22,933 nucleotides of DNA from a virus (Duplodnaviria > Heunggongvirae > Uroviricota > Caudoviricetes), in the IMG/VR virus record IMGVR_UViG_2609459824_000003, positions 1-22,933 of that record. One strand, given 5' to 3'. The translations under genes and the position numbers were made by a program. The notes below the pieces were generated by a model, which searched no databases, was not told the DNA's origin, and saw only the letters and a list, made by a program, of their open reading frames with translations. How positions within the stretch are numbered: position 1 is the first letter of the stretch; every line of letters begins with the position of its first letter. This document shows positions 1-22,933 of this stretch, one piece after another.

Positions 1-2
1 CC

Positions 3-1172
3 CTGAAGGTGGTGGCAGCCGATCCGAATACGGTGTCCGGTATCAAGTCCGTGGGTACGCTGATTGATGAGTTGTGGCTGTTTGGCAAGCAGTGCAAGGC
101 GGAGGACATGTTACGTGAAGCCATAGGCGGCCTTGCCTCCCGCCCGGAAGGGTTTGTGGTGTATACGACCACCCAGTCGAATGAACCGCCCGCCGGGGTG
201 TTCAGACAGAAACTGCAGTACGCCCGGGATGTGCGCGACGGCAAAATTCATGATCCGCACTTTCTGCCGGTGATATTTGAACACCCTCCTGAAATGGTGG
301 AAAGCGGGGCTAACCTGCTGATGGAAAACCTCGCCATGGTCAATCCGAATCTCGGCTATTCAGTGGATGAGGCCTTTCTGTACCGGGAGTACCGTAAAGC
401 CCGGGAAGCCGGTGAAGAGACATTCCGGGGGTTTATGTCAAAACACGCCAATGTGGAAATTGGTCTTGCCCTGCGCTCTGACCGCTGGGCGGGGGCTGAT
501 TTCTGGGAAGAGCAGGGCCGTTGTATCAGCCTGGACGATATCCTGCGTCGTGCTGATGTGGTGACGGTGGGGATTGACGGCGGAGGGCTGGATGATCTGC
601 TGGGGATGTATGTGATTGGGCGTGACCGGGAGACCCGCGAATGGCTGGGCTGGGGCCATGCCTGGGCGCATGAAACCGCGGTGGTCCGACGGAAGAGCGA
701 GGCGTCCCGGTTTCAGGATCTTGTTGCCTGTGGAGATATGACCATTGTCCGGCGTGTCGGGGATGACACGGCGGAAGTGGCGGAATATGTGCGTCGCATT
801 CATGAGGCTGAGTTACTGGACCATATCGGTATTGACCCGTCAGGGGTGGGGCAGATTCTGGATTCACTGGCGGAAGCCGGGATCCCCGACGGAATTGTGG
901 TGGGGATAAGCCAGGGCTGGAAACTGGGCGGGGCCATTAAAACCACCGAGCGCAAACTGGCTGAAGGGGTGCTGGTGCATGGTGACCAGCCCCTGATGGC
1001 CTGGTGTGTCGGCAATGCCCGGGTGGAGCCTAAAGGTAACGCCATTCTTATCACCAAACAGGCCAGTGGACGGGGAAAAATTGACCCGCTGATGGCGCTG
1101 TTCAATGCGGTCTCCCTGATGTCCCTTAACCCGGAACCGAAAAAGAAAGAATATGCGGTTTTTTTCATATAA
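3..1172 (+). CDS. Phage terminase large subunit, C-terminal portion (5' end lies outside the window)
   Basis: Frame is open from the window edge to TAA at 1170-1172. Translation contains the acidic nuclease-domain signature VGIDGGGLDDLLG and the C-terminal GRGKIDPLMALFNA motif typical of terminase large subunits. It sits directly upstream of the head genes. Confidence 0.8.
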   Translation: MKVVAADPNTVSGIKSVGTLIDELWLFGKQCKAEDMLREAIGGLASRPEGFVVYTTTQSNEPPAGVFRQKLQYARDVRDGKIHDPHFLPVIFEHPPEMVESGANLLMENLAMVNPNLGYSVDEAFLYREYRKAREAGEETFRGFMSKHANVEIGLALRSDRWAGADFWEEQGRCISLDDILRRADVVTVGIDGGGLDDLLGMYVIGRDRETREWLGWGHAWAHETAVVRRKSEASRFQDLVACGDMTIVRRVGDDTAEVAEYVRRIHEAELLDHIGIDPSGVGQILDSLAEAGIPDGIVVGISQGWKLGGAIKTTERKLAEGVLVHGDQPLMAWCVGNARVEPKGNAILITKQASGRGKIDPLMALFNAVSLMSLNPEPKKKEYAVFFI

Positions 1173-1198
1173 CCCTGTTCACACTGTAACCATCACGA

Positions 1199-1219
1199 AC
1201 CGCTCCGGCGGTTTTTTTA
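1199..1219 (+). terminator. Intrinsic-terminator-like hairpin between terminase and capsid genes
   Basis: ACCGC (1199-1203), loop TCCG, GCGGT (1208-1212), followed by TTTTTTT (1213-1219). A strong RBS AGGAGG (1225-1230) and the next start codon follow immediately. Confidence 0.55.
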
Positions 1220-1235
1220 TTTTCAGGAGGCTGAT

Positions 1236-3173
1236 GTGACTCTTAAACGGGCCTGTTCCCTGCTGACGGTGAAATCCTTCAGTGAGGATGAACGGGTGAT
1301 CACCGGGATTGCGTCAACGCCTTCTCCGGATCGGGATGGTGACATCCTGGAGCCGGAGGGCGCGGAGTTTGGCAGTGCGATCCCGTTTCTCTGGCAGCAT
1401 GACCATTCCCGCCCGGTGGGGCAGTGTACGGTGCGCCGGGTCAGCGAAGGGCTGGAAATCACGGCAACACTGGTGAAGCCCGTACCGGATATGCCGTCGC
1501 AACTGGCTGCCCGGCTGGATGAGGTCTGGGCGGCCATTAAGACCGGGCTGGTCAGGGGGCTGTCCGTGGGCTTCCGTCCCCATGAATACACCTTTCTGGA
1601 CGGAGGCGGACTGCATTTTCTGCGCTGGGAACTGATGGAGGTGTCTGCCGTCACCGTGCCCGCGAATGCGGAATGCACCATCCGGACCATTAAATCTTAC
1701 GACCGCCCGTTTTCTGCCGCGTCCGGCAACCGGAAACCGGTGGTGAAAATCGCATCTTCTGCCGGCGCTGCGGCACAGTCAACAACCGTTTTTCATAAGG
1801 AAAAGACCATAATGAATATTGGCGAACAGATTAAAAGTTTTGAAAACAAGCGTGCAGCGCTGGCAGCCTCCCTTGAGGAGGTCATGACCAAAGCCGCAGA
1901 GGAAGGGCGCACGCTGGATGTGGAGGAGGAAGAGCATTACGACAACACCGCAGCGGAAATCCGTCAGGTGGATGCGCACCTGAAGCGCCTGCGTGAACTG
2001 GAAGCCGGTAAGGCCGCCACGGCGCAGCCGGTGAAACAGGCCGGTAACGGGAATGTGGCCGCGGTGGCTTCTGCGCCGGTGATCCGTGTGGAGCAGAAAC
2101 TGGATAAGGGGATTGGCTTCGCCCGCTTTGCCAAATCGCTGGCTGCGGCTAAAGGCGTCCGATCTGAAGCCCTGGAAGTGGCCCGTCGTCAGTATCCGGA
2201 TGACAGTCGTCTGCATCATGTCCTGAAATCGGCAGTGGGCGCGGGGACCACCACGGATCCGCAGTGGGCAGGCAGCCTGTCTGAATATCAGGAATACGCA
2301 CAGGACTTTATTGATTACCTGCGTCCGCAGACCATTATCGGGCGATTTGGTCAGGGCGGGATCCCTGCACTTCGTCAGGTGCCATTCAATATCCGTGTGC
2401 ACGCCCAGGTGTCCGGCGGTGCTGCCGGCTGGGTGGGTGAGGGTAAGGCAAAACCCCTGACGAAGTTTGATTTTGAATCCATCACCTTCAGTCATGCGAA
2501 GGTGTCGGCCATTGCGGTACTGACGGAAGAATTGATCCGTTTTTCCAGTCCGGCTGCTGATGCACTGGTCCGTAATGCGCTGGCGGAAGCGGTGGTGGCG
2601 CGTCTGGATACAGACTTTGTGGACCCGAAAAAAGCCGCAGTGGCAGATGTCTCCCCGGCGTCCATCACCCATGATGTGAAGGGCACGGCATCAACCGGTA
2701 ACCCGGATGCGGATGCAGAGGCTGCGTTTGGACAGTTTGTGGCAGCAAACCTGCAGCCCACCGGTGCGGTCTGGCTGATGTCCAGCACCAATGCCCTGGC
2801 ACTGTCCATGCGTAAAAATGCGCTGGGTCAGAAGGAATACCCGGACATGACCCTGCTGGGTGGCTCCTTCCAGGGGCTGCCGGTGATTGTCTCCCAGTAC
2901 GTGGGTGACCAGCTGGTGCTGGTGAATGCCCCGGATATTTATCTGGCGGATGACGGCGGCGTGGCAGTGGATATGTCCCGCGAGGCATCACTGGAAATGC
3001 AGTCTGAGCCGACCGGCGACAGTACCACGCCGTCCCCGGTGGAGCTGGTTTCCATGTTCCAGACAGGCAGCGTGGCCATCCGTGCGGAGCGCTGGATCAA
3101 CTGGCGTCGTCGCCGTACTGCGGCGGTGGCGGTGATCACCGGAGTGAACTACGGCAGTGCGTCCGGCGGCTGA
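1236..3173 (+). CDS. Fused prohead protease (HK97 gp4/S78-like) - scaffold (delta-domain-like coiled coil) - major capsid protein (HK97 fold)
   Basis: Continuous 645-codon ORF starting at GTG 1236, 5 nt after AGGAGG. The N-terminal ~165 aa carry prohead-protease motifs (GIASTPSPDRDGDIL...PFLWQHDHSRPVG...GLSVGF...EVSAVTVPAN). An in-frame ATG at 1812 preceded by AAGGAAAAG starts a coiled-coil segment (MNIGEQIKSFENKRAALAASLEEV...) followed by a capsid-like body. Confidence 0.8.
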   Translation: MTLKRACSLLTVKSFSEDERVITGIASTPSPDRDGDILEPEGAEFGSAIPFLWQHDHSRPVGQCTVRRVSEGLEITATLVKPVPDMPSQLAARLDEVWAAIKTGLVRGLSVGFRPHEYTFLDGGGLHFLRWELMEVSAVTVPANAECTIRTIKSYDRPFSAASGNRKPVVKIASSAGAAAQSTTVFHKEKTIMNIGEQIKSFENKRAALAASLEEVMTKAAEEGRTLDVEEEEHYDNTAAEIRQVDAHLKRLRELEAGKAATAQPVKQAGNGNVAAVASAPVIRVEQKLDKGIGFARFAKSLAAAKGVRSEALEVARRQYPDDSRLHHVLKSAVGAGTTTDPQWAGSLSEYQEYAQDFIDYLRPQTIIGRFGQGGIPALRQVPFNIRVHAQVSGGAAGWVGEGKAKPLTKFDFESITFSHAKVSAIAVLTEELIRFSSPAADALVRNALAEAVVARLDTDFVDPKKAAVADVSPASITHDVKGTASTGNPDADAEAAFGQFVAANLQPTGAVWLMSSTNALALSMRKNALGQKEYPDMTLLGGSFQGLPVIVSQYVGDQLVLVNAPDIYLADDGGVAVDMSREASLEMQSEPTGDSTTPSPVELVSMFQTGSVAIRAERWINWRRRRTAAVAVITGVNYGSASGG

Positions 3174-3188
3174 GTCTGATAAGGAGGA

Positions 3189-3208
3189 CGGGAGGCGTGC
3201 GCCTCCCG
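3189..3208 (+). promoter_or_regulatory. GC-rich stem-loop downstream of the capsid gene (no U-tract)
   Basis: CGGGAGGC (3189-3196), loop GTGC, GCCTCCCG (3201-3208): perfect 8-bp stem 16 nt after the capsid stop codon. It is not followed by a T-run, so it is more likely an mRNA-stabilising or processing structure than an intrinsic terminator. Confidence 0.35.
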
Positions 3209-3217
3209 TAACAGGTT

Positions 3218-3439
3218 ATGGCAAAGATCCGATATCTGCAGGGCACGCATGATGCCCGGGCCGGGGATATCCGTGATGTGGCACAGCCGTGTGCGGAGGT
3301 GCTGGTTCGCCTGGGAAAGGCGGAGTACATCACGGTGCGACGTCCGGCAGGTCAGAAAAAGAAACGTGATGCGGAGCATGGCGAATGTGGAACCTTTTAC
3401 GGCGAACCCGAAAAAACCAGAAATCAGGACGTGACGTAA
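3218..3439 (+). CDS. Hypothetical small basic protein (73 aa) between capsid and portal genes
   Basis: ATG-initiated ORF filling the capsid-portal gap. It has no convincing Shine-Dalgarno and I recognise no family. Its TAA stop (3437-3439) overlaps a candidate GTG start (3436) in the portal frame. Confidence 0.25.
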   Translation: MAKIRYLQGTHDARAGDIRDVAQPCAEVLVRLGKAEYITVRRPAGQKKKRDAEHGECGTFYGEPEKTRNQDVT

Positions 3440-4749
3440 GAGAGGCGGGCTGGACCAGCCTGTTTCAGGCGGTGGCTGAGCCCTTTTCCGGCGCCTGGCA
3501 GCAGGGCGTGAAAGCCGATCCTGAAGCCGTCCTCTCCTTTCATGCGGTGTTTGCATGTATTTCGCTGATATCCCAGGATATCGCCAAAATGCGGCTGCGT
3601 CTTATGCAGACGGATGCGCATGGGATACGCAGGGAAACGCGCCGGGGGGATATTGCCCGCCTCTGTCGTCGTCCCAACGCCCAGCAGAACCGCATCCAGT
3701 TTTTTGAACTGTGGCTGAACGCCAAACTGCGTCATGGCAATACGGTGGTGCTGAAAATCCGTAATGCCCGGGGGCAGATCAAAGAACTGCGTATTCTGGA
3801 CTGGAGCCGGGTTGAACCTCTGGTGGCGGATGACGGCGAGGTGTTCTACCGCATCACGCCGGACCGGAACTGCGGGATCACGGAGGCGGTGACGGTGCCT
3901 GCCCGGGAAGTGATCCACGACCGGTTTAACTGTTTTTTTCATCCGCTTATAGGATTGCCGCCGGTGTATGCCGCCGGGCTGGCGGCCACGCAGGGGCATC
4001 ATATTCAGGAAAATTCGACGTCTTTTTTCAGAAATGGCGGCAGGCCGTCCGGGGTGATTGAGATCCCCGGCAGTATTACGGAAGAAAATGCGAAAAAACT
4101 GAAGAGCAACTGGGACAGCGGGTATACAGGCGAAAATGCGGGGAAAACGGCCATTCTGAGCAACGGGGCAAAATACAACCCCACGACGTTTTCACCTGTG
4201 GATGCGCAGACGGTGGAACAACTGAAGATGACCGCTGAAATTGTCTGTTCGGTGTTCCGTGTCCCGGCCTACAAGATTGGCGTGGGACAACCGCCTTCCA
4301 GTGACAACGTGGAGGCGCTGGAGCAGCAGTATTATTCCCAGTGCCTGCAGACGCTGATTGAGTCCATTGAACTGTTACTGGATGAGGCGCTGGAAACGGG
4401 GGAAAACGAGAGTACAGAATTTGATGTCACCACGCTGCTGAGAATGGACAGTGAGCGGCGCATGAAAACGCTGGGGGATGCGGTGAAAAATACGCTTCTC
4501 ACGCCCAATGAGGCCCGTAAACGGGAGAACCTGCCGCCCCTGGCCGGCGGTGATGCACTGTATCTTCAGCAGCAGAACTACAGTCTGGAGGCGCTGTCCC
4601 GTCGTGATGCCCGTGAGGATCCGTTCGCGTCTGCCGGGAAAACAGTTTCATCACAGCTGCCTGACGGCGCATCTGACGGTAATAAGGCAATCAGTGAAAC
4701 AGAGCATGATGCGGTGAAAGCGATGTTCAGGGGGATACTGAGAAAATGA
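3385..4749 (+). CDS. Phage portal protein (HK97-family)
   Basis: Translation has portal signatures: SFFRNGGRPSGVIEIPG, YTGENAGKTAILSNGAKY, TAEIVCSVFRVPAYKIGVG. The start is uncertain: first ATG at 3385, alternative GTG at 3436. The stop overlaps the next gene's start (ATGA at 4746-4749). Confidence 0.8.
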   Translation: MWNLLRRTRKNQKSGRDVREAGWTSLFQAVAEPFSGAWQQGVKADPEAVLSFHAVFACISLISQDIAKMRLRLMQTDAHGIRRETRRGDIARLCRRPNAQQNRIQFFELWLNAKLRHGNTVVLKIRNARGQIKELRILDWSRVEPLVADDGEVFYRITPDRNCGITEAVTVPAREVIHDRFNCFFHPLIGLPPVYAAGLAATQGHHIQENSTSFFRNGGRPSGVIEIPGSITEENAKKLKSNWDSGYTGENAGKTAILSNGAKYNPTTFSPVDAQTVEQLKMTAEIVCSVFRVPAYKIGVGQPPSSDNVEALEQQYYSQCLQTLIESIELLLDEALETGENESTEFDVTTLLRMDSERRMKTLGDAVKNTLLTPNEARKRENLPPLAGGDALYLQQQNYSLEALSRRDAREDPFASAGKTVSSQLPDGASDGNKAISETEHDAVKAMFRGILRK

Positions 4750-6455
4750 CGGAACGGGAACTGTCCATTATTCGTGCACTGGGAGAAGAATTCTCCACAG
4801 TGCTGGCGGATTTACAGCGCACATTTGAGGGGAAGATGGCCTCGCAGGCACAAGCGTTTGAAGAGAAACTGACTTCCCTGTCGGCGGTATTACAGAAGCA
4901 TGTGACGGTGGATGAGGTGCGTCCGGTTCTGCAGGCGATGGTGGATGACGCTGTGGGGGCCATTCCGGTACCGCGTGATGGTCGTGATTATGATCCGGAT
5001 GTACTGCAGCAGGCGGTGAATGATGCGGTCGCAAATATTCCGCAGCCGGCGGACGGTAAAAGTCTCACCCCGGATGATGTGCGTCCGATGCTTGAACAGA
5101 TGGTGAAGGAGGCTGTAAGCCATATCCCTGTTCCGCGCGACGGTCGTGACTATGATCCCGATGTTCTGCAGAAGGCGGTGAATGATGCGGTCGCAAATAT
5201 TCCGCAGCCGGGGGACGGTAAAAGTCTCACCCCGGATGATGTGCGTCCGATGCTTGAACAGATGGTGAAGGAGGCTGTAAGCCATATCCCTGTTCCGCGT
5301 GATGGTCGTGACTACGATCCGGAAGTACTGCAGAAGGCGGTGAATGATGCGGTCGCAAATATTCCGCAGCCGGGGGACGGTAAAAGTCTCACCCCGGATG
5401 ATGTGCGTCCGATGCTTGAACAGATGGTGAAGGAGGCTGTAAGCCATATCCCTGTTCCGCGCGACGGTCGTGACTATGATCCCGATGTTCTGCAGAAGGC
5501 GGTGAATGATGCGGTCGCAAATATTCCGCAGCCGGCGGACGGTAAAAGTCTCACCCCGGATGATGTGCGTCCGATGCTTGAACAGATGGTGAAGGAGGCT
5601 GTAAGCCATATCCCTGTTCCGCGCGACGGTCGTGACTATGATCCCGATGTTCTGCAGAAGGCGGTGAATGATGCGGTCGCAAATATTCCGCAGCCGGCGG
5701 ACGGTAAAAGTCTCACCCCGGATGATGTGCGTCCGATGCTTGAACAGATGGTGAAGGAGGCTGTAAGCCATATCCCTGTTCCGCGCGACGGTCGTGACTA
5801 TGATCCCGATGTTCTGCAGAAGGCGGTGAATGATGCGGTCGCAAATATTCCGCAGCCGGCAGACGGTAAAAGTCTCACCCCGGATGATGTGCGTCCGATG
5901 CTTGAACAGATGGTGAAGGAGGCGGTAAGCCATATTCATGTTCCGCGTGATGGTCGTGACTACGATCCGGATGTTCTGCAGAAGGCGGTTCTGGATGCGG
6001 TGAGTGCCCTGCCGGCTCCGCAGGACGGGCGTGATGCCACGGCTCTGGAAATACTCCCCGCCATTGACGATCAAAAATCCTTTCCCCGGGGCACGTATGC
6101 CACACACCAGGGCGGACTCTGGCGGGCGTATGAAAAAACGCACGGGATGCGGGGATGGGAATGCCTGGTTGACGGGGTGGCGGATATTGACGTCAGCATG
6201 ACGGGTGAGCGGTTGTTCTCTGTGGTGGTCCGGCAGAGCAGTGGCCAGCGTACGGAAAAAACATTTTCCCTGCCGGTGATGCTCTACCGCGGTGTGTTCA
6301 GAGCCGGTGAAACCTACCACCCCGGCGATACGGTGACGTGGGGGGGCTCGCTGTGGCACTGCAACAGTATGACCGAAGATAAACCCGGAGAAGCTCATTC
6401 ATCAGCCTGGACCCTGGCGGCAAAACGTGGGCGGGATGCAGGAGGCGGAAAATGA
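4746..6455 (+). CDS. Structural-module protein of unknown function with seven tandem 54-aa repeats
   Basis: 569-aa ORF translationally coupled to portal (ATGA overlap). It has a coiled-coil-like N-terminus, seven copies of a 54-aa unit (VRPMLEQMVKEAVSHIPVPRDGRDYDPDVLQKAVNDAVANIPQPADGKSLTPDD) and a ~140-aa Trp/Gly-rich C-terminal domain. Confidence 0.8.
   Translation: MTERELSIIRALGEEFSTVLADLQRTFEGKMASQAQAFEEKLTSLSAVLQKHVTVDEVRPVLQAMVDDAVGAIPVPRDGRDYDPDVLQQAVNDAVANIPQPADGKSLTPDDVRPMLEQMVKEAVSHIPVPRDGRDYDPDVLQKAVNDAVANIPQPGDGKSLTPDDVRPMLEQMVKEAVSHIPVPRDGRDYDPEVLQKAVNDAVANIPQPGDGKSLTPDDVRPMLEQMVKEAVSHIPVPRDGRDYDPDVLQKAVNDAVANIPQPADGKSLTPDDVRPMLEQMVKEAVSHIPVPRDGRDYDPDVLQKAVNDAVANIPQPADGKSLTPDDVRPMLEQMVKEAVSHIPVPRDGRDYDPDVLQKAVNDAVANIPQPADGKSLTPDDVRPMLEQMVKEAVSHIHVPRDGRDYDPDVLQKAVLDAVSALPAPQDGRDATALEILPAIDDQKSFPRGTYATHQGGLWRAYEKTHGMRGWECLVDGVADIDVSMTGERLFSVVVRQSSGQRTEKTFSLPVMLYRGVFRAGETYHPGDTVTWGGSLWHCNSMTEDKPGEAHSSAWTLAAKRGRDAGGGK
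4917..6050 (+). repeat. Tandem array of 7 x 162-bp direct repeats, in frame within the CDS
   Basis: The motif GTGCGTCC recurs at 4917, 5079, 5241, 5403, 5565, 5727 and 5889, exactly 162 bp apart. The six central copies are nearly identical at the nucleotide level; the first and last are diverged. Each unit is an internal duplication of a ~27-aa sub-repeat (IP-x-P-x-DG...PD-x-V...AV). Confidence 0.9.
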
Positions 6456-6778
6456 CGGCATTACTGACACTGGAAGAGATCAAGGCACATCTGCGTGTCG
6501 ACCATGACGCGGATGATGACATGCTGATGGACAAGGTTCGTCAGGCTACCGCCGTGCTGCTGGCCTACATTCAGGGCAGCCGGGATAAAGTGATCCGTGA
6601 GGACGGTGAACTGATCCCGGGCGAGGCATTAACCCGGATGAAGGGGGCTGCCATGCGACTGACCGGGATGCTGTACCGGAATCCGGATCTTGCGGAGCGG
6701 GAAGAACTGCTTCAGGGGGAGCTGCCGTTTTCTGTTTCCGTGCTGATTTACGATTTGCGTTGTCCGACGGTGTTATGA
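6452..6778 (+). CDS. Head-tail connector protein (gp6-like)
   Basis: ATGA overlap with the upstream gene. N-terminus LTLEEIKAHLRVDHDADDDMLMDKV is the characteristic start of gp6-like connector proteins. Size 108 aa. Confidence 0.7.
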   Translation: MTALLTLEEIKAHLRVDHDADDDMLMDKVRQATAVLLAYIQGSRDKVIREDGELIPGEALTRMKGAAMRLTGMLYRNPDLAEREELLQGELPFSVSVLIYDLRCPTVL

Positions 6779-6787
6779 GGAGGGGGA

Positions 6788-7138
6788 ATGGCAATATCTG
6801 CAGGTCGTCTGACACAGATGATAAGTGTTCTGAATCCGGTGTTAACCCGTAACGCTGCCGGAGAAATGACGGAAGAATGGGTGTCATGCGGGAAAATTCA
6901 TGCGGATATCCGTGGCAGGAGCAGCCGGGAGCGGATGCAGTCCGGTGCGGAAATGGCGCAGGCGGAAATCCGCATCTGGGTGCGCGGTCAGTCCGGTCGG
7001 GAAATCACGGCAGCGTCACGACTTCATGTGCTGAGTGGTCCATGGCGTGACCGGATCCTGAACGTTGTCGGGCTGCCCGTGCCGGATGCGACCGGCGGGC
7101 GTCTGGAAATTCTCTGTCGGCTGGGAGGGGAAAAATGA
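6788..7138 (+). CDS. Head closure / head-tail adaptor protein
   Basis: RBS GAGGAGGGGG directly upstream of ATG. 116 aa, with size and position matching head-closure proteins and an IRIWVRGQSGREITAASRL segment. The call is mainly positional. Confidence 0.6.
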   Translation: MAISAGRLTQMISVLNPVLTRNAAGEMTEEWVSCGKIHADIRGRSSRERMQSGAEMAQAEIRIWVRGQSGREITAASRLHVLSGPWRDRILNVVGLPVPDATGGRLEILCRLGGEK

Positions 7139-7581
7139 TCGAAACCCTGCTGGATTTTTCGGGGCTGGAGGACATCAGCCGCGATTTGCAGCTTCTGAGT
7201 GGTGCGGAAAATAACCGGGTGCTGCGTGAGGCAACCCGTGCGGGTGCGAATGTGCTGAAAGAAGAAGTGGTGTCACGGGCACCGGTACGCAGGGGAAAAC
7301 TGCGCCGCAATGTGGTGATCCTTTCCCGGCGCTCCCGCGATGGCGGGATGGAATCCGGTGTCCATATCCGTGGTGTTAATCCGGACACCGGTAACAGCGA
7401 TAACACCATGAAGGCGGATAACCCGCGCAATGCTTTCTACTGGCGGTTTGTGGAAATGGGGACTGTGAATATGCCACCGCACCCGTTTGTGCGCCCGGCG
7501 TTTGATGTGCGCAGTGAACAGGCAGCTCAGGTGGCGATTGCGCGGATGAACCGGGCCATTGATGAGGTACTGAGACGATGA
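7135..7581 (+). CDS. HK97 gp10-family tail/neck component protein
   Basis: ATGA overlap with the upstream gene. Contains the family-typical C-terminal motif FYWRFVEMGT....PHPFVRPAF. Confidence 0.7.
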   Translation: MIETLLDFSGLEDISRDLQLLSGAENNRVLREATRAGANVLKEEVVSRAPVRRGKLRRNVVILSRRSRDGGMESGVHIRGVNPDTGNSDNTMKADNPRNAFYWRFVEMGTVNMPPHPFVRPAFDVRSEQAAQVAIARMNRAIDEVLRR

Positions 7582-7922
7582 CGGAGGCGGATTTGTATCC
7601 TCATCTGGCGCATCTTGCCGGCGGGCAGGGGTACCCGTATGTGGTCCCCCTGCTGGATGGCAGGCCGTCGGTGGCGCTTCCGTGGGTGGTTTTCAGCCTG
7701 ATTTCATCGGTGTCAGCGGACGTGATGGGCGGGCAGGCGGAGTCCTCAGTGTCGGTGCAGATAGACGTTTATGCCGGGACTGTGACGCAGGCGCGTCAGA
7801 TACGTCAGGACGCCCGTGAAGCCATAATGCTGCTGGCCCCGGGATCCGTCAGTGAAATGCAGGACTATATTCCGGAAAACCGCTGTTACCGTGCAACCCT
7901 GGAGTTTCAGGTCACGGTGTGA
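7578..7922 (+). CDS. Putative tail completion / terminator protein
   Basis: ATGA-coupled 114-aa ORF between the gp10-like gene and the major tail protein gene. Assignment is by position and size only. Confidence 0.5.
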   Translation: MTEADLYPHLAHLAGGQGYPYVVPLLDGRPSVALPWVVFSLISSVSADVMGGQAESSVSVQIDVYAGTVTQARQIRQDAREAIMLLAPGSVSEMQDYIPENRCYRATLEFQVTV

Positions 7923-7949
7923 CTTTTTCTTTTTTCTACAAAACCATAC

Positions 7950-7970
7950 CCCGCCGCGTGCGGGTTTTTT
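7950..7970 (+). terminator. Intrinsic-terminator-like hairpin upstream of the major tail protein gene
   Basis: CCCGC (7950-7954), loop CGCGT, GCGGG (7960-7964), then TTTTTT (7965-7970). Followed by RBS CAGGAGG and ATG at 7987. Confidence 0.5.
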
Positions 7971-7986
7971 ATTATCAGGAGGCAGA

Positions 7987-8703
7987 ATGTCTGCTTTGTA
8001 TGAACGCTCACAGCTGACGCAGGTGATGATTTCATCTGCCCCGGCGACTGCTGAAACTATGGATAAGGCGGAATATCTGCGCCTGGATTGCACCATCAAG
8101 GAAGTCCAGTTCACCGCCGGTCAGAAACAGGATATTGATGTGACCACGCTCTGCTCCACCGAGCAGGAGAACATCAACGGTCTGGGGGCGTCGTCTGAGA
8201 TTTCCATGTCGGGTAATTTTTATCTGAATCAGGCCCAGAACGCCCTGCGTGATGCCTATGACAATGACGCGTTGTATGCGTTTAAGGTGCTGTTTCCGTC
8301 CGGTAAGGGCTTTAAGTTCCTGGCGGAAGTGCGTCAGCACACCTGGTCATCCGGTACCAACGGCGTGGTGGCAGCAACGTTTTCACTGCGTATGAAAGGC
8401 AAACCGGTGTCCTTTGTGGTACCGCTGGCGTTTGTGAAAAATCTGGATAAAACACTTACCGTGAATACAGGTGCGCTGCTGACAATGTCAGTCAGTGCCA
8501 ACGGGGGAACGCCGCCGTATAAATACGCCTGGAAGAAGGATGGTCAGCCGGTTGACGGGCAGACGACAGACACCTTCAGTAAGCCAGGAGCGCAGTCCGC
8601 TGATGCGGGGAAATATACCTGCGTGGTGACCGATTCGGCAGAGAAAGCACAGAGTGTGACGTCTGTTGAATGCACCGTGACAGTGAGCGCAGCCGCCGGA
8701 TAA
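7987..8703 (+). CDS. Major tail protein with C-terminal Ig-like domain
   Basis: The ORF-track start at 7852 would read through the terminator; the ATG at 7987 has a proper RBS (CAGGAGG). The C-terminal ~80 aa show an Ig-like pattern (YKYAWKKDGQPVDG...ADAGKYTCVVTD...VECTVTV). Position is directly upstream of the chaperone pair. Confidence 0.8.
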   Translation: MSALYERSQLTQVMISSAPATAETMDKAEYLRLDCTIKEVQFTAGQKQDIDVTTLCSTEQENINGLGASSEISMSGNFYLNQAQNALRDAYDNDALYAFKVLFPSGKGFKFLAEVRQHTWSSGTNGVVAATFSLRMKGKPVSFVVPLAFVKNLDKTLTVNTGALLTMSVSANGGTPPYKYAWKKDGQPVDGQTTDTFSKPGAQSADAGKYTCVVTDSAEKAQSVTSVECTVTVSAAAG

Positions 8704-8717
8704 GGGGATGGGTCATC

Positions 8718-9092
8718 ATGAAAAAGGATCTGAAAACGCTGGCGCTGGCCAGACTGTCAGGGTTTCGTCATAAAACGGTGAAGGTGCCGGAATGGGGTAA
8801 TGTCAGCGTGGTGCTGCGGGAGCCTTCGGCAGAGGCCTGGTATCTGTGGCAGGAAGTGCTCAATGGTGATGGAGAGGATGACGATACCCTGTCGGTGGTG
8901 GCGAAAACCCGCCGTAACCTGGAAGCGGATGTGACGCTGTTCTGCGATGTCCTGTGTGATACGGATCTGCAGCGGGTGTTCGCTCCGGACGACCGTGAGC
9001 AGGTGCTGGCCGTCTATGGTCCGGTACATGCCCGGTTGCTGCGTCAGGCACTGGAACTGATCGCTGATGCAGAGTCGGCCAGAAAAAAGTAG
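8718..9092 (+). CDS. Tail assembly chaperone (lambda G-equivalent)
   Basis: 124-aa acidic protein between the major tail and tape measure genes. RBS AAGGGGA upstream of ATG 8718. Ends ...ESARKK with TAG at 9090-9092, immediately after a slippery heptamer. Confidence 0.75.
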   Translation: MKKDLKTLALARLSGFRHKTVKVPEWGNVSVVLREPSAEAWYLWQEVLNGDGEDDDTLSVVAKTRRNLEADVTLFCDVLCDTDLQRVFAPDDREQVLAVYGPVHARLLRQALELIADAESARKK

Positions 9093-9397
9093 CCCGCCCG
9101 GAAATTCGCTTTCTGATGCGACTTGCGCTCCGTCTGGGGCGCACCTTATCCGAACTGCGGCACAGCCTGAGTGTGAGCGAGGCGATGATGTGGATGGAGT
9201 TCGACAGGGTATCCCCGCTGGGTGATGAGCGCGGGGATATCCGTAATGCACAGATCGTGAAAGCGGTTTTTGGGGCACAGGGGATGAATGTTGCACTGAA
9301 GGACGCCATGCTCTGCTGGGGCGAGGATGAGGATAAGCCGGAGGTGGATCCGTTTGCGGCGCTGGAAGACGCGCTGAGCTTCGCAGCACAGTCATGA
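8718..9397 (+). CDS. Tail assembly chaperone frameshift fusion (lambda GT-equivalent), via -1 frameshift at 9083-9089
   Basis: The -1 frame is open from 9089 to TGA at 9395-9397, giving a predicted fusion of about 226 aa. A G/GT frameshift is conserved in this position across long-tailed phages. Confidence 0.6.
9083..9089 (+). promoter_or_regulatory. Programmed -1 ribosomal frameshift slippery site (A AAA AAG)
   Basis: AAAAAAG occupies the last two codons of the G-like frame. A -1 slip reads GTA at 9089 and continues in the frame of ORF 9116-9397, which is open from 9089. Confidence 0.65.
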
Positions 9398-9406
9398 ATG
9401 ATGAGA

Positions 9407-9427
9407 ACCGCTGAGGCGGTTTTTTTA
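9407..9427 (+). terminator. Intrinsic-terminator-like hairpin upstream of the tape measure gene
   Basis: ACCGC (9407-9411), loop TGAG, GCGGT (9416-9420), then TTTTTTT (9421-9427). Stem and flank are identical to the hairpin at 1199-1219. Confidence 0.55.
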
Positions 9428-9444
9428 CGCCCGGAGAAAGGTGA

Positions 9445-12400
9445 ATGGCGACGTTACGTGAACTGATTATCAAAATTTCGGCAAATTCGCAGTCATTCCA
9501 GTCGGAGATCCAGCGGGCTTCCCGCATGGGCAGTGAATATTACCGGACCCTGCAGAATGGCGGGCGTCAGGCTGCCGCAGTCGCCCGGGAGCAGCGACGC
9601 GCCCTGGCTGAGCTGAACAGCCAGTTGACGGAAATCCGCGCTTCAGCTGCCGGAACGGCGGGGGCATTTGCAGGTGCCTTTGCCACCGGACACCTGATTT
9701 CTCTGGCCGATGAATGGAGTTCCGTGAATGCCCGACTGAAACAGGCGTCGCAGTCATCCGATGAATTTTCGTCATCACAGAAAGTGCTGATGGATATCAG
9801 CCAGCGGACGGGCACGGCATTTTCAGATAATGCGGCCCTGTTTGCCCGCTCGGCAGCCTCAATGCGTGAATATGGTTACAGTGCTGATGATGTGCTGAAG
9901 GTGACGGAGGCCATTTCCACGGGGCTGAAAATCTCCGGTGCCAGTACGGCAGAGGCGGGCTCGGTGATCACCCAGTTCAGCCAGGCGCTGGCACAGGGTG
10001 TGTTACGCGGTGAGGAATTTAATTCGGTCAATGAAAGCGGAGACCGGATCGTACGTGCACTGGCTGCGGGTATGGGCGTGGCCCGTAAAGACCTTAAGGC
10101 GATGGCGGACGACGGCAAACTGACGGCGGATAAAGTCGTTCCTGCGTTAATCAGCCAGCTGGGGGTATTGCGTGATGAATATGCCGCCATGCCGGAAACG
10201 GTCTCTGACGGGATCACAAAGGTGGAAAACGCCTTTATGGCCTGGGTGGGTGGCGCGAATGAAGCCAGCGGAGCGACGAAAACGCTCTCCGGCGTGCTGA
10301 ACGGTGTTGCCGGTAATATTGATAATGTGGCAACAGCCGCGGGGGCGCTGGTTGCCGTCGGGGTTGCCCGGTACTTTGGCAATATGGCCTCCGGAGCGGT
10401 GTCTGCCACGGCAGGACTTGTGACGGCAGCACGTAATGAAGTGGCACTGGCGGAAGCACAGCTCAGGGGGACGCAGATTGCCACGGCGCGGGCAAGGGCA
10501 GCCGTGTACCGTGCACAGCAGGCTGTGGCGGCAGCCCGCGGGACGGAGATGCAGATTGCTGCAGAAGCCCGTCTGGCGGCCACACAGGAACGCCTGAACA
10601 GAAATATTGCTGCCAGAACCGCAGCCCAGAATGAGCTGAACAGTACAACGGCGGTGGGCTCACGTCTGATGACTGGTGCGTTGGGACTGGTTGGTGGCGT
10701 ACCCGGACTGGTGATGCTGGGGGCAGCAGCATGGTATACGCTGTACCAGAATCAGGAGCAGGCCAGGGAGTCAGCGCGCCAGTATGCACTGACGATAGAT
10801 GAAATCGCGCATAAAACGCCGTCAATGTCTTTGCCTGAAGCCTCAGATAATGAAGGACGAACACGGGCGGCGCTGGCAGAGCAGAACCGGCTGATTGATG
10901 AACAGGCCAGCCGGGTGAAATCCCTGCAGGAAAAAATCGCTGGATATCAGTATGTTCTGGCTAACCCTGGCTGGACAACCGGTGACGGATTCATGATAAA
11001 CCATCTGACATCGGTGAAGACCGTGACGGAAGGGCTTTCTCAGGCAACAGAGCAGCTTGCCGTTGAGCAGTCCCGTCTGGCACAGATGCAGGAAAAAGCG
11101 CAGTCCATTCAGGATGTGCTTGCCGGGCTGGAAGACCGTCGTGTGGCGTTAATTCGTCAGCAGGCGGCAGAGCAGAATAAGGTGTACCAGTCCATGCTGG
11201 TTATGAACGGTCAGCATACGGAATTCAACCGTCTGCTGGGGCTGGGGAATGAACTGCTTCAGCAGCGTCAGGGACTGGTGAATGTACCGTTACGGCTGCC
11301 GCAGGCCACCCTGGATGATAAACAGCAGAGCGCCCTGACAAAAACAGAACGTGAGCTGGCCCTGTCCCGACTGAAGGGGGAGGAAAAAGAGCGTGCCCGG
11401 CTGGGGTATGCGGCGGATGACCTTGGTTTTGTGGGGGATTCGTATCAGGAGGCGAGACAGCGTTATATCAGTAATGCTCTGGAAGCCTGGCGTAATAACG
11501 AGGCGAACAAACCTAAATCCCGGGGTGGAAAATCAGAGACGGAAAAAGCGGAAGACAGTTTTTCCCGGCTACTGAAGCAGCAGAAAGAGCAACTGGCACT
11601 GGCGGGTCAGAATACAGAGCTGGCGAAGCTGAAGTACCAGACTGCGCAGGGCGAACTGAAAACCCTGACGGAGATGCAGAAGCAGGAACTGCTGCGTAAC
11701 GCGGCCCTGATTGACCAGCAAAAAATCCGGGAACAGTTGCGATCCCGGGAAGAGACCCTGAAGAATGATAATGTGGCTGCGCGTGCATCAAATGAAGCCG
11801 AACTGCTGGGATACGGGCAGGGAGAACGAGCCAGGGAACGCATGCGGGAGTTGCAGCAGATCCGCGACAGCTTCCGCCAGAAGGATGCGGACCTTCAGTC
11901 TCAGTATCAGACCGGGGATATCAGTGAGGATTTTTACAGACAGGCACGGGCACAGAACGCGCAGTATCTGAGCGAACGCCTTAAGGACCAGGCAGCCTTT
12001 TATGCCGAATCGGATGCGCAGCGTGCGGACTGGCAGAAAGGCTTGCAGGAGGGGCTCAGTAACTGGGTGGACAATGCATCCGATTACGCCTCACAGGCAG
12101 CACAGCTTGCGACGGAGGGTATCTCAGGGATGGTGAATAACATCACGGAGATGCTGAACGGAAACAAAGTGGAATGGCGCAACTGGGCCTCATCCGTACT
12201 GCAGGAAATCTCAAAAGTTCTTATGAATGCCGCGATTGTCAACGGAATTAAGACGGCGGCAAACGGTATGTCCGGTGCGGGAGGATTTATTGGCAGCATT
12301 GGTGACTGGCTGGGCGGTGCGGTGGCCAATGCAAAAGGCGGCGTGTATACCTCGGCAAACCTGAGTGCGTACAGCAACAGCATTGTGGACACGCCCACGT

Positions 12401-12687
12401 ACTTTGCGTTTGCAAAAGGGGCCGGGCTGATGGGGGAAGCCGGACCTGAAGCCATTATGCCCCTGACCCGGGCGGCGGATGGCTCGCTGGGCGTACGCGC
12501 GGTGGGCAGTATGAACGGCAGTGCCGGTCTGGTGTATTCCCCGGTCTACCACATCGCCATTCAGAATGACGGGGCTAACGGACAGATAGGGGCGGAGGCG
12601 GCAGGCAGTCTTGTGCAGCTGATTGACCAGCGGGTGCAGGCGGTGATGCTGTCCATGCGACGTGACGGAGGAATGCTGAGTGGCTGA
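9445..12687 (+). CDS. H: Tail tape measure protein (lambda H-like C-terminus)
   Basis: 1080-aa ORF, the longest gene in the tail module, with RBS GGAGAAAGG. Ala/Gln-rich helical central region. C-terminal region (...FAKGAGLMGEAGPEAIMPL...IQNDGANGQIG...MRRDGGMLSG) resembles the lambda gpH C-terminus. Confidence 0.85.
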   Translation: MATLRELIIKISANSQSFQSEIQRASRMGSEYYRTLQNGGRQAAAVAREQRRALAELNSQLTEIRASAAGTAGAFAGAFATGHLISLADEWSSVNARLKQASQSSDEFSSSQKVLMDISQRTGTAFSDNAALFARSAASMREYGYSADDVLKVTEAISTGLKISGASTAEAGSVITQFSQALAQGVLRGEEFNSVNESGDRIVRALAAGMGVARKDLKAMADDGKLTADKVVPALISQLGVLRDEYAAMPETVSDGITKVENAFMAWVGGANEASGATKTLSGVLNGVAGNIDNVATAAGALVAVGVARYFGNMASGAVSATAGLVTAARNEVALAEAQLRGTQIATARARAAVYRAQQAVAAARGTEMQIAAEARLAATQERLNRNIAARTAAQNELNSTTAVGSRLMTGALGLVGGVPGLVMLGAAAWYTLYQNQEQARESARQYALTIDEIAHKTPSMSLPEASDNEGRTRAALAEQNRLIDEQASRVKSLQEKIAGYQYVLANPGWTTGDGFMINHLTSVKTVTEGLSQATEQLAVEQSRLAQMQEKAQSIQDVLAGLEDRRVALIRQQAAEQNKVYQSMLVMNGQHTEFNRLLGLGNELLQQRQGLVNVPLRLPQATLDDKQQSALTKTERELALSRLKGEEKERARLGYAADDLGFVGDSYQEARQRYISNALEAWRNNEANKPKSRGGKSETEKAEDSFSRLLKQQKEQLALAGQNTELAKLKYQTAQGELKTLTEMQKQELLRNAALIDQQKIREQLRSREETLKNDNVAARASNEAELLGYGQGERARERMRELQQIRDSFRQKDADLQSQYQTGDISEDFYRQARAQNAQYLSERLKDQAAFYAESDAQRADWQKGLQEGLSNWVDNASDYASQAAQLATEGISGMVNNITEMLNGNKVEWRNWASSVLQEISKVLMNAAIVNGIKTAANGMSGAGGFIGSIGDWLGGAVANAKGGVYTSANLSAYSNSIVDTPTYFAFAKGAGLMGEAGPEAIMPLTRAADGSLGVRAVGSMNGSAGLVYSPVYHIAIQNDGANGQIGAEAAGSLVQLIDQRVQAVMLSMRRDGGMLSG

Positions 12688-13021
12688 GATAAAAACGCTG
12701 CATCTGGTCCCGCGTGAAGGGATGCAGGTGAGTGAGAAACCGTCGGTGGTGAGGGTTCGGTTTGGTGACGGTTATGAACAGCGCCGACCGACGGGACTTA
12801 ATGCCAGACTGAAGACGTTTCAGGCGGTGTTCCGGGTGACGGATGAACCAACCCGGCGCTGGCTGGATGAATTTTTATCGTGGCATGGTGGTTACCGTGC
12901 CTTTTTGTGGCGACCGCCGAAACATAACCTGACGGTGAGGGTGGTGTGCCGGGAGTGGAGCGTCACAGATAACGCCAGGCACAGTGATTTCAGTTGTACG
13001 ATTGAGCAGGTGGTGAACTGA
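12680..13021 (+). CDS. M: Minor tail protein M
   Basis: GTG start overlapping the tape measure stop. Translation (VRVRFGDGYEQRRPTGLNARLKTF...FSCTIEQVVN) matches lambda gpM along its length. Confidence 0.85.
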   Translation: MAEIKTLHLVPREGMQVSEKPSVVRVRFGDGYEQRRPTGLNARLKTFQAVFRVTDEPTRRWLDEFLSWHGGYRAFLWRPPKHNLTVRVVCREWSVTDNARHSDFSCTIEQVVN

Positions 13022-13719
13022 TGCAGGATATTCGCGAAGAAAGTCTGAACGAGTCGGTTAAGTCAGAGCAGTCACCGCGGGTGGTACTCTGGGAAATCGA
13101 CCTGACGGTACAGGGCGGTGAGCGGTATTTTTTCTGTAATGAGCTGAATGAAAAAGGGGAGCCGGTCACCTGGCAGGGGCGGCAATATCAGGCATACCCG
13201 ATTGACGGCAGCGGTTTTGAGATGAGCGGGAAGGGCAGCAGTGCCAGACCGTCGCTGACGGTGTCCAATCTGTTCGGTCTGGTCACCGGGATGGCGGAAG
13301 ACCTGCAGAGTCTGGTGGGGGCCACGGTGGTCCGCCGCCGGGTGTATGCCCGTTTTCTGGATGCGGTGAATTTCGTTGCGGGCAATCCGGAGGCGGACCC
13401 GGAGCAGGAGCTGAGTGACCGCTGGGTGGTGGAGCAGATGTCGCAGCTGACAGCCATGACGGCCTCGTTTGTGCTGGCTACACCGACCGAGACGGATGGG
13501 GCGCTGTTTCCCGGTCGCATCATGCTGGCGAACACCTGTATGTGGGATTACCGGGGAGATGAATGCGGGTATAACGGTCCTGCGGTGGCGGATGAGTTCG
13601 ACAACCCCACCACGGATATCCGTAAGGACAGATGCAGCAAGTGCATGCGCGGGTGTGAACTGCGCAGGAATGTCGGCAATTTTGGCGGTTTCCTTTCCAT
13701 TAATAAACTTTCGCAGTAA
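13021..13719 (+). CDS. L: Minor tail tip protein L
   Basis: TGATG overlap with M. Translation MQDIREESLNE...VVLWEIDLT...GGERYFFCNE matches lambda gpL. The C-terminal Cys cluster (CMWDYRGDECGY...CSKCMRGC) corresponds to the gpL Fe-S cluster ligands. Confidence 0.9.
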   Translation: MQDIREESLNESVKSEQSPRVVLWEIDLTVQGGERYFFCNELNEKGEPVTWQGRQYQAYPIDGSGFEMSGKGSSARPSLTVSNLFGLVTGMAEDLQSLVGATVVRRRVYARFLDAVNFVAGNPEADPEQELSDRWVVEQMSQLTAMTASFVLATPTETDGALFPGRIMLANTCMWDYRGDECGYNGPAVADEFDNPTTDIRKDRCSKCMRGCELRRNVGNFGGFLSINKLSQ

Positions 13720-13729
13720 ATCCCGGTTT

Positions 13730-14473
13730 ATGACACAGACTGAATCAGCGATTCTGGCGCATGCCCGGCGGTGTGCGCCTGCGGAGTCGTGCGGCTTCGT
13801 GATAAGCACGCCGGAGGGGGAGTGGTATATCCCTTGTGTGAATATTTCTGCAGAGCCGGAGGCGTATTTTCGTATCGCACCGGAAGACTGGCTGCGGGCA
13901 GAGATGCAGGGGGAGATTGTGGCACTGGTCCACAGTCATCCCGGTGGGCTGCCCTGGCTGAGCGAGGCTGACCGGCGGCTGCAGATAAAAAGCGCACTGC
14001 CCTGGTGGCTGGTCTGCCGGGGTGACATTCACAAATTCCGCTGTGTGCCACATCTGACAGGACGGCGCTTTGAGCACGGGGTGACGGACTGTTACACGCT
14101 GTTCCGGGATGCTTATCATCTGGCGGGGACTGAAATGCCGGATTTTCATCGCGAGGATGACTGGTGGCGCAACGGTCAGAACCTTTACCTGGACAATATG
14201 GCGGTCACCGGCTTTTACCGGGTGCCCCTGTCCTCTGCACAGGCGGGCGATATTCTGCTGTGCTGCTTTGGTGCTTCGGTACCGAACCATGCCGCCATTT
14301 ACTGCGGCAACGGTGAGCTGCTTCACCATCTGCCTGAACAACTGAGTAAACGGGAGAGGTATTCCGAAAAATGGCAACGACGAACGCATTCTGTCTGGCG
14401 TCACCGCCACTGGCACGCATCTGCCTTCACGGGGATTTACAACGATTTGGCCGCCGCCTCAGCCTGTATGTGA
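13730..14473 (+). CDS. K: Tail tip assembly protein K (JAB/MPN + NlpC/P60 domains)
   Basis: True start is ATG 13730 (MTQTESAILAHARRCAP..., as in lambda gpK), not the ORF-track start at 13469. JAMM motif H-x-H-x7-S-x2-D is present (HSHPGGLPWLSEAD, 13931-13972). NlpC/P60 catalytic Cys context VTDCYTLF at 14090-14092. Confidence 0.9.
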   Translation: MTQTESAILAHARRCAPAESCGFVISTPEGEWYIPCVNISAEPEAYFRIAPEDWLRAEMQGEIVALVHSHPGGLPWLSEADRRLQIKSALPWWLVCRGDIHKFRCVPHLTGRRFEHGVTDCYTLFRDAYHLAGTEMPDFHREDDWWRNGQNLYLDNMAVTGFYRVPLSSAQAGDILLCCFGASVPNHAAIYCGNGELLHHLPEQLSKRERYSEKWQRRTHSVWRHRHWHASAFTGIYNDLAAASACM

Positions 14474-15051
14474 ACACGGCAGCGGAAGCCATCCGGGCGC
14501 TGTCGTTACAGGTGCCGGGCTTTCGCCGTCAGATGAACGAAGGCTGGTACCAGATACGTATTGCCGGTTATGACACGGCACCGGAGGCGGTGTACGCCCG
14601 TCTTCATGAACAGCTGGGTGAGGGAACGGTCATCCATATTGTGCCGCGACTGGCCGGGGCCGGAAAGGGTGGACTGCAGATTGTGCTGGGGGCGGCAGCC
14701 ATCGTGGGCTCTTTCTTCACTGCCGGGGCATCAATGGCGTTATGGGGTTCAGCCCTGGCAGCCGGTGGTTTTTCTGCCACCACGATGCTGTTTTCACTTG
14801 GAGCCAGCATGATTCTGGGCGGTGTGGCCCAGATGCTGGCCCCGAAGGCAAAAACACCGGATTACCGCGCAACGGATAACGGCAGACAGAACACGTACTT
14901 TTCCTCGCTGGATAACATGATTGCCCAGGGGAACCCGATGCCGGTGCCTTACGGGGAAATGCTGGTTGGCTCCCGCCGTATATCCCAGGACATCAGCACC
15001 CGTGATGAAGGCGGGGGCGGAACGGTCGTGGTTATCGGGCGACAGGGATAA
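14371..15051 (+). CDS. I: Tail assembly protein I
   Basis: Translation MATTNAFCLASPPLARICLHGDLQRFGRR...GGLQIVLGAAAIVGSFFTAG...NTYFSSLDNMIAQGN matches lambda gpI. The 5' end overlaps K in another frame, as in lambda. Confidence 0.9.
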   Translation: MATTNAFCLASPPLARICLHGDLQRFGRRLSLYVNTAAEAIRALSLQVPGFRRQMNEGWYQIRIAGYDTAPEAVYARLHEQLGEGTVIHIVPRLAGAGKGGLQIVLGAAAIVGSFFTAGASMALWGSALAAGGFSATTMLFSLGASMILGGVAQMLAPKAKTPDYRATDNGRQNTYFSSLDNMIAQGNPMPVPYGEMLVGSRRISQDISTRDEGGGGTVVVIGRQG

Positions 15052-15056
15052 AACAT

Positions 15057-15089
15057 AAAAAAATCCCGCAGTGATCGCGGAGCTGCGGG
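15057..15089 (-). terminator. Intrinsic terminator oriented for the minus strand, in the I-J spacer
   Basis: On the minus strand: CCCGCAG, loop CUCCGCGAUCA, CUGCGGG, followed by AUUUUUUU (+ coordinates 15089 down to 15057). On the + strand the same hairpin is followed by GACAGACAAAT with no U-tract, so it is unidirectional against the tail operon. Confidence 0.5.
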
Positions 15090-15153
15090 GACAGACAAAT
15101 GAAGATCAATGTTAAGGAGTTGTTTTTGTTACTCGGGCAAAAAAACACTAACG
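15057..15153 (-). ncRNA. Candidate antisense small RNA (~95 nt) encoded in the I-J intergenic insert
   Basis: A predicted minus-strand promoter would start transcription near 15153 and the minus-oriented terminator ends it near 15057. The predicted transcript contains a CA-rich single-stranded stretch (AGUAACAAAAACAACUCC). There is no credible ORF on either strand. Confidence 0.3.
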
Positions 15154-15160
15154 CAGCGAA

Positions 15161-15188
15161 ATTATAAGCGCCACAGTCAGTGTGTGAA
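15161..15188 (-). promoter_or_regulatory. Candidate sigma70 promoter on the minus strand (TTCACA-N16-TATAAT)
   Basis: The reverse complement of + 15161-15166 (ATTATA) is a perfect TATAAT. The reverse complement of + 15183-15188 (TGTGAA) is TTCACA, a 5/6 match to TTGACA, at 16-bp spacing. Confidence 0.3.
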
Positions 15189-15262
15189 AATGTGAAGATA
15201 TTCAGAATTTTTATGCCATTACCGGTTTTAACCAACAGGATTATCGGTGGGCATGAAAGAAA

Positions 15263-15296
15263 ACCCCGGTATCTGCTGATACCGGGGTTTCTCTTT
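15263..15296. terminator. Bidirectional terminator-like hairpin in the I-J spacer
   Basis: Perfect 11-bp stem ACCCCGGTATC / GATACCGGGGT with loop TGCT (15263-15288). Flanked by GAAAGAAAA upstream and TTCTCTTT downstream, so it is U-rich on both strands. Confidence 0.4.
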
Positions 15297-15393
15297 AGCA
15301 TGGCAGAAATGTGTTTCATGCTTTTCGGGCGAAGGATATCCGACTTCTGTACGGAATGGCAAGTGGCGGTTAATTTATTCAGGGGAAGGCTGT

Positions 15394-18300
15394 ATGGGAA
15401 AAGGTGGCGGTAAGGCACACACGCCTCGTGAGGCGAAGGATAATCTCAAATCCACGCAGATGATGAGCGTGATTGATGCGATTGGTGAGGGACCGATAGA
15501 AGGTCCGGTGAAGGGACTGCAGAGTATCCTGGTGAACAAAACCCCGCTGACGGACACGGACGGTAATCCCGTGATACACGGTGTGACGGCGGTCTGGCGC
15601 GCCGGGGAGCAGGAGCAGACACCACCGGAAGGCTTTGAGTCCTCCGGTGCTGAAACCGGACTGGGCGTGGAAGTGACGAAGGCAAAACCGGTGACGCGCA
15701 CCATTACGTCCGCGAACATTGACCGCCTGCGGGTTACCTTCGGGGTGCAGTCACTGGTGCAGACCACGTCAAAGGGCGACCGTAATCCTTCCTCTGTCCG
15801 GATTCTGATTCAGTTACAGCGTAATGGCCGCTGGGTGACGGAAAAGGATGTCACCATTAACGGCAAGACCACCTCGCAGTTCCTGGCCTCGGTGATTCTG
15901 GATAATCTGCCTCCCCGGCCCTTTAACATCCGGATGGTCAGGGAGACGGCGGACAGCACCACGGACCAGCTGCAGAATAAGACGCTGTGGTCGTCATACA
16001 CCGAAATCATCGATGTGAAACAGTGCTACCCGAACACGGCCATTGTGGGGCTGCAGGTGGATGCGGAGCAGTTCGGCGGCCAGCAGATGACGGTGAACTA
16101 CCATATCCGCGGTCGCATCATCCAGGTGCCGTCAAACTATGACCCGGAAAAACGCACGTACAGTGGTATCTGGGACGGCAGCCTGAAACCGGCATACAGC
16201 AACAACCCGGCCTGGTGTCTGTGGGACATGCTGACTCACCCGCGCTACGGCATGGGAAAACGTCTGGGGGCGGCGGATGTGGACAAGTGGGCGCTGTATG
16301 CCATCGGGCAGTACTGCGACCAGACGGTCCCGGATGGTTTCGGGGGGACCGAGCCGCGGATGACCTTTAATGCGTACCTGGCACAACAGCGTAAGGTGTG
16401 GGACGTTCTCAGTGATTTCTGCTCTGCGATGCGCTGTATGCCGGTATGGAACGGCCAGACGCTGACGTTCGTTCAGGACCGTCCGTCGGATGTGGTGTGG
16501 CCGTACACCAACAGCGATGTGGTGGTGGATGATAACGGCGTGGGTTTCCGCTACAGCTTCAGTGCCCTGAAGGACCGGCACACGGCAGTGGAGGTGAATT
16601 ACACCGACCCGCAGAACGGCTGGCAGACCTCCACGGAACTGGTGGAAGACCCGGAAGCCATACTGCGCTACGGACGCAACCTGCTGAAGATGGACGCGTT
16701 CGGCTGTACCAGCCGCGGTCAGGCCCACCGTGCCGGGCTGTGGGTGATAAAGACCGAACTGCTGGAAACGCAGACGGTGGATTTCACGCTTGGGTCACAG
16801 GGGCTGCGTCACACACCCGGTGACATCATTGAAATCTGTGATAACGACTATGCCGGGACCATGACCGGCGGACGTGTCCTGTCCATCGATGCCGCCAGCC
16901 GTACCCTGACGCTGGACCGGGAGGTGACACTGCCGGAGACCGGCACGGCCACTGTTAATCTGATTAACGGCAGCGGTAAGCCGGCGAGCGTGGCCATCAC
17001 CGCACACCCCGCGCCTGACCGGATACAGGTCAGCACCCTGCCGGATGGTGTGGAGACATACGGGGTGTGGGGACTCTCCCTGCCGTCACTGCGTCGTCGC
17101 CTGTTCCGCTGTGTCTCCATCCGGGAAAACACGGACGGCACGTTCGCCATCACGGCGGTGCAGCACGTACCTGAAAAAGAAGCCATCGTGGATAACGGGG
17201 CCCGCTTTGAGCCGCAGTCAGGCACCCTGAACAGCGTTATCCCACCGGCAGTGCAGCACCTGACGGTGGAGGTGAGCGCAGCTGACGGCCAGTATCTGGC
17301 GCAGGCGAAATGGGACACGCCGCGGGTGGTGAAGGGTGTGCGCTTCAGTCTGCGCCTGACCAGTGGTAAGGGAACGGATGCCAGACTGGTGACCACCGCC
17401 ATCACCGCAGACACGGAGCACCGTTTCAGCGGCCTGCCGCTCGGGGAATACACCCTGACGGTGCGGGCGATAAACAGCTATGGCCAGCAGGGTGAACCTG
17501 CCACCACCACCTTCCGGATTACCGCACCGGCAGCACCGTCGCGGATTGAGCTGACGCCGGGCTATTTTCAGATAACCGCAACGCCACATCTTGCCGTTTA
17601 TGACCCGACGGTACAGTTTGAGTTCTGGTTCTCGGAAAAGCGGATTGCGGATATCAGGCAGGTTGAAACCGCAGCCCGCTATCTTGGCTCGGCGCTGTAC
17701 TGGATAGCTGCCAGTATCAATATCAAACCGGGCCATGATTATTATTTTTATATCCGCAGTGTGAATACTGTTGGCAAATCGGCATTCGTGGAGGCTGTCG
17801 GTCGGGCGAGCGATGATGCGGAAGGTTACCTGGATTTTTTCAAAGGAGAAATCGGGAAAACACATCTGGCCCAGGAGCTGTGGACGCAGATTGATAACGG
17901 TCAGCTTGCGCCGGACCTGGCTGAAATCAGGACGTCCATTACGAATGTCAGCAATGAAATCACGCAGACCGTCAATAAAAAACTGGAAAATCAGAGTGCG
18001 GCAATCCAGCAGATACAGAAAGTTCAGGTTGATACAAATAATAACCTGAACAGCATGTGGGCCGTGAAACTGCAGCAGATGCAGGACGGACGCCTTTATA
18101 TTGCGGGTATCGGTGCCGGTATTGAGAATACGCCAGCAGGAATGCAGAGTCAGGTGCTGCTGGCGGCAGACAGGATTGCGATGATTAATCCTGCGAATGG
18201 CAACACAAAGCCGATGTTTGTTGGTCAGGGCGATCAGATATTTATGAATGAAGTGTTCCTGAAATATCTGACGGCTCCCACCATTACCAGCGGCGGTAAT

Positions 18301-18867
18301 CCTCCGGCATTTTCCCTGACACCGGACGGGCGGCTGACGGCGAAAAATGCCGATATCAGCGGTAACGTGAATGCGAACTCCGGGACGCTCAACAACGTCA
18401 CGATTAACGAGAACTGTCGGGTTCTGGGAAAATTGTCCGCGAACCAGATTGAAGGCGATCTCGTTAAAACAGTGGGCAAAGCTTTCCCCCGGGACTCCCG
18501 TGCACCGGAGCGGTGGCCATCAGGAACCATTACCGTCAGGGTTTATGACGATCAGCCGTTTGACCGGCAGATTGTTATTCCGGCGGTGGCATTCAGCGGC
18601 GCTAAACATGAGAAAGAGCATACTGATATTTACTCCTCATGCCGTCTGATAGTGCGGAAAAACGGTGCTGAAATTTATAACCGTACCGCGCTGGATAATA
18701 CGCTGATTTACAGTGGTGTTATTGATATGCCTGCCGGTCACGGTCACATGACACTGGAGTTTTCGGTGTCAGCATGGCTGGTAAATAACTGGTATCCCAC
18801 AGCAAGTATCAGCGATTTGCTGGTTGTGGTGATGAAGAAAGCCACTGCAGGCATCACGATTAGCTGA
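15394..18867 (+). CDS. J: Tail tip host-specificity protein J (central tail fibre)
   Basis: 1157-aa ORF with RBS AGGGGAAGG. The N-terminus [39 protein letters not shown] and long internal stretches ([29 protein letters not shown]; [34 protein letters not shown]; [38 protein letters not shown]) match lambda gpJ. Confidence 0.95.
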
Positions 18868-18885
18868 ATTTTATAACCCAGATAC

Positions 18886-18910
18886 GGGCGCCAGAAATGG
18901 CGCCTTTTTT
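18886..18910 (+). terminator. Intrinsic terminator downstream of J
   Basis: GGGCGCC (18886-18892), loop AGAAAT, GGCGCC (18899-18904), then TTTTTT (18905-18910). Confidence 0.65.
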
Positions 18911-18934
18911 ATTGCAGAAAAGCGAGAGGTAATT

Positions 18935-19534
18935 ATGCGTAAATTATGTGCTGTTATTTTGTCCGCAGTAGTCTGGCAGGTCGCCGCTGCTACGCCAGCG
19001 AGTGCAGCAGAACATCAGTCCACGCTGAGCGCGGGGTATCTCCATGCCTCGACGAACGTTCCCGGTAGTGATGATCTGAACGGGATTAACGTGAAATACC
19101 GTTATGAGTTTACGGACGCGCTGGGGCTGATTACGTCCTTCAGTTATGCCAATGCTGAGGATGAGCAAAAAACGCGCTACAGCGATACCCGCTGGCATGA
19201 AGATTCCGTGCGTAACCGCTGGTTCAGCGTGATGGCGGGGCCGTCTGTACGCGTGAATGAATGGTTCAGCGCGTATGCGATGGCGGGTGTGGCTTACAGC
19301 CGTGTGTCGACTTTCTCCGGGGATTATCTCCGCGTAACTGACAACAAGGGGAAAACGCACGATGTGCTGACCGGAAGTGATGACGGTCGCCACAGCAACA
19401 CGTCTCTGGCGTGGGGGGCTGGCGTGCAGTTTAACCCGACCGAATCCGTGACCATTGACCTTGCTTATGAAGGTTCCGGTAGTGGCGACTGGCGAACGGA
19501 TGCATTTATTGTTGGTATCGGATACCGTTTCTGA
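18935..19534 (+). CDS. lom: Lom outer-membrane beta-barrel protein (Ail/Lom/PagC/OmpX family)
   Basis: Signal peptide MRKLCAVILSAVVWQVAAATPASA. Family motifs GINVKYRYEFTD, YAMAGVAYSR, and the C-terminal LAYEGSGSGDWRTDAFIVGIGYRF ending in Phe. Same position between J and stf as lom in lambda. Confidence 0.9.
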   Translation: MRKLCAVILSAVVWQVAAATPASAAEHQSTLSAGYLHASTNVPGSDDLNGINVKYRYEFTDALGLITSFSYANAEDEQKTRYSDTRWHEDSVRNRWFSVMAGPSVRVNEWFSAYAMAGVAYSRVSTFSGDYLRVTDNKGKTHDVLTGSDDGRHSNTSLAWGAGVQFNPTESVTIDLAYEGSGSGDWRTDAFIVGIGYRF

Positions 19535-19640
19535 CAACAGACGCCGATTTATCTTCTGTAAATATTGTTATGATACGCAGGTTCATCCACCTTATGGGGT
19601 GAACTGCGTTTGAGGAAACGTAAAGTTACACTGTCCTGAA

Positions 19641-19672
19641 GCCCGTGGCGTCACTGCTGCGGGCTTTTTTTA
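19641..19672 (+). terminator. Intrinsic terminator downstream of lom
   Basis: GCCCG (19641-19645), loop, CGGGC (19660-19664), followed by TTTTTTT (19665-19671). Confidence 0.55.
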
Positions 19673-19685
19673 TTGGTGGAAAAGT

Positions 19686-22600
19686 ATGACAGTAAAAATT
19701 TCTGGCGTGCTTAAAGATGGCACAGGAAAACCAGTACAGAACTGCACCATTGTGCTGAAGGCCAGACGAACCAGCAGCACGGTGGTGGTGAACACGGTGG
19801 CCTCTGAAAATCCGGATGAAGCCGGACGTTACAGCATGGATGTTGAGCATGGTCAGTACAGCGTCACCCTGCTGGTTGAAGGTTTTCCGCCTTCACATGC
19901 CGGGACCATTACCGTCTATGAAGGTTCCAGACCAGGTACGCTGAATGATTTTCTCGGTGCCATGACGGAGGATGATGTCCGACCGGAGGCACTGCGCCGC
20001 TTTGAGCAGATGGTGGAAGAGGTGTCACGTAACGCCTCCGCGGTTGCACAGAATACGGCAGCCGCGAAAAAATCAGCCAGCGATGCCAGTGCATCAGCCA
20101 GCGAGGCGGCAACTCATGCAACCGATGCTGCAGCCTCAGCACGTGCCGCCAGCACGTCAGCCGGACAGGCCGCGTCGTCGGCTCAGTCAGCGTCTTCCAG
20201 CGCAGGAACGGCATCGACAAAGGCCCGTGAAGCAGCAAAAAGTGCTGCTGCTGCAGAGTCATCAAAAAGCGCGGCAGCTACCAGCGCCAGTGCCGCGAAA
20301 ACGTCAGAAACGAATGCCGCAGCATCACAAAAATCGGCAGCCACTTCTGCATCCACAGCGACCACGAAGGCGTCAGAAGCTGCCACCTCGGCACGGGGTG
20401 CGGCGGCCTCAAAAGAGGCAGCGAAATCTTCAGAAACGAATGCATCATCAAGTGCCAGTAGTGCAGCTTCCTCGGCAACGGCGGCAGGAAATTCCGCGAA
20501 GGCGGCAAAAACGTCCGAGACGAACGCTAAGTCTTCTGAAACAGCAGCGGGACAGAGCGCCTCAGCTGCGGCAGGTTCAAAAACAGCGGCTGCATTATCT
20601 GCCAGTGCCGCGTCAACAAGTGCCGGGCAGGCCTCAGCCAGTGCCACCGCCGCCGGAAAATCGGCAGAAAGCGCCGCATCATCCGCTTCAACAGCCACAA
20701 CGAAGGCTGGCAAAGCCACTGAGCAAGCCACTGCAGCAGCGAGGTCTGCTTCTGCAGCAAAAACCTCTGAAACAAATGCAAAGACTTCAGCAGACAATGC
20801 TGCTTCCTCTAAGGCGGCAGCCGCATCGTCAGCCAGTTCAGCGGCGTCATCGGCATCATCTGCGTCTGCTTCAAAAGATGAGGCGACCAGACAAGCGTCA
20901 GCAGCGAAAGGTAGTGCCACGACAGCAACAACGAAAGCATCAGAGGCGGCAGGCAGTGCGACGGCTGCATCTCAGAGCAAAGTTGCTGCTGAATCCGCGG
21001 CAACGCGCGCCGAGACAGCAGCAAAACGGGCAGAGGATATTGCATCCGCCGTGGCGCTGGAGGATGCGAGCACGACGAAAAAGGGGATAGTACAGCTCAG
21101 CAGTGCAACAAACAGCACCAGTGAAAAGCTGGCGGCAACGCCAAAGGCAGTTAAAACTGTTAAAGATAGTTCAGTTCAAAAAACTGGCGACACAATGGGA
21201 GGGCAGTTAAAAATCAGCACGATAAATGCTCTTCGAATATTCAACCAAGCCTTTGGCCTTATTTTTAGGCGTTCCGAAGATCATCTTCATCTTATTCCGA
21301 CTAATGAAGGGGAGGGGGAAAATGGAGACATCGGTTCATTAAGACCATTCTCTATAAACTTAAGATCAGGGTTGGTGTCCATCGGTAATGGACTAAAAGT
21401 TGGTGGTAGTGTTACTGGTAATTTGACCGGAAACGCAGATACTGCGACCAAGATCAAGACAGCACGTAAGATTGGGGGCGTGGCATTTGATGGATCGGCA
21501 GATATCAACTTGCCTGGAGTCAACGCTACCGGTAATCAAAACACTACAGGTAATGCTGCGACCGCCACGAAACTTCAGGCAGCCAGAACGATTAACGGTG
21601 TGTCATTTGATGGTAGTGCAAATATCACATTGACCCCTTCAAATATTGGGGCATTGGCATTAACTGGAGGGACTCTTTCAGGTGGTTTAACTGCTGCTGG
21701 TGAGGTTATTTCAAGGTCAGCAAATGGTCTGCGTATTGCCTATGGCAACTATGGATTCTTTATCCGAAATGATGGATCAAACACATATTTTATGTTGACA
21801 GATTCGGGTAACAGTCTTGGTACGCACAATAGCTTAAGGCCGTTTATAATTAGTAACCATACTGGCAATGTTACAATTGCAACTAAATTAAACGCGAGTG
21901 GTGGTATCACTGGATCTTTATCGGGTAATGCAAGCACAGCAACCAAATTGCAAACTGCAAGGACAATTAACGGCGTAAAATTTGACGGCTCGGCAAATAT
22001 TGAAGCGTTTCCGCCAGGTGTTCCGCTGCCGTGGCCATCAGATACACCACCTGCAGGTTATGCAATCATGCAGGGGCAGACGTTTGATAAGGCAGCATAT
22101 CCGAAACTGGCTATTGCCTATCCTTCAGGTGTTATTCCAGATATGCGCGGCTGGACAATCAAGGGCAACCCCGCCAGTGGCCGGGCCGTATTGTCTCAGG
22201 AACAGGACGGCATTAAATCGCACACCCACAGCGCCAGCGCATCCAGTACGGATTTGGGGACGAAAACCACATCGTCGTTTGATTACGGCACTAAATCCAC
22301 GAATAACACCGGGGCGCATACGCACAGTCTGAGTGGCTCTACGGGGTCTGCCGGTGTTCATACTCATGGTAATGGTATTCGTTGGCCAGGAGGCGGCGGT
22401 TCTGCGTTAGCATTTTATGATGGCGGTGGGTTCACTTATGTCCAGAATTCACAGTATCAAGTAAGCCCGGAGACTTCTTCCTATAGATCGTATTATCAAC
22501 GTATTCAGACACAGTCAGCAGGTGCTCATACCCACTCGCTGTCTGGTACTGCAGCAAGTTCTGGCGCACATGCACATACTGTAGGTATTGGTGCGCATAC

Positions 22601-22712
22601 GCACTCCGTTGCGATTGGTTCACATGGACACACCATCACCGTTAACGCTGCGGGTAACGCGGAAAACACCGTCAAAAACATCGCATTTAACTATATTGTG
22701 AGGCTTGCATAA
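19686..22712 (+). CDS. stf: Side tail fibre protein Stf (mosaic; lambda-like N- and C-termini)
   Basis: The N-terminus [28 protein letters not shown]...[32 protein letters not shown] and the C-terminus ...[32 protein letters not shown]...[25 protein letters not shown] match lambda Stf. The centre holds an Ala/Ser/Thr-rich low-complexity region and three fibre repeats (GNAxTATKLxxARTINGVxFDGSANI). Confidence 0.9.
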
Positions 22713-22933
22713 TGGCATTCAGAATGAGTGAACAAGCACGGACCATAAAAATTTATAATCTGCTGGCCGGAACTAATGAATTTATTGGTGAAGGTGACGC
22801 ATATATTCCGCCTCATACAGGTCTGCCAGCAAACAGTACCGATATTGCACCACCAGATATTCCTGCTGGCTTTGTGGCTGTTTTCAACAGTGATGAGGCA
22901 TCGTGGCATCTCGTTGAAGACCATCGGGGTAAA
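22712..22933 (+). CDS. tfa: Tail fibre assembly chaperone Tfa (N-terminal 74 codons; continues past the window)
   Basis: ATG overlaps the stf stop (TAATG at 22710-22714). Translation [74 protein letters not shown] matches the lambda Tfa N-terminus. No stop occurs before the window ends. Confidence 0.85.

Follow-up and report, generated by a model that had tools for sequence, protein, structure and literature searches.

Terminator-like hairpins at three gene junctions in the late operon of a Stx-type lambdoid phage are probably resident intrinsic terminators

The window, the whole 22,933-nucleotide stretch of DNA that was analysed, comes from a long-tailed Stx-type lambdoid phage, of which it is the late morphogenesis region, and is 98–99% identical to phage 2851. 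In that phage the Q-like gene (21564–22052), stx, the lysis genes and all the morphogenesis genes follow one another on one strand. There is no Q gene in the window, and it is from phage 2851 that we infer a Q gene and late promoter upstream, with the morphogenesis genes forming part of the same transcription unit. The three hairpins described here, HP1, HP3 and HP2, are within this single late operon. Most of its other genes abut or overlap, which suggests that their translation is coupled. The built-in scan of the window gave no + strand promoter-like sites near any hairpin or between the hairpins and the essential downstream genes.

HP1 (1197–1218, + strand) was identified by its hairpin and T-run, by folding and by a strict scan. 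It has the sequence GAACCGC-TCCG-GCGGTTT (1197–1214) with a T7 run at 1212–1218, and is located between the TerL stop codon (1170–1172) and the GTG start (1236) of a protease-capsid fusion gene, which has Pfam Peptidase_S78 and Phage_capsid matches and directly follows TerL. HP3 (7950–7970, + strand; built-in scan, folding and strict scan) is CCCGC-CGCGT-GCGGG (7950–7964) with a T6 run at 7965–7970, between the stop codon of the tail terminator/completion gene (7920–7922) and the tail tube ATG (7987). HP2 (9405–9426, + strand; pattern search, folding and strict scan) is GAACCGC-TGAG-GCGGTTT (9405–9422) with a T7 run at 9420–9426, between the stop codon of tail chaperone frame T (9395–9397) and the tape measure ATG (9445). 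The two near-identical hairpins and the third, T6 hairpin described in an earlier note on this DNA are thus present. All three occupy short gaps, 24 nt (HP1), 7 nt (HP2) and 27 nt (HP3) from the upstream stop codon and 17–19 nt 5′ of the start codon.

The note had also called these elements terminator-like, and their geometry is that of Rho-independent terminators pointing in the same direction as the genes. The stems have 5–7 pairs, of which 4–5 are G–C, the loops have 4–5 nt, and each GC-rich stem is adjacent to a T-run on the transcribed strand in a non-coding position. Local folding gave −10.9 kcal/mol (z −3.2) for HP1, −10.8 kcal/mol (z −4.5) for HP2 and −8.5 kcal/mol (z −1.4) for HP3. 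Since the stems are short (4–5 G–C pairs, −8.5 to −10.9 kcal/mol), any termination may be only partial.

Directly 3′ of the HP1 T-run is the translation start of the protease-capsid gene (1219–1238, + strand; assigned from sequence and Pfam), which consists of U-rich ATTTTC, the Shine–Dalgarno sequence AGGAGG (1225–1230) and GTG 1236. This stretch is kept in relatives as TTTTTTCGTTTC[A/T]GGAGG. The tail tube start (7971–7989, + strand; assigned from sequence and its relation to HP3) has ATTATC, AGGAGG (7977–7982) and ATG 7987, so that the regions after HP1 and HP3 are closely alike, T6-7-ATT(T/A)TC-AGGAGGC. On the HP2 side there is a weaker GGAG (9433–9436) ahead of the tape measure ATG. The hairpins are placed about 6 nt from the ribosome-binding site. 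Capsid and tail tube are abundant products and the tape measure is a low-copy protein, so the claim that the hairpins precede highly expressed genes holds at HP1 and HP3 but not at HP2.

Four further hairpins were found in the window, all on the + strand. A 9-bp GC hairpin with no T-run (3188–3209; seen in the window sequence and in relatives) lies 3′ of the capsid stop codon and, with HP1, brackets the capsid gene. A weak hairpin with a T-rich run (7909–7925; built-in scan and relatives) overlaps the stop codon of the tail terminator gene and stands 25 nt 5′ of HP3 as the first of a tandem pair. Both the built-in and strict scans found a terminator-like hairpin, GGGCGCCA-GAAA-TGGCGCCT with T6, between J and lom (18886–18910), and a 13-bp terminator-like hairpin with T7 between lom, which was identified by Pfam, and the tail fibre gene (19638–19671).

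The strict scan, which asked for six or more T's in the run, a stem no shorter than 5 bp that included four or more G–C pairs, and a loop of 3–7, gave five sites on the + strand of the window, namely HP1, HP2, HP3, 18886–18905 and 19638–19667. Each lies in a gap between genes, and the − strand has no such site. In 200 dinucleotide shuffles the number of sites averaged 0.02 and never exceeded 1. There is no T-run on the reverse strand at these sites. The looser built-in scan showed no overall enrichment (20 found, 16.1 ± 3.3 expected); HP1 and HP3 are on its list and HP2 is not, in our explanation because three of the seven T's of HP2 were counted into the stem. The pattern GAACCGC-N4-GCGGTTTTTTT occurs exactly twice in the window, at HP1 and HP2, and the pattern GAACCGCNNNNGCGGTTTTTTT with up to 3 mismatches matched at the same two places only, with no matches expected from 100 shuffles.

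The positions are conserved more widely than the sequences. At the TerL–capsid junction, a hairpin with a T-run of at least 5 was present in all 17 diverged Enterobacterales loci (11 genera), where the flanking proteins are 57–82% identical to those of the window. The stem at these loci is nearly invariant (ACCCGC/GCGGGT) with seven loop sequences, and relative to it HP1 has a two-sided change of A–U for C–G. This single two-sided change is not beyond the shuffle control, the variation in the stem being too low for a covariation test. At the tail tube and tape measure junctions, every locus with orthologous genes (L003, L004, L006, L009, L010 and HK97) has a hairpin and T-run with a differing stem, and a hairpin with a T-run also comes before the tube gene and the tape measure gene in tail modules whose match to the tail proteins of the window was slight or absent. 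Overall, prophages of 11 other genera share a hairpin and T-run at the same three junctions, with other stems and loops. The T-run is strictly kept at all three, unlike at the post-capsid junction, where relatives keep a strong hairpin and the T-run is variable or missing. In all loci, nearly every site has 17–24 nt between stem end and start codon. Such hairpins are not universal: Sakai prophage Sp15, which has lambda-like modules, has none before its tube or tape measure genes. Sp15, the only Sakai prophage checked, also has a head module that differs from that of the window; Term-seq of strain Sakai exists (PMC7547250).

Equivalent sites are already annotated in HK97 (RefSeq NC_002167), whose tail genes are orthologous to those of the window (47–74% protein identity). 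Its ‘putative terminator’ at 6692–6719, at the junction of the tail terminator and tube genes, is orthologous in position to HP3, and the one at 8398–8422, immediately 5′ of the tape measure gene, to HP2. Features annotated in this way also precede the protease gene, I and J, and follow the capsid and tube genes. The architecture is like that in the window (AACCCGCC-AGAT-GGCGGGTT; ACCCGC-TATCAA-GCGGGT with T8) but the stems and loops differ. The order of head genes also differs and, because the window has a fused protease-capsid gene directly after TerL, the HK97 site before the protease (gp4) is an analogue of HP1 rather than an orthologue. In lambda, a hairpin at the D|E junction (AAGGCCGC-CTGT-GCGGCTTT with T7) ends some 17 nt short of capsid gene E, a GC hairpin lacking a clean T-run comes after E as one comes after the capsid gene in the window, and terminators flank lom, equivalent to the 19638–19671 site. 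The U|V and T|H junctions of lambda have no gap and therefore no hairpin. A tblastn comparison of lambda head proteins with those of the window gave no match.

Terminators within phage late operons are known. In the P22-like phage L, a predicted terminator lies at a module boundary within a late operon with a single promoter; such terminators are described as not unique and their roles as ‘not known’, with partial termination, or the stopping of transcription that lacks antitermination, offered as possibilities (PMC8022706). The two roles proposed in the earlier note match these two. Phage L differs in being short-tailed, with other genes, and its terminator follows the procapsid module rather than preceding capsid, tube or tape measure genes. 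An insulating terminator in Tn916 is described (PMC11658703) as preventing premature expression of the element's genes and as being overcome by the element's own antitermination; Tn916 is a Gram-positive conjugative element with another antitermination system and a single site at one end. Short RNAs from late promoters that end at tR′ (lambda 6S, StxS and Gifsy-1 IsrK) likewise involve intrinsic terminators overcome by Q, and the IsrK model terminator too has a CCGC/GCGG stem.

HP2 was considered as a possible isrK and rejected. An Rfam search gave no family at threshold, and the HP2 region scored 27.3 bits against isrK (RF01394), below the gathering score of 50, with upstream helices that contain non-standard pairs. 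HP2 is in the tail operon, whereas IsrK lies directly downstream of a Q-like gene and adjoins antQ (PMC4825925), and no promoter-like site was found upstream of HP2.

Moron cassettes have the order promoter, gene, terminator (PMC3594210), and the window hairpin directly after lom (19638–19671) fits this scheme, being in the classic position of a moron terminator. HP1, HP2 and HP3 are unlike these, with no inserted gene beside any of them. HK97 has the moron gp15 in front of its tape measure terminator and the window has none there; the junction between the chaperone and tape measure genes, where gp15 lies, is the original moron site (PMC3594210, which cites Juhala et al. 2000 as the HK97 genome paper). 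Zn-ribbon genes occupy the same interval in L003 and L006, and L003 has a KilA-N gene before its tube gene. Inserts expressed in the lysogen lie directly 5′ of such terminators in HK97 (gp15), L003 and L006 (Zn-ribbon), L003 (KilA-N) and the window (lom). The terminator and start region of the tape measure junction are kept both with a moron (HK97, L003 and L006) and without one (window, L004, L009 and L010), and from these comparisons the terminator looks resident rather than brought in by a moron.

The geometry of the hairpins, their restriction to gene gaps on the transcribed strand, the conservation of their positions through turnover of stems and loops, and the orthology with HK97 fit best with HP1, HP3 and HP2 being resident intrinsic terminators that stop polymerase not modified by Q and are read through in lytic growth, the identity of HP1 and HP2 having arisen by convergence. 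We regard this as probable. The hairpins lie at borders between assembly modules, from packaging to protease-capsid, from head–tail completion to tail tube and from chaperone G/T to tape measure, and each gap between a stop codon and the next ribosome-binding site is just large enough for its hairpin. Polymerase that had not started at the late promoter would lack Q and should stop at HP1, HP3 and HP2. Such stray transcription might begin at spurious internal promoters, at moron promoters that are on in the lysogen, or beyond the prophage, and stopping it would leave the genes for capsid, tube and tape measure unexpressed in lysogens. Polymerase modified by Q would pass the hairpins, so that the essential downstream genes could be expressed in lytic growth. 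This read-through, also put forward in the earlier note, is soundly inferred from the single late operon, the lack of promoter-like sites before the essential genes and the Q-like gene upstream in phage 2851.

The hairpins could instead act at the RNA level, chiefly by blocking 3′ exonucleases or by marking sites of processing where the U-rich stretch is cut, but we think this unlikely. 3′ protection needs no T-run, as the post-capsid hairpin illustrates, whereas conservation of the T-run at HP1, HP2 and HP3 is strict. It seems similarly unlikely that the hairpins delimit mRNA segments with separate lifetimes, such as capsid (HP1 to 3188–3209) and tube-G-T (HP3 to HP2). Hairpins bracket the capsid gene not only in the window but also in HK97, lambda and all the relatives, the tube gene has hairpins on both sides in L004, L009 and HK97, and terminators are reported to be able to make upstream mRNA more stable (PMC11696848); however, the segments that would be protected 5′ of HP1 and HP3 code for terminase and connector, which are low-copy proteins. 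The placement of the hairpins about 6 nt before the ribosome-binding site would fit a role in translation or stability equally well.

Each hairpin might, for example, keep the U-run and Shine–Dalgarno sequence single-stranded and apart from structure in the upstream coding sequence, for which we see only a small chance, and there is as small a chance that the U-run is a ribosome standby or S1-binding enhancer for genes uncoupled from the preceding gene. Consistent with both are the regular distance from stem end to start codon, the nearly identical HP1 and HP3 start regions, the conservation across genera of the stretch between T-run and Shine–Dalgarno sequence, and the coupling suggested for most other genes of the operon. 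Any U-rich leader would do for this purpose, however, whereas a strict GC stem with a short loop and a T-run beside it is specific to termination. In addition, L003 keeps hairpin A in its full form although the next start codon is 135 nt away, the tape measure is not a protein in high demand, and a tightly packed phage genome would have compact spacing in any case.

Partial terminators could also lower transcript levels stepwise along the operon, even with Q-modified polymerase, and so tune stoichiometry. This is one of the two possibilities in PMC8022706 and was a role suggested in the earlier note. It would be sensible at HP2, with the abundant tube and chaperone upstream and the low-copy tape measure and tip downstream, and the short stems do suggest incomplete termination. 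At HP1 and HP3, however, it would work against the phage, giving less mRNA for the two most abundant virion proteins than for the upstream terminase and connector. Q-modified polymerase of lambda is, moreover, largely resistant to terminators. We consider such tuning very improbable.

The earlier note had read the identity of HP1 and HP2, which agree at all 18 specified bases, as the sign of a reusable copied module. This reading was not supported by comparison. The identity is confined to these 18 nt, and the flanks of HP1 and HP2 are unrelated. Among the terminators of these phages, the most frequent form is a CCGC/GCGG stem with a 4-nt loop (34 of 153 unique hairpins; 75 of the 153 have 4-nt loops), and non-orthologous terminators within a locus share a 7-nt arm in 8 of 127 pairs, at 7 of 18 loci including the window. 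The HP1 site reads GGACCGC in 21 of 79 close relatives and HP2 is invariant, and therefore the two sites evolve independently. Searching elsewhere for the exact 18-nt motif did not favour copying either, as it is present also in unrelated phages, and orthologous sites in other genera use other stems. Dispersed repeats and mobile regulatory cassettes, such as REP-like elements and T4-type promoter/stem-loop cassettes (PMC2839356), would be expected in several copies that are alike past the hairpin or are tied to rearrangement boundaries; HP1 and HP2 are two copies only, with no identity past the hairpin and no joint evolution. By sequence comparison, the shared 18 nt are best explained by convergence on the commonest form, and the two hairpins would have arrived independently at (A)n-CC(C)GC, a 4-nt loop and GCGG(G)-(T)n. 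Common ancestry of HP1 and HP2 by duplication, gene conversion or a small mobile element is hardly credible given this independent evolution and frequent arm sharing, even though the tape measure hairpin of one relative (L193) matches HP1 over 22 of 22 bases, loop included, and another (L012) has an identical 28-nt terminator in two distant places. The loop shared in L193, TCCG, is the most frequent HP1-site loop in other genera and is a member of the UNCG class of stable loops.

All three hairpins described in the earlier note lie where it had placed them, each in a gap between genes of the late morphogenesis region. HP1 (1197–1218) separates the terminase large subunit gene (TerL) from the fused protease–capsid gene, HP3 (7950–7970) the tail terminator from the tail tube gene and HP2 (9405–9426) the tail chaperone T from the tape measure gene. 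Their T-runs, all on the + strand, occupy 1212–1218, 7965–7970 and 9420–9426, respectively, and the local folds of HP1, HP2 and HP3 have energies of −10.9, −10.8 and −8.5 kcal/mol. The motif shared by HP1 and HP2, GAACCGC-N4-GCGGTTTTTTT, occurs twice in the window even when 3 mismatches are allowed, with none expected. A third GCGGTTTTTTT (1155–1165) lies inside TerL, where it codes for Val-Phe-Phe and forms no stable stem (−4.2 kcal/mol); it was treated as a chance occurrence.

A strict scan (T-run ≥6, ≥5 pairs including ≥4 G–C, loop of 3–7) returned five sites in the window, all intergenic and all on the + strand, with zero on the − strand; the mean over 200 shuffles was 0.02. These are HP1, HP2, HP3 and two further sites (18886–18905 and 19638–19667), one on each side of lom (18935–19534). 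Of the seven gaps between genes that exceed 40 nt, five contain a strict-scan site, and a sixth, 3′ of the capsid gene, has a strong GC hairpin without a T-run. A looser built-in scan showed no overall enrichment and did not list HP2, which we attribute to three of the HP2 T residues being counted into the stem. HP1, HP2 and HP3 have the predicted geometry of intrinsic terminators.

The first 9.5 kb of the window are 98–99% identical to long-tailed Stx-converting lambdoid phages (vB_EcoS-783R2, phage 2851, Stx2a_WGPS6, YYZ-2008 and BP-4795). Based on Pfam and the annotation of phage 2851, all genes are on the + strand. The C-terminal part of TerL (9–1172) and the prohead protease fused to the major capsid protein (1236–3173) are followed by a small conserved ORF, the portal and the head–tail adaptor, head closure, gp10-like and tail terminator/completion genes (6452–7922). 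The tail region then runs from the tube protein with its Ig domain (7987–8703) through chaperones G and T (8718–9397), the tape measure (9445–12687) and M, L, K and I to J (15394–18867), lom and the tail fibre (19686–22712). In phage 2851 this gene set is preceded, in order and on the same strand, by a Q-like antiterminator gene, tRNAs, stx2 and the lysis genes.

A search with the protease–capsid protein, taking one genome per species, recovered 29 diverged loci. A hairpin followed by a T-run of at least 5 was present at the TerL–capsid junction in 17 of 17 Enterobacterales loci, drawn from Enterobacter, Kluyvera, Buttiauxella, Citrobacter, Atlantibacter, Phytobacter, Kosakonia, Pantoea, Rouxiella, Erwinia and Entomohabitans, whose flanking proteins are 57–82% identical to those of the window. 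The stem is near-constant (ACCCGC/GCGGGT), the window differing by a two-sided change (A–U for C–G), and the loop varies freely (TCCG, GCAT, TTCG, CACG, CTCG, CGCG or TCAG); from the hairpin down to the ribosome-binding site the sequence is conserved in these loci. In one locus (L015) a 1.76 kb insert occupies the junction, and a different hairpin with a T5 tract still lies directly 5′ of the capsid gene. Weaker versions were seen in Hydrocarboniphaga, Marinobacter and Snodgrassella, and four more distant loci (L020, L022, L023 and L030) had no terminator-like hairpin at this junction.

At the tail-tube and tape-measure junctions, a hairpin with a T-run was found in every locus with orthologous genes, and the stems were all different. 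Tail modules with little or no match to the tail proteins of the window likewise have a hairpin with a T-run 20–23 nt 5′ of a lambda-type tube gene, and also 5′ of their tape measure genes. Covariation is uninformative at HP1 because its stem hardly varies; the evidence rests instead on the free loops and on the different stems at orthologous junctions. The rule suggested by this sequence comparison is that a predicted terminator stands directly 5′ of the capsid, tube and tape-measure genes, its position being kept while its sequence turns over.

Single folds had suggested an extended outer helix at HP1 (AACGA...TCGTT, with the T-run looped out). This was not supported: on the alignment it was 81% paired, with mismatches in 6 of 18 at one pair and a two-sided change in one lineage only, and it is absent from the window. 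A recombination breakpoint at HP1 was also considered, as TerL identity to the window is 82% in one related locus (L003) and 67% in another (L004). The 3′ end of TerL and the gap sequence are common to both, which would place the breakpoint inside TerL.

Among 79 close relatives, the CCGC/GCGG core is constant and the outer pair, loop and T-run length (6–8) vary. T-run lengths differ even between near-identical relatives, with 6–8 T at HP1 and 7–8 at HP2, as does the length of a T-rich run 5′ of HP3 (7924–7936). This variation resembles slippage and should alter terminator strength. The capsid GTG start (1236) overlaps an out-of-frame ATG-TGA start–stop (1234–1239), which is kept in all close relatives; diverged relatives have a plain ATG start.

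Sites of this kind have been annotated before. The tail proteins of HK97 are 47–74% identical to those of the window, and its record lists a ‘putative terminator’ between the tail terminator and tube genes (6692–6719) and another immediately 5′ of the tape measure gene (8398–8422). As these junctions match, HP3 and HP2 are positional orthologues of annotated features. HK97 carries further ‘putative terminator’ features upstream of the protease, I and J and downstream of the capsid and the tube. Lambda has AAGGCCGC-CTGT-GCGGCTTT with a T7 tract ∼17 nt 5′ of E, its capsid gene, a GC hairpin 3′ of E and terminators flanking lom; unlike the window, it leaves no gap at U|V or T|H. Prophage Sp15 of Sakai, with a lambda-like head and other lambda-like modules, has no such sites 5′ of its tube or tape measure genes. 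HP1, HP2 and HP3 are new examples of a known, already annotated feature type.

Rfam gave no match in the window at gathering thresholds. A permissive isrK match at the HP2 region (27.3 bits against a gathering value of 50) was rejected because IsrK adjoins the Q-like gene of Gifsy-1, outside any tail operon. The Pas sRNAs, AgvB/AsxR and lambda PreS/LPR2/6S are located near Q, the lysis region or early operons, and our literature check placed none of them at the three junctions. Three sub-threshold isrG matches (18.8–26 bits against 100; 20266–21027, − strand), antisense inside the tail fibre gene, probably reflect repeats in that gene rather than an sRNA.

Terminators inside single-promoter late operons were noticed more than two decades ago. 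Their role has been described as unknown, with two options on offer: partial termination, or a block to transcription without antitermination (PMC8022706). In the window, the promoter scan found no promoter-like site 3′ of any hairpin and the downstream genes are essential, so lytic transcription must pass through; the polymerase doing so would presumably be Q-modified. In this respect the earlier proposal, terminators that have to be read through, is supported. Insulation is the better reading of HP1, HP2 and HP3, because lysogen-expressed inserts sit directly 5′ of such terminators. Tn916 has a comparable insulating terminator (PMC11658703).

HK97 gp15, the first described moron, is prophage-expressed and located at the junction of HP2 (PMC3594210). 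Zn-ribbon genes occupy the chaperone–tape measure junction in L003 and a second related locus (L006), and further inserts of this kind are a KilA-N gene 5′ of the tube gene in L003 and lom in the window. The terminator and the T7-ATGGGTGAAA..ATGGC start region of the tape measure gene are kept where an insert is present (gp15 in HK97; Zn-ribbon in L003 and L006) and equally where there is none (the window, L004, L009 and L010); the junction spans 9398–9444 in the window and 8397–8440 in HK97 (L220). The terminator attributed to that first moron may therefore belong to the operon as a resident feature. In L003 (8800–9610), the KilA-N gene between the tail terminator and tube genes has a terminator on each side. 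The upstream one retains the TTTTTTATTA found 3′ of HP3 in the window; the insert thus seems to have entered downstream of the resident terminator and upstream of the ribosome-binding site. What the comparison adds is modest: a positional rule that holds across genera, and the sign that the terminator at the moron site is resident.

Effects at the RNA level are possible additions to insulation. The hairpins could protect 3′ ends or segment the mRNA, or a U-rich standby site could be held open by the hairpin beside the ribosome-binding site; the strict retention of the T-run at the three junctions, and not at the post-capsid hairpin, favours termination over mere RNA protection. We consider it improbable that hairpin, T-run and ribosome-binding site together form one conserved dual-purpose cassette 5′ of the capsid, tail tube and tape measure genes. 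Such a cassette would act in DNA as a lock passable only to Q-modified polymerase, which would keep capsid and tube proteins strictly out of lysogens, and in the read-through mRNA the hairpin-held U-run would be a standby or enhancer for uncoupled, high-level translation. Capsid and tail tube proteins are known triggers of some abortive-infection systems. As a corollary of the cassette reading, morons such as gp15 would settle upstream of a resident terminator at the chaperone–tape measure junction, making use of it instead of supplying one of their own. Partial termination setting stoichiometry could make sense only at HP2; it would be a disadvantage at HP1 and HP3, where the next gene encodes in each case one of the two most abundant virion proteins. 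The suggested link between the hairpins and high expression found no support.

The 201 bases around HP1 are present in 1251 of 5426 complete E. coli genomes, and the head module, which reaches 7 copies per genome, belongs to Stx-converting phages. The tightness of structural-gene silencing and the expression on induction therefore matter for lysogen fitness and for phage production. The terminator gaps are clean intergenic targets for mutation that leave protein sequences untouched.

The identity of HP1 and HP2 had been taken as the sign of a reusable module, and here the evidence points the other way. Among 153 unique terminator-like hairpins from the diverged loci, 34 have CCGC as the loop-proximal 4-mer and 75 have a 4-nt loop. 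When non-orthologous + strand intergenic terminators from the same locus were paired, the two members had the same 7-nt arm in 8 of 127 pairs; these pairs come from 7 of 18 loci, one of them the window. HP1 and HP2 have unrelated flanks. HP1 reads GGACCGC in 21 of the 79 close relatives, while HP2 is invariant, and a scan of viral contigs turned up exact matches to the 18-nt motif in settings with no relation to this phage. This comparison speaks against taking short identical hairpins for copied modules. In one relative, a viral contig (L193), the hairpin at the tape-measure site, GAACCGCTCCGGCGGTTTTTTT, matches HP1 of the window at 22 of 22 bases, loop included, and its upstream flank is unlike that of HP1. 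A Rouxiella prophage region (L012) carries two distant copies of an identical 28-nt terminator, AAAGACCTCGCTTCGGCGGGGTTTTTTT (92–119 and 13260–13287), the second immediately 5′ of the tape measure gene; this pair is a better candidate than that of the window for true copying or gene conversion.

Other structures were seen outside the three junctions. The small ORF (3218–3439, 73 aa) follows the capsid gene and runs into the start of the portal gene. By tblastn it is conserved in 19 diverged loci at 34–58% identity; it had no match in the Pfam search and is unannotated in phage 2851. Downstream of the capsid stop, an SD-like AAGGAGG (3181–3187), a 9-bp GC hairpin (3188–3209) and 8 nt precede its ATG (3218), and most of the Enterobacterales relatives compared have the same layout with 7–9 nt before the ATG. 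T4 genes 38 and 25 have hairpin-bridged ‘split’ ribosome-binding sites, which the arrangement at 3181–3220 resembles by analogy. The portal (3385–6455) consists of two overlapping ORFs (3385–4749 and 4746–6455); it is a single 2580-nt CDS in phage 2851, and several records list two portal genes. The split is either a frameshift or a pseudogene, and Pfam gave only low-complexity noise for the second half.

The gap between I and J is 342 nt (15052–15393). Its − strand has a near-consensus promoter, TTCACA-16-TATAAT (15188–15161), and ∼70 nt downstream a hairpin with a T7 tract (15081–15058; fold z only −1.3), which could yield a predicted RNA of ∼95 nt. In HK97 the I–J junction holds a ‘reverse moron’. 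The gap also contains a 13-bp palindrome (∼15261–15292) and is 100% identical in ompW-site prophages.

What the first reader, a model, noticed from the sequence alone, without database searches (positions are those of the whole stretch)
1236..3173. Single gene encoding protease, scaffold and major capsid protein, with an internal RBS and start, in an unusual head gene order
Prohead protease, scaffold/delta domain and major capsid protein are read as one 645-codon frame. An in-frame ATG at 1812 preceded by AAGGAAAAG could also initiate a protease-free scaffold-capsid product, allowing a set protease-to-capsid ratio from one locus. The fusion gene also precedes the portal gene, the reverse of the canonical terminase-portal-protease-capsid order. 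Fused capsid genes of this kind have been described in some enterobacterial prophages, and to my recollection Gifsy-2 is one example.
Basis: partly seen in the sequence, partly recalled or inferred. Interest (0 to 1): 0.5.

Follow-up and report, generated by a model that had tools for sequence, protein, structure and literature searches.

The report
Fused protease-capsid gene with internal start
This is the well-known fused "prohead protease / major capsid protein" gene of long-tailed Shiga-toxin phages of E. coli; comparison with relatives indicates that it is probably read from two start sites, giving capsid subunits with and without the protease, but nobody has shown this experimentally.

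Summary
GTG 1236 to stop 3173 is one clean 645-codon frame. It has an HK97-type protease domain, a variable linker, a helical scaffold region and an HK97-family capsid domain. It is not an artefact: 1,197 cluster representatives match at E<=1e-30, and the locus is 100% identical in sequenced E. coli phages. BP-4795 annotates it "major head protein/prohead protease". The order terminase, protease-capsid, portal holds across the whole lineage.

The internal start at ATG 1812 (Met193) has strong comparative support. Relatives with split genes start their capsid gene exactly there. 24 of 27 fused genes keep a Shine-Dalgarno core upstream, against a 6.5% background. Synonymous codons hold that motif: Gly is GGA in 18 of 20 cases, against 8% gene-wide. 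The site is among the least structured mRNA stretches in most genes.

The unrelated Clp-type Gifsy-2 family shows the same signature at Met221 (62 of 62).

The likely mechanism is two 3'-coterminal products (69 and 48 kDa) that set protease dosage, as in lambda C/Nu3 and herpesvirus UL26/UL26.5. No experiment confirms this.

Verdict: a known gene of a known kind. The nested-start reading is well supported and unannotated in every record I examined. Interest is modest.

The parts
1197..1224 (+). Terminator-like GC hairpin (1197-1214) followed by a T-run, between terL and the fusion gene
   Evidence: Found by the consensus scan. A hairpin plus T-run at the same place is conserved in Enterobacterales, Proteus, Phlomobacter and Hydrocarboniphaga relatives, with covarying stems and variable loops. 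HK97 is annotated with a putative terminator just before its protease gene.
1225..1230 (+). Shine-Dalgarno AGGAGG for the full-length product (5-nt spacer to GTG 1236)
   Evidence: Read from the sequence. 23 of 23 relatives carry an SD core at the equivalent start.
1236..3173 (+). Full-length ORF: prohead protease, linker, scaffold (delta-like) and major capsid protein; 645 aa, 69.0 kDa
   Evidence: phrog_617 matches full length (E 1e-261). Annotated 'putative major head protein/prohead protease' in BP-4795.
1296..1703 (+). HK97-type (S78) prohead protease domain, aa 21-156; candidate catalytic His55 (1398-1400, CAT) and Ser110 (1563-1565, TCC)
   Evidence: Pfam PF04586 at aa 48-152. BLASTP against HK97 gp4 aligns aa 21-156 with gp4 25-162 at 29% identity, E 4e-8; gp4 Ser114 aligns with Ser110 and gp4 His65 falls next to His55. 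H55 and S110 are invariant in alignment A1. The AF2 model shows a beta-rich domain at aa 6-138.
1704..1811 (+). Hypervariable, probably disordered linker (aa 157-192); A-rich and low in GC
   Evidence: This is the most variable stretch of alignment A1 and has indels. pLDDT is about 25-30. GC is 0.33 locally against 0.60 for the gene.
1798..1802 (+). Internal Shine-Dalgarno core AAGGA, 9 nt upstream of ATG 1812
   Evidence: 24 of 27 non-identical fused genes have an SD core 5-10 nt upstream of the equivalent start, against 6.5% of codon positions. The motif is held by synonymous choice: GGA is 18 of 20 Gly codons here against 8.3% gene-wide, and AAG-GAR is 6 of 6 Lys-Glu pairs here against 12 of 32 elsewhere. 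It is kept in 72 of 72 close E. coli copies.
1812..3173 (+). Nested in-frame ORF from Met193: scaffold plus capsid protein (453 aa, 48.2 kDa), the equivalent of HK97 gp5. Proposed second product.
   Evidence: Stand-alone capsid genes of Devosia (L028), Chelativorans (L029), Burkholderia phage vB_SBP33 and Rhizobium phage RHph_X2_26 begin at exactly this position. So do representatives P0251 and P0264, and P0200, P0229 and P0257 begin within 2-4 residues of it. TIGR01554, the HK97 capsid equivalog that includes the delta domain, matches aa 204-584 from profile position 3. The 60-nt window around 1812 folds at -5.8 kcal/mol against a gene mean of -18.2, z +2.5.
1812..2228 (+). Scaffold / delta-like region (aa 193 to about 331). 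The C-terminal boundary and the maturation cleavage site are only estimates.
   Evidence: Two long helices at aa 195-222 and 229-261 are the best-predicted part of the AF2 model, pLDDT about 77. There is a weak coiled-coil Pfam hit at aa 189-210. The boundary is guessed from a non-significant alignment to the HK97 gp5 N-arm.
2391..3140 (+). HK97-family major capsid domain (Pfam match aa 386-635)
   Evidence: PF05065 at 53.1 bits. TIGR01554 at 78.1 bits against a cutoff of 27.5. phrog_10 and phrog_617 are 'major head protein' families. There is a weak PDB sequence hit to the major capsid protein 9d9w.
9..1172 (+). Terminase large subunit (C-terminal part; the gene runs off the left edge of the window), immediately upstream and in the same reading frame
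   Evidence: PF20441 TerL_nuclease. Annotated terL in the phage records.
3385..4749 (+). Portal protein gene, downstream of the capsid gene
   Evidence: PF04860, E 1.5e-81. The order terL, fusion, portal is conserved in all related loci.

Best explanation
The gene is a genuine tripartite head gene. Its parts are an HK97-type (S78) prohead serine protease, a disordered linker, a helical scaffold (delta-like) domain and an HK97-family major capsid protein. It is the standard capsid gene of a large head-module lineage (BP-4795/2851-type Stx phages, Pseudomonas phage PAJU2, many proteobacterial prophages) whose gene order is terL, protease-capsid, portal.

Shown: the single open frame, both domains, wide conservation of the fusion and of the gene order, and a conserved start codon, Shine-Dalgarno motif and unstructured mRNA at codon 193.

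Inferred: ribosomes initiate at two sites. GTG 1236 gives a 69-kDa protease-scaffold-capsid chain. ATG 1812 gives a 48-kDa scaffold-capsid chain equivalent to HK97 gp5. Both co-assemble into procapsids through the shared capsid and scaffold parts. The minority of long chains carries the protease inside as a covalent passenger, so no separate targeting signal is needed. The ratio of the two initiation rates sets the protease dose. After assembly the protease (Ser110/His55) removes itself, the linker and the scaffold, leaving a mature capsid protein of roughly 310 aa.

This is the nested-gene logic of lambda C/Nu3 and herpesvirus UL26/UL26.5, extended so that the shared C-terminal part includes the capsid protein.
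For: Fusion and domains. Breadth: 73-78% identical full-length proteins across Enterobacterales; 12,577 hits, 1,197 at E<=1e-30, most of the top 150 being 630-680 aa fusions; full-length fusions in Alphaproteobacteria at 41-51% identity.

Internal start:
(a) Split-gene relatives start their capsid gene exactly at the Met193 equivalent and have their own SD.
(b) A start codon is present at that position in all 27 non-identical fused genes, and an SD core lies upstream in 24 of 27, against a 6.5% background. The true start scores 23 of 23. Other conserved Met codons score 1/27, 1/26, 0/22, 12/27 and 3/27.
(c) At least eight different peptide and codon solutions (KEK, KGN, KGK, QGK, QEG, KEA, TGN, QEV) yield the motif. 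GGA is 18 of 20 Gly codons here against 8.3% gene-wide, and AAG-GAR is 6 of 6 here against 12 of 32 elsewhere.
(d) 121 of 145 distant full-length representatives have Met in the aligned columns. Most of the rest have Val or a Met a few residues upstream.
(e) The site ranks in the 0.2-2% least structured 60-nt windows in 23 of the 27 genes; mean z over all 27 is +2.35.
(f) 72 of 72 close E. coli copies keep it.
(g) Convergence: in the unrelated Clp-type Gifsy-2 family, Met221 has an SD in 62 of 62, against 0-1 of 62 at 14 other conserved Met columns. The SD-forming Glu codon is GAG in 62 of 62, against 41% gene-wide. Structure z is +2.6.

Precedents: lambda C/Nu3 (Shaw & Murialdo 1980, cited in PMC8508860) and UL26/UL26.5 (PMC4498786).
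Against: There is no direct evidence of initiation at 1812. I found no ribosome profiling, N-terminal proteomics or gel data for these phages, and I could not read the Gifsy-2, PAJU2 or Duda 2013 papers. The sequences are phylogenetically related, so the counts are not independent events. A Lys/Asn/Thr-rich disordered linker would by itself lower GC and mRNA structure. AAGGA with a 9-nt spacer is only a moderate SD (duplex energy near the 10th percentile of the gene background). In four alphaproteobacterial genes the structure signal is weak: L023 and L024 have z about 0.8, L025 and L026 about 1.5. Three of 27 genes lack a core SD by my definition. Autoproteolysis alone could in principle yield protease-free subunits after assembly. 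The catalytic-residue assignment and the cleavage site rest on my recollection of HK97 biochemistry and on weak alignments. The AF2 model is poor, mean pLDDT 42.
Confidence: 0.7

Rival explanations
1. Only the full-length 69-kDa polyprotein is made. Every capsid subunit enters the procapsid carrying its own protease, and all protease-free capsid protein arises by autoproteolysis. The SD and ATG at codon 193 are an evolutionary relic of formerly separate protease and capsid genes, or a by-product of linker composition.
For: Split-gene relatives exist, so a relic is conceivable. HK97 gp4 and gp5 are separated by only 2 nt, so fusion is one small indel away. The linker is rich in Lys, Gly and Glu, which favours AAGGA-like strings. 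By rough volume estimate (my inference, not computed with a tool), 415 copies of a ~36-kDa internal domain could still fit a T=7 procapsid. Published descriptions of tripartite genes (PMC7302621, PMC5513430, PMC13595954) do not mention an internal start.
Against: A relic should have decayed. The linker is otherwise hypervariable with indels, yet the start codon and the SD persist from 100% down to about 40% identity. Synonymous sites are fixed on rare codons that create the SD: GGA in 18 of 20 against 8.3%. An unrelated fusion family shows the same fixation: GAG in 62 of 62 against 41%. Composition cannot explain synonymous choice.
Confidence: 0.2
2. The conserved internal SD-like motif acts as a translational pause site and not as an initiation site. 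It would slow ribosomes between the protease domain and the scaffold domain to aid co-translational folding. Met193 would be conserved for structural reasons.
For: The motif sits exactly at a domain boundary, after a disordered linker. SD-like pausing inside genes has been proposed for E. coli (my own knowledge; the effect is disputed).
Against: A pause model does not require an adjacent start codon at SD-appropriate spacing, yet one is present in all 27 genes (GTG replaces ATG in one lineage). It also does not predict a minimum in mRNA structure. Capsid genes of split-gene relatives do initiate at this codon.
Confidence: 0.07
3. The fusion is an artefact, either a sequencing or assembly error or a decaying prophage pseudogene that joins two genes.
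For: None found. A few truncated or aberrant variants exist in databases (P0007, P0008, P0089; the 1079-aa P0001).
Against: The DNA is identical in independently sequenced phages and in hundreds of complete genomes. The fused length is conserved across orders and classes of bacteria. Inducible, plaque-forming phages carry it, for example BP-4795, 2851 and PAJU2.
Confidence: 0.01

Closest known systems
BP-4795 / 2851 / YYZ-2008-type long-tailed Stx phages (genus Marienburgvirus) and identical E. coli prophages
   Same: The same gene at 98-100% DNA identity, with the same neighbours and order. It is annotated 'putative major head protein/prohead protease'.
   Different: Nothing in the sequence differs materially. 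None of the records I examined annotates a nested start at codon 193.
Pseudomonas phage PAJU2 ORF003 ('prohead protease fused capsid protein')
   Same: A full-length homologue at 48% identity, with the same order: terminase, fused gene, small ORFs, portal, hypothetical, adaptor.
   Different: A different host and a diverged sequence. Its record calls it a 'structural protein', but I could not read the paper to learn the mature N-terminus.
HK97 gp4 (protease) plus gp5 (delta domain and capsid protein)
   Same: The protease domain is homologous to gp4, with the catalytic Ser aligned. Residues 193-645 correspond to gp5 by the TIGR01554 match that starts at profile position 3. gp4 and gp5 are adjacent, 2 nt apart.
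   Different: In HK97 they are two genes, they follow the portal gene, and the protease is targeted non-covalently. Here there is one frame placed before the portal. The window also has Gly in place of the family-conserved Asn that matches HK97's crosslinking Asn356.
Gifsy-2 tripartite capsid gene (Effantin et al. 2010, Virology 402:355; cited in PMC12315714)
   Same: One ORF encodes protease, a central scaffold-like region and the capsid protein. A conserved internal SD and ATG lie just after the protease domain (Met221).
   Different: Not homologous. It has a Clp-type protease (PF00574) and a Phage_capsid_4 domain (PF25209), it occupies the canonical position after the portal, and it is not among the organisms listed for the phage-collection sequence searches.
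Lambda C/Nu3 and herpesvirus UL26/UL26.5 nested genes
   Same: A long product carries the protease. A shorter, in-frame, 3'-coterminal product lacks it and is made from its own initiation signal, which sets a low protease-to-scaffold ratio (PMC4498786; Shaw & Murialdo 1980 via PMC8508860).
   Different: There the shared part is scaffold only, and the capsid protein is a separate gene. Herpesviruses use a separate promoter, not an internal ribosome-binding site. Here the shared part includes the capsid protein, and use of the second start is unproven.
Protease-scaffold-capsid fusions of small actinobacteriophages and of Lactococcus phage Nocturne116
   Same: The same tripartite architecture, recognised as a recurring theme (PMC7302621, PMC5513430). 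In Nocturne116 the mature capsid N-terminus is at residue 243 of the fusion, seen by cryo-EM (PMC13595954).
   Different: Hosts and sequences are unrelated. No sequence match was found or tested here. Those papers do not discuss an internal start.

Membership tests
HK97-type prohead protease (Pfam Peptidase_S78, PF04586) | Sequence match to the family profile above the curated threshold | tested here: met
   PF04586 at 34.7 bits against a cutoff of 21, aa 48-152. phrog_80 'head maturation protease', E 1.9e-41. The stricter NCBI equivalog TIGR01543 is below its cutoff, 46.5 against 59.
HK97-type prohead protease (Pfam Peptidase_S78, PF04586) | Catalytic Ser and His conserved (HK97 gp4 Ser114 and His65; my own knowledge of Duda et al. 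2013) | tested here: met
   gp4 Ser114 (GMSVGF) aligns with Ser110 (GLSVGF). gp4 His65 falls one column from the invariant His55 (WQHD). Both are invariant in A1. The identity of the catalytic residues is from memory; the paper could not be read.
HK97-type prohead protease (Pfam Peptidase_S78, PF04586) | Herpesvirus-protease-like fold | tested here: inconclusive
   The AF2 model has mean pLDDT 42. The protease region scores 50-73 and is beta-rich, but the model is not good enough for a fold search.
HK97-family major capsid protein (PF05065 / TIGR01554) | Sequence match above the curated thresholds | tested here: met
   PF05065 at 53.1 bits against 24.2. TIGR01554 at 78.1 bits against 27.5, aa 204-584.
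HK97-family major capsid protein (PF05065 / TIGR01554) | N-terminal delta/scaffold domain fused to the capsid domain and removed by the protease | tested here: inconclusive
   A helical region at aa 195-261 is predicted, and the profile match starts at profile position 3. The cleavage site could not be placed: hhalign against gp5 is not significant.
HK97-family major capsid protein (PF05065 / TIGR01554) | Lys-Asn isopeptide 'chainmail' residues (HK97 K169, N356, E363; my own knowledge). This is a feature of HK97 itself and is not required of all family members. | tested here: not met
   The family conserves K406, N611 and E618 with the N-x6-E spacing (130, 124 and 129 of 151 sequences). The window and all close E. 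coli copies have Gly611. The correspondence to HK97 rests on motif similarity only.
Tripartite protease-scaffold-capsid genes (architectural class; Gifsy-2, Nocturne116, small actinophages) | One ORF with an N-terminal protease, a central scaffold-like region and a C-terminal HK97-fold capsid domain | tested here: met
Gifsy-2 capsid gene family (homology) | Clp-type protease domain and Phage_capsid_4 domain; position after the portal gene | tested here: not met
   Gifsy-2 has PF00574 and PF25209 and follows the portal. The window protein has PF04586 and PF05065 and precedes the portal.
NCBIfam NF045541 'prohead protease/major capsid protein fusion protein' | Score above the curated cutoff | tested here: not met
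   54 bits against a cutoff of 525. It is a different fusion family.
Nested in-frame protease/scaffold gene pairs (lambda C/Nu3, herpesvirus UL26/UL26.5) | Internal in-frame start with its own initiation signals, giving a 3'-coterminal product that lacks the protease | tested here: met
   ATG 1812, AAGGA 9 nt upstream and open mRNA are conserved, with synonymous-site support. These are sequence signals only.
Nested in-frame protease/scaffold gene pairs (lambda C/Nu3, herpesvirus UL26/UL26.5) | Both products demonstrated in infected cells, with a defined ratio | not testable with these tools
   No expression or proteomic data were found.
PHROG phrog_617 (major head protein) | Full-length profile match | tested here: met
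   E 1e-261; aa 1-639 match profile positions 7-626 of 626.

The most novel reading that the evidence does not exclude
Tripartite protease-scaffold-capsid genes are in general nested gene pairs and not simple polyproteins. A conserved internal ribosome-binding site at the protease/scaffold junction has been kept, or evolved convergently, in at least two unrelated fusion families: the S78 type here and the Clp type of Gifsy-2. It sets the protease-to-capsid ratio translationally. That would explain how such fusions avoid over-packing procapsids with protease, and why lineages switch easily between fused and split genes: the protease-free capsid product is made either way.
Probability: 0.5. Interest if true: 0.5.

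Novelty: new member of a known kind. Interest (0 to 1): 0.35.

Why it matters
The gene itself is ordinary. It is the capsid gene of very common E. coli prophages, including many Stx1- and Stx2-converting phages, and is already annotated as a protease/capsid fusion.

The new element is the comparative evidence that it hides a second, unannotated start site. If that start is used, current annotation misses the most abundant virion protein precursor of these phages. It would also give a simple answer to how fused capsid genes dose their protease, and the same logic would apply to an unrelated fusion family.

The hypothesis is directly testable with one protease-dead construct and two point mutations. 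Knowing that residues 193-645 may be a natural stand-alone assembly unit is also practical information for anyone expressing these capsids, for example as nanocontainers or for structural work.

Tried and rejected
1. A second internal start at ATG 1884 (Met217), preceded by GAGGAGG. Rejected: the SD occurs in only 1 of 27 relatives and the spacer is only 2 nt.
2. A hidden frameshift or stop, or a programmed frameshift. Rejected: frame 0 is clean and the other frames are full of stops.
3. A sequencing artefact. Rejected.
4. Structure route. AF2 on a 14-sequence alignment gave mean pLDDT 42, so I ran no fold search. The PDB sequence search gave only one weak capsid hit.
5. Placing the maturation cleavage site by BLASTP or hhalign against HK97 gp5. 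Not significant, so the 331/332 boundary is only a guess.
6. Rfam on both strands of 1-5000: no hits. Sigma-70 promoter scan of 900-3600: none. So there is no sign of an internal promoter of the UL26.5 type.
7. Long antisense ORFs, such as 1779..2672 on the minus strand. I treated these as the usual by-product of a GC-rich coding strand and did not test them.
8. The viral-contig scan for more diversity returned only copies at 96-100% identity.
9. Literature. No paper in the library mentions internal initiation in a protease-capsid fusion. Effantin 2010 and Duda 2013 were not available, and I did not locate the PAJU2 paper.
10. My first duplex-energy percentile metric for the SD was too coarse (about the 10th percentile). 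I replaced it with motif, spacing and synonymous-codon tests.
Full report
**1. Observation**

The window carries a single open frame from GTG 1236 to the stop at 3171-3173, 645 codons. Frame 0 has no stop between 1173 and 3170, while the other two forward frames each contain dozens of stops. There is therefore no concealed two-gene arrangement or frameshift. AGGAGG (1225-1230) lies 5 nt upstream of the GTG.

Pfam places Peptidase_S78 at aa 48-152 and Phage_capsid (PF05065) at aa 386-635, both above their gathering scores. The whole protein matches one full-length PHROG family, phrog_617 'major head protein' (E 1e-261). ATG 1812-1814 is in frame (codon 193) and follows AAGGAAAAG. The gene sits between terL (9..1172) and the portal gene (3385..4749).

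**2. Not an artefact, and not new as a gene**

The 2.2-kb segment is 100% identical in several sequenced E. coli phages. It is 98-99.8% identical in the long-tailed Stx phages 2851, YYZ-2008 and BP-4795, where it is annotated 'putative major head protein/prohead protease'. It occurs in 1,255 of 5,426 complete E. coli genomes, in up to 7 copies per genome.

Full-length homologues of 643-650 aa at 73-78% identity occur in Salmonella, Enterobacter, Klebsiella, Serratia, Pantoea and others. An exhaustive search of 1.84 billion cluster representatives gave 12,577 hits, 1,197 of them at E<=1e-30. Most of the best 150 are 630-680 aa fusions. Genome loci show intact fusions in Proteus, Hydrocarboniphaga and several Alphaproteobacteria at 41-51% identity.

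Pseudomonas phage PAJU2 ORF003 (48% identity) is annotated 'prohead protease fused capsid protein'.

**3. Anatomy**

- Residues 21-156 align with HK97 gp4 (29% identity, E 4e-8). gp4 Ser114 falls on Ser110, and gp4 His65 falls next to the invariant His55. The catalytic roles of those gp4 residues are from my memory of Duda et al. 2013, which I could not open.
- Residues about 157-192 are the most variable part of the protein and contain indels. They are predicted to be disordered.
- From residue 195, two long helices (195-222 and 229-261) are the most confident part of an otherwise poor AlphaFold model (mean pLDDT 42).
- The HK97 capsid equivalog TIGR01554, whose profile includes the delta domain, matches aa 204-584 from profile position 3. 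Residues 193-645 are therefore the counterpart of HK97 gp5.
- In HK97 itself, gp4 ends 2 nt before gp5 starts.
- The scaffold/capsid boundary and the maturation site could not be placed reliably.

**4. Gene order**

The order terL, protease-capsid, (small ORF), portal, a further conserved ORF, connector is found in BP-4795, in PAJU2, in every related genomic locus, and in relatives whose protease and capsid genes are separate, such as Burkholderia phage vB_SBP33. It is the reverse of the HK97 order. It is an old, stable property of this lineage.

**5. The internal start**

This is the part of the finding that public annotation does not settle. Five lines of comparative evidence converge.

(i) In Devosia (L028) and Chelativorans (L029) the frame closes after 209-211 codons. 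A separate 458-460 aa capsid gene begins MSKIAEQI..., the exact equivalent of Met193 (MNIGEQI...), and each has its own SD. The annotated capsid genes of Burkholderia phage vB_SBP33 and Rhizobium phage RHph_X2_26 align from the same residue. Two stand-alone representatives (P0251, P0264) also start there, and three more (P0200, P0229, P0257) start within 2-4 residues.

(ii) All 27 non-identical fused genes have a start codon at that position (ATG; GTG in Hydrocarboniphaga). The SD comparison is as follows:

| Site | Genes with an SD core 5-10 nt upstream |
|---|---|
| Met193 equivalent | 24 of 27 |
| All codon positions (background) | 6.5% |
| True gene start | 23 of 23 |
| Met217 | 1 of 27 |
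| Met515 | 1 of 26 |
| Met580 | 0 of 22 |
| Met588 | 12 of 27 |
| Met607 | 3 of 27 |

(iii) The peptide encoded by the motif varies (KEK, KGN, KGK, QGK, QEG, KEA, TGN, QEV), but the nucleotides do not. Of the Gly codons in the 8 codons upstream, 18 of 20 are GGA, against 8.3% gene-wide. Lys-Glu pairs there are AAG-GAR in 6 of 6 cases, against 12 of 32 elsewhere. Amino-acid composition cannot produce this.

(iv) 121 of 145 distant full-length representatives have Met in the aligned columns. Most of the others have Val or a Met a few residues upstream.

(v) The 60-nt window around the site ranks in the 0.2-2% least structured windows in 23 of the 27 genes. Mean z over all 27 is +2.35, and the window itself has -5.8 against a gene mean of -18.2 kcal/mol. 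The signal is weaker in four alphaproteobacterial genes (4.7-23%).

In addition, all 72 close E. coli copies examined keep the motif and the ATG. The other candidate, ATG 1884, is not conserved as a start and is rejected.

**6. Convergence in an unrelated family**

Its protease is Clp-type, its capsid domain belongs to another Pfam family, and it lies after the portal gene. It is an analogue and not a relative.

In 62 distinct members of that family (60-100% identity), Met221, just after the Clp domain, is invariant and has an SD core upstream in 62 of 62. At 14 of the other 15 conserved Met columns the count is 0-1 of 62. The upstream peptide is conserved there, so the codon test matters. The SD-forming Glu codon is GAG in 62 of 62, across 21 distinct nucleotide contexts. 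GAG is 41% of Glu codons gene-wide and 25% of first codons in comparable Glu-[Glu/Asp] pairs. The site is also unusually unstructured (mean z +2.6). Two unrelated tripartite capsid genes thus carry the same signature.

**7. Mechanism**

Shown: the architecture, its conservation, and a conserved translation-initiation signature at codon 193.

Inferred: two 3'-coterminal products are made, of 69.0 and 48.2 kDa. They co-assemble, and the long chains deliver the protease into the procapsid. The relative initiation rates set the protease dose. The long form starts with GTG behind a strong SD, and the short form starts with ATG behind a moderate SD in open RNA. The protease then removes itself, the linker and the scaffold.

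This is the logic of lambda C/Nu3 (Shaw & Murialdo 1980, cited in PMC8508860) and of herpesvirus UL26/UL26.5 (PMC4498786). I put about 0.7 on actual use of the internal start.

The main rival is that only the polyprotein is made and the signals are relics (about 0.2). It is hard to reconcile with the synonymous-site fixation in two families. A pause-site role (about 0.07) does not explain the adjacent start codon.

**8. Comparison with what is known**

Protease-capsid and protease-scaffold-capsid fusions are documented in:
- Gifsy-2 (Effantin 2010, cited in PMC12315714)
- many small actinobacteriophages (PMC5513430, PMC7302621)
- Lactococcus phage Nocturne116, where cryo-EM places the mature N-terminus at residue 243 of the fusion (PMC13595954)
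- a separate curated NCBI family, NF045541, of which this protein is not a member

None of the papers I could read mentions an internal start. I could not read the Gifsy-2, PAJU2 or Duda 2013 papers, so the idea may already have been raised there.

**9. Verdict**

The gene and its order are already known and very common. The nested start is a well-supported, unannotated and testable inference that fits a known kind of arrangement. Interest is modest (0.35).

Noticed in passing
window 3066-3068 (codon 611, GGC): The family conserves Lys406, Asn611 and Glu618 (K in 130, N in 124, E in 129 of 151 sequences), with the N-x6-E spacing of HK97's chainmail crosslink residues K169/N356/E363 (from memory). 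The window, BP-4795 and all 80 close viral-contig copies have Gly611 instead, so this E. coli lineage may have lost capsid crosslinking. The correspondence to HK97 rests on motif similarity; hhalign was not significant.
   Followed up: partly
L123 (Gifsy-2) 23131-23133, codon 221 of the gene at 22471-24561; loci L124-L203: The unrelated Clp-type tripartite capsid gene family has an invariant Met221 just after the protease domain. An SD core lies upstream in 62 of 62, held by a frozen GAG codon (62 of 62 against 41% gene-wide), and the local mRNA is open. This suggests a nested start there too.
   Followed up: partly
window 1197-1224: A GC-rich hairpin plus T-run (terminator-like) lies directly upstream of the capsid gene's SD. 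It is conserved in Enterobacterales, Proteus, Phlomobacter and Hydrocarboniphaga relatives, with covarying stems. HK97 has a putative terminator at the analogous place before its protease gene. Its role in a late operon under antitermination is unclear.
   Followed up: partly
window 4746-6455 (tandem repeat at 4971-5989): The ORF downstream of the portal overlaps its stop (ATGA). It contains 6.3 copies of a 162-bp (54-aa) tandem repeat at 96% match. The BP-4795 copy is 324 nt shorter, so copy number varies. The conserved C-terminal part is present in all related loci. phrog_2271 'portal protein' (859 positions) spans the portal plus this ORF. There is no convincing Pfam or NCBIfam assignment, and the function is unknown.
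   Followed up: partly
window 3218-3439: A 73-aa ORF (phrog_829, unknown function) lies between the capsid and portal genes and overlaps the annotated portal start (3385) by 55 nt in another frame. It is annotated in BP-4795 and conserved at 43-58% identity in most Enterobacterales relatives (32-34% in two).
   Followed up: no
window 1234-1239: A minimal start-stop ORF (ATG TGA) overlaps the GTG start codon of the capsid gene (gctgATGTGAct), behind the same SD. It could compete with or modulate initiation of the long product. It is present in 77 of 78 close copies, one of which has a variant just upstream. Relatives use ATG in a different context.
   Followed up: no
window 9-3173; proteins P0001, P0123, P0132: terL and the capsid gene are in the same reading frame, separated by a single stop codon (TAA 1170-1172). 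Databases hold proteins of about 1,080-1,094 aa that join a terminase-like N-terminal part to the fusion protein: P0001 at 100% identity with PF03354, and P0123 and P0132 at 47-54% identity. These are probably read-through calls or mutations. I did not examine them.
   Followed up: no
L028 6609-6614 and L029 6619-6628: In Devosia and Chelativorans relatives the protease and capsid genes are split by a stop codon and a 2-4 nt frame offset, while sister alphaproteobacterial prophages are fused. The lineage therefore switches between fused and split states through very small changes at this junction.
   Followed up: partly

Follow-up and report, generated by a model that had tools for sequence, protein, structure and literature searches.

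A length-variable repeat protein encoded between the portal and head-tail adaptor genes of HK97-headed Escherichia coli prophages

The portal barrel of P22-type phages is a C-terminal alpha-helical extension of gp1 that reaches into the capsid. SPP1 gp7 and Mu gpF are believed to bind the portal, to occur at low copy in the head and to be non-essential but helpful for infection, while T4 fibritin (wac), the neck whisker, is a segmented helical fibre that attaches by its N-terminus and carries a small C-terminal folding or binding domain. Accessory domains can be added to phage structural proteins by a change of reading frame, as Ig-like domains are by programmed frameshifts. The locus treated here lies on a viral sequence of 22,933 nucleotides (IMG/VR record IMGVR_UViG_2609459824_000003, positions 1 to 22,933; hereafter the window), in which a gene for a repeat protein directly follows the portal gene. 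Its features and those of its neighbours are:

3385 to 4749, plus strand: HK97-family portal gene, 454 aa, C-terminus ...KAMFRGILRK* (PF04860, E = 1.5e-81; phrog_2271 positions 1-451)
4730 to 4734, plus strand: G5 homopolymer, from alignment with strain 350 and EC958; with G6 the portal and repeat ORF are in frame
4746 to 6455, plus strand: portal-adjacent repeat protein gene; ORF with ATG start, 569 aa, 62 kDa, pI 4.75
4752 to 4895, plus strand: single long N-terminal alpha-helix, aa 3-50 (48 residues), predicted by AlphaFold2; presumed attachment or oligomerisation element
4902 to 6011, plus strand: repeat array encoding an acidic spacer; half-unit 4902-4961, six 162-bp units 4962-5933, half-unit 5934-6011
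6012 to 6452, plus strand: conserved C-terminal domain with all-beta core at ~6096-6422, pLDDT 97-98, two CBM5/12-like motifs
6452 to 6778, plus strand: head-tail adaptor Ad1 (gp6-like; PF05135 and phrog_40), its start overlapping the repeat-gene stop

The ORF at 4746-6455 is a real late gene, translated on its own, of an E. coli prophage with an HK97-type head and a lambda-type tail. Its ATG (4746-4748) overlaps the portal TGA (4747-4749) in an ATGA, and its own stop (6453-6455) overlaps the Ad1 ATG (6452-6454) in another, with GGAGG 6 nt 5' of the latter; through these stop-start overlaps the gene is expressed in step with the portal upstream and Ad1 downstream. The earlier note had proposed a separate gene translationally coupled to the portal, and so it proved, the layout being moreover the conserved ancestral one in relatives. 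The neck genes Ad1, Hc1, gp10-like and gp17 (by Pfam and PHROGs) lie directly downstream, as they also do in Variovorax, Pseudomonas and Morganella prophages, and an S78 protease and an HK97-type capsid gene precede the portal wherever the repeat gene occurs in the window and the relatives examined. Among the other products of the phage are a J tip, Lom and a side tail fibre of 1008 aa. An antisense ORF (4890-6398, 502 aa) was dismissed as a by-product of the repeat, since substitutions fall at third positions of the plus frame and that frame is kept in distant homologues.

Over the full 22,933 nucleotides Tandem Repeats Finder reported a sole array, at 4971-5989, with a score of 1884; its period is exactly 162, it spans 6.3 copies, and it shows 96% matches without indels. 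In the IPVPRDG register it comprises six full units (4962-5933) that differ pairwise at 0-11 of their 162 nt (at none between units 4 and 5), flanked by diverged half-units (aa 53-72 before, aa 397-422 after); the seven copies, six of them nearly identical, described from the sequence earlier are this same array read in another register. Sites that vary between units lie mostly at third codon positions of the plus frame, marking it as the coding frame. The internal duplication of ~27 aa that had been claimed for each unit is real and far beyond chance, but it is uneven, with sub-modules of ~25 and ~29 aa, each made up of a P-x-P-x-DG linker and a helix. By predicted secondary structure the spacer consists of alternating 13- and 17-residue helices with 12-residue P-x-P-x-DG linkers between them, so that the extended modular spacer first suggested now takes the form of a predicted helix-linker spacer; its net charge is -27 and its pI 4.5.

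Across 58 loci the unit number is 1, 2, 3, 4, 5 or 7 (mode 4; 7 in the window), and array lengths differ always by multiples of 162 bp, with the frame kept. Near-identical head-to-tail units, a number variable among close relatives and a preserved frame together mark a coding VNTR, and this comparison of homologous prophages (1-7 copies, 58 loci) agrees with the recent expansion, and the differing copy number between near-identical prophages, that the earlier note had expected. The 7-copy length is also found in finished genomes, among them those of E. coli strain 350 and several O157:H7 strains, which together with the length steps of 162 bp rules out an assembly artefact. Short-read assemblies do break in the repeat, as anticipated: most of the listed best matches are portal proteins marked 'partial', from contigs a few kb long. 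The 162-bp VNTR thus disrupts such assemblies; it is also a possible typing marker for prophages.

In the AlphaFold2 monomer model the N-terminal helix has pLDDT values of 94-98 at aa 1-40 and 87 at aa 41-50, and it is the best-conserved N-terminal segment in enterobacterial homologues. The C-terminal region, thought beforehand to be beta-rich, is confidently predicted as an all-beta domain of ~120 aa of CBM5/12-like modules; its two CBM5/12-like motifs are YATHQGGLWRA and GDTVTWGGSLWHC, and it has local fold matches to chitin-binding domains. Pfam CBM_5_12 (PF02839) scored 20.0 bits in residues 519-541, under the 26.2 gathering cut-off, and some homologues have a precomputed PF02839 match. 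No solved structure or characterised family matched the whole 569-aa protein, an NCBIfam search with it gave no match, and a PDB sequence search with the family profile returned only weak CBM-like segments, while BFVD matches were mostly collagen-repeat or tail-fibre proteins. Pfam matches to TetR_C_35, FliG_N, Glycos_trans_3N and others were rejected as spurious, their scores being summed over the repeats with no single stretch passing; a precomputed Pfam accession, PF28083, marks the N-terminal or the repeat part in enterobacterial members. Collagen-like runs (G..G..G or G-X-Y) adjoin the C-terminal domain in 58 of 119 representatives and lie in the C-terminal tail in 47 of 119. Two homologues (P0287 and P0300) have true collagen-like runs of 5-6 G-X-Y triplets at linker positions; the window protein has no G-X-Y runs, only single DG-x-x linker remnants.

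The earlier note did not recognise the family, but databases do contain it, misnamed 'portal protein' after a common in-frame fusion. The C-terminal domain recovers 1894 cluster representatives at E<=1e-10. Members occur in 1246 of the 5426 complete E. coli genomes, ST131 and O157:H7 among them, and in the Stx phages 2851, BP-4795 and YYZ-2008; PHROGs 1289, 2271, 8767 and 16748 also contain them. Of the best 150 family representatives only two are portal fusions and most stand alone, at 200-500 aa; stand-alone homologues share the start M(T/N)EREL. The C-terminal domain keeps 50-66% identity across classes, from Escherichia to Variovorax, and with dN/dS values of 0.10-0.36 it is evidently under purifying selection. 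The portal profile (PF04860 or TIGR01537) has no match in the 569-aa ORF and covers only residues 45-388 of a fused 1021-aa protein; on stand-alone members the name is carried over from the fusions. An apparent fusion with Ad1 (a 405-aa 'gp6-like head-tail connector protein' of Cronobacter and Enterobacter) was discarded, these sequences being ordinary family members, misnamed. Our literature search found no published study of the portal-adjacent repeat protein, nor virion proteomics, microscopy or genetics on it.

Many E. coli genomes encode fused 'phage portal proteins' of 861-1021 aa, of which the sole cause is G6 instead of G5. Among the 58 loci the run is G5 in 34, G6 in 23 and GGGGA in one; exact matches to the local haplotype in finished genomes number 29 for G5 and 747 for G6, the fused-allele count being inflated by clonal sampling (ST131, O157:H7). 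The internal ATG is still present in fused alleles. Among the loci examined, fusions are confined to the E. coli G6 clade (which includes phage 2851) and to P0146, an independently built portal fusion of 1237 aa. In every distant relative examined (IMG/VR loci at 52-65% identity, Salmonella phage FSL SP-016, Rhizobium phage RHph_X2_26, and Variovorax, Pseudomonas and Morganella prophages) the portal, repeat gene and Ad1 are separate overlapping genes in the same order, and the peptide that ends the portal in the G5 frame, KAM(L/F)RG(L/I)LxK*, is conserved in distant relatives. Phage BP-4795 has the split allele, as does the Sakai prophage Sp10 (ECs1974, 454 aa, and ECs1975, 407 aa), which reportedly has all morphogenetic genes conserved, is packaged and lysogenises K-12 (PMC2669165). 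The transferability of Sp10 makes the split state a functional one, and since the genes are split in all distant relatives and in Sp10, with the portal C-terminal peptide conserved, the two-gene layout is by these comparisons ancestral, not a pseudogene, and the 861-1021-aa fusion derived via one extra G. A programmed -1 frameshift on A-GGG-GGA, which is followed by the rare codons AUA and AGA, would remake the fused protein exactly; it was rejected because the G-run is not conserved in distant relatives, its position reading CGAGGATT, CAGAGGATT or AGAGGGTTT in those at 52-65% identity.

Our leading reading, tentative and a little short of probable, is that the repeat protein forms a fibre whose tether point is the inner crown of the portal; presence in the virion, portal contact, lumenal location, oligomeric state and ligand are all points that we infer. 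The N-terminal helix would dock on the portal dodecamer, at its C-terminal crown or tail, and up to 12 chains, possibly as four trimers, would project from the portal into the capsid lumen. The repeat spacer would serve as a length-tolerant tether, its length set by the hypervariable 162-bp repeat, and the beta domain may be the working end. Its ligand would be one that is conserved across the Proteobacteria, such as a component of the phage, DNA or, should ejection release the protein, peptidoglycan glycan. The natural in-frame fusions to the portal C-terminus support portal association of the repeat protein. Fusions at the C-terminus of a portal lie inside the capsid, and in T4 only about half of the positions tolerate them (PMC3012670), so that a viable fully fused portal suggests that the extension suits a lumenal location. 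Of the candidate roles put forward in the earlier note (capsid decoration or cement protein, head fibre, ejected internal protein), decoration of the capsid surface fits poorly with these fusions. Host-specific receptor-binding tips are usually much more variable than the C-terminal domain, whose strong conservation would count for the lumenal reading over such a tip.

The main rival is an external neck or collar whisker, possible but in our estimate unlikely, in which the N-terminal helix would sit on the portal-adaptor region outside the capsid and a trimeric shaft of variable length would carry a CBM5/12-like domain that binds surface glycan and aids adsorption, in the manner of T4 fibritin whiskers or head fibres. 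It would accommodate the predicted fibre-like architecture, the collagen-like runs beside the C-terminal domain or in the C-terminal tail of about half of the homologues, the matches of that domain to chitin-binding modules and phage tail-fibre parts, the place of the gene directly upstream of the neck genes, and the extreme length polymorphism. Against it, the widespread natural fusions to the portal C-terminus would put the protein inside the head, including that of phage 2851, which Strauch and colleagues are said to have reported as infectious in 2008; the C-terminal domain is highly conserved over hosts ranging from Escherichia to Variovorax, unlike receptor-binding tips; and the phage already has its J tip, Lom and side tail fibre. 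The lumenal reading in turn has several observations against it. The overall architecture (long N-terminal helix, segmented shaft, CBM5/12-like distal domain) resembles an external phage fibre, as do the G-X-Y runs of P0287 and P0300 and the fibre-type BFVD matches; the repeat gene heads the neck gene block; and a strongly acidic protein in a DNA-filled head would be unusual. A +1 slip in G5 beside the ATGA is also a very easy mutation, and as the internal ATG is retained, the fusions could be near-neutral passengers instead of evidence of native location.

An assembly-only role, which we consider improbable, would make the protein a portal-bound, scaffold-like acidic factor that assists procapsid nucleation on the portal or recruits the protease-capsid protein and is degraded or expelled before or during packaging, leaving mature virions without it. 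Scaffolding proteins have an acidic, helical character, which the spacer (pI 4.5) resembles; the gene always co-occurs with the S78 protease and HK97-type capsid gene before the portal, its expression is coupled to the portal, and cis fusion to the portal would serve equally well. The capsid protein, however, already has its own protease and a delta-like region, and the folded, conserved CBM-like beta domain and the range of 1-7 units are atypical of scaffolds. Very improbable, in our view, is that the repeat ORF is the C-terminal part of the portal and the window a frameshifted pseudogene or homopolymer error, in line with the annotation that split alleles receive from PGAP and several GenBank submitters. 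The window is identical to G6 loci for 600 nt before the G-run and 200 nt after it, G6 is far commoner on the haplotype (747 vs 29 finished genomes), PGAP labels the closest genome 'frameshifted', and a single-base homopolymer error is possible, for the window sequence alone. Yet all divergent relatives show the split as a rule; with it the portal regains its conserved C-terminus and the repeat protein its conserved start, M(T/N)EREL; the transferable Sp10 and phage BP-4795 have it; and the best 150 family representatives are mostly stand-alone. A one-off frameshift was therefore rejected as a general explanation, and even if the G5 of the window is an error or a reversion, its two products are still the ancestral ones.

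If the protein is indeed a portal-tethered internal or ejected component, it would be a new element of the head or ejection machinery in medically relevant phages. A broader proposition, which we regard as doubtful, is that of a new internal structure in HK97-headed siphophages, long-tailed Shiga-toxin phages included: acidic, length-variable portal-crown fibres with a CBM-like end, which would organise or retain the packaged DNA end, or leave with the DNA to bind peptidoglycan, their attachment toggled between non-covalent and covalent by G5/G6 slippage and their length tuned by the 162-bp VNTR. Fused alleles, as in phage 2851, and split ones, as in Sp10 and BP-4795, constitute a natural experiment. 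The family is large: roughly one finished E. coli genome in four carries it, as do long-tailed Stx1, Stx2a and Stx2c phages, and it is without a characterised function or solved structure. Its annotation is systematically wrong: stand-alone members bear the name 'portal protein' or 'gp6-like connector', and split alleles, though intact, are flagged as frameshifted pseudogenes; such pseudogene calls inflate estimates of prophage 'defectiveness', e.g., in classifications of the O157 prophage pool.

Like the P22 portal barrel, the repeat protein would form an alpha-helical extension on the C-terminal, lumenal side of the portal dodecamer, varying in length between relatives, and the G6 alleles literally make it a part of the portal polypeptide; unlike the barrel, with which it has no sequence or fold match, it is ancestrally the product of a separate gene, ends in a folded beta domain, and has short helices broken by Pro/Gly/Asp linkers where P22 has a continuous coiled-coil. 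With the MuF-like proteins SPP1 gp7 and Mu gpF only the position of the gene directly after the portal gene is demonstrably common: the MuF domain (PF04233) gave no match in Pfam or PHROGs searches, and the repeat protein is acidic, with a repeat spacer and CBM-like domain, whereas theirs are basic and DNA-binding. The likeness to T4 fibritin lies in the segmented helical fibre (predicted here), the small C-terminal domain, the N-terminal attachment end (presumed here) and a gene adjoining the neck genes; sequence and fold searches gave no match to fibritin or foldon, and its natural fusion to the C-terminus of the portal speaks against a place outside the capsid such as fibritin has. Compared with the CBM5/12 chitin-binding modules of Serratia ChiB and Streptomyces ChiC (ChBD), the Pfam score is below cut-off (20 vs 26.2 bits) and the module is embedded in a larger domain of ~120 aa that has no whole-domain match; carbohydrate binding is putative. 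As with accessory domains added by a change of frame, a module is attached or not to a core structural protein according to the frame at a short slippery site, but here, unlike in programmed frameshifting, the switch is made at the DNA level, by G5 versus G6.

The window covers the late region of a lambda-tailed prophage, with the following genes.

Genes of the window, by window position
9-1172: large terminase, truncated by the window start
1236-3173: fusion of S78 prohead protease and HK97-type capsid, 645 aa
3218-3439: 73-aa ORF (phrog_829; RefSeq WP_001063099.1, 'hypothetical protein')
3385-4749: HK97-family portal
4746-6455, + strand: repeat ORF
Downstream of the repeat ORF: neck proteins Ad1, Hc1, gp10-like and gp17
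7852-8703: major tail protein with an Ig-like end (I-set/Ig_3 matches)
After the major tail protein: lambda-like G, T, H, M, L, K, I, J, then Lom and side tail fibre
13469-14473: gpK-like protein, with JAB and NlpC/P60 domains together, as in lambda

The repeat ORF (569 aa) is genuine, as the earlier note took it to be, and has ATGA overlaps with both the portal stop and the start of Ad1 (the gp6-like head-tail adaptor). The 73-aa ORF is conserved and shares 55 nt with the start of the portal gene. The capsid gene, which joins the S78 prohead protease, a coiled-coil region and an HK97-type capsid domain, precedes the portal gene, an order kept in every relative examined but Rhizobium phage RHph_X2_26 (in which the portal follows an SGNH hydrolase gene); in Variovorax protease and capsid are two distinct genes. 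The capsid gene is intact in the window, unlike in the annotation of the closest finished genome, E. coli 266917_2 (99.1% identity), which gives it an internal stop and marks the portal as frameshifted.

Tandem Repeats Finder detected one array only in the window; it has a period of 162 and 6.3 copies at 96% identity, free of indels. Our dissection of it placed six full units at 4962-5933, differing at 0-11 of 162 nt, with diverged half-units on both sides. Variable sites among the units fall mostly at third codon positions of the + frame. An antisense ORF of 502 aa (4890-6398, minus strand) spans the array; we rejected it as a gene, since it looks like a by-product of the stop-free repeat frame and the substitutions support the + frame. 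Copy number, predicted to vary between prophages, ranged from one to seven across 58 loci: one unit (1 locus), two (3), three (16), four (28), five (6) and seven (3, the window included), with one irregular locus at 2.58 units and all other length differences being whole units. Cronobacter, Enterobacter and Morganella have their own independent recent amplifications of homologous units, so that length lability is a trait of the whole family; independent near-identical arrays with units of 38-54 aa occur in homologues P0289, P0295, P0301, P0300 and P0273, from these genera and Variovorax. The best matches listed for the repeat ORF were mostly portal proteins marked 'partial', from contigs a few kb long, confirming that the array breaks short-read assemblies.

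Related DNA was found in 1246 of the 5426 finished E. coli genomes and in 93 phage records, nearly all of them long-tailed Stx or lambdoid phages (e.g., 2851, BP-4795, YYZ-2008 and PPompW). In at least 10 finished E. coli chromosome records (e.g., NZ_CP026723, NZ_CP054232, NZ_CP145139 and NZ_CM169497), record position 3790 corresponds to window position 3300; these records therefore start exactly at the start codon of the prophage large terminase, suggesting that a tool for automatic re-orientation had set whole chromosomes to begin at phage terL rather than dnaA.

Many relatives carry portal and repeat ORF as a single CDS named 'phage portal protein', whose length is 1021 aa (seven units) in strain 350 and 861 aa (four units) in ST131 strain EC958. 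At the junction these two differ from the window solely in having six G residues (G6) rather than five (G5) at 4730-4734. The run was G5 at 34, G6 at 23 and GGGGA at 1 of the 58 loci, and the split state of the window recurs in BP-4795, PPompW phages and many further prophages. An exact 65-mer on the window haplotype occurred as G5 in 29 finished genomes and as G6 in 747. Because 800 nt of the window flanks are identical to G6 loci, the window either belongs to the G6 clade and has regained the ancestral state by losing one G, or contains a read error in the homopolymer. PGAP labels the G5 allele a 'frameshifted' pseudogene, as do GenBank submitters.

The two-gene layout is nonetheless ancestral, and the fused 'portal protein' a derived +1 insertion, on three lines of comparison. 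First, distant relatives with only 52-65% identity in the conserved C-terminal part (C-domain; IMG/VR loci, Salmonella phage FSL SP-016, Rhizobium phage RHph_X2_26, and Variovorax, Pseudomonas and Morganella prophages) have a block of TerL, protease/capsid, portal, repeat gene and Ad1 in which portal and repeat genes are separate and overlapping, with no G-run at the junction. Second, their portals end in KAM(L/F)RG(L/I)LxK*, matched by KAMFRGILRK* in the G5 frame of the window, and the next gene begins MNEREL (MTEREL in the window). Third, the C-terminal 147 aa were used in an exhaustive HMMER search, which returned 5508, 1894 and 351 cluster representatives at E ≤ 1e-3, 1e-10 and 1e-30, respectively. 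Most of the best 150 were proteins of 200-500 aa that stand alone and carry the domain at their C-terminal end, and only 2 of the 150 were portal fusions. Experimental backing for the two-gene state comes from Sakai prophage Sp10, which is split (ECs1974, 454 aa; ECs1975, 407 aa) and whose morphogenetic functions are all conserved, the phage being packaged, transferred to K-12 and able to lysogenise it (Asadulghani et al., PMC2669165). Sp10 carries tRNA-Ile (anticodon CAT, ileZ type) and tRNA-Arg (TCT) at positions 40706-40958 of its own locus, and the final split-frame portal codons of the window (4735-4745, ATA CTG AGA AAA), just 5' of the coupled start, use matching rare codons, either by coincidence or perhaps because they modulate coupling.

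We modeled residues 1-180 and 289-569 with AlphaFold2 from family alignments. The first model opens with a single unbroken helix at 3-50 (pLDDT 94-98 for aa 1-40, 87 for aa 41-50), beyond which 17- and 13-residue helices alternate, separated by 12-residue linkers (pLDDT 55-76), in keeping with the extended modular spacer that had been proposed; the spacer is acidic (pI 4.5, net charge -27). The second repeats this pattern and ends in an all-beta domain at about aa 439-558 (pLDDT 97-98), where a beta-rich region had been anticipated. No fold search matched the domain as a whole. Foldseek gave no PDB match below E = 1e-3, though it did give local probability-1.0 matches to CBM5/12 chitin-binding domains and phage tail-fibre components; the BFVD matches were to CBM5/12 proteins and to fibre proteins with collagen repeats. 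Searching PDB with a sequence profile gave nothing beyond weak CBM-like segments, Pfam CBM_5_12 scored under cut-off and NCBIfam had no match; as modeled, the protein would count as a CBM5/12 member solely at the level of local fold. It is not a portal protein, since it lacks the portal profile, and it is neither a MuF protein nor a fibritin. Matched PHROGs are of unknown function or labeled 'portal protein', and enterobacterial members bear a precomputed Pfam accession, PF28083, on their N-terminal or repeat part. Morganella and Pseudomonas homologues have true collagen-like G-X-Y runs at linker positions. Purifying selection acts on the C-domain (dN/dS 0.10-0.36).

The repeat gene is a conserved, coupled, expressed-looking member of the portal-neck block, encoding a tether plus a domain. 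Since in-frame fusions to the portal C-terminus recur, in the E. coli G6 clade and in the independently built P0146 (1237 aa), we infer that the protein physically associates with the portal. Phage 2851, reportedly described as infectious by Strauch et al. 2008, carries such a fusion. Work on T4 places extensions fused to the portal C-terminus within the capsid and finds that only about half of the positions accept them (PMC3012670); a viable portal with a full fusion therefore suggests a lumenal location for the extension. On these grounds and that of C-domain conservation we favor, tentatively and at somewhat under even odds, a fibre that would lie within the head, tethered at the portal crown. 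The main rival, an external neck whisker, is somewhat less probable: it would suit the fibre-like architecture (long helix, segmented shaft, collagen-like runs in homologues, CBM-like tip) and the position at the head of the neck block, and the fusion, mutationally trivial and retaining the internal ATG, could be a tolerated passenger, but the C-domain is strongly conserved across hosts, unlike a host-specific receptor-binding tip. An assembly-only, scaffold-like factor is improbable.

Searches of a literature library found no paper describing the repeat protein. It belongs to a large family that is misannotated and of some medical relevance. Alleles of both kinds, fused and split, exist in nature and allow its role to be tested directly, the proposed mechanism being inferential. 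By analogy we would rate it among phage portal- or neck-associated accessory fibres, resembling the P22 portal barrel or SPP1 gp7 if lumenal and portal-bound, and T4 whiskers if external.

Follow-up and report, generated by a model that had tools for sequence, protein, structure and literature searches.

The interval between the major tail and tape-measure genes of the prophage studied here almost certainly carries a programmed -1 ribosomal frameshift, by which a tail assembly chaperone pair of the lambda G/GT and HK97 gp13/gp14 type is produced from two overlapping reading frames. The stretch of DNA that we analysed, 22,933 nt and hereafter called the window, corresponds to the head-tail module of an E. 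coli prophage, lambdoid and of the type found in Stx-converting phages. Its genes follow the order tail completion protein, major tail protein, G, T, tape measure, M, L, K, I, J, Lom and tail fibre, and the G/T pair is thus placed V-G-T-H, as two overlapping frames in the interval from the major tail gene to the tape-measure gene (Table 1). The G/GT frameshift is textbook knowledge that dates from 1993 and 2004, and Xu, Hendrix and Duda are said to have described, in 2004, a conserved -1 frameshift in the tail assembly chaperones of long-tailed phages. The frameshift reported here is itself already known, its exact sequence having been measured in 2013. Nothing substantive speaks against a programmed frameshift at this site.

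Table 1. Features of the frameshift region, with positions in the window.
Feature	Position	Strand	Remarks
Major tail protein gene (V), upstream neighbour	7987..8703	+	Ig-like domain at C-terminus
Tail assembly chaperone gene (G), HK97 gp13 type, 124 aa	8718..9092	+	PF06222, 2OB9, Shine-Dalgarno; stop TAG 9090-9092
GT fusion, 226 aa	8718-9089 joined to 9089-9397	+	phrog_14766 match
75 nt identical to the 'Phage_TAC' reporter insert	9063..9137	+	exact match to PMC3711429 Table S2
TGA closing the T (-1) frame on the upstream side	9065..9067	+	frame reading
Slippery heptamer A AAA AAG	9083..9089	+	final two sense codons of G (Lys-Lys), zero-frame X XXY YYZ register
T extension in -1 frame, 102 aa, VARPEIRFLM...FAAQS	9089..9397	+	stop TGA 9395-9397
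Internal Met codon of the T frame	9116..9118	+	RefSeq/GenBank begin a distinct 'tail assembly protein T' gene here
Lambda-T-type domain PF06223 (minor tail protein T), extension residues 28-98	9170..9382	+	E 1.5e-18
Hairpin with T-run, 3' of the T stop and 5' of the tape-measure start (9445)	9403..9426	+	-10.8 kcal/mol, z = -2.6
Tape-measure protein gene (H), downstream neighbour	9445..12687	+	PF06120, PF20155, PF09718

The upstream frame encodes a chaperone of the HK97 family. PF06222 (Phage_TAC_1) matches the G product over residues 1-124 of 124 (E 1.7e-61; 206 bits against a cut-off of 25) and is the sole family match of this part of the protein. The solved structure of the HK97 tail assembly chaperone, PDB 2OB9, matches as well (E 4.4e-46), and identity to HK97 gp13 reaches 63%. 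Lambda G, in contrast, matches PF06894, a family to which the G product of the window does not belong, and a BLASTP comparison of the two proteins revealed no detectable similarity (E 6.5). The initial annotation had labelled the gene 'G-like'; the chaperone role implied by that label stands, whereas the family is that of HK97 gp13 and not that of lambda G. Because similarity to lambda G is undetectable, the function assigned to G is a putative one, transferred from HK97 and lambda on the grounds of position and family. The start of G is most likely ATG 8718 rather than the mechanical ORF start at 8670: an AAGGGG Shine-Dalgarno sequence precedes this ATG at 8702-8707, with an anti-Shine-Dalgarno (anti-SD) duplex of -8.4 kcal/mol.

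The 3' end of G reads ...GCC AGA AAA AAG TAG. In the zero frame the heptamer divides into A (9083), AAA (9084-9086) and AAG (9087-9089), and the stop codon follows at once, so that sequence and frame reading both agree with the initial annotation, which had set the heptamer on the last two sense codons of G. The -1 frame, which had been described as open from 9089 to 9397, does run to its TGA at the latter position but opens already at 9068. As the TGA at 9065-9067 closes the -1 frame on the upstream side, a productive slip is limited to the 22 nt from 9068 to 9089, and within this overlap zone A AAA AAG is the sole canonical X XXY YYZ motif. Past the slip, the -1 codons are GTA GCC CGC CCG GAA ATT CGC TTT. 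The fusion of about 226 aa with an ESARKK-VARPEIRF junction that had been foreseen is borne out at 124 + 102 aa; the GT protein would have a mass of about 25 kDa and a predicted junction peptide ...SARKKVARPEIR....

Such a motif is uncommon in this DNA. Of the 6744 codon positions in forward genes of the window, 19 (0.28%) carry an in-frame X XXY YYZ heptamer, and A AAA AAG is found in frame only once. The string AAAAAAG occurs six times when any frame and both strands of the window are counted, and of the in-frame heptamers only the one at 9083-9089 both falls at the end of a gene and leads into a -1 ORF longer than 100 codons. Any in-frame heptamer would fall by chance into the overlap zone of about seven codons with a probability of roughly 2%, and A AAA AAG with a far lower one. 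These figures count against the idea that the heptamer arose by chance beside a decaying T pseudogene and that no functional fusion is made. While E. coli prophage tail modules are often defective, nothing specific favours decay here; the T frame is unbroken and has been retained in 33 relatives as well as in 1,246 E. coli genomes, and a published reporter result contradicts the idea outright. We regard it as practically negligible.

That reporter result comes from Antonov et al. 2013 (Nucleic Acids Res 41:6514, PMC3711429), who used GeneTack to predict a cluster of 41 'phage tail assembly chaperone' genes resembling an HK97 protein and tested two cassettes of the cluster with a GST-MBP reporter in E. 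coli. One of the inserts is window 9063-9137, without any sequence difference, and it produced 7% ± 0.79 frameshifting. Identity over 75 nt to an insert with measured slippage supports the frameshift interpretation and makes the feature an already known one; the frameshift reporter assay by which the initial annotation had wished to see its claim checked is, in essence, published. Within the phage the efficiency may differ from 7%, because the value was obtained from a short cassette in a GST-MBP context and not in the phage. The second insert of the same study, G GGA AAG CCG TAA, gave 6% frameshifting (PMC3711429) and corresponds to the mEp390/Enterobacter lineage of our comparison set.

The two measurements also bear on a transcriptional origin of the fusion, in which stuttering of RNA polymerase on the A6 run would lengthen or shorten the transcript by one A and leave a subset of mRNAs that encode the fused protein. 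The site is indeed a homopolymeric A run, and A runs are known sites of such slippage in some IS elements and in Thermus dnaX (PMC3711429). However, the run comprises only 6 A, against n > 7, 9-11 A, in the efficient examples (PMC3711429), and the G GGA AAG relatives, which possess no long homopolymer, shift with a similar efficiency. Moreover, E. coli dnaX uses the same heptamer A AAA AAG, and there it is the ribosome that changes frame (PMC3711429). Polymerase stuttering is thus extremely unlikely to account for the fusion, and we retain ribosomal frameshifting as its source.

The downstream frame carries the expected T domain. The -1 extension scores 67.4 bits on PF06223 against a cut-off of 25.9, and the conceptual GT fusion is covered end to end (E 1.9e-85) by phrog_14766, a family of 224 positions that was built on fused proteins. 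NCBIfam holds no model for the GT fusion. A direct BLASTP comparison of the T part with lambda T returned no match, and the relation to lambda T consequently rests on the Pfam profile.

To place the site in a broader context, we compared it with nine phage loci and 25 species-level genome loci whose G products are 35-67% identical to that of the window. The genome loci were collected from an alignment restricted to enterobacterial sequences; a Burkholderia-inclusive alignment contained no sufficiently conserved stretch. One locus, from Leclercia (L098), appears disrupted and was left out, leaving 33 intact relatives. In every one of the 33, the -1 frame contains an ORF homologous to T, and a slip-prone ...AAG (once AAC) is kept at one constant position of the T frame. 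A canonical heptamer (A AAA AAG, G GGA AAG or, once, A AAA AAC) lies in the overlap of 23 of them, and the remaining 10 show ...GAA AAG or GCA AAG at the equivalent position. The HK97 group carries CGG GAA AAG. The GCA AAG form, as GCA AAG TAA, is that of the Klebsiella, Raoultella and Pantoea group, where perfect re-pairing is possible solely for the A-site tRNA-Lys. A stop directly 3' of the slip motif is shared by the lineage of the window and several relatives, and it lies 12-33 nt beyond the motif in lambda, HK97 and the Xenorhabdus and Burkholderia relatives.

The junction is likewise preserved at the protein level. The gap-free T-frame pattern K/V x x P x x x F L M x L A L R (the slash marks the slip point) is present in 27 of 31 aligned sequences; the exceptions are one lineage (L006/L109-L112/L114) with an added codon (G K A V K Q P) and Salinicola (L115), with K K L S E S P. 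Five lineages have a stop of the -1 frame immediately 5' of the slip-motif codons (Lys-Lys, Gly-Lys or Ser-Lys), and four of the five also have the G stop immediately 3' of the motif, which reduces the overlap to 7 nt. An overlap of exactly 7 nt in four lineages pins the slip to the heptamer. With these findings in the 33 intact relatives, together with the protein families and the placement of the genes, the earlier proposal that the frameshift is the conserved one of long-tailed phage chaperones holds good.

Closer copies are abundant. In 92 phage records the 901 nt around the slip site recur with 95% identity or more, and the same 901-nt region was found in 1,246 of 5,426 complete E. coli genomes. 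A scan of viral contigs yielded solely near-identical copies (91-100%) and is therefore uninformative on deep conservation. Two antisense ORFs in the region, 8757-9527 and 8860-9309, were judged spurious, having no family match and not being kept in relatives.

Public databases present T differently. In RefSeq (PGAP), as in most GenBank phage records, the locus is split into a 'phage tail assembly chaperone' gene and a 'phage tail assembly protein T' gene, the latter being a separate CDS that begins at the ATG equivalent to 9116. Read literally, this would make T an independent gene, translated from 9116 either de novo or by termination-reinitiation into a free 93-aa protein, and the heptamer would be incidental. 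The ATG lies just 24 nt past the G stop, where coupling is possible, and an equivalent Met codon is present in most relatives. Its translation signals, however, are poor. There is no Shine-Dalgarno sequence at ATG 9116, the best anti-SD duplex (-3.5 kcal/mol) being about equal to the median of -3.3 kcal/mol over all 498 plus-strand ATG triplets in the window, whereas the real genes of the module have duplexes of -6.6 to -12.8 kcal/mol. Nor does any ATG, GTG or TTG occur from 9068 up to ATG 9116, so the T frame is without start signals of its own. The assertion that ORF 9116-9397 has no ribosome-binding site of its own was therefore correct.

The relatives and the reporter study add further evidence against independent initiation. 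The Met of 9116 is replaced by Leu in two Xenorhabdus species (L100/L104) and by Phe in a Rahnella locus (L116), with no alternative start nearby, and the slip motif is kept at one T-frame position throughout. Across the nine codons between the slip-site Lys and Met 9116, read in the -1 frame, third-position entropy is 1.44 against 0.87 and 0.93; the third-position variation upstream of the annotated T start is a -1-frame coding signature, and the nine codons are conserved as protein across the 33 intact relatives. The identical cassette shifts frame at the rate given above, and the Phage_TAC cluster is not among the clusters listed as positive in the internal-initiation assay of the same study (PMC3711429). 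The ATG is, in addition, covered by a weak hairpin (9095-9120). The poor Shine-Dalgarno pairing, the unconserved Met, the upstream coding signature and the published reporter thus support the claim of the initial annotation that the T ORF is a frameshift extension and not a gene in its own right. We consider independent translation of T very unlikely as the explanation; that some free T is made additionally, via reinitiation at 9116, is a minor possibility. The separate-gene annotation of T reflects automatic gene calling.

We also searched for RNA elements that could stimulate the frameshift. No SD-like element was detected upstream, the anti-SD duplex there amounting to -3.0 kcal/mol, weaker than the median, and RNAalifold found no consensus RNA structure downstream in 28 sequences. 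The weak hairpin at 9095-9120 (-7.3 kcal/mol) begins 6 nt past the heptamer. Another hairpin, at 9124-9143 (-14.3 kcal/mol, 35 nt away), was rejected as a stimulator, being mostly invariant or broken across the 28 sequences and without convincing covariation. A stimulator of the dnaX type is therefore unsupported, as regards both upstream SD-like pairing and a conserved downstream stem-loop. That no supported stimulator was found fits the modest efficiency of the site. E. coli dnaX differs in just this respect: with an upstream SD-like element and a downstream stem-loop it shifts about 50% of ribosomes on the same heptamer, compared with about 7% here, where neither element is supported.

Among the systems compared, HK97 resembles the window in several respects. 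Both phages combine PF06222 with PF06223, and in both the pair lies between the major tail and tape-measure genes. They share the junction pattern K/V..P...FLM.LALR, and the fusion counts about 224 aa in HK97 and 226 aa here. The HK97 extension scores 73.4 bits on PF06223, compared with the 67.4 bits of the window. A homologous hairpin, annotated as a putative terminator, stands directly before H in HK97. The two differ in that the HK97 slip motif, CGG GAA AAG, has one extra A and is not a canonical X XXY YYZ, in that the HK97 G frame continues five codons longer past the slip, and in that the moron gene 15 is inserted between HK97 T and the pre-H hairpin, where the window has none. For HK97 gp14 the record says 'translated due to a -1 frameshift'; gp69' of Burkholderia phage Bcep176 is entered as an alternative C-terminus and 'lambda T equivalent'.

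The window shares with lambda the position of the genes, the -1 direction and the use of an AAG (Lys) codon close to the 3' end of G as the place of slippage. PF06223 covers residues 29-104 of lambda T, counted from the proven slip site, and residues 28-98 here; as the domain begins 29 and 28 residues past the slip, respectively, the distance from slip to T domain is equal in lambda and in the phage of the window. Lambda differs in its heptamer, G GGA AAG (about 4%), in slipping 15 nt before the G stop, which here follows directly, in the length of its T (144 aa compared with 102 aa) and, as described above, in the family of its G. In lambda the G:GT ratio is about 30:1, and the mechanism and the roles of the products have been reviewed (PMC5009743, PMC3296357). 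Both lambda products are required for tail assembly and both are absent from virions (PMC5009743).

Tandem -1 slippage of two tRNA-Lys on A AAA AAG accounts best for the site. Most ribosomes would translate 8718-9089 and terminate at TAG 9090, releasing the 124-aa chaperone G. A minority would slip back by one base, the tRNA-Lys on AAA in the P site and that on AAG in the A site both re-pairing on AAA AAA. The slipped ribosomes would then read GUA GCC CGC and onwards to TGA 9395, producing the 226-aa GT, which ends in the T domain. If the products act as they do in lambda, the G part common to both would bind the tape-measure protein and the rarer T part of GT would recruit the major tail protein; a fixed G:GT ratio would thereby ensure correct assembly of the tail tube, and neither product would be expected in the virion. 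The anatomy of the sequence, its homology and its conservation are established, as is, from the published reporter, frameshifting of the identical cassette in E. coli; we infer the details of the tandem slippage and, from the known systems, the roles of both products in this phage.

T is directly followed by a hairpin that resembles an intrinsic terminator. A terminator-like hairpin had been claimed at 9407-9427 and is present, though its position is 9403-9426. Its stem (9403-9411/9416-9424) contains the GC core CCGC/GCGG (9408-9411/9416-9419) and encloses the loop TGAG (9412-9415), and the T-run occupies 9420-9426. A scan for consensus terminators did not list this hairpin, probably because its stem extends into the T-run. 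T-run hairpins with differing stems occur at the equivalent place in four other lineages. The stem AACCGC/GCGGTT, found here, is also that of vB_EcoS-716R1, GCCCGC/GCGGGC belongs to the mEp390/Enterobacter lineage, and others are seen in Raoultella and Rahnella. No post-T hairpin was found in Proteus, Xenorhabdus, Burkholderia or Salinicola. As in HK97, a second such site precedes the major tail gene, at 7950-7964. Both hairpins are elements of operon layout and not frameshift signals.

The region 9359-9426 matches the Rfam family IsrK, an Hfq-binding sRNA (RF01394), at 27.3 bits against a gathering threshold of 50. No IsrK match was obtained in relatives, and across the whole window Rfam returned nothing at gathering level. 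Being below threshold and absent from relatives, the IsrK identity was rejected; the match is probably a chance one driven by the terminator-like hairpin.

One more extended reading of the hairpin at 9403-9426 is that it is a working intrinsic terminator or an RNA-stabilising element, older than and independent of the moron insertions, with compensatory stem changes in several lineages, and that together with the site at 7950-7964 it delimits a V-G-GT transcript segment. This seems unlikely to us; if it were true, the abundance of the V-G-GT segment would be set separately from that of the tape-measure and tip genes. The hairpin might also release a stable 3' fragment; the weak IsrK-like match lies at 9359-9426.

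In conclusion, the practical value of the finding lies in annotation: public records keep G and T as separate genes and begin T at an internal Met, and the 226-aa GT is missing from them. Furthermore, the slip motifs that the family shows at one fixed position (A AAA AAG, G GGA AAG, A AAA AAC, G GAA AAG and A GCA AAG) form a clean natural series, which could serve studies of slip-site efficiency.

The canonical slippery heptamer X XXY YYZ is missing from part of the family of loci that carry the tail assembly chaperone gene G and its -1 frame extension T. In the HK97 group, the slip motif reads CGG GAA AAG, i.e. G GGA AAG plus one extra A, and the G frame extends five codons further. A group from Klebsiella, Raoultella and Pantoea carries GCA AAG TAA instead, at which perfect re-pairing is possible for the A-site tRNA-Lys only. 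Despite this imperfect motif, both the T frame and the peptide spanning the G/T junction are conserved in the latter group. The G homologue of Leclercia adecarboxylata terminates prematurely, with a T frame that does not run on from it, and the locus in this genome is apparently a decayed copy.

Terminator-like hairpins flank the segment comprising the major tail gene V, G and T on both sides, and HK97 has their equivalents. In HK97, the moron gene 15 follows the T stop and precedes the hairpin ahead of the tape-measure gene H. The window and mEp390-type phages have this hairpin but no accompanying moron. Across lineages the hairpin stems vary through paired changes, with A-U/A-U in some and G-C/C-G in others. 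The final T codons together with the hairpin also matched the Rfam model of IsrK, a Salmonella Gifsy-1 sRNA, over its full length. At 27.3 bits it fell short of the gathering score of 50, and the relatives searched had no such match; this was probably a chance match, and no part of the window reached the gathering level for any Rfam family.

Coordinates of features in the window and in related loci
Feature	Location	Strand	Description
Protease-capsid ORF	window 1236-3173	+	645 aa; Peptidase_S78 prohead serine protease domain, residues 48-152; HK97-type capsid domain, residues 386-635
Repeat-bearing ORF	window 4746-6455		569 aa
Tandem repeat	window 4971-5989		unit 162 bp (54 aa), 6.3 copies, 96% match
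Hairpin before V	window 7950-7964		terminator-like
Major tail gene V	window 7987-8703	+	in-frame C-terminal Ig-like domain (Ig_3, Ig_2, I-set)
Antisense ORF opposite G and T	window 8757-9527	-	256 aa
Antisense ORF opposite G and T	window 8860-9309	-	149 aa
IsrK-like match	window 9359-9426	+	RF01394
Hairpin after T	window 9403-9426		terminator-like
Gap between I-like and J genes	window 15052-15393		342 nt, AT-rich
Hairpin in gap	window, about 15263-15290		CCCCGGTATC-tgct-GATACCGGGG
HK97 equivalents of flanking hairpins	L004 121-148, 872-891, 1827-1851		annotated as putative terminators
Loci without canonical motif	L004 (HK97) 1257-1270, L092-L095; L009, L097, L099, L101, L113
Leclercia G/T locus	L098 1501-1980

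The antisense ORFs opposite G and T are spurious as genes: neither had a match in Pfam and neither is kept in relatives, the longest antisense ORFs in the enterobacterial loci checked being 62-149 aa and positioned elsewhere. RefSeq annotates no gene between the I-like and J genes, where a strong hairpin is flanked by T/A runs on each side; this stretch may be either a small moron or a terminator that works in both directions.

In some records the major tail protein, with its Ig-like domain, goes under the name 'Hoc-like head decoration' or 'fibritin', an apparent mis-annotation. The ORF upstream of the portal gene is a protease-capsid fusion. The gene directly downstream of the portal gene contains the tandem repeat, a region that PGAP labels 'frameshifted portal protein'. 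At this repeat there is a difference of 324 nt, equal to two units, from the prophage of strain CFSAN061761, which is near-identical elsewhere, and the gene product looks like a head-module repeat protein with variable copy number.

Follow-up and report, generated by a model that had tools for sequence, protein, structure and literature searches.

A minus-strand gene in the I-J tail-gene spacer of a lambdoid prophage, very probably that of the Hfq-dependent small RNA PasB

Background

PasB was found by RIL-seq in EPEC O127:H6 E2348/69, where it belongs to prophage PP6 (Pearl Mizrahi 2021, PMC8550237). It is listed there (Table S6) as an RNA of 83 nt on the minus strand of NC_011601.1 (1466343..1466261), between E2348C_1436 and E2348C_1437, with a 5' end derived from RNA-seq coverage. 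The E2348/69 RNA has been detected by RNA-seq, by RIL-seq and by Northern blot, the last giving a band of the predicted size (PMC8550237). Its stability is Hfq-dependent: the log2FC in an hfq mutant is -6.8 under activating and -2.4 under non-activating conditions. Expression is higher in the non-activating condition, and the level is higher in LB than in DMEM (PMC8550237). PasB has since been surveyed by Zhu, Shabalina and Storz (2026; bioRxiv 10.64898/2026.05.13.724894), who report that E2348/69 does not carry the commonest variant and that a variant, PasB-2, differs from PasB at position 27. The same authors propose that the seed lies just upstream of the terminator, in a conserved single-stranded region.

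The partners of PasB are described here from two blocks of the published chimera table (PMC8550237, Table S3), in which PasB is always RNA2. Throughout the PasB block of the non-activating sheet, the partners are nearly all mRNA or intergenic fragments, plus one antisense fragment, ycfH.AS. Those with the highest chimera numbers are E2348C_2648 (71 chimeras), the napF 5'UTR (70), map (67), yhhX (57), the nlpD intergenic region (56), hflX (55) and fabR (50), and others include bfpB, caiF, ygeV, espC, cesD2 and tolC. The activating sheet opens with a block made up largely of sRNA-sRNA pairs, and there PasB occurs only with an intergenic fragment by pasA. Neither block contains a known sRNA as a partner of PasB.

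A second set of prophage RNAs comes from O157 Sakai. EcOnc22, encoded by prophage Sp15, is about 85 nt by Northern blot and is destabilised in an hfq mutant; EcOnc23 (Sp14) and EcOnc24 (Sp11) are its homologues (Tree 2014, PMC4104026, Table S2). In a 2021 review the targets of EcOnc22 are given as unknown.

The spacer between I and J

The window analysed here is a stretch of viral DNA of 22,933 nucleotides (IMGVR_UViG_2609459824_000003:1-22933) that carries a lambda-like tail module. In phage lambda, the gap between tail genes I and J is just 60 bp, whereas in the window the TAA stop codon of I (15049-15051) and the ATG of J (15394) are separated by 342 bp (15052-15393). The GC content is 0.405-0.475 inside this spacer, compared to 0.57-0.62 in its flanks. 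In a genome with an identical spacer, the PGAP labels on either side are 'tail assembly protein' and 'gpJ', with none between. A preliminary description of the window had reported an AT-rich, non-coding insert of 342 bp at this site, and both its coordinates and the drop in GC agree with the present analysis. Its view that the insert contains no credible ORF also holds, as the mechanical ORFs are not kept in relatives.

The insert had also been treated as a single unit, and this is correct for one part of it only. In 147 phage records, mostly Stx-converting, homology to the spacer always ends at query position 163-166 (about 15217), and the same is seen in E. coli genomes; thus, the functional unit is 15052-15217, which is common to relatives, and the other 176 bp are present only in this spacer type. 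Judged from these alignments, the 342 bp of the spacer combine two parts: an sRNA module of 166 bp that is conserved, and 176 bp particular to one spacer type. The features of both parts are collected in Table 1.

Table 1. Features of the I-J spacer, in window coordinates
Feature	Position	Strand	Remarks
pasB module	15052-15217	-	Terminator, sRNA body, promoter and upstream block; sole part of the spacer common to relatives
PasB sRNA, published boundaries	15139-15057	-	83 nt; NC_011601.1 coordinates mapped via alignment
Rho-independent terminator of pasB	15089-15057	-	Stem CCCGCAG/CUGCGGG, 11-nt loop, A, U7
Putative seed CUCCUUAACAUUGAUCUUC	15119-15101	-	Peak of duplex scan; 15113 is A here, C in E2348/69
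(ARN)5 run	15133-15119	-	AGU-AAC-AAA-AAC-AAC; the 'CA-rich segment' of the preliminary description
Possible 5' extension of primary transcript	15154-15140	-	Suggested by position of -10 hexamer
Sigma-70 promoter	15188-15161	-	TTCACA-N16-TATAAT; consensus scan
Palindrome-like block, CRP-like	15206-15191	-	TCTGA-N6-TCACA; upstream of promoter, conserved
Distal segment of this spacer type	15218-15393		Contains J leader and ribosome-binding site; outside pasB
Strong bidirectional terminator-like hairpin	15263-15296		Extended stem 15250-15303

Identity of the minus-strand unit

The minus-strand unit of the module is, with high confidence, pasB, the gene for a prophage-encoded, Hfq-dependent, trans-acting base-pairing sRNA that lies between I and J of a 'PPompW'-type lambdoid prophage and is oriented against the late operon. 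The Northern probe used for PasB, AATCCCGCAGTGATCGCGGAGCT (PMC8550237, Table S6), matches window positions 15062-15084 (+) exactly, with 0 chance matches expected. As the probe matches the + strand, the PasB RNA is on the minus strand. The E2348/69 locus is flanked by genes labelled 'tail assembly protein' and 'gpJ', as in the window, and from the end of I to about 15215-15217 the two sequences align without gaps and differ only at 15113 and 15208. This gapless alignment places the published RNA at the boundaries given in Table 1. The RNA is identical to that of E2348/69 at 82 of 83 nt, and the promoter is identical. Together, the I/J position, the orientation, the terminator, the promoter and the upstream palindrome are shared by the two loci; beyond the promoter they differ, with 176 bp and a large hairpin in the window and about 75 bp with another hairpin in E2348/69.

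The single difference within the RNA (A at 15113 in the window, C in E2348/69) falls at position 27 of the 83-nt RNA, which is the site given for PasB-2 by Zhu et al. A module at least 99% identical to that of the window is present in 865 E. coli records, a number consistent with the E2348/69 variant not being the commonest. The window carries the commonest pasB allele.

The element is thus not new: pasB has already been published, and it is real and functional. The preliminary description, which had no database searches to draw on, proposed a minus-strand sRNA gene that runs from a promoter at 15188-15161 to a terminator by the I stop codon and is expressed from the prophage, and published experiments on a near-identical sequence bear this out. 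The name, which had been left open, is supplied by the probe and the coordinates. A length of ~95 nt had been predicted; the RNA of the E2348/69 allele is smaller, 83 nt as published, and that of O157 is about 85 nt.

A search of the whole window against Rfam 15 at the gathering threshold gave no match, and a search of 14900-15550 with E up to 10 gave only sub-threshold matches driven by the terminator. The E2348/69 pasB locus likewise gave nothing with Rfam. As no Rfam 15 model matches, there is no independent family-level score for PasB. Other named sRNAs were considered as well. Esr41 and AgvB are ruled out by location, since Esr41 is in SpLE1 and AgvB is at the PR' moron site. PasA, PasC and PasD are encoded outside the tail module, in the neighbourhood of Q and the holin gene.

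Promoter and 5' end

The pasB promoter agrees with the sigma-70 consensus at 11 of 12 positions. It was recovered by the consensus scan exactly where a near-consensus minus-strand promoter had been described; in a 1.5-kb scan, 3 promoter-like sites were found and 0.7 expected. Among 13 aligned alleles, the -10 box reads TATAAT, AATAAT or TATCAT, and the -35 box is not conserved. A GCGTTA sequence by the predicted start site and the U run are invariant or nearly so in the same alleles. In the lysogen, PasB would be transcribed from this sigma-70 promoter of its own, as has been demonstrated for the E2348/69 allele, whose sequence is the same from terminator to palindrome except at 15113.

From the position of the promoter, transcription is predicted to start at about 15154-15152, which would give a transcript of 96-98 nt. 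The published 5' end, corresponding to 15139 in the window, lies 22 nt past the -10 box, a distance at odds with transcription starting about 7 nt after TATAAT. Either the published estimate is short, or PasB is processed within the U run. When the longer form of the RNA is folded, the U run pairs with the ARN segment.

Upstream of the promoter, the TCTGA and TCACA half-sites of the palindrome are invariant in the 13 alleles, and two of the spacer positions vary. The block agrees with the CRP core at 9 of 10 positions, with the mismatch on a contact G, and it is the only match to TGTGA-N6-TCACA with at most 1 mismatch in the 22.9-kb window, in which 0.89 would be expected by chance. Its centre is about -44.5 from the predicted start, compared to the canonical -41.5. 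DMEM contains glucose, and the higher level of PasB in LB than in DMEM would fit control by CRP without demonstrating it. On this evidence, the palindrome is possibly a CRP site, though we consider this doubtful. The conserved palindrome is an addition of the present analysis to the published work, and it hints at how pasB may be regulated.

Terminator and Hfq binding

Folding and the consensus scan place the arms of the terminator stem at 15089-15083 and 15071-15065, followed by an A and by U7 at 15063-15057. The arms and the U tail are invariant among the 13 alleles; the loop varies in both sequence and length. Read on the + strand, the same hairpin has A7 before it and no T run after it, and so is not a + strand terminator. 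These observations agree with the preliminary description, in which a minus-oriented terminator abuts the I stop codon and the + strand has none. Read from the sequence, the PasB transcript would end at the hairpin and U7, 6 nt from the I stop codon.

Just 5' of the putative seed, a run of 3-5 ARN triplets is kept in 13/13 alleles even though its sequence differs among them. An (ARN)n run is the signature of a site for the distal face of Hfq, and the (ARN)5 run of the window probably makes such a contact. In the Class II Hfq sRNAs ChiX and MgrR, an ARN run and a U-rich 3' end contact the distal and proximal faces of Hfq, respectively. PasB likewise combines an (ARN)n run with a U-rich 3' end, a likeness that is to be taken as a resemblance only. 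Hfq would bind PasB, probably via the U tail and the (ARN)n run; the dependence on Hfq is published, and the contact sites are those that the motifs suggest.

Seed and targets

Complementarity between PasB and its partners was analysed by scanning 14-nt windows of PasB for duplex energy against the fragments of eight strong RIL-seq targets, with mononucleotide shuffles as controls. The excess forms a single peak, over CUCCUUCACAUUGAUCUUC, where the energy is -13.7 kcal/mol compared to -9.0 kcal/mol for the shuffled targets. The CA-rich segment, which the preliminary description had favoured for targeting, has no excess complementarity to these eight targets and thus does not appear to serve this function. 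We infer from the scan that the seed is CUCCUU(C/A)ACAUUGAUCUUC, at 15119-15101, which overlaps the conserved single-stranded region proposed by Zhu et al.

Individual duplexes differ in how well they stand out from shuffled controls. With napF, PasB can form 16 contiguous pairs, which take in the start codon and the GGAAGG ribosome-binding site (-25.4 kcal/mol; 0/200 shuffles as good). The caiF duplex covers the start codon (-24.1 kcal/mol, 0/200 shuffles as good), and those with yhhX (-24.7 kcal/mol, 1/200) and map (-21.6 kcal/mol, 0/200) are equally rare among shuffles or nearly so. The duplexes with hflX, fabR, rplX and E2348C_2648 are marginal, with 16-44 of 200 shuffles as good. The chimera site assigned to 'fabR' is just upstream of the yijD start, and that assigned to 'E2348C_2648' spans the start of the next gene.

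In the mechanism proposed here, the single-stranded seed would pair with mRNAs, often over the ribosome-binding site and start, as with napF, caiF, yijD and a prophage PP9 gene. Pairing over the start region would be likely to block translation. The interactions themselves are taken from the published chimeras; our own proposal concerns the seed and the direction in which targets would be regulated. Because the predicted duplexes often lie over ribosome-binding sites, classical occlusion by an Hfq-dependent sRNA is the most likely mode of action. What the present analysis adds to the published work is the proposal of a seed and of target sites, for which the napF and caiF ribosome-binding sites can serve as test cases, and the observation that the commonest pasB allele differs inside the putative seed. 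This difference, A27, weakens all eight of the predicted duplexes with EPEC targets, by 2.2-6.4 kcal/mol, and so the target set of the window allele may differ from that of EPEC PasB.

Relation to EcOnc22-24

The coordinates published for the EcOnc RNAs come from an older version of the genome. The offset was calibrated with AgvB1 and Esr41, two RNAs of the same table that Rfam places in the current version; both are displaced by about +140 bp. The Hfq-CRAC peaks of EcOnc22, EcOnc23 and EcOnc24 are all (3/3) in Sakai I-J spacers, antisense to tail genes, and when shifted by +128 to +140 bp they fall within the Sakai homologues of PasB, whose identity to the window is about 75%. These homologues share with PasB the upstream block, the -10 box, the U run, the ARN run, the AAUCUUCAU motif and the terminator, and they differ from the PasB of the window in the centre of the seed, CUCCAUAACGUUAAUCUUC, and in a weaker -35 box. 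PasB and EcOnc22-24 are probably members of the same family, a conclusion that rests on the coordinate calibration. No statement of a link between PasB and EcOnc22 was found in the publications consulted; tying PasB to the older EcOnc22-24 RNAs joins two literatures.

Distribution and allelic variation

Of 5426 complete E. coli genomes, 1813 carry the pasB module, and a single genome can have up to 11 copies. Among the matches listed in these genomes, none has an annotated feature beneath it. Thus, about a third of complete E. coli genomes carry a module that is unannotated among the matches listed and has no Rfam 15 model. The antisense arrangement between I and J is found in every annotated relative retrieved. 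In Stx2a_WGPS2 a transposase gene stands in place of J, and in the record of Stx2c_JNE072859 the locus is unannotated. A scan of the GTDB representative genomes with the family pattern found E. albertii and two tiny contigs, which are probably contaminants, and thus gave no evidence of the family beyond Escherichia.

The alignment of 13 alleles shows a mosaic. The upstream block, CUCC and AAUCUUC(A/G)U are invariant or nearly so. Variation is found in the -35 box, in the A-rich segment that follows the U run, in the terminator loop and in the 6-8 nt that separate CUCC from AAUCUUC. One reading is that the pasB family is an allelic series, in which the middle of the seed varies on a fixed chassis so that co-resident prophages each retarget host ribosome-binding sites. 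The fixed elements would then be the upstream operator (possibly for CRP), the -10 box, the (ARN)n run, the CUCC and AAUCUUC flanks of the seed, and the terminator. We regard this reading as conceivable and, on balance, unlikely. If it were true, the target set of the A27 allele would be shifted from that of EPEC PasB, the targets could include the anaerobic-metabolism genes napF and caiF, and the RNA might, in addition, have a cis effect at the I-J junction of the late transcript in lytic growth.

Alternative explanations

One alternative is that the main role of pasB is in cis, with the RNA or its transcription acting on the phage's own late transcript at the I-J junction. Such an effect might take the form of a trimming of J expression, of RNase III cleavage between I and J, or of interference with related superinfecting phages. 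In every allele and phage examined, pasB occupies the I-J spacer in antisense orientation. Full complementarity exists by construction, as the late transcript crosses pasB at the I-J junction: it is perfect over about 97 nt, with converging promoters, and no allele is perfectly complementary to a late mRNA other than its own. Within the window, matches to the complement of the seed occur at the locus itself only. In addition, all spacer types have a terminator-like hairpin on the + strand just beyond the promoter, although these hairpins are non-homologous. However, PasB is abundant in the lysogen, in which the late operon is not expressed, and many core-genome partners in trans are recorded in the RIL-seq blocks described above. 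The dependence on Hfq and the conserved ARN run also fit a trans-acting sRNA. A cis role as the main function is thus improbable, with some weight left to it. Since pasB is antisense within the late operon, it may affect the I-J junction in cis during lytic growth, and such a role could be added to the trans role without taking its place.

The preliminary description had placed the locus among candidate prophage anti-sRNAs that act on host sRNAs. In this reading, PasB would be a sponge of the AgvB/AsxR kind, whose CA-rich segment mimics the targets of GcvB and titrates GcvB or another core sRNA. Anti-sRNAs are indeed known from EHEC prophages, and the CA-rich AACAAAAACAAC resembles CACAACA, the consensus of GcvB R1 targets. 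AgvB and AsxR are, like PasB, short Hfq-binding prophage RNAs with ARN motifs and a Rho-independent terminator, and across their alleles the 3' part is conserved and the 5' part variable, as in PasB. Unlike pasB, their genes are at the PR' moron locus, not in the tail module, and there is no match to PasB by sequence or covariance model: the Rfam scan gave no match to AgvB (RF02702) or AsxR (RF02703), whereas the same scan recovered AgvB in a Sakai control locus.

Pairing with GcvB was analysed as windowed duplexes against the R1 region, with 300 shuffles and with AgvB as the positive control. PasB and GcvB R1 can form a duplex of -13.3 kcal/mol; however, this value is equalled by 63 of 300 shuffles, compared to -19.5 kcal/mol and 9 of 300 for the AgvB control. 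As noted, the CA-rich segment lacks excess pairing with targets, and its sequence is not conserved between alleles. Again unlike AgvB and AsxR, PasB has recorded partners that are almost all mRNA or intergenic, and no chimera of PasB with GcvB or another known sRNA occurs in the opening block of the activating sheet or in the whole PasB block of the non-activating sheet. With the partners in these blocks lacking a known sRNA and the pairing to GcvB at chance level, the anti-sRNA proposal does not hold up, and we consider it very improbable.

A small protein would be an explanation of another kind. The candidates are a 22-aa ORF on the + strand, MKINVKELFLLLGQKNTNAAKL (15099-15167), and mechanical ORFs of 77 aa (+) and 128 aa (-). 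The alleles of the window, E2348/69, Sakai and YYZ-2008 all retain the N-terminus MKIN of the 22-aa ORF, and a comparison of the window with Sakai shows two changes that look synonymous, ATC to ATT and AAT to AAC. However, its ATG is lost (ACG) in the PhiR5_1, JLK-2012, Stx2c, KN13-4 and E. albertii alleles, its length is 22, 39 or 31 aa depending on the allele, the alleles diverge after residue 5, and the nucleotides conserved in it are those of the sRNA motif AAUCUUCAU. In relatives, the sequence into which the 77-aa and 128-aa ORFs continue is not homologous. The chance that the spacer encodes a small protein is minimal.

Equally negligible is the reading of a mere intergenic spacer with a terminator and a non-functional, promoter-like match: although consensus matches by themselves are weak evidence and the body of the RNA folds no more stably than shuffles (z about -0.8), the published Northern blot, RNA-seq and RIL-seq data on a near-identical allele (PMC8550237) refute it for practical purposes, the mosaic conservation tracks the promoter, the seed flanks and the terminator, and lambda manages with a 60-bp gap between I and J. 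The identification of the unit as pasB also indicates that a real sRNA gene left out by annotation can be recognised from promoter and terminator signals read without tools.

The distal segment and its hairpin

The distal segment has no homology to the E2348/69 or Sakai spacers. Of 5426 E. coli genomes, 1446 carry it; the identity is nearly always at least 99%, and its matches cover at least 80% of the query in nearly every genome. Among the matches listed there is one exception, a partial match (query 65-176) that lies under a gene annotated as a tail assembly protein.

The hairpin within this segment had been described as bidirectional, which its folding energies and the U-rich tracts that follow it on both strands confirm. 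The energies are -32.2 kcal/mol on the + strand and -28.7 kcal/mol on the - strand (z -5.5 and -5.1), and 0 of 200 shuffles are as stable. The promoter scan found no + strand promoter that would make this hairpin the end of a + strand sRNA. The other spacer types have, at the same relative position, a non-homologous hairpin and a T run on the + strand, and these hairpins show a compensatory C-G to U-A change between alleles. The presence of a different hairpin at the same place in the other spacer types suggests that a terminator-like hairpin just upstream of J is a feature that seems to be maintained.

A terminator-like hairpin upstream of J

All types of I-J spacer contain, immediately 5' of J and past the promoter of pasB (the minus-strand gene for the Hfq-dependent sRNA PasB), a terminator-like hairpin on the + strand that is followed by a run of T. 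An intrinsic terminator within a late operon is unexpected. The EPEC strain E2348/69, the O157:H7 strain Sakai, and the Stx phages share a hairpin, CAGGCACC...GGTGCCTG, to which that of the window is not homologous. Between alleles of this E2348/69, Sakai, and Stx-phage hairpin there is a compensatory change of C-G to U-A.

Read on the minus strand, the distal part of the spacer also contains a weak promoter-like match, TTGCCA-N18-TATCCT (9/12 consensus), that precedes the bidirectional hairpin by about 40 nt. Together, these two elements could delimit another short RNA on the minus strand, about 70 nt in length. Nearly all of the 1446 E. coli genomes that carry the distal segment (15218-15393) have it with an identity of 99% or higher, and thus, its conservation is uninformative either for or against such a transcript.

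Positions of spacer and downstream features
Feature	Locus	Position	Strand	Remarks
Terminator-like hairpin	window	15250-15303	+ (T run)	same relative position in comparison loci L001, L002, L008, L010-L013
Promoter-like match	window	15333-15362	-	
Same hairpin without its extended stem (bidirectional)	window	15296-15263	both	
Mini-ORF, 19-21 aa	L001	1926-1985	+	variants at the equivalent place in L008, L010, L011
22-aa ORF	window	15099-15167	+ (late-operon strand)	directly opposite the proposed PasB seed
Intact 199-aa ORF	window	18935-19534		
1008-aa ORF	window	19686-22712		

Small open reading frames in the spacers

Spacer types other than that of the window contain a mini-ORF (MTQAPGEVPVVFVSEQLSR and variants), which shares sequence with the hairpin and stops about 12 nt short of the J start; no mini-ORF of this type is present in the window. 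Its seeming conservation is probably a side effect of the hairpin. The window has a 22-aa ORF, MKINVKELFLLLGQKNTNAAKL, whose start, ATGAAGAT, is the complement of the conserved sRNA motif AAUCUUCAU. This ORF is not regarded as a gene because its ATG is lost in five alleles.

Prophage context and related records

In the related O145 genome RM9872 (locus L025), the region matching the window (1-22933) is a prophage that adjoins an ompW remnant, and phage records with an identical I-J spacer carry the name 'PPompW'. The RM9872 prophage has a module for terminase, capsid, and portal, after which the lambda-like tail genes (tape measure, M, L, K, I, and J) begin; an IS element truncates lom, and the T3SS effector genes nleG and espM1 come next.

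Two short contigs from assemblies of unrelated bacteria also match the window. One, assigned to 'Streptomyces flavalbus' (NZ_JBHTEB010000006.1, 3408 bp, GC content 0.586), is 96.8% identical to 13923-17336; the other, assigned to 'Parendozoicomonas haliclonae' (NZ_FWPT01000051.1, 460 bp), is 81.9% identical to 14774-15214. Both look like contamination with E. coli prophage DNA.

The EcOnc coordinates listed for Sakai in Table S2 of Tree et al. 2014 differ from the positions in NC_002695.2, the current RefSeq version, by an offset of about +137 to +146 bp at 1.42 and 1.94 Mb of the genome. Used uncorrected on NC_002695.2, they fall on the wrong features.

Follow-up and report, generated by a model that had tools for sequence, protein, structure and literature searches.

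The window, by which we mean the whole 22,933-nt stretch of phage DNA that was analyzed, holds a complete-looking head and tail module with the gene order J, lom, stf, and tfa (Table 1). The stf open reading frame is genuine, and its product is 100% identical to WP_000216487.1, a RefSeq protein encoded by a prophage at ompW; this identical prophage carries the same J-lom-stf-tfa annotation. The start of tfa overlaps the stf stop codon by 1 nt (TAATG). Although tfa is cut by the window end, the complete gene in the identical prophage is 585 nt long and intact. Farther downstream in that prophage are pseudogene remnants of a second tfa and of a DUF4376 protein. An NCBIfam search returned no family for the 1,008-aa Stf, a literature search found no mention of accession WP_000216487.1, and a scan for promoters and terminators within stf gave none above chance.

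Table 1. Features of the stf locus (positions in the window; aa and gene nt are counted from the start of stf)
Feature	Position	Strand	Basis
J	15394-18867		
lom	18935-19534		
stf, side tail fiber gene (1,008 aa; stop TAA at 22710-22712)	19686-22712	+	ORF call
gpStfN N-terminal collar domain, aa 1-94	19686-19967	+	PDB 9e7m, lambda tail fiber protein residues 1-94, E 3.6e-47
Shadow ORF in another frame, 372 aa	19972-21090	+	GCN-rich coiled-coil coding sequence
Proximal heptad coiled-coil shaft, Ala/Ser/Thr-rich, ~aa 102-460	19989-21065	+	Periodicity; colinearity with lambda Stf
Shadow ORF, 245 aa	20183-20920	-	ORF call
Extra coiled coil relative to lambda, 315 nt = 105 aa = 15 heptads	20594-20898 (approximate)	+	blastn offsets; domain bounds
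Phage_fiber_2 junction motif, aa 462-498 (25-residue sequence), left recombination boundary	21069-21179	+	PF03406, E 9.6e-18
Central low-GC cassette, gene nt 1471-2343, aa 491-781	21156-22028	+	DNA alignment to relatives
Cassette unit A, beta-domain and repeat copy 1, aa 501-612	21186-21521	+	55% identity to T4 gp37 residues 570-638, E 2.8e-20
Extra repeat copy 2, aa 613-655	21522-21650	+	Regex match; profile score
Cassette unit B, gp34-type beta-domain and repeat copy 3, aa 656-775	21651-22010	+	PF21446 Gp34_trimer
Receptor-binding tip, collar (PF07484, aa 778-825) and needle, aa 776-1008	22011-22709	+	PDB 2xgf, T4 gp37 tip, E 6.4e-79
Variable head insert between HxH 3 and HxH 4, ~aa 893-947	22362-22526	+	DNA homology interrupted
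tfa 5' part, tail fiber assembly chaperone	22712-22933	+	PHROG 105 tail fiber assembly, E 1e-35

At least 80% of the stf gene is present in 423 of 5,426 complete Escherichia coli genomes, an allele frequency of about 8%, and ATCC 25922 is among the carriers. The gene is 99 to 100% identical in 381 complete E. coli genome records. An assembly chimera was rejected, as the identical gene occurs in hundreds of independent complete genomes.

The first 134 residues of Stf match PF08400 (E = 5.6e-70) and include the collar domain, whose role is the docking of the fiber on the tail tip (PMC12617516). Residues 126 to 470 consist of 38% Ala, 24% Ser, and 11% Thr. A preliminary description of this DNA had taken the Ala/Ser/Thr-rich segment for a low-complexity spacer with a recurring AAKTSETNA motif. 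The motif was found (three exact copies and one AAKSSETNA), but the segment has an exact heptad periodicity: consecutive K[TS]SETNA motifs, of which there are four, lie 42, 28, and 84 residues apart, each a multiple of 7, and Ala and hydrophobic residues recur with periods of 3.5 and 7.0 residues (power of 9.6 to 10.3, against a 99th percentile of 2.1 to 2.2 for shuffled sequences). Tandem Repeats Finder and a direct-repeat search of the coiled-coil region gave no genuine tandem array at the DNA level; they detected only degenerate copies of 33 nt at the KTSETNA motif. The periodicity therefore lies at the heptad and protein level and not in the DNA.

In lambda Stf, residues 102 to 393 form the proximal coiled coil (PMC12617516). 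At the DNA level, gene nt 1 to 908 are 84.7% identical to lambda, the similarity resumes over nt 1214 to 1469, and the protein aligns with lambda Stf over aa 1 to 404 with 69.6% identity. The extra coiled coil listed in Table 1 follows from the blastn offsets (gene nt 1 to 908 fall on positions 751 to 1658 of the lambda locus and nt 1214 to 1469 fall on positions 1649 to 1904) and from the domain bounds, which are 125 to 490 in the window Stf versus 125 to 385 in lambda. The additional 315 nt are shared by mEp332, PhiR26_1, and 204576. Judged by these alignments, the Ala-rich segment is lambda Stf's own proximal coiled coil, colinear but 15 heptads longer, rather than foreign material. As the segment belongs to that coiled coil, the lambda-like 5' part extends over about 490 aa; the view of the gene as a mosaic with lambda-like ends was upheld, but not the limit of ~125 aa originally set for the first of them (with ~230 aa for the last). 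The extra heptads would lengthen the proximal shaft by approximately 15 nm.

Homology to five lambdoid stf genes (lambda, mEp332, PhiR26_1, 204576, and Rac-type stfR) ends at gene nt 1470, at the junction motif, and resumes at nt 2344. Between these breakpoints, obtained by the alignment to lambda stf and prophage relatives proposed earlier, the cassette has no DNA similarity to any of the five; they hold other cassettes of ~0.9 to 1.3 kb at the same place, differing in content and length. The edges first assigned to the low-GC block, at 21160 and 22010, agree with the independent edges from DNA alignment. The cassette is complete in 423 genomes, nearly all with at least 99% identity. We did not find a donor with near-identical DNA. 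Among phages, the cassette is closest, with 65 to 71% protein identity, to the variable parts of P1/P7 S and the fibers of SSU5-like phage-plasmids (CMS-2020a). These fibers have other N termini and tips and are much longer (1,576 aa in CMS-2020a), and the DNA identity over the cassette is only ~70 to 72%. The CMS-2020a fiber is 88.5% identical to the window Stf at the amino acid level over the coiled coil and 56 to 73% identical over related units.

The cassette encodes two related units, A and B (42% identity; E = 8e-23). Unit B scores above the gathering threshold of PF21446 (94.5 bits; cutoff, 27), whereas unit A alone falls below it (17.2 bits). The beta-domain of unit B (aa 656 to 742) is 51% identical to T4 gp34 residues 1032 to 1112 (PDB 4UXE and 5NXF) and closely matches Mu S residues 268 to 350 (PDB 5YVQ); 5YVQ and 4UXE were also its matches in the PDB. 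Outside the tip, unit A is the sole gp37-like part of the window Stf. Unlike in T4 gp34 and Mu S, the beta-domain is duplicated here and lies within a siphovirus side fiber, and in the T4 proteins no 37-aa repeat adjoins it. An AlphaFold2 model of the cassette monomer, derived from a 35-sequence alignment, reached a pLDDT of only 65 and a pTM of 0.34, and a Foldseek search with it returned, with low TM-scores, only Mu S and T4 gp34, which we take as consistency only.

As described beforehand, the low-GC block contains three copies of a 26-aa pattern, GNAxTATK[LI]xxARxIxGVxFDGSA[ND]I, here located at aa 582, 622, and 747; a profile built from them detects each copy with an i-E of ~1e-25. The repeat had been called typical of T4 gp37 or P2 gpH, but the profile gave no significant match to T4 gp34, gp35, gp36, and gp37 or to P2 H. 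It occurs instead in P1/P7 S, SSU5, Goslar, CMS-2020a, the P2-like phage 613R2, 204576 Stf, and marine metagenome proteins. Neither does the repeat belong to Phage_fiber_2, for which residues ~490 to 780 had been put forward: none of the three copies matches PF03406, and its sole match is the junction motif upstream of the cassette. It is only this motif that P2 gpH shares with the window Stf (two copies, 73 to 77% identity over 35 to 41 aa), as P2 H lacks the TATKL repeat, the HxH motifs, and a gp37-type tip. In the PDB, the 37-aa repeat has no homolog of solved structure; when the repeat region was searched by sequence, the only match was a weak one, to the phage L Dec C terminus (E = 0.18), which hints at a trimeric beta stalk but does not count as evidence.

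Downstream of the cassette is a T4 gp37-type tip followed by tfa, as anticipated, with seven HxH motifs (aa 846, 878, 892, 948, 962, 971, and 980) and not the six listed before; PF03335 is also among the Pfam matches of the tip. Stf residues 776 to 1008 are 63.5% identical to T4 gp37 residues 814 to 1026, with the collar, all seven HxH motifs, and an 11-residue C-terminal sequence in common. The differences from T4 gp37 are the sequence and length of the head insert and the chaperone, which is a lambda-type Tfa and not gp38; Tfa presumably folds the Stf tip. Seven iron ions are bound at the HxH motifs of T4 gp37, according to a secondary citation in PMC11705849. As the histidines are conserved, the published structure from T4 predicts metal (iron) at the HxH sites of the Stf trimer.

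Compared with Ur-lambda Stf (774 aa; orf-401 plus orf-314 in lambda PaPa), the window Stf shares the J-lom/tfa locus, the collar domain (PDB 9e7m), the Ala-rich proximal coiled coil, the PF03406 junction, and the gp37-type collar and needle with HxH motifs, including the same last 46 aa. It differs in the 15 added heptads and in the 291-aa beta-structured cassette. Residues 394 to 525 of lambda Stf comprise a hinge and a six-chain distal coiled coil (PMC12617516); nothing similar to this segment was found in the window Stf, which has the cassette there. The segment does not define the family, because Rac-type and PhiR26-type alleles vary there too. A further difference lies in the head insert, which is presumed to make the receptor contact; here, over gene nt ~2652 to 2890, the DNA loses its homology to lambda, mEp332, and PhiR26_1. 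Since the insert is unrelated to that of Ur-lambda, the receptor of the window Stf may be other than OmpC.

The shaft, cassette, and tip assort independently of each other, as the preliminary description had proposed for the shaft and receptor-proximal domains. Across the complete E. coli genomes, some part of stf is found in 5,177, the head insert in 719, and the cassette in 423. Rac-type StfR and the Stf of phage 204576 (1,137 aa) have the same N-terminal domain, a coiled coil of equal length (87 to 89% nt identity), the same tip, head insert included (94 to 95% nt identity), and the same two breakpoints (gene nt 1470 and 2344), but their cassette is ~1,260 nt of unrelated DNA with one gp34-type unit, one TATKL repeat, and other domains. 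Conversely, in strain 203740 the same cassette and tip (1 mismatch in 1,720 nt) follow a 5' part that is 83 to 95% identical, and J is 87% identical. In the P2-like myophage 613R2 (vB_EcoM-613R2), the last repeat, collar, and needle are attached to a P2-type N terminus. Unrelated phages are well known to exchange fiber genes (PMC3945230), and lambda-P2 chimeras of Stf made by engineering are functional (bioRxiv 10.1101/2022.09.30.509847).

We therefore consider it about 88% probable that the locus is an intact lambda-family stf allele in a lambda-like E. coli prophage, assembled as a mosaic of known fiber modules. In the fiber geometry that we infer, Stf would be a trimer whose collar domain docks it on the tail tip. 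Outward from the virion, a long, unbroken heptad coiled coil with an Ala core would form the proximal shaft and would be followed by the conserved Phage_fiber_2 junction. The beta-structured cassette would then take the place of the lambda hinge and distal coiled coil and would consist of two copies of a unit that joins a gp37/gp34-type beta-domain to a 37-aa repeat, separated by one extra repeat. The distal end would be the T4 gp37-type collar and needle, with seven HxH metal sites and the variable head insert. The gene was probably built by recombination at short conserved linkers, namely, the PF03406 motif on the left and either the repeat or the PWPSD collar start on the right, with further recombination inside the coiled-coil coding region.

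The base composition bears on the origin of the cassette. GC content is 0.59 in the Ala-rich part and drops to 0.43 at 21201 to 21995 (0.434 in the whole cassette), and this shift had been regarded as the mark of an acquired cassette. The discrete cassette absent from relatives was borne out, but raw GC overstates the size of the shift: GC2 drops from 0.78 to 0.51 and GC1 drops from 0.54 to 0.45, so that about two-thirds of the fall comes from codon positions 1 and 2, i.e., from amino acid composition. GC3 is 0.34 in the cassette, 0.445 and 0.454 in the flanks, 0.42 to 0.50 in the alternative lambdoid stf cassettes, and 0.57 to 0.70 in the other genes checked, of which the lowest 100-codon block in the window has 0.49. 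The contrast between the cassette and its flanks is modest (~0.10; z of ~2.4 by our own rough estimate). The cassette most likely came from a pool of lower-GC fibers, e.g., P1/P7-like, SSU5-like phage-plasmid, or T-even-like fibers, and it would have been transferred from that pool into the lambdoid gene.

Alternatively, the cassette could be ancestral in this fiber lineage, with the lambda-, Rac-, and PhiR26-type middles as the replacements and the low GC resulting from selection or amino acid usage. The distal two-thirds of stf already has a GC3 under that of the rest of the prophage, and the distal part does so in every allele examined; related units adjoin the same coiled coil in a phage-plasmid fiber, and the search for a near-identical donor came back empty. 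Yet the cassette is the rarest of the modules counted, has a lower GC3 than any other cassette in the comparison, and is almost without internal diversity, which suggests recent spread. We regard an ancestral cassette as improbable.

We give slightly less credence to the idea that stf is a nonfunctional remnant in a defective prophage, its mosaic structure being a scar of recombination that plays no part in adsorption. Defects are common among the lambdoid prophages of E. coli, and the tfa and DUF4376 remnants downstream in the identical prophage fit this picture; the prophage may indeed be defective elsewhere than in stf. However, the 1,008 codons are unbroken and at least 99% conserved in the 381 records, the heptad register is kept across the 15-heptad difference in length, no HxH motif of the seven has been lost, tfa is intact and translationally coupled, and the head and tail module in the window looks complete.

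The least plausible explanation, that the composition shift is an artifact of Ala/Ser/Thr codons raising the upstream GC and says nothing of origin, accounts for the GC1 and GC2 drops but is largely refuted by the GC3 analysis, as GC3 is largely free of amino acid choice and is lower in the cassette than in both flanks or any block of the other window genes, and the boundary is one of complete loss of DNA homology to relatives.

Viewed as a mosaic of known modules, the gene is a clear but ordinary case of phage tail-fiber gene shuffling, with little weight for basic biology. Reports of tail-fiber mosaicism among lambdoid, P2, P1/Mu, and T-even phages go back to about 1990, and the phenomenon is already exploited to retarget lambda particles. 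The replacement of the lambda hinge and distal coiled coil by beta-domains is an example that, together with its fusion points, could guide the design of chimeric fibers. The natural map of permissive Stf fusion points places them after ATPKAVK, at the repeat or the collar start (PWPSD), on either side of the head insert, and at coiled-coil steps that preserve the heptad.

A more general role for the 37-aa TATKL...FDGSANI repeat is conceivable but doubtful, namely, that of a universal adapter, both a short trimeric beta linker and a conserved DNA patch, that joins gp34/gp37-type beta-domains into the fibers of siphoviruses, myoviruses, phage-plasmids, and even marine phages. If so, the duplicated beta-domains could be a rigid distal rod replacing the lambda hinge or a second lateral binding site, and either adsorption geometry or host range would change.

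The coiled-coil coding region also gives rise to the long shadow open reading frames in Table 1, which had been noticed at the outset. The lambda record contains an equivalent on the minus strand, annotated as orf206b.

DNA homology between stf, the lambda-type side tail fibre gene, and five other lambdoid stf genes (those of lambda, mEp332, PhiR26_1, and phage 204576 and the Rac-type stfR) ends at gene nt 1470 and starts again at nt 2344. The left edge lies just past ...LAATPKAVK and the right edge at ...PWPSD, which places a discrete central block (the cassette) almost exactly where the preliminary description had located it. The central idea of that description, that the fibre is a mosaic into which a low-GC cassette was swapped, was right, but its views on the Ala-rich spacer, on how far the lambda likeness extends, on the source of the repeats, and on how much the composition shifts are corrected below. 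Between the same edges, lambda carries about 130 aa (hinge plus distal coiled coil), PhiR26_1 about 270 aa, and phage 204576 and Rac-type stfR about 420 aa, all unrelated to the cassette.

The stf product is 100% identical to RefSeq WP_000216487.1 ("prophage tail fiber N-terminal domain-containing protein"), whose copy lies in the CFSAN061761 prophage, inserted at ompW near trp. In a search of 5426 complete E. coli genomes, stf was present at at least 99% identity in 381 records, ruling out an assembly artefact, and at least 80% of the gene was held by 423 genomes, ATCC 25922 among them. Its presence in hundreds of complete genomes marks it as a real, widespread gene. We found no paper mentioning the accession WP_000216487.1. 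The allele is uncharacterised, the kind of protein is already known, and each module comes from a known, structurally characterised family, the short repeat excepted.

Positions of features in the window (nt)
Feature	Position	Strand	Remark
Protease-capsid fusion ORF	1236-3173	+	645 aa
569-aa protein gene	4746-6455	+	directly after portal gene; tandem array at 4971-5989
Shadow ORF over 569-aa protein gene	4890-6398	minus	502 aa
Terminator-like hairpin	19638-19677		lom-stf gap
stf	19686-22712	+	1008 aa; directly after Lom
Shadow ORF in stf	19972-21090	+	
Shadow ORF in stf	20183-20920	minus	
Cassette	21156-22028		aa 491-781 of stf

The left edge of the cassette is formed by the Pfam Phage_fiber_2 motif (PF03406; aa 462 to 498; E = 9.6e-18), which P2 H contains twice. 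This family, suggested earlier for the central repeats, marks the junction and not the three repeats. The repeats themselves are present in the three copies described, GNAxTATK[LI]xxARxIxGVxFDGSA[ND]I at aa 582, 622, and 747, each with an i-E value of about 1e-25 when scored with a profile built from all three. The cassette is an internal duplication in which unit A (aa 501 to 612) and unit B (aa 656 to 775) are 42% identical (E = 8e-23), each consisting of a beta-domain followed by one TATKL...FDGSANI repeat, with a spare repeat between the units. Unit B is a Gp34_trimer domain (PF21446; 94.5 bits) and matches solved structures of Mu S (5YVQ) and T4 gp34 (4UXE and 5NXF); unit A shares 55% identity with residues 570 to 638 of T4 gp37. 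Mu S and gp34 were also the sole Foldseek matches of a monomer AlphaFold2 model of the cassette, which had modest confidence (pLDDT 65).

The repeat had been thought typical of T4 gp37 or P2 gpH, but it was not found in T4 gp34-37 or P2 H. It occurs in fibres of P1/P7 S, SSU5, Goslar, and CMS-2020a, as well as in a P2-like myophage fibre, 204576 Stf, and marine metagenome proteins. Among the latter, the TARA/GOS proteins P0046, P0082, and P0116 share ∼70% identity with the repeat region over 24 to 26% of the cassette, and the repeat also has a match in the fibre of a Prochlorococcus phage, so this short sequence is conserved far beyond enterobacterial phages. No solved homologue of the repeat was found.

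The reported abrupt GC shift exists (0.59 to 0.43 at about 21100 to 21200 in the window, back up near 22000), but raw GC overstates its size. At the cassette boundary, ordinary codons take over from those for Ala, Ser, and Thr, which lowers GC2 from 0.78 to 0.51 and GC1 from 0.54 to 0.45; GC3 changes less, from 0.445 to 0.34. The latter value is the lowest in the gene, with GC3 at 0.454 in the tip (the C-terminal receptor-binding part) and 0.42 to 0.50 in the alternative cassettes of other stf alleles. For the other window genes checked, whole-gene GC3 is 0.57 to 0.70, and the lowest 100-codon block in other window genes has 0.49; T4 gp34 and gp37 have 0.21 and 0.27, respectively. The composition shift is real but modest, and import from a lower-GC fibre pool is compatible with it. 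A near-identical donor of the cassette was not found, the best phage relatives being 65 to 71% identical at the protein level.

Upstream of the cassette, aa 126 to 470 are indeed rich in Ala (38%), Ser (24%), and Thr (11%), the AAKTSETNA motif recurs (three exact copies and one AAKSSETNA), and long shadow ORFs run on both strands; the lambda record annotates the counterpart of the minus-strand one as orf206b. Lambda likeness at this end is not limited to the first ∼125 aa, as the DNA is 84.7% identical to lambda over gene nt 1 to 908, similarity returns at nt 1214 to 1469, and residues 1 to 404 of the protein can be aligned with lambda orf-401 (69.6%). Nor is the segment a low-complexity spacer, since it has heptad periodicity and is colinear with the lambda proximal coiled coil. 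When Ala or hydrophobic positions in aa 102 to 460 were subjected to Fourier analysis, the spectrum peaked sharply at exactly 3.5 and 7.0 residues (power, 9.6 to 10.3; 99th percentile of shuffles, 2.1 to 2.2), which identifies this stretch as a heptad coiled coil that runs without a break and has an alanine core. In the Ur-lambda fibre model, collar domain 1-91, linker 92-101, proximal coiled coil 102-393, hinge 394-422, and distal coiled coil 423-525 precede a gp37-like receptor-binding domain (PMC12617516), and the Ala-rich segment corresponds to the proximal coiled coil of that model. The stf coiled coil is 315 nt longer than that of lambda, i.e., 105 aa or exactly 15 heptads, so the heptad register is kept. 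Successive K[TS]SETNA motifs, of which there are four, lie 42, 28, and 84 residues apart, each a multiple of seven. The long version is also found in mEp332, PhiR26_1, phage 204576, and Rac-type stfR.

The tip does carry HxH motifs, although there are seven rather than the six named previously. The T4 gp37 tip structure 2XGF matches stf residues 743 to 1008 (E = 6.4e-79), gp37 residues 814 to 1026 are 63.5% identical to stf residues 776 to 1008, and the seven HxH motifs of gp37 align with all seven of stf. In the crystal structure, the gp37 motifs coordinate seven iron ions, as cited in PMC11705849. The tip, too, is a mosaic, since it loses its DNA homology to lambda, mEp332, and PhiR26_1 at about gene nt 2652 to 2890 (roughly aa 893 to 947), between HxH 3 and HxH 4. 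Bartual and colleagues (2010) reportedly identified the equivalent gp37 segment as the receptor-binding head; with a different segment at this position, the fibre need not have lambda's OmpC specificity.

As proposed earlier, the modules assort independently of one another. Of the 5426 genomes, 5177 match some part of stf, 423 have the cassette, and 719 have the head insert (between HxH 3 and HxH 4), leaving roughly 300 genomes with this head type and without this cassette. Phage 204576 and Rac-type stfR (adjoining pinR) combine a tip of 94 to 95% nt identity with another cassette at identical breakpoints. Strain 203740 has the window's cassette and tip (one mismatch in 1720 nt), with only 83 to 95% identity over the 5′ 880 nt and 87% in J; the mosaic patch inside its coiled-coil region shows recombination there as well. 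In the fibre of the P2-like myophage vB_EcoM-613R2, a P2-type N terminus and two PF03406 repeats lead into the last TATKL repeat, collar, and needle in a form almost identical to that in the window, although its head insert differs. In the 1576-aa fibre of phage-plasmid CMS-2020a, the coiled coil is 88.5% identical (aa) and the cassette units are related at 56 to 73% (aa).

The identities, boundaries, and independent assortment of the modules are shown by these data; their exchange most likely proceeds by homologous or homeologous recombination, both at short conserved linkers and inside the repetitive DNA that encodes the coiled coil. Tail-fibre mosaicism is a textbook phenomenon, and in experiments lambda picks up stf-tfa sequence from Rac and Qin, in line with such exchange. 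Also in line with it, fibre-gene exchange among unrelated phages has long been recognised (PMC3945230). Engineered lambda-P2 Stf chimeras already use fibre mosaicism (bioRxiv 10.1101/2022.09.30.509847). We infer that the fibre would act like Ur-lambda Stf, with trimers docked via the collar domain, a projecting coiled-coil rod, and a gp37-type tip that, folded by Tfa, is predicted to bind a surface receptor reversibly. Compared with lambda, the proximal rod would gain about 15 nm in length, and a beta-structured distal segment would take the place of the hinge and the six-chain coiled coil.

The window represents the late-gene arm of a lambda-like E. coli prophage, in the order partial terminase large subunit, protease-capsid fusion, portal, tape measure, L, I, J, Lom, stf, and the start of tfa; the stf stop and tfa start codons share one base (TAATG). 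The fusion joins a prohead serine protease domain (PF04586) to an HK97-type major capsid domain (PF05065). Unlike the lambda-like tail genes, the head module is not of the lambda type, so the prophage backbone is mosaic too. In the 569-aa post-portal protein, a 162-nt/54-aa unit (…PRDGRDYDPDVLQKAVNDAVANIPQPADGKSLTPDDVRPMLEQMVKEAVSHIPV…) is repeated 6.3 times in tandem with little change (96% matches), and a unique C-terminal domain of ∼130 aa comes after the array; a credible Pfam family was not found for this protein. The gap between lom and stf contains a strong terminator-like hairpin (13-pair stem with 7 G-C pairs, then a T-run) directly upstream of the stf ribosome-binding site, and stf and tfa would therefore need read-through or antitermination of the late transcript.

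Beyond the window end, in the identical prophage of CFSAN061761 (locus L002, 9666-11374), tfa is followed by a minus-strand SAM-dependent methyltransferase gene, pseudogene remnants of a second tfa and DUF4376 protein, and a truncated ompW. The remnants look like what is left, where prophage and chromosome join, of an alternative fibre end that was once present. In the Rac-type prophage of strain Z1322HEC0005 (locus L012, 5046-5636), tfaR and the invertase gene pinR come after an stfR that has the same tip but another cassette, whereas the position after tfa in the window's prophage is taken by the methyltransferase gene, without an invertase.
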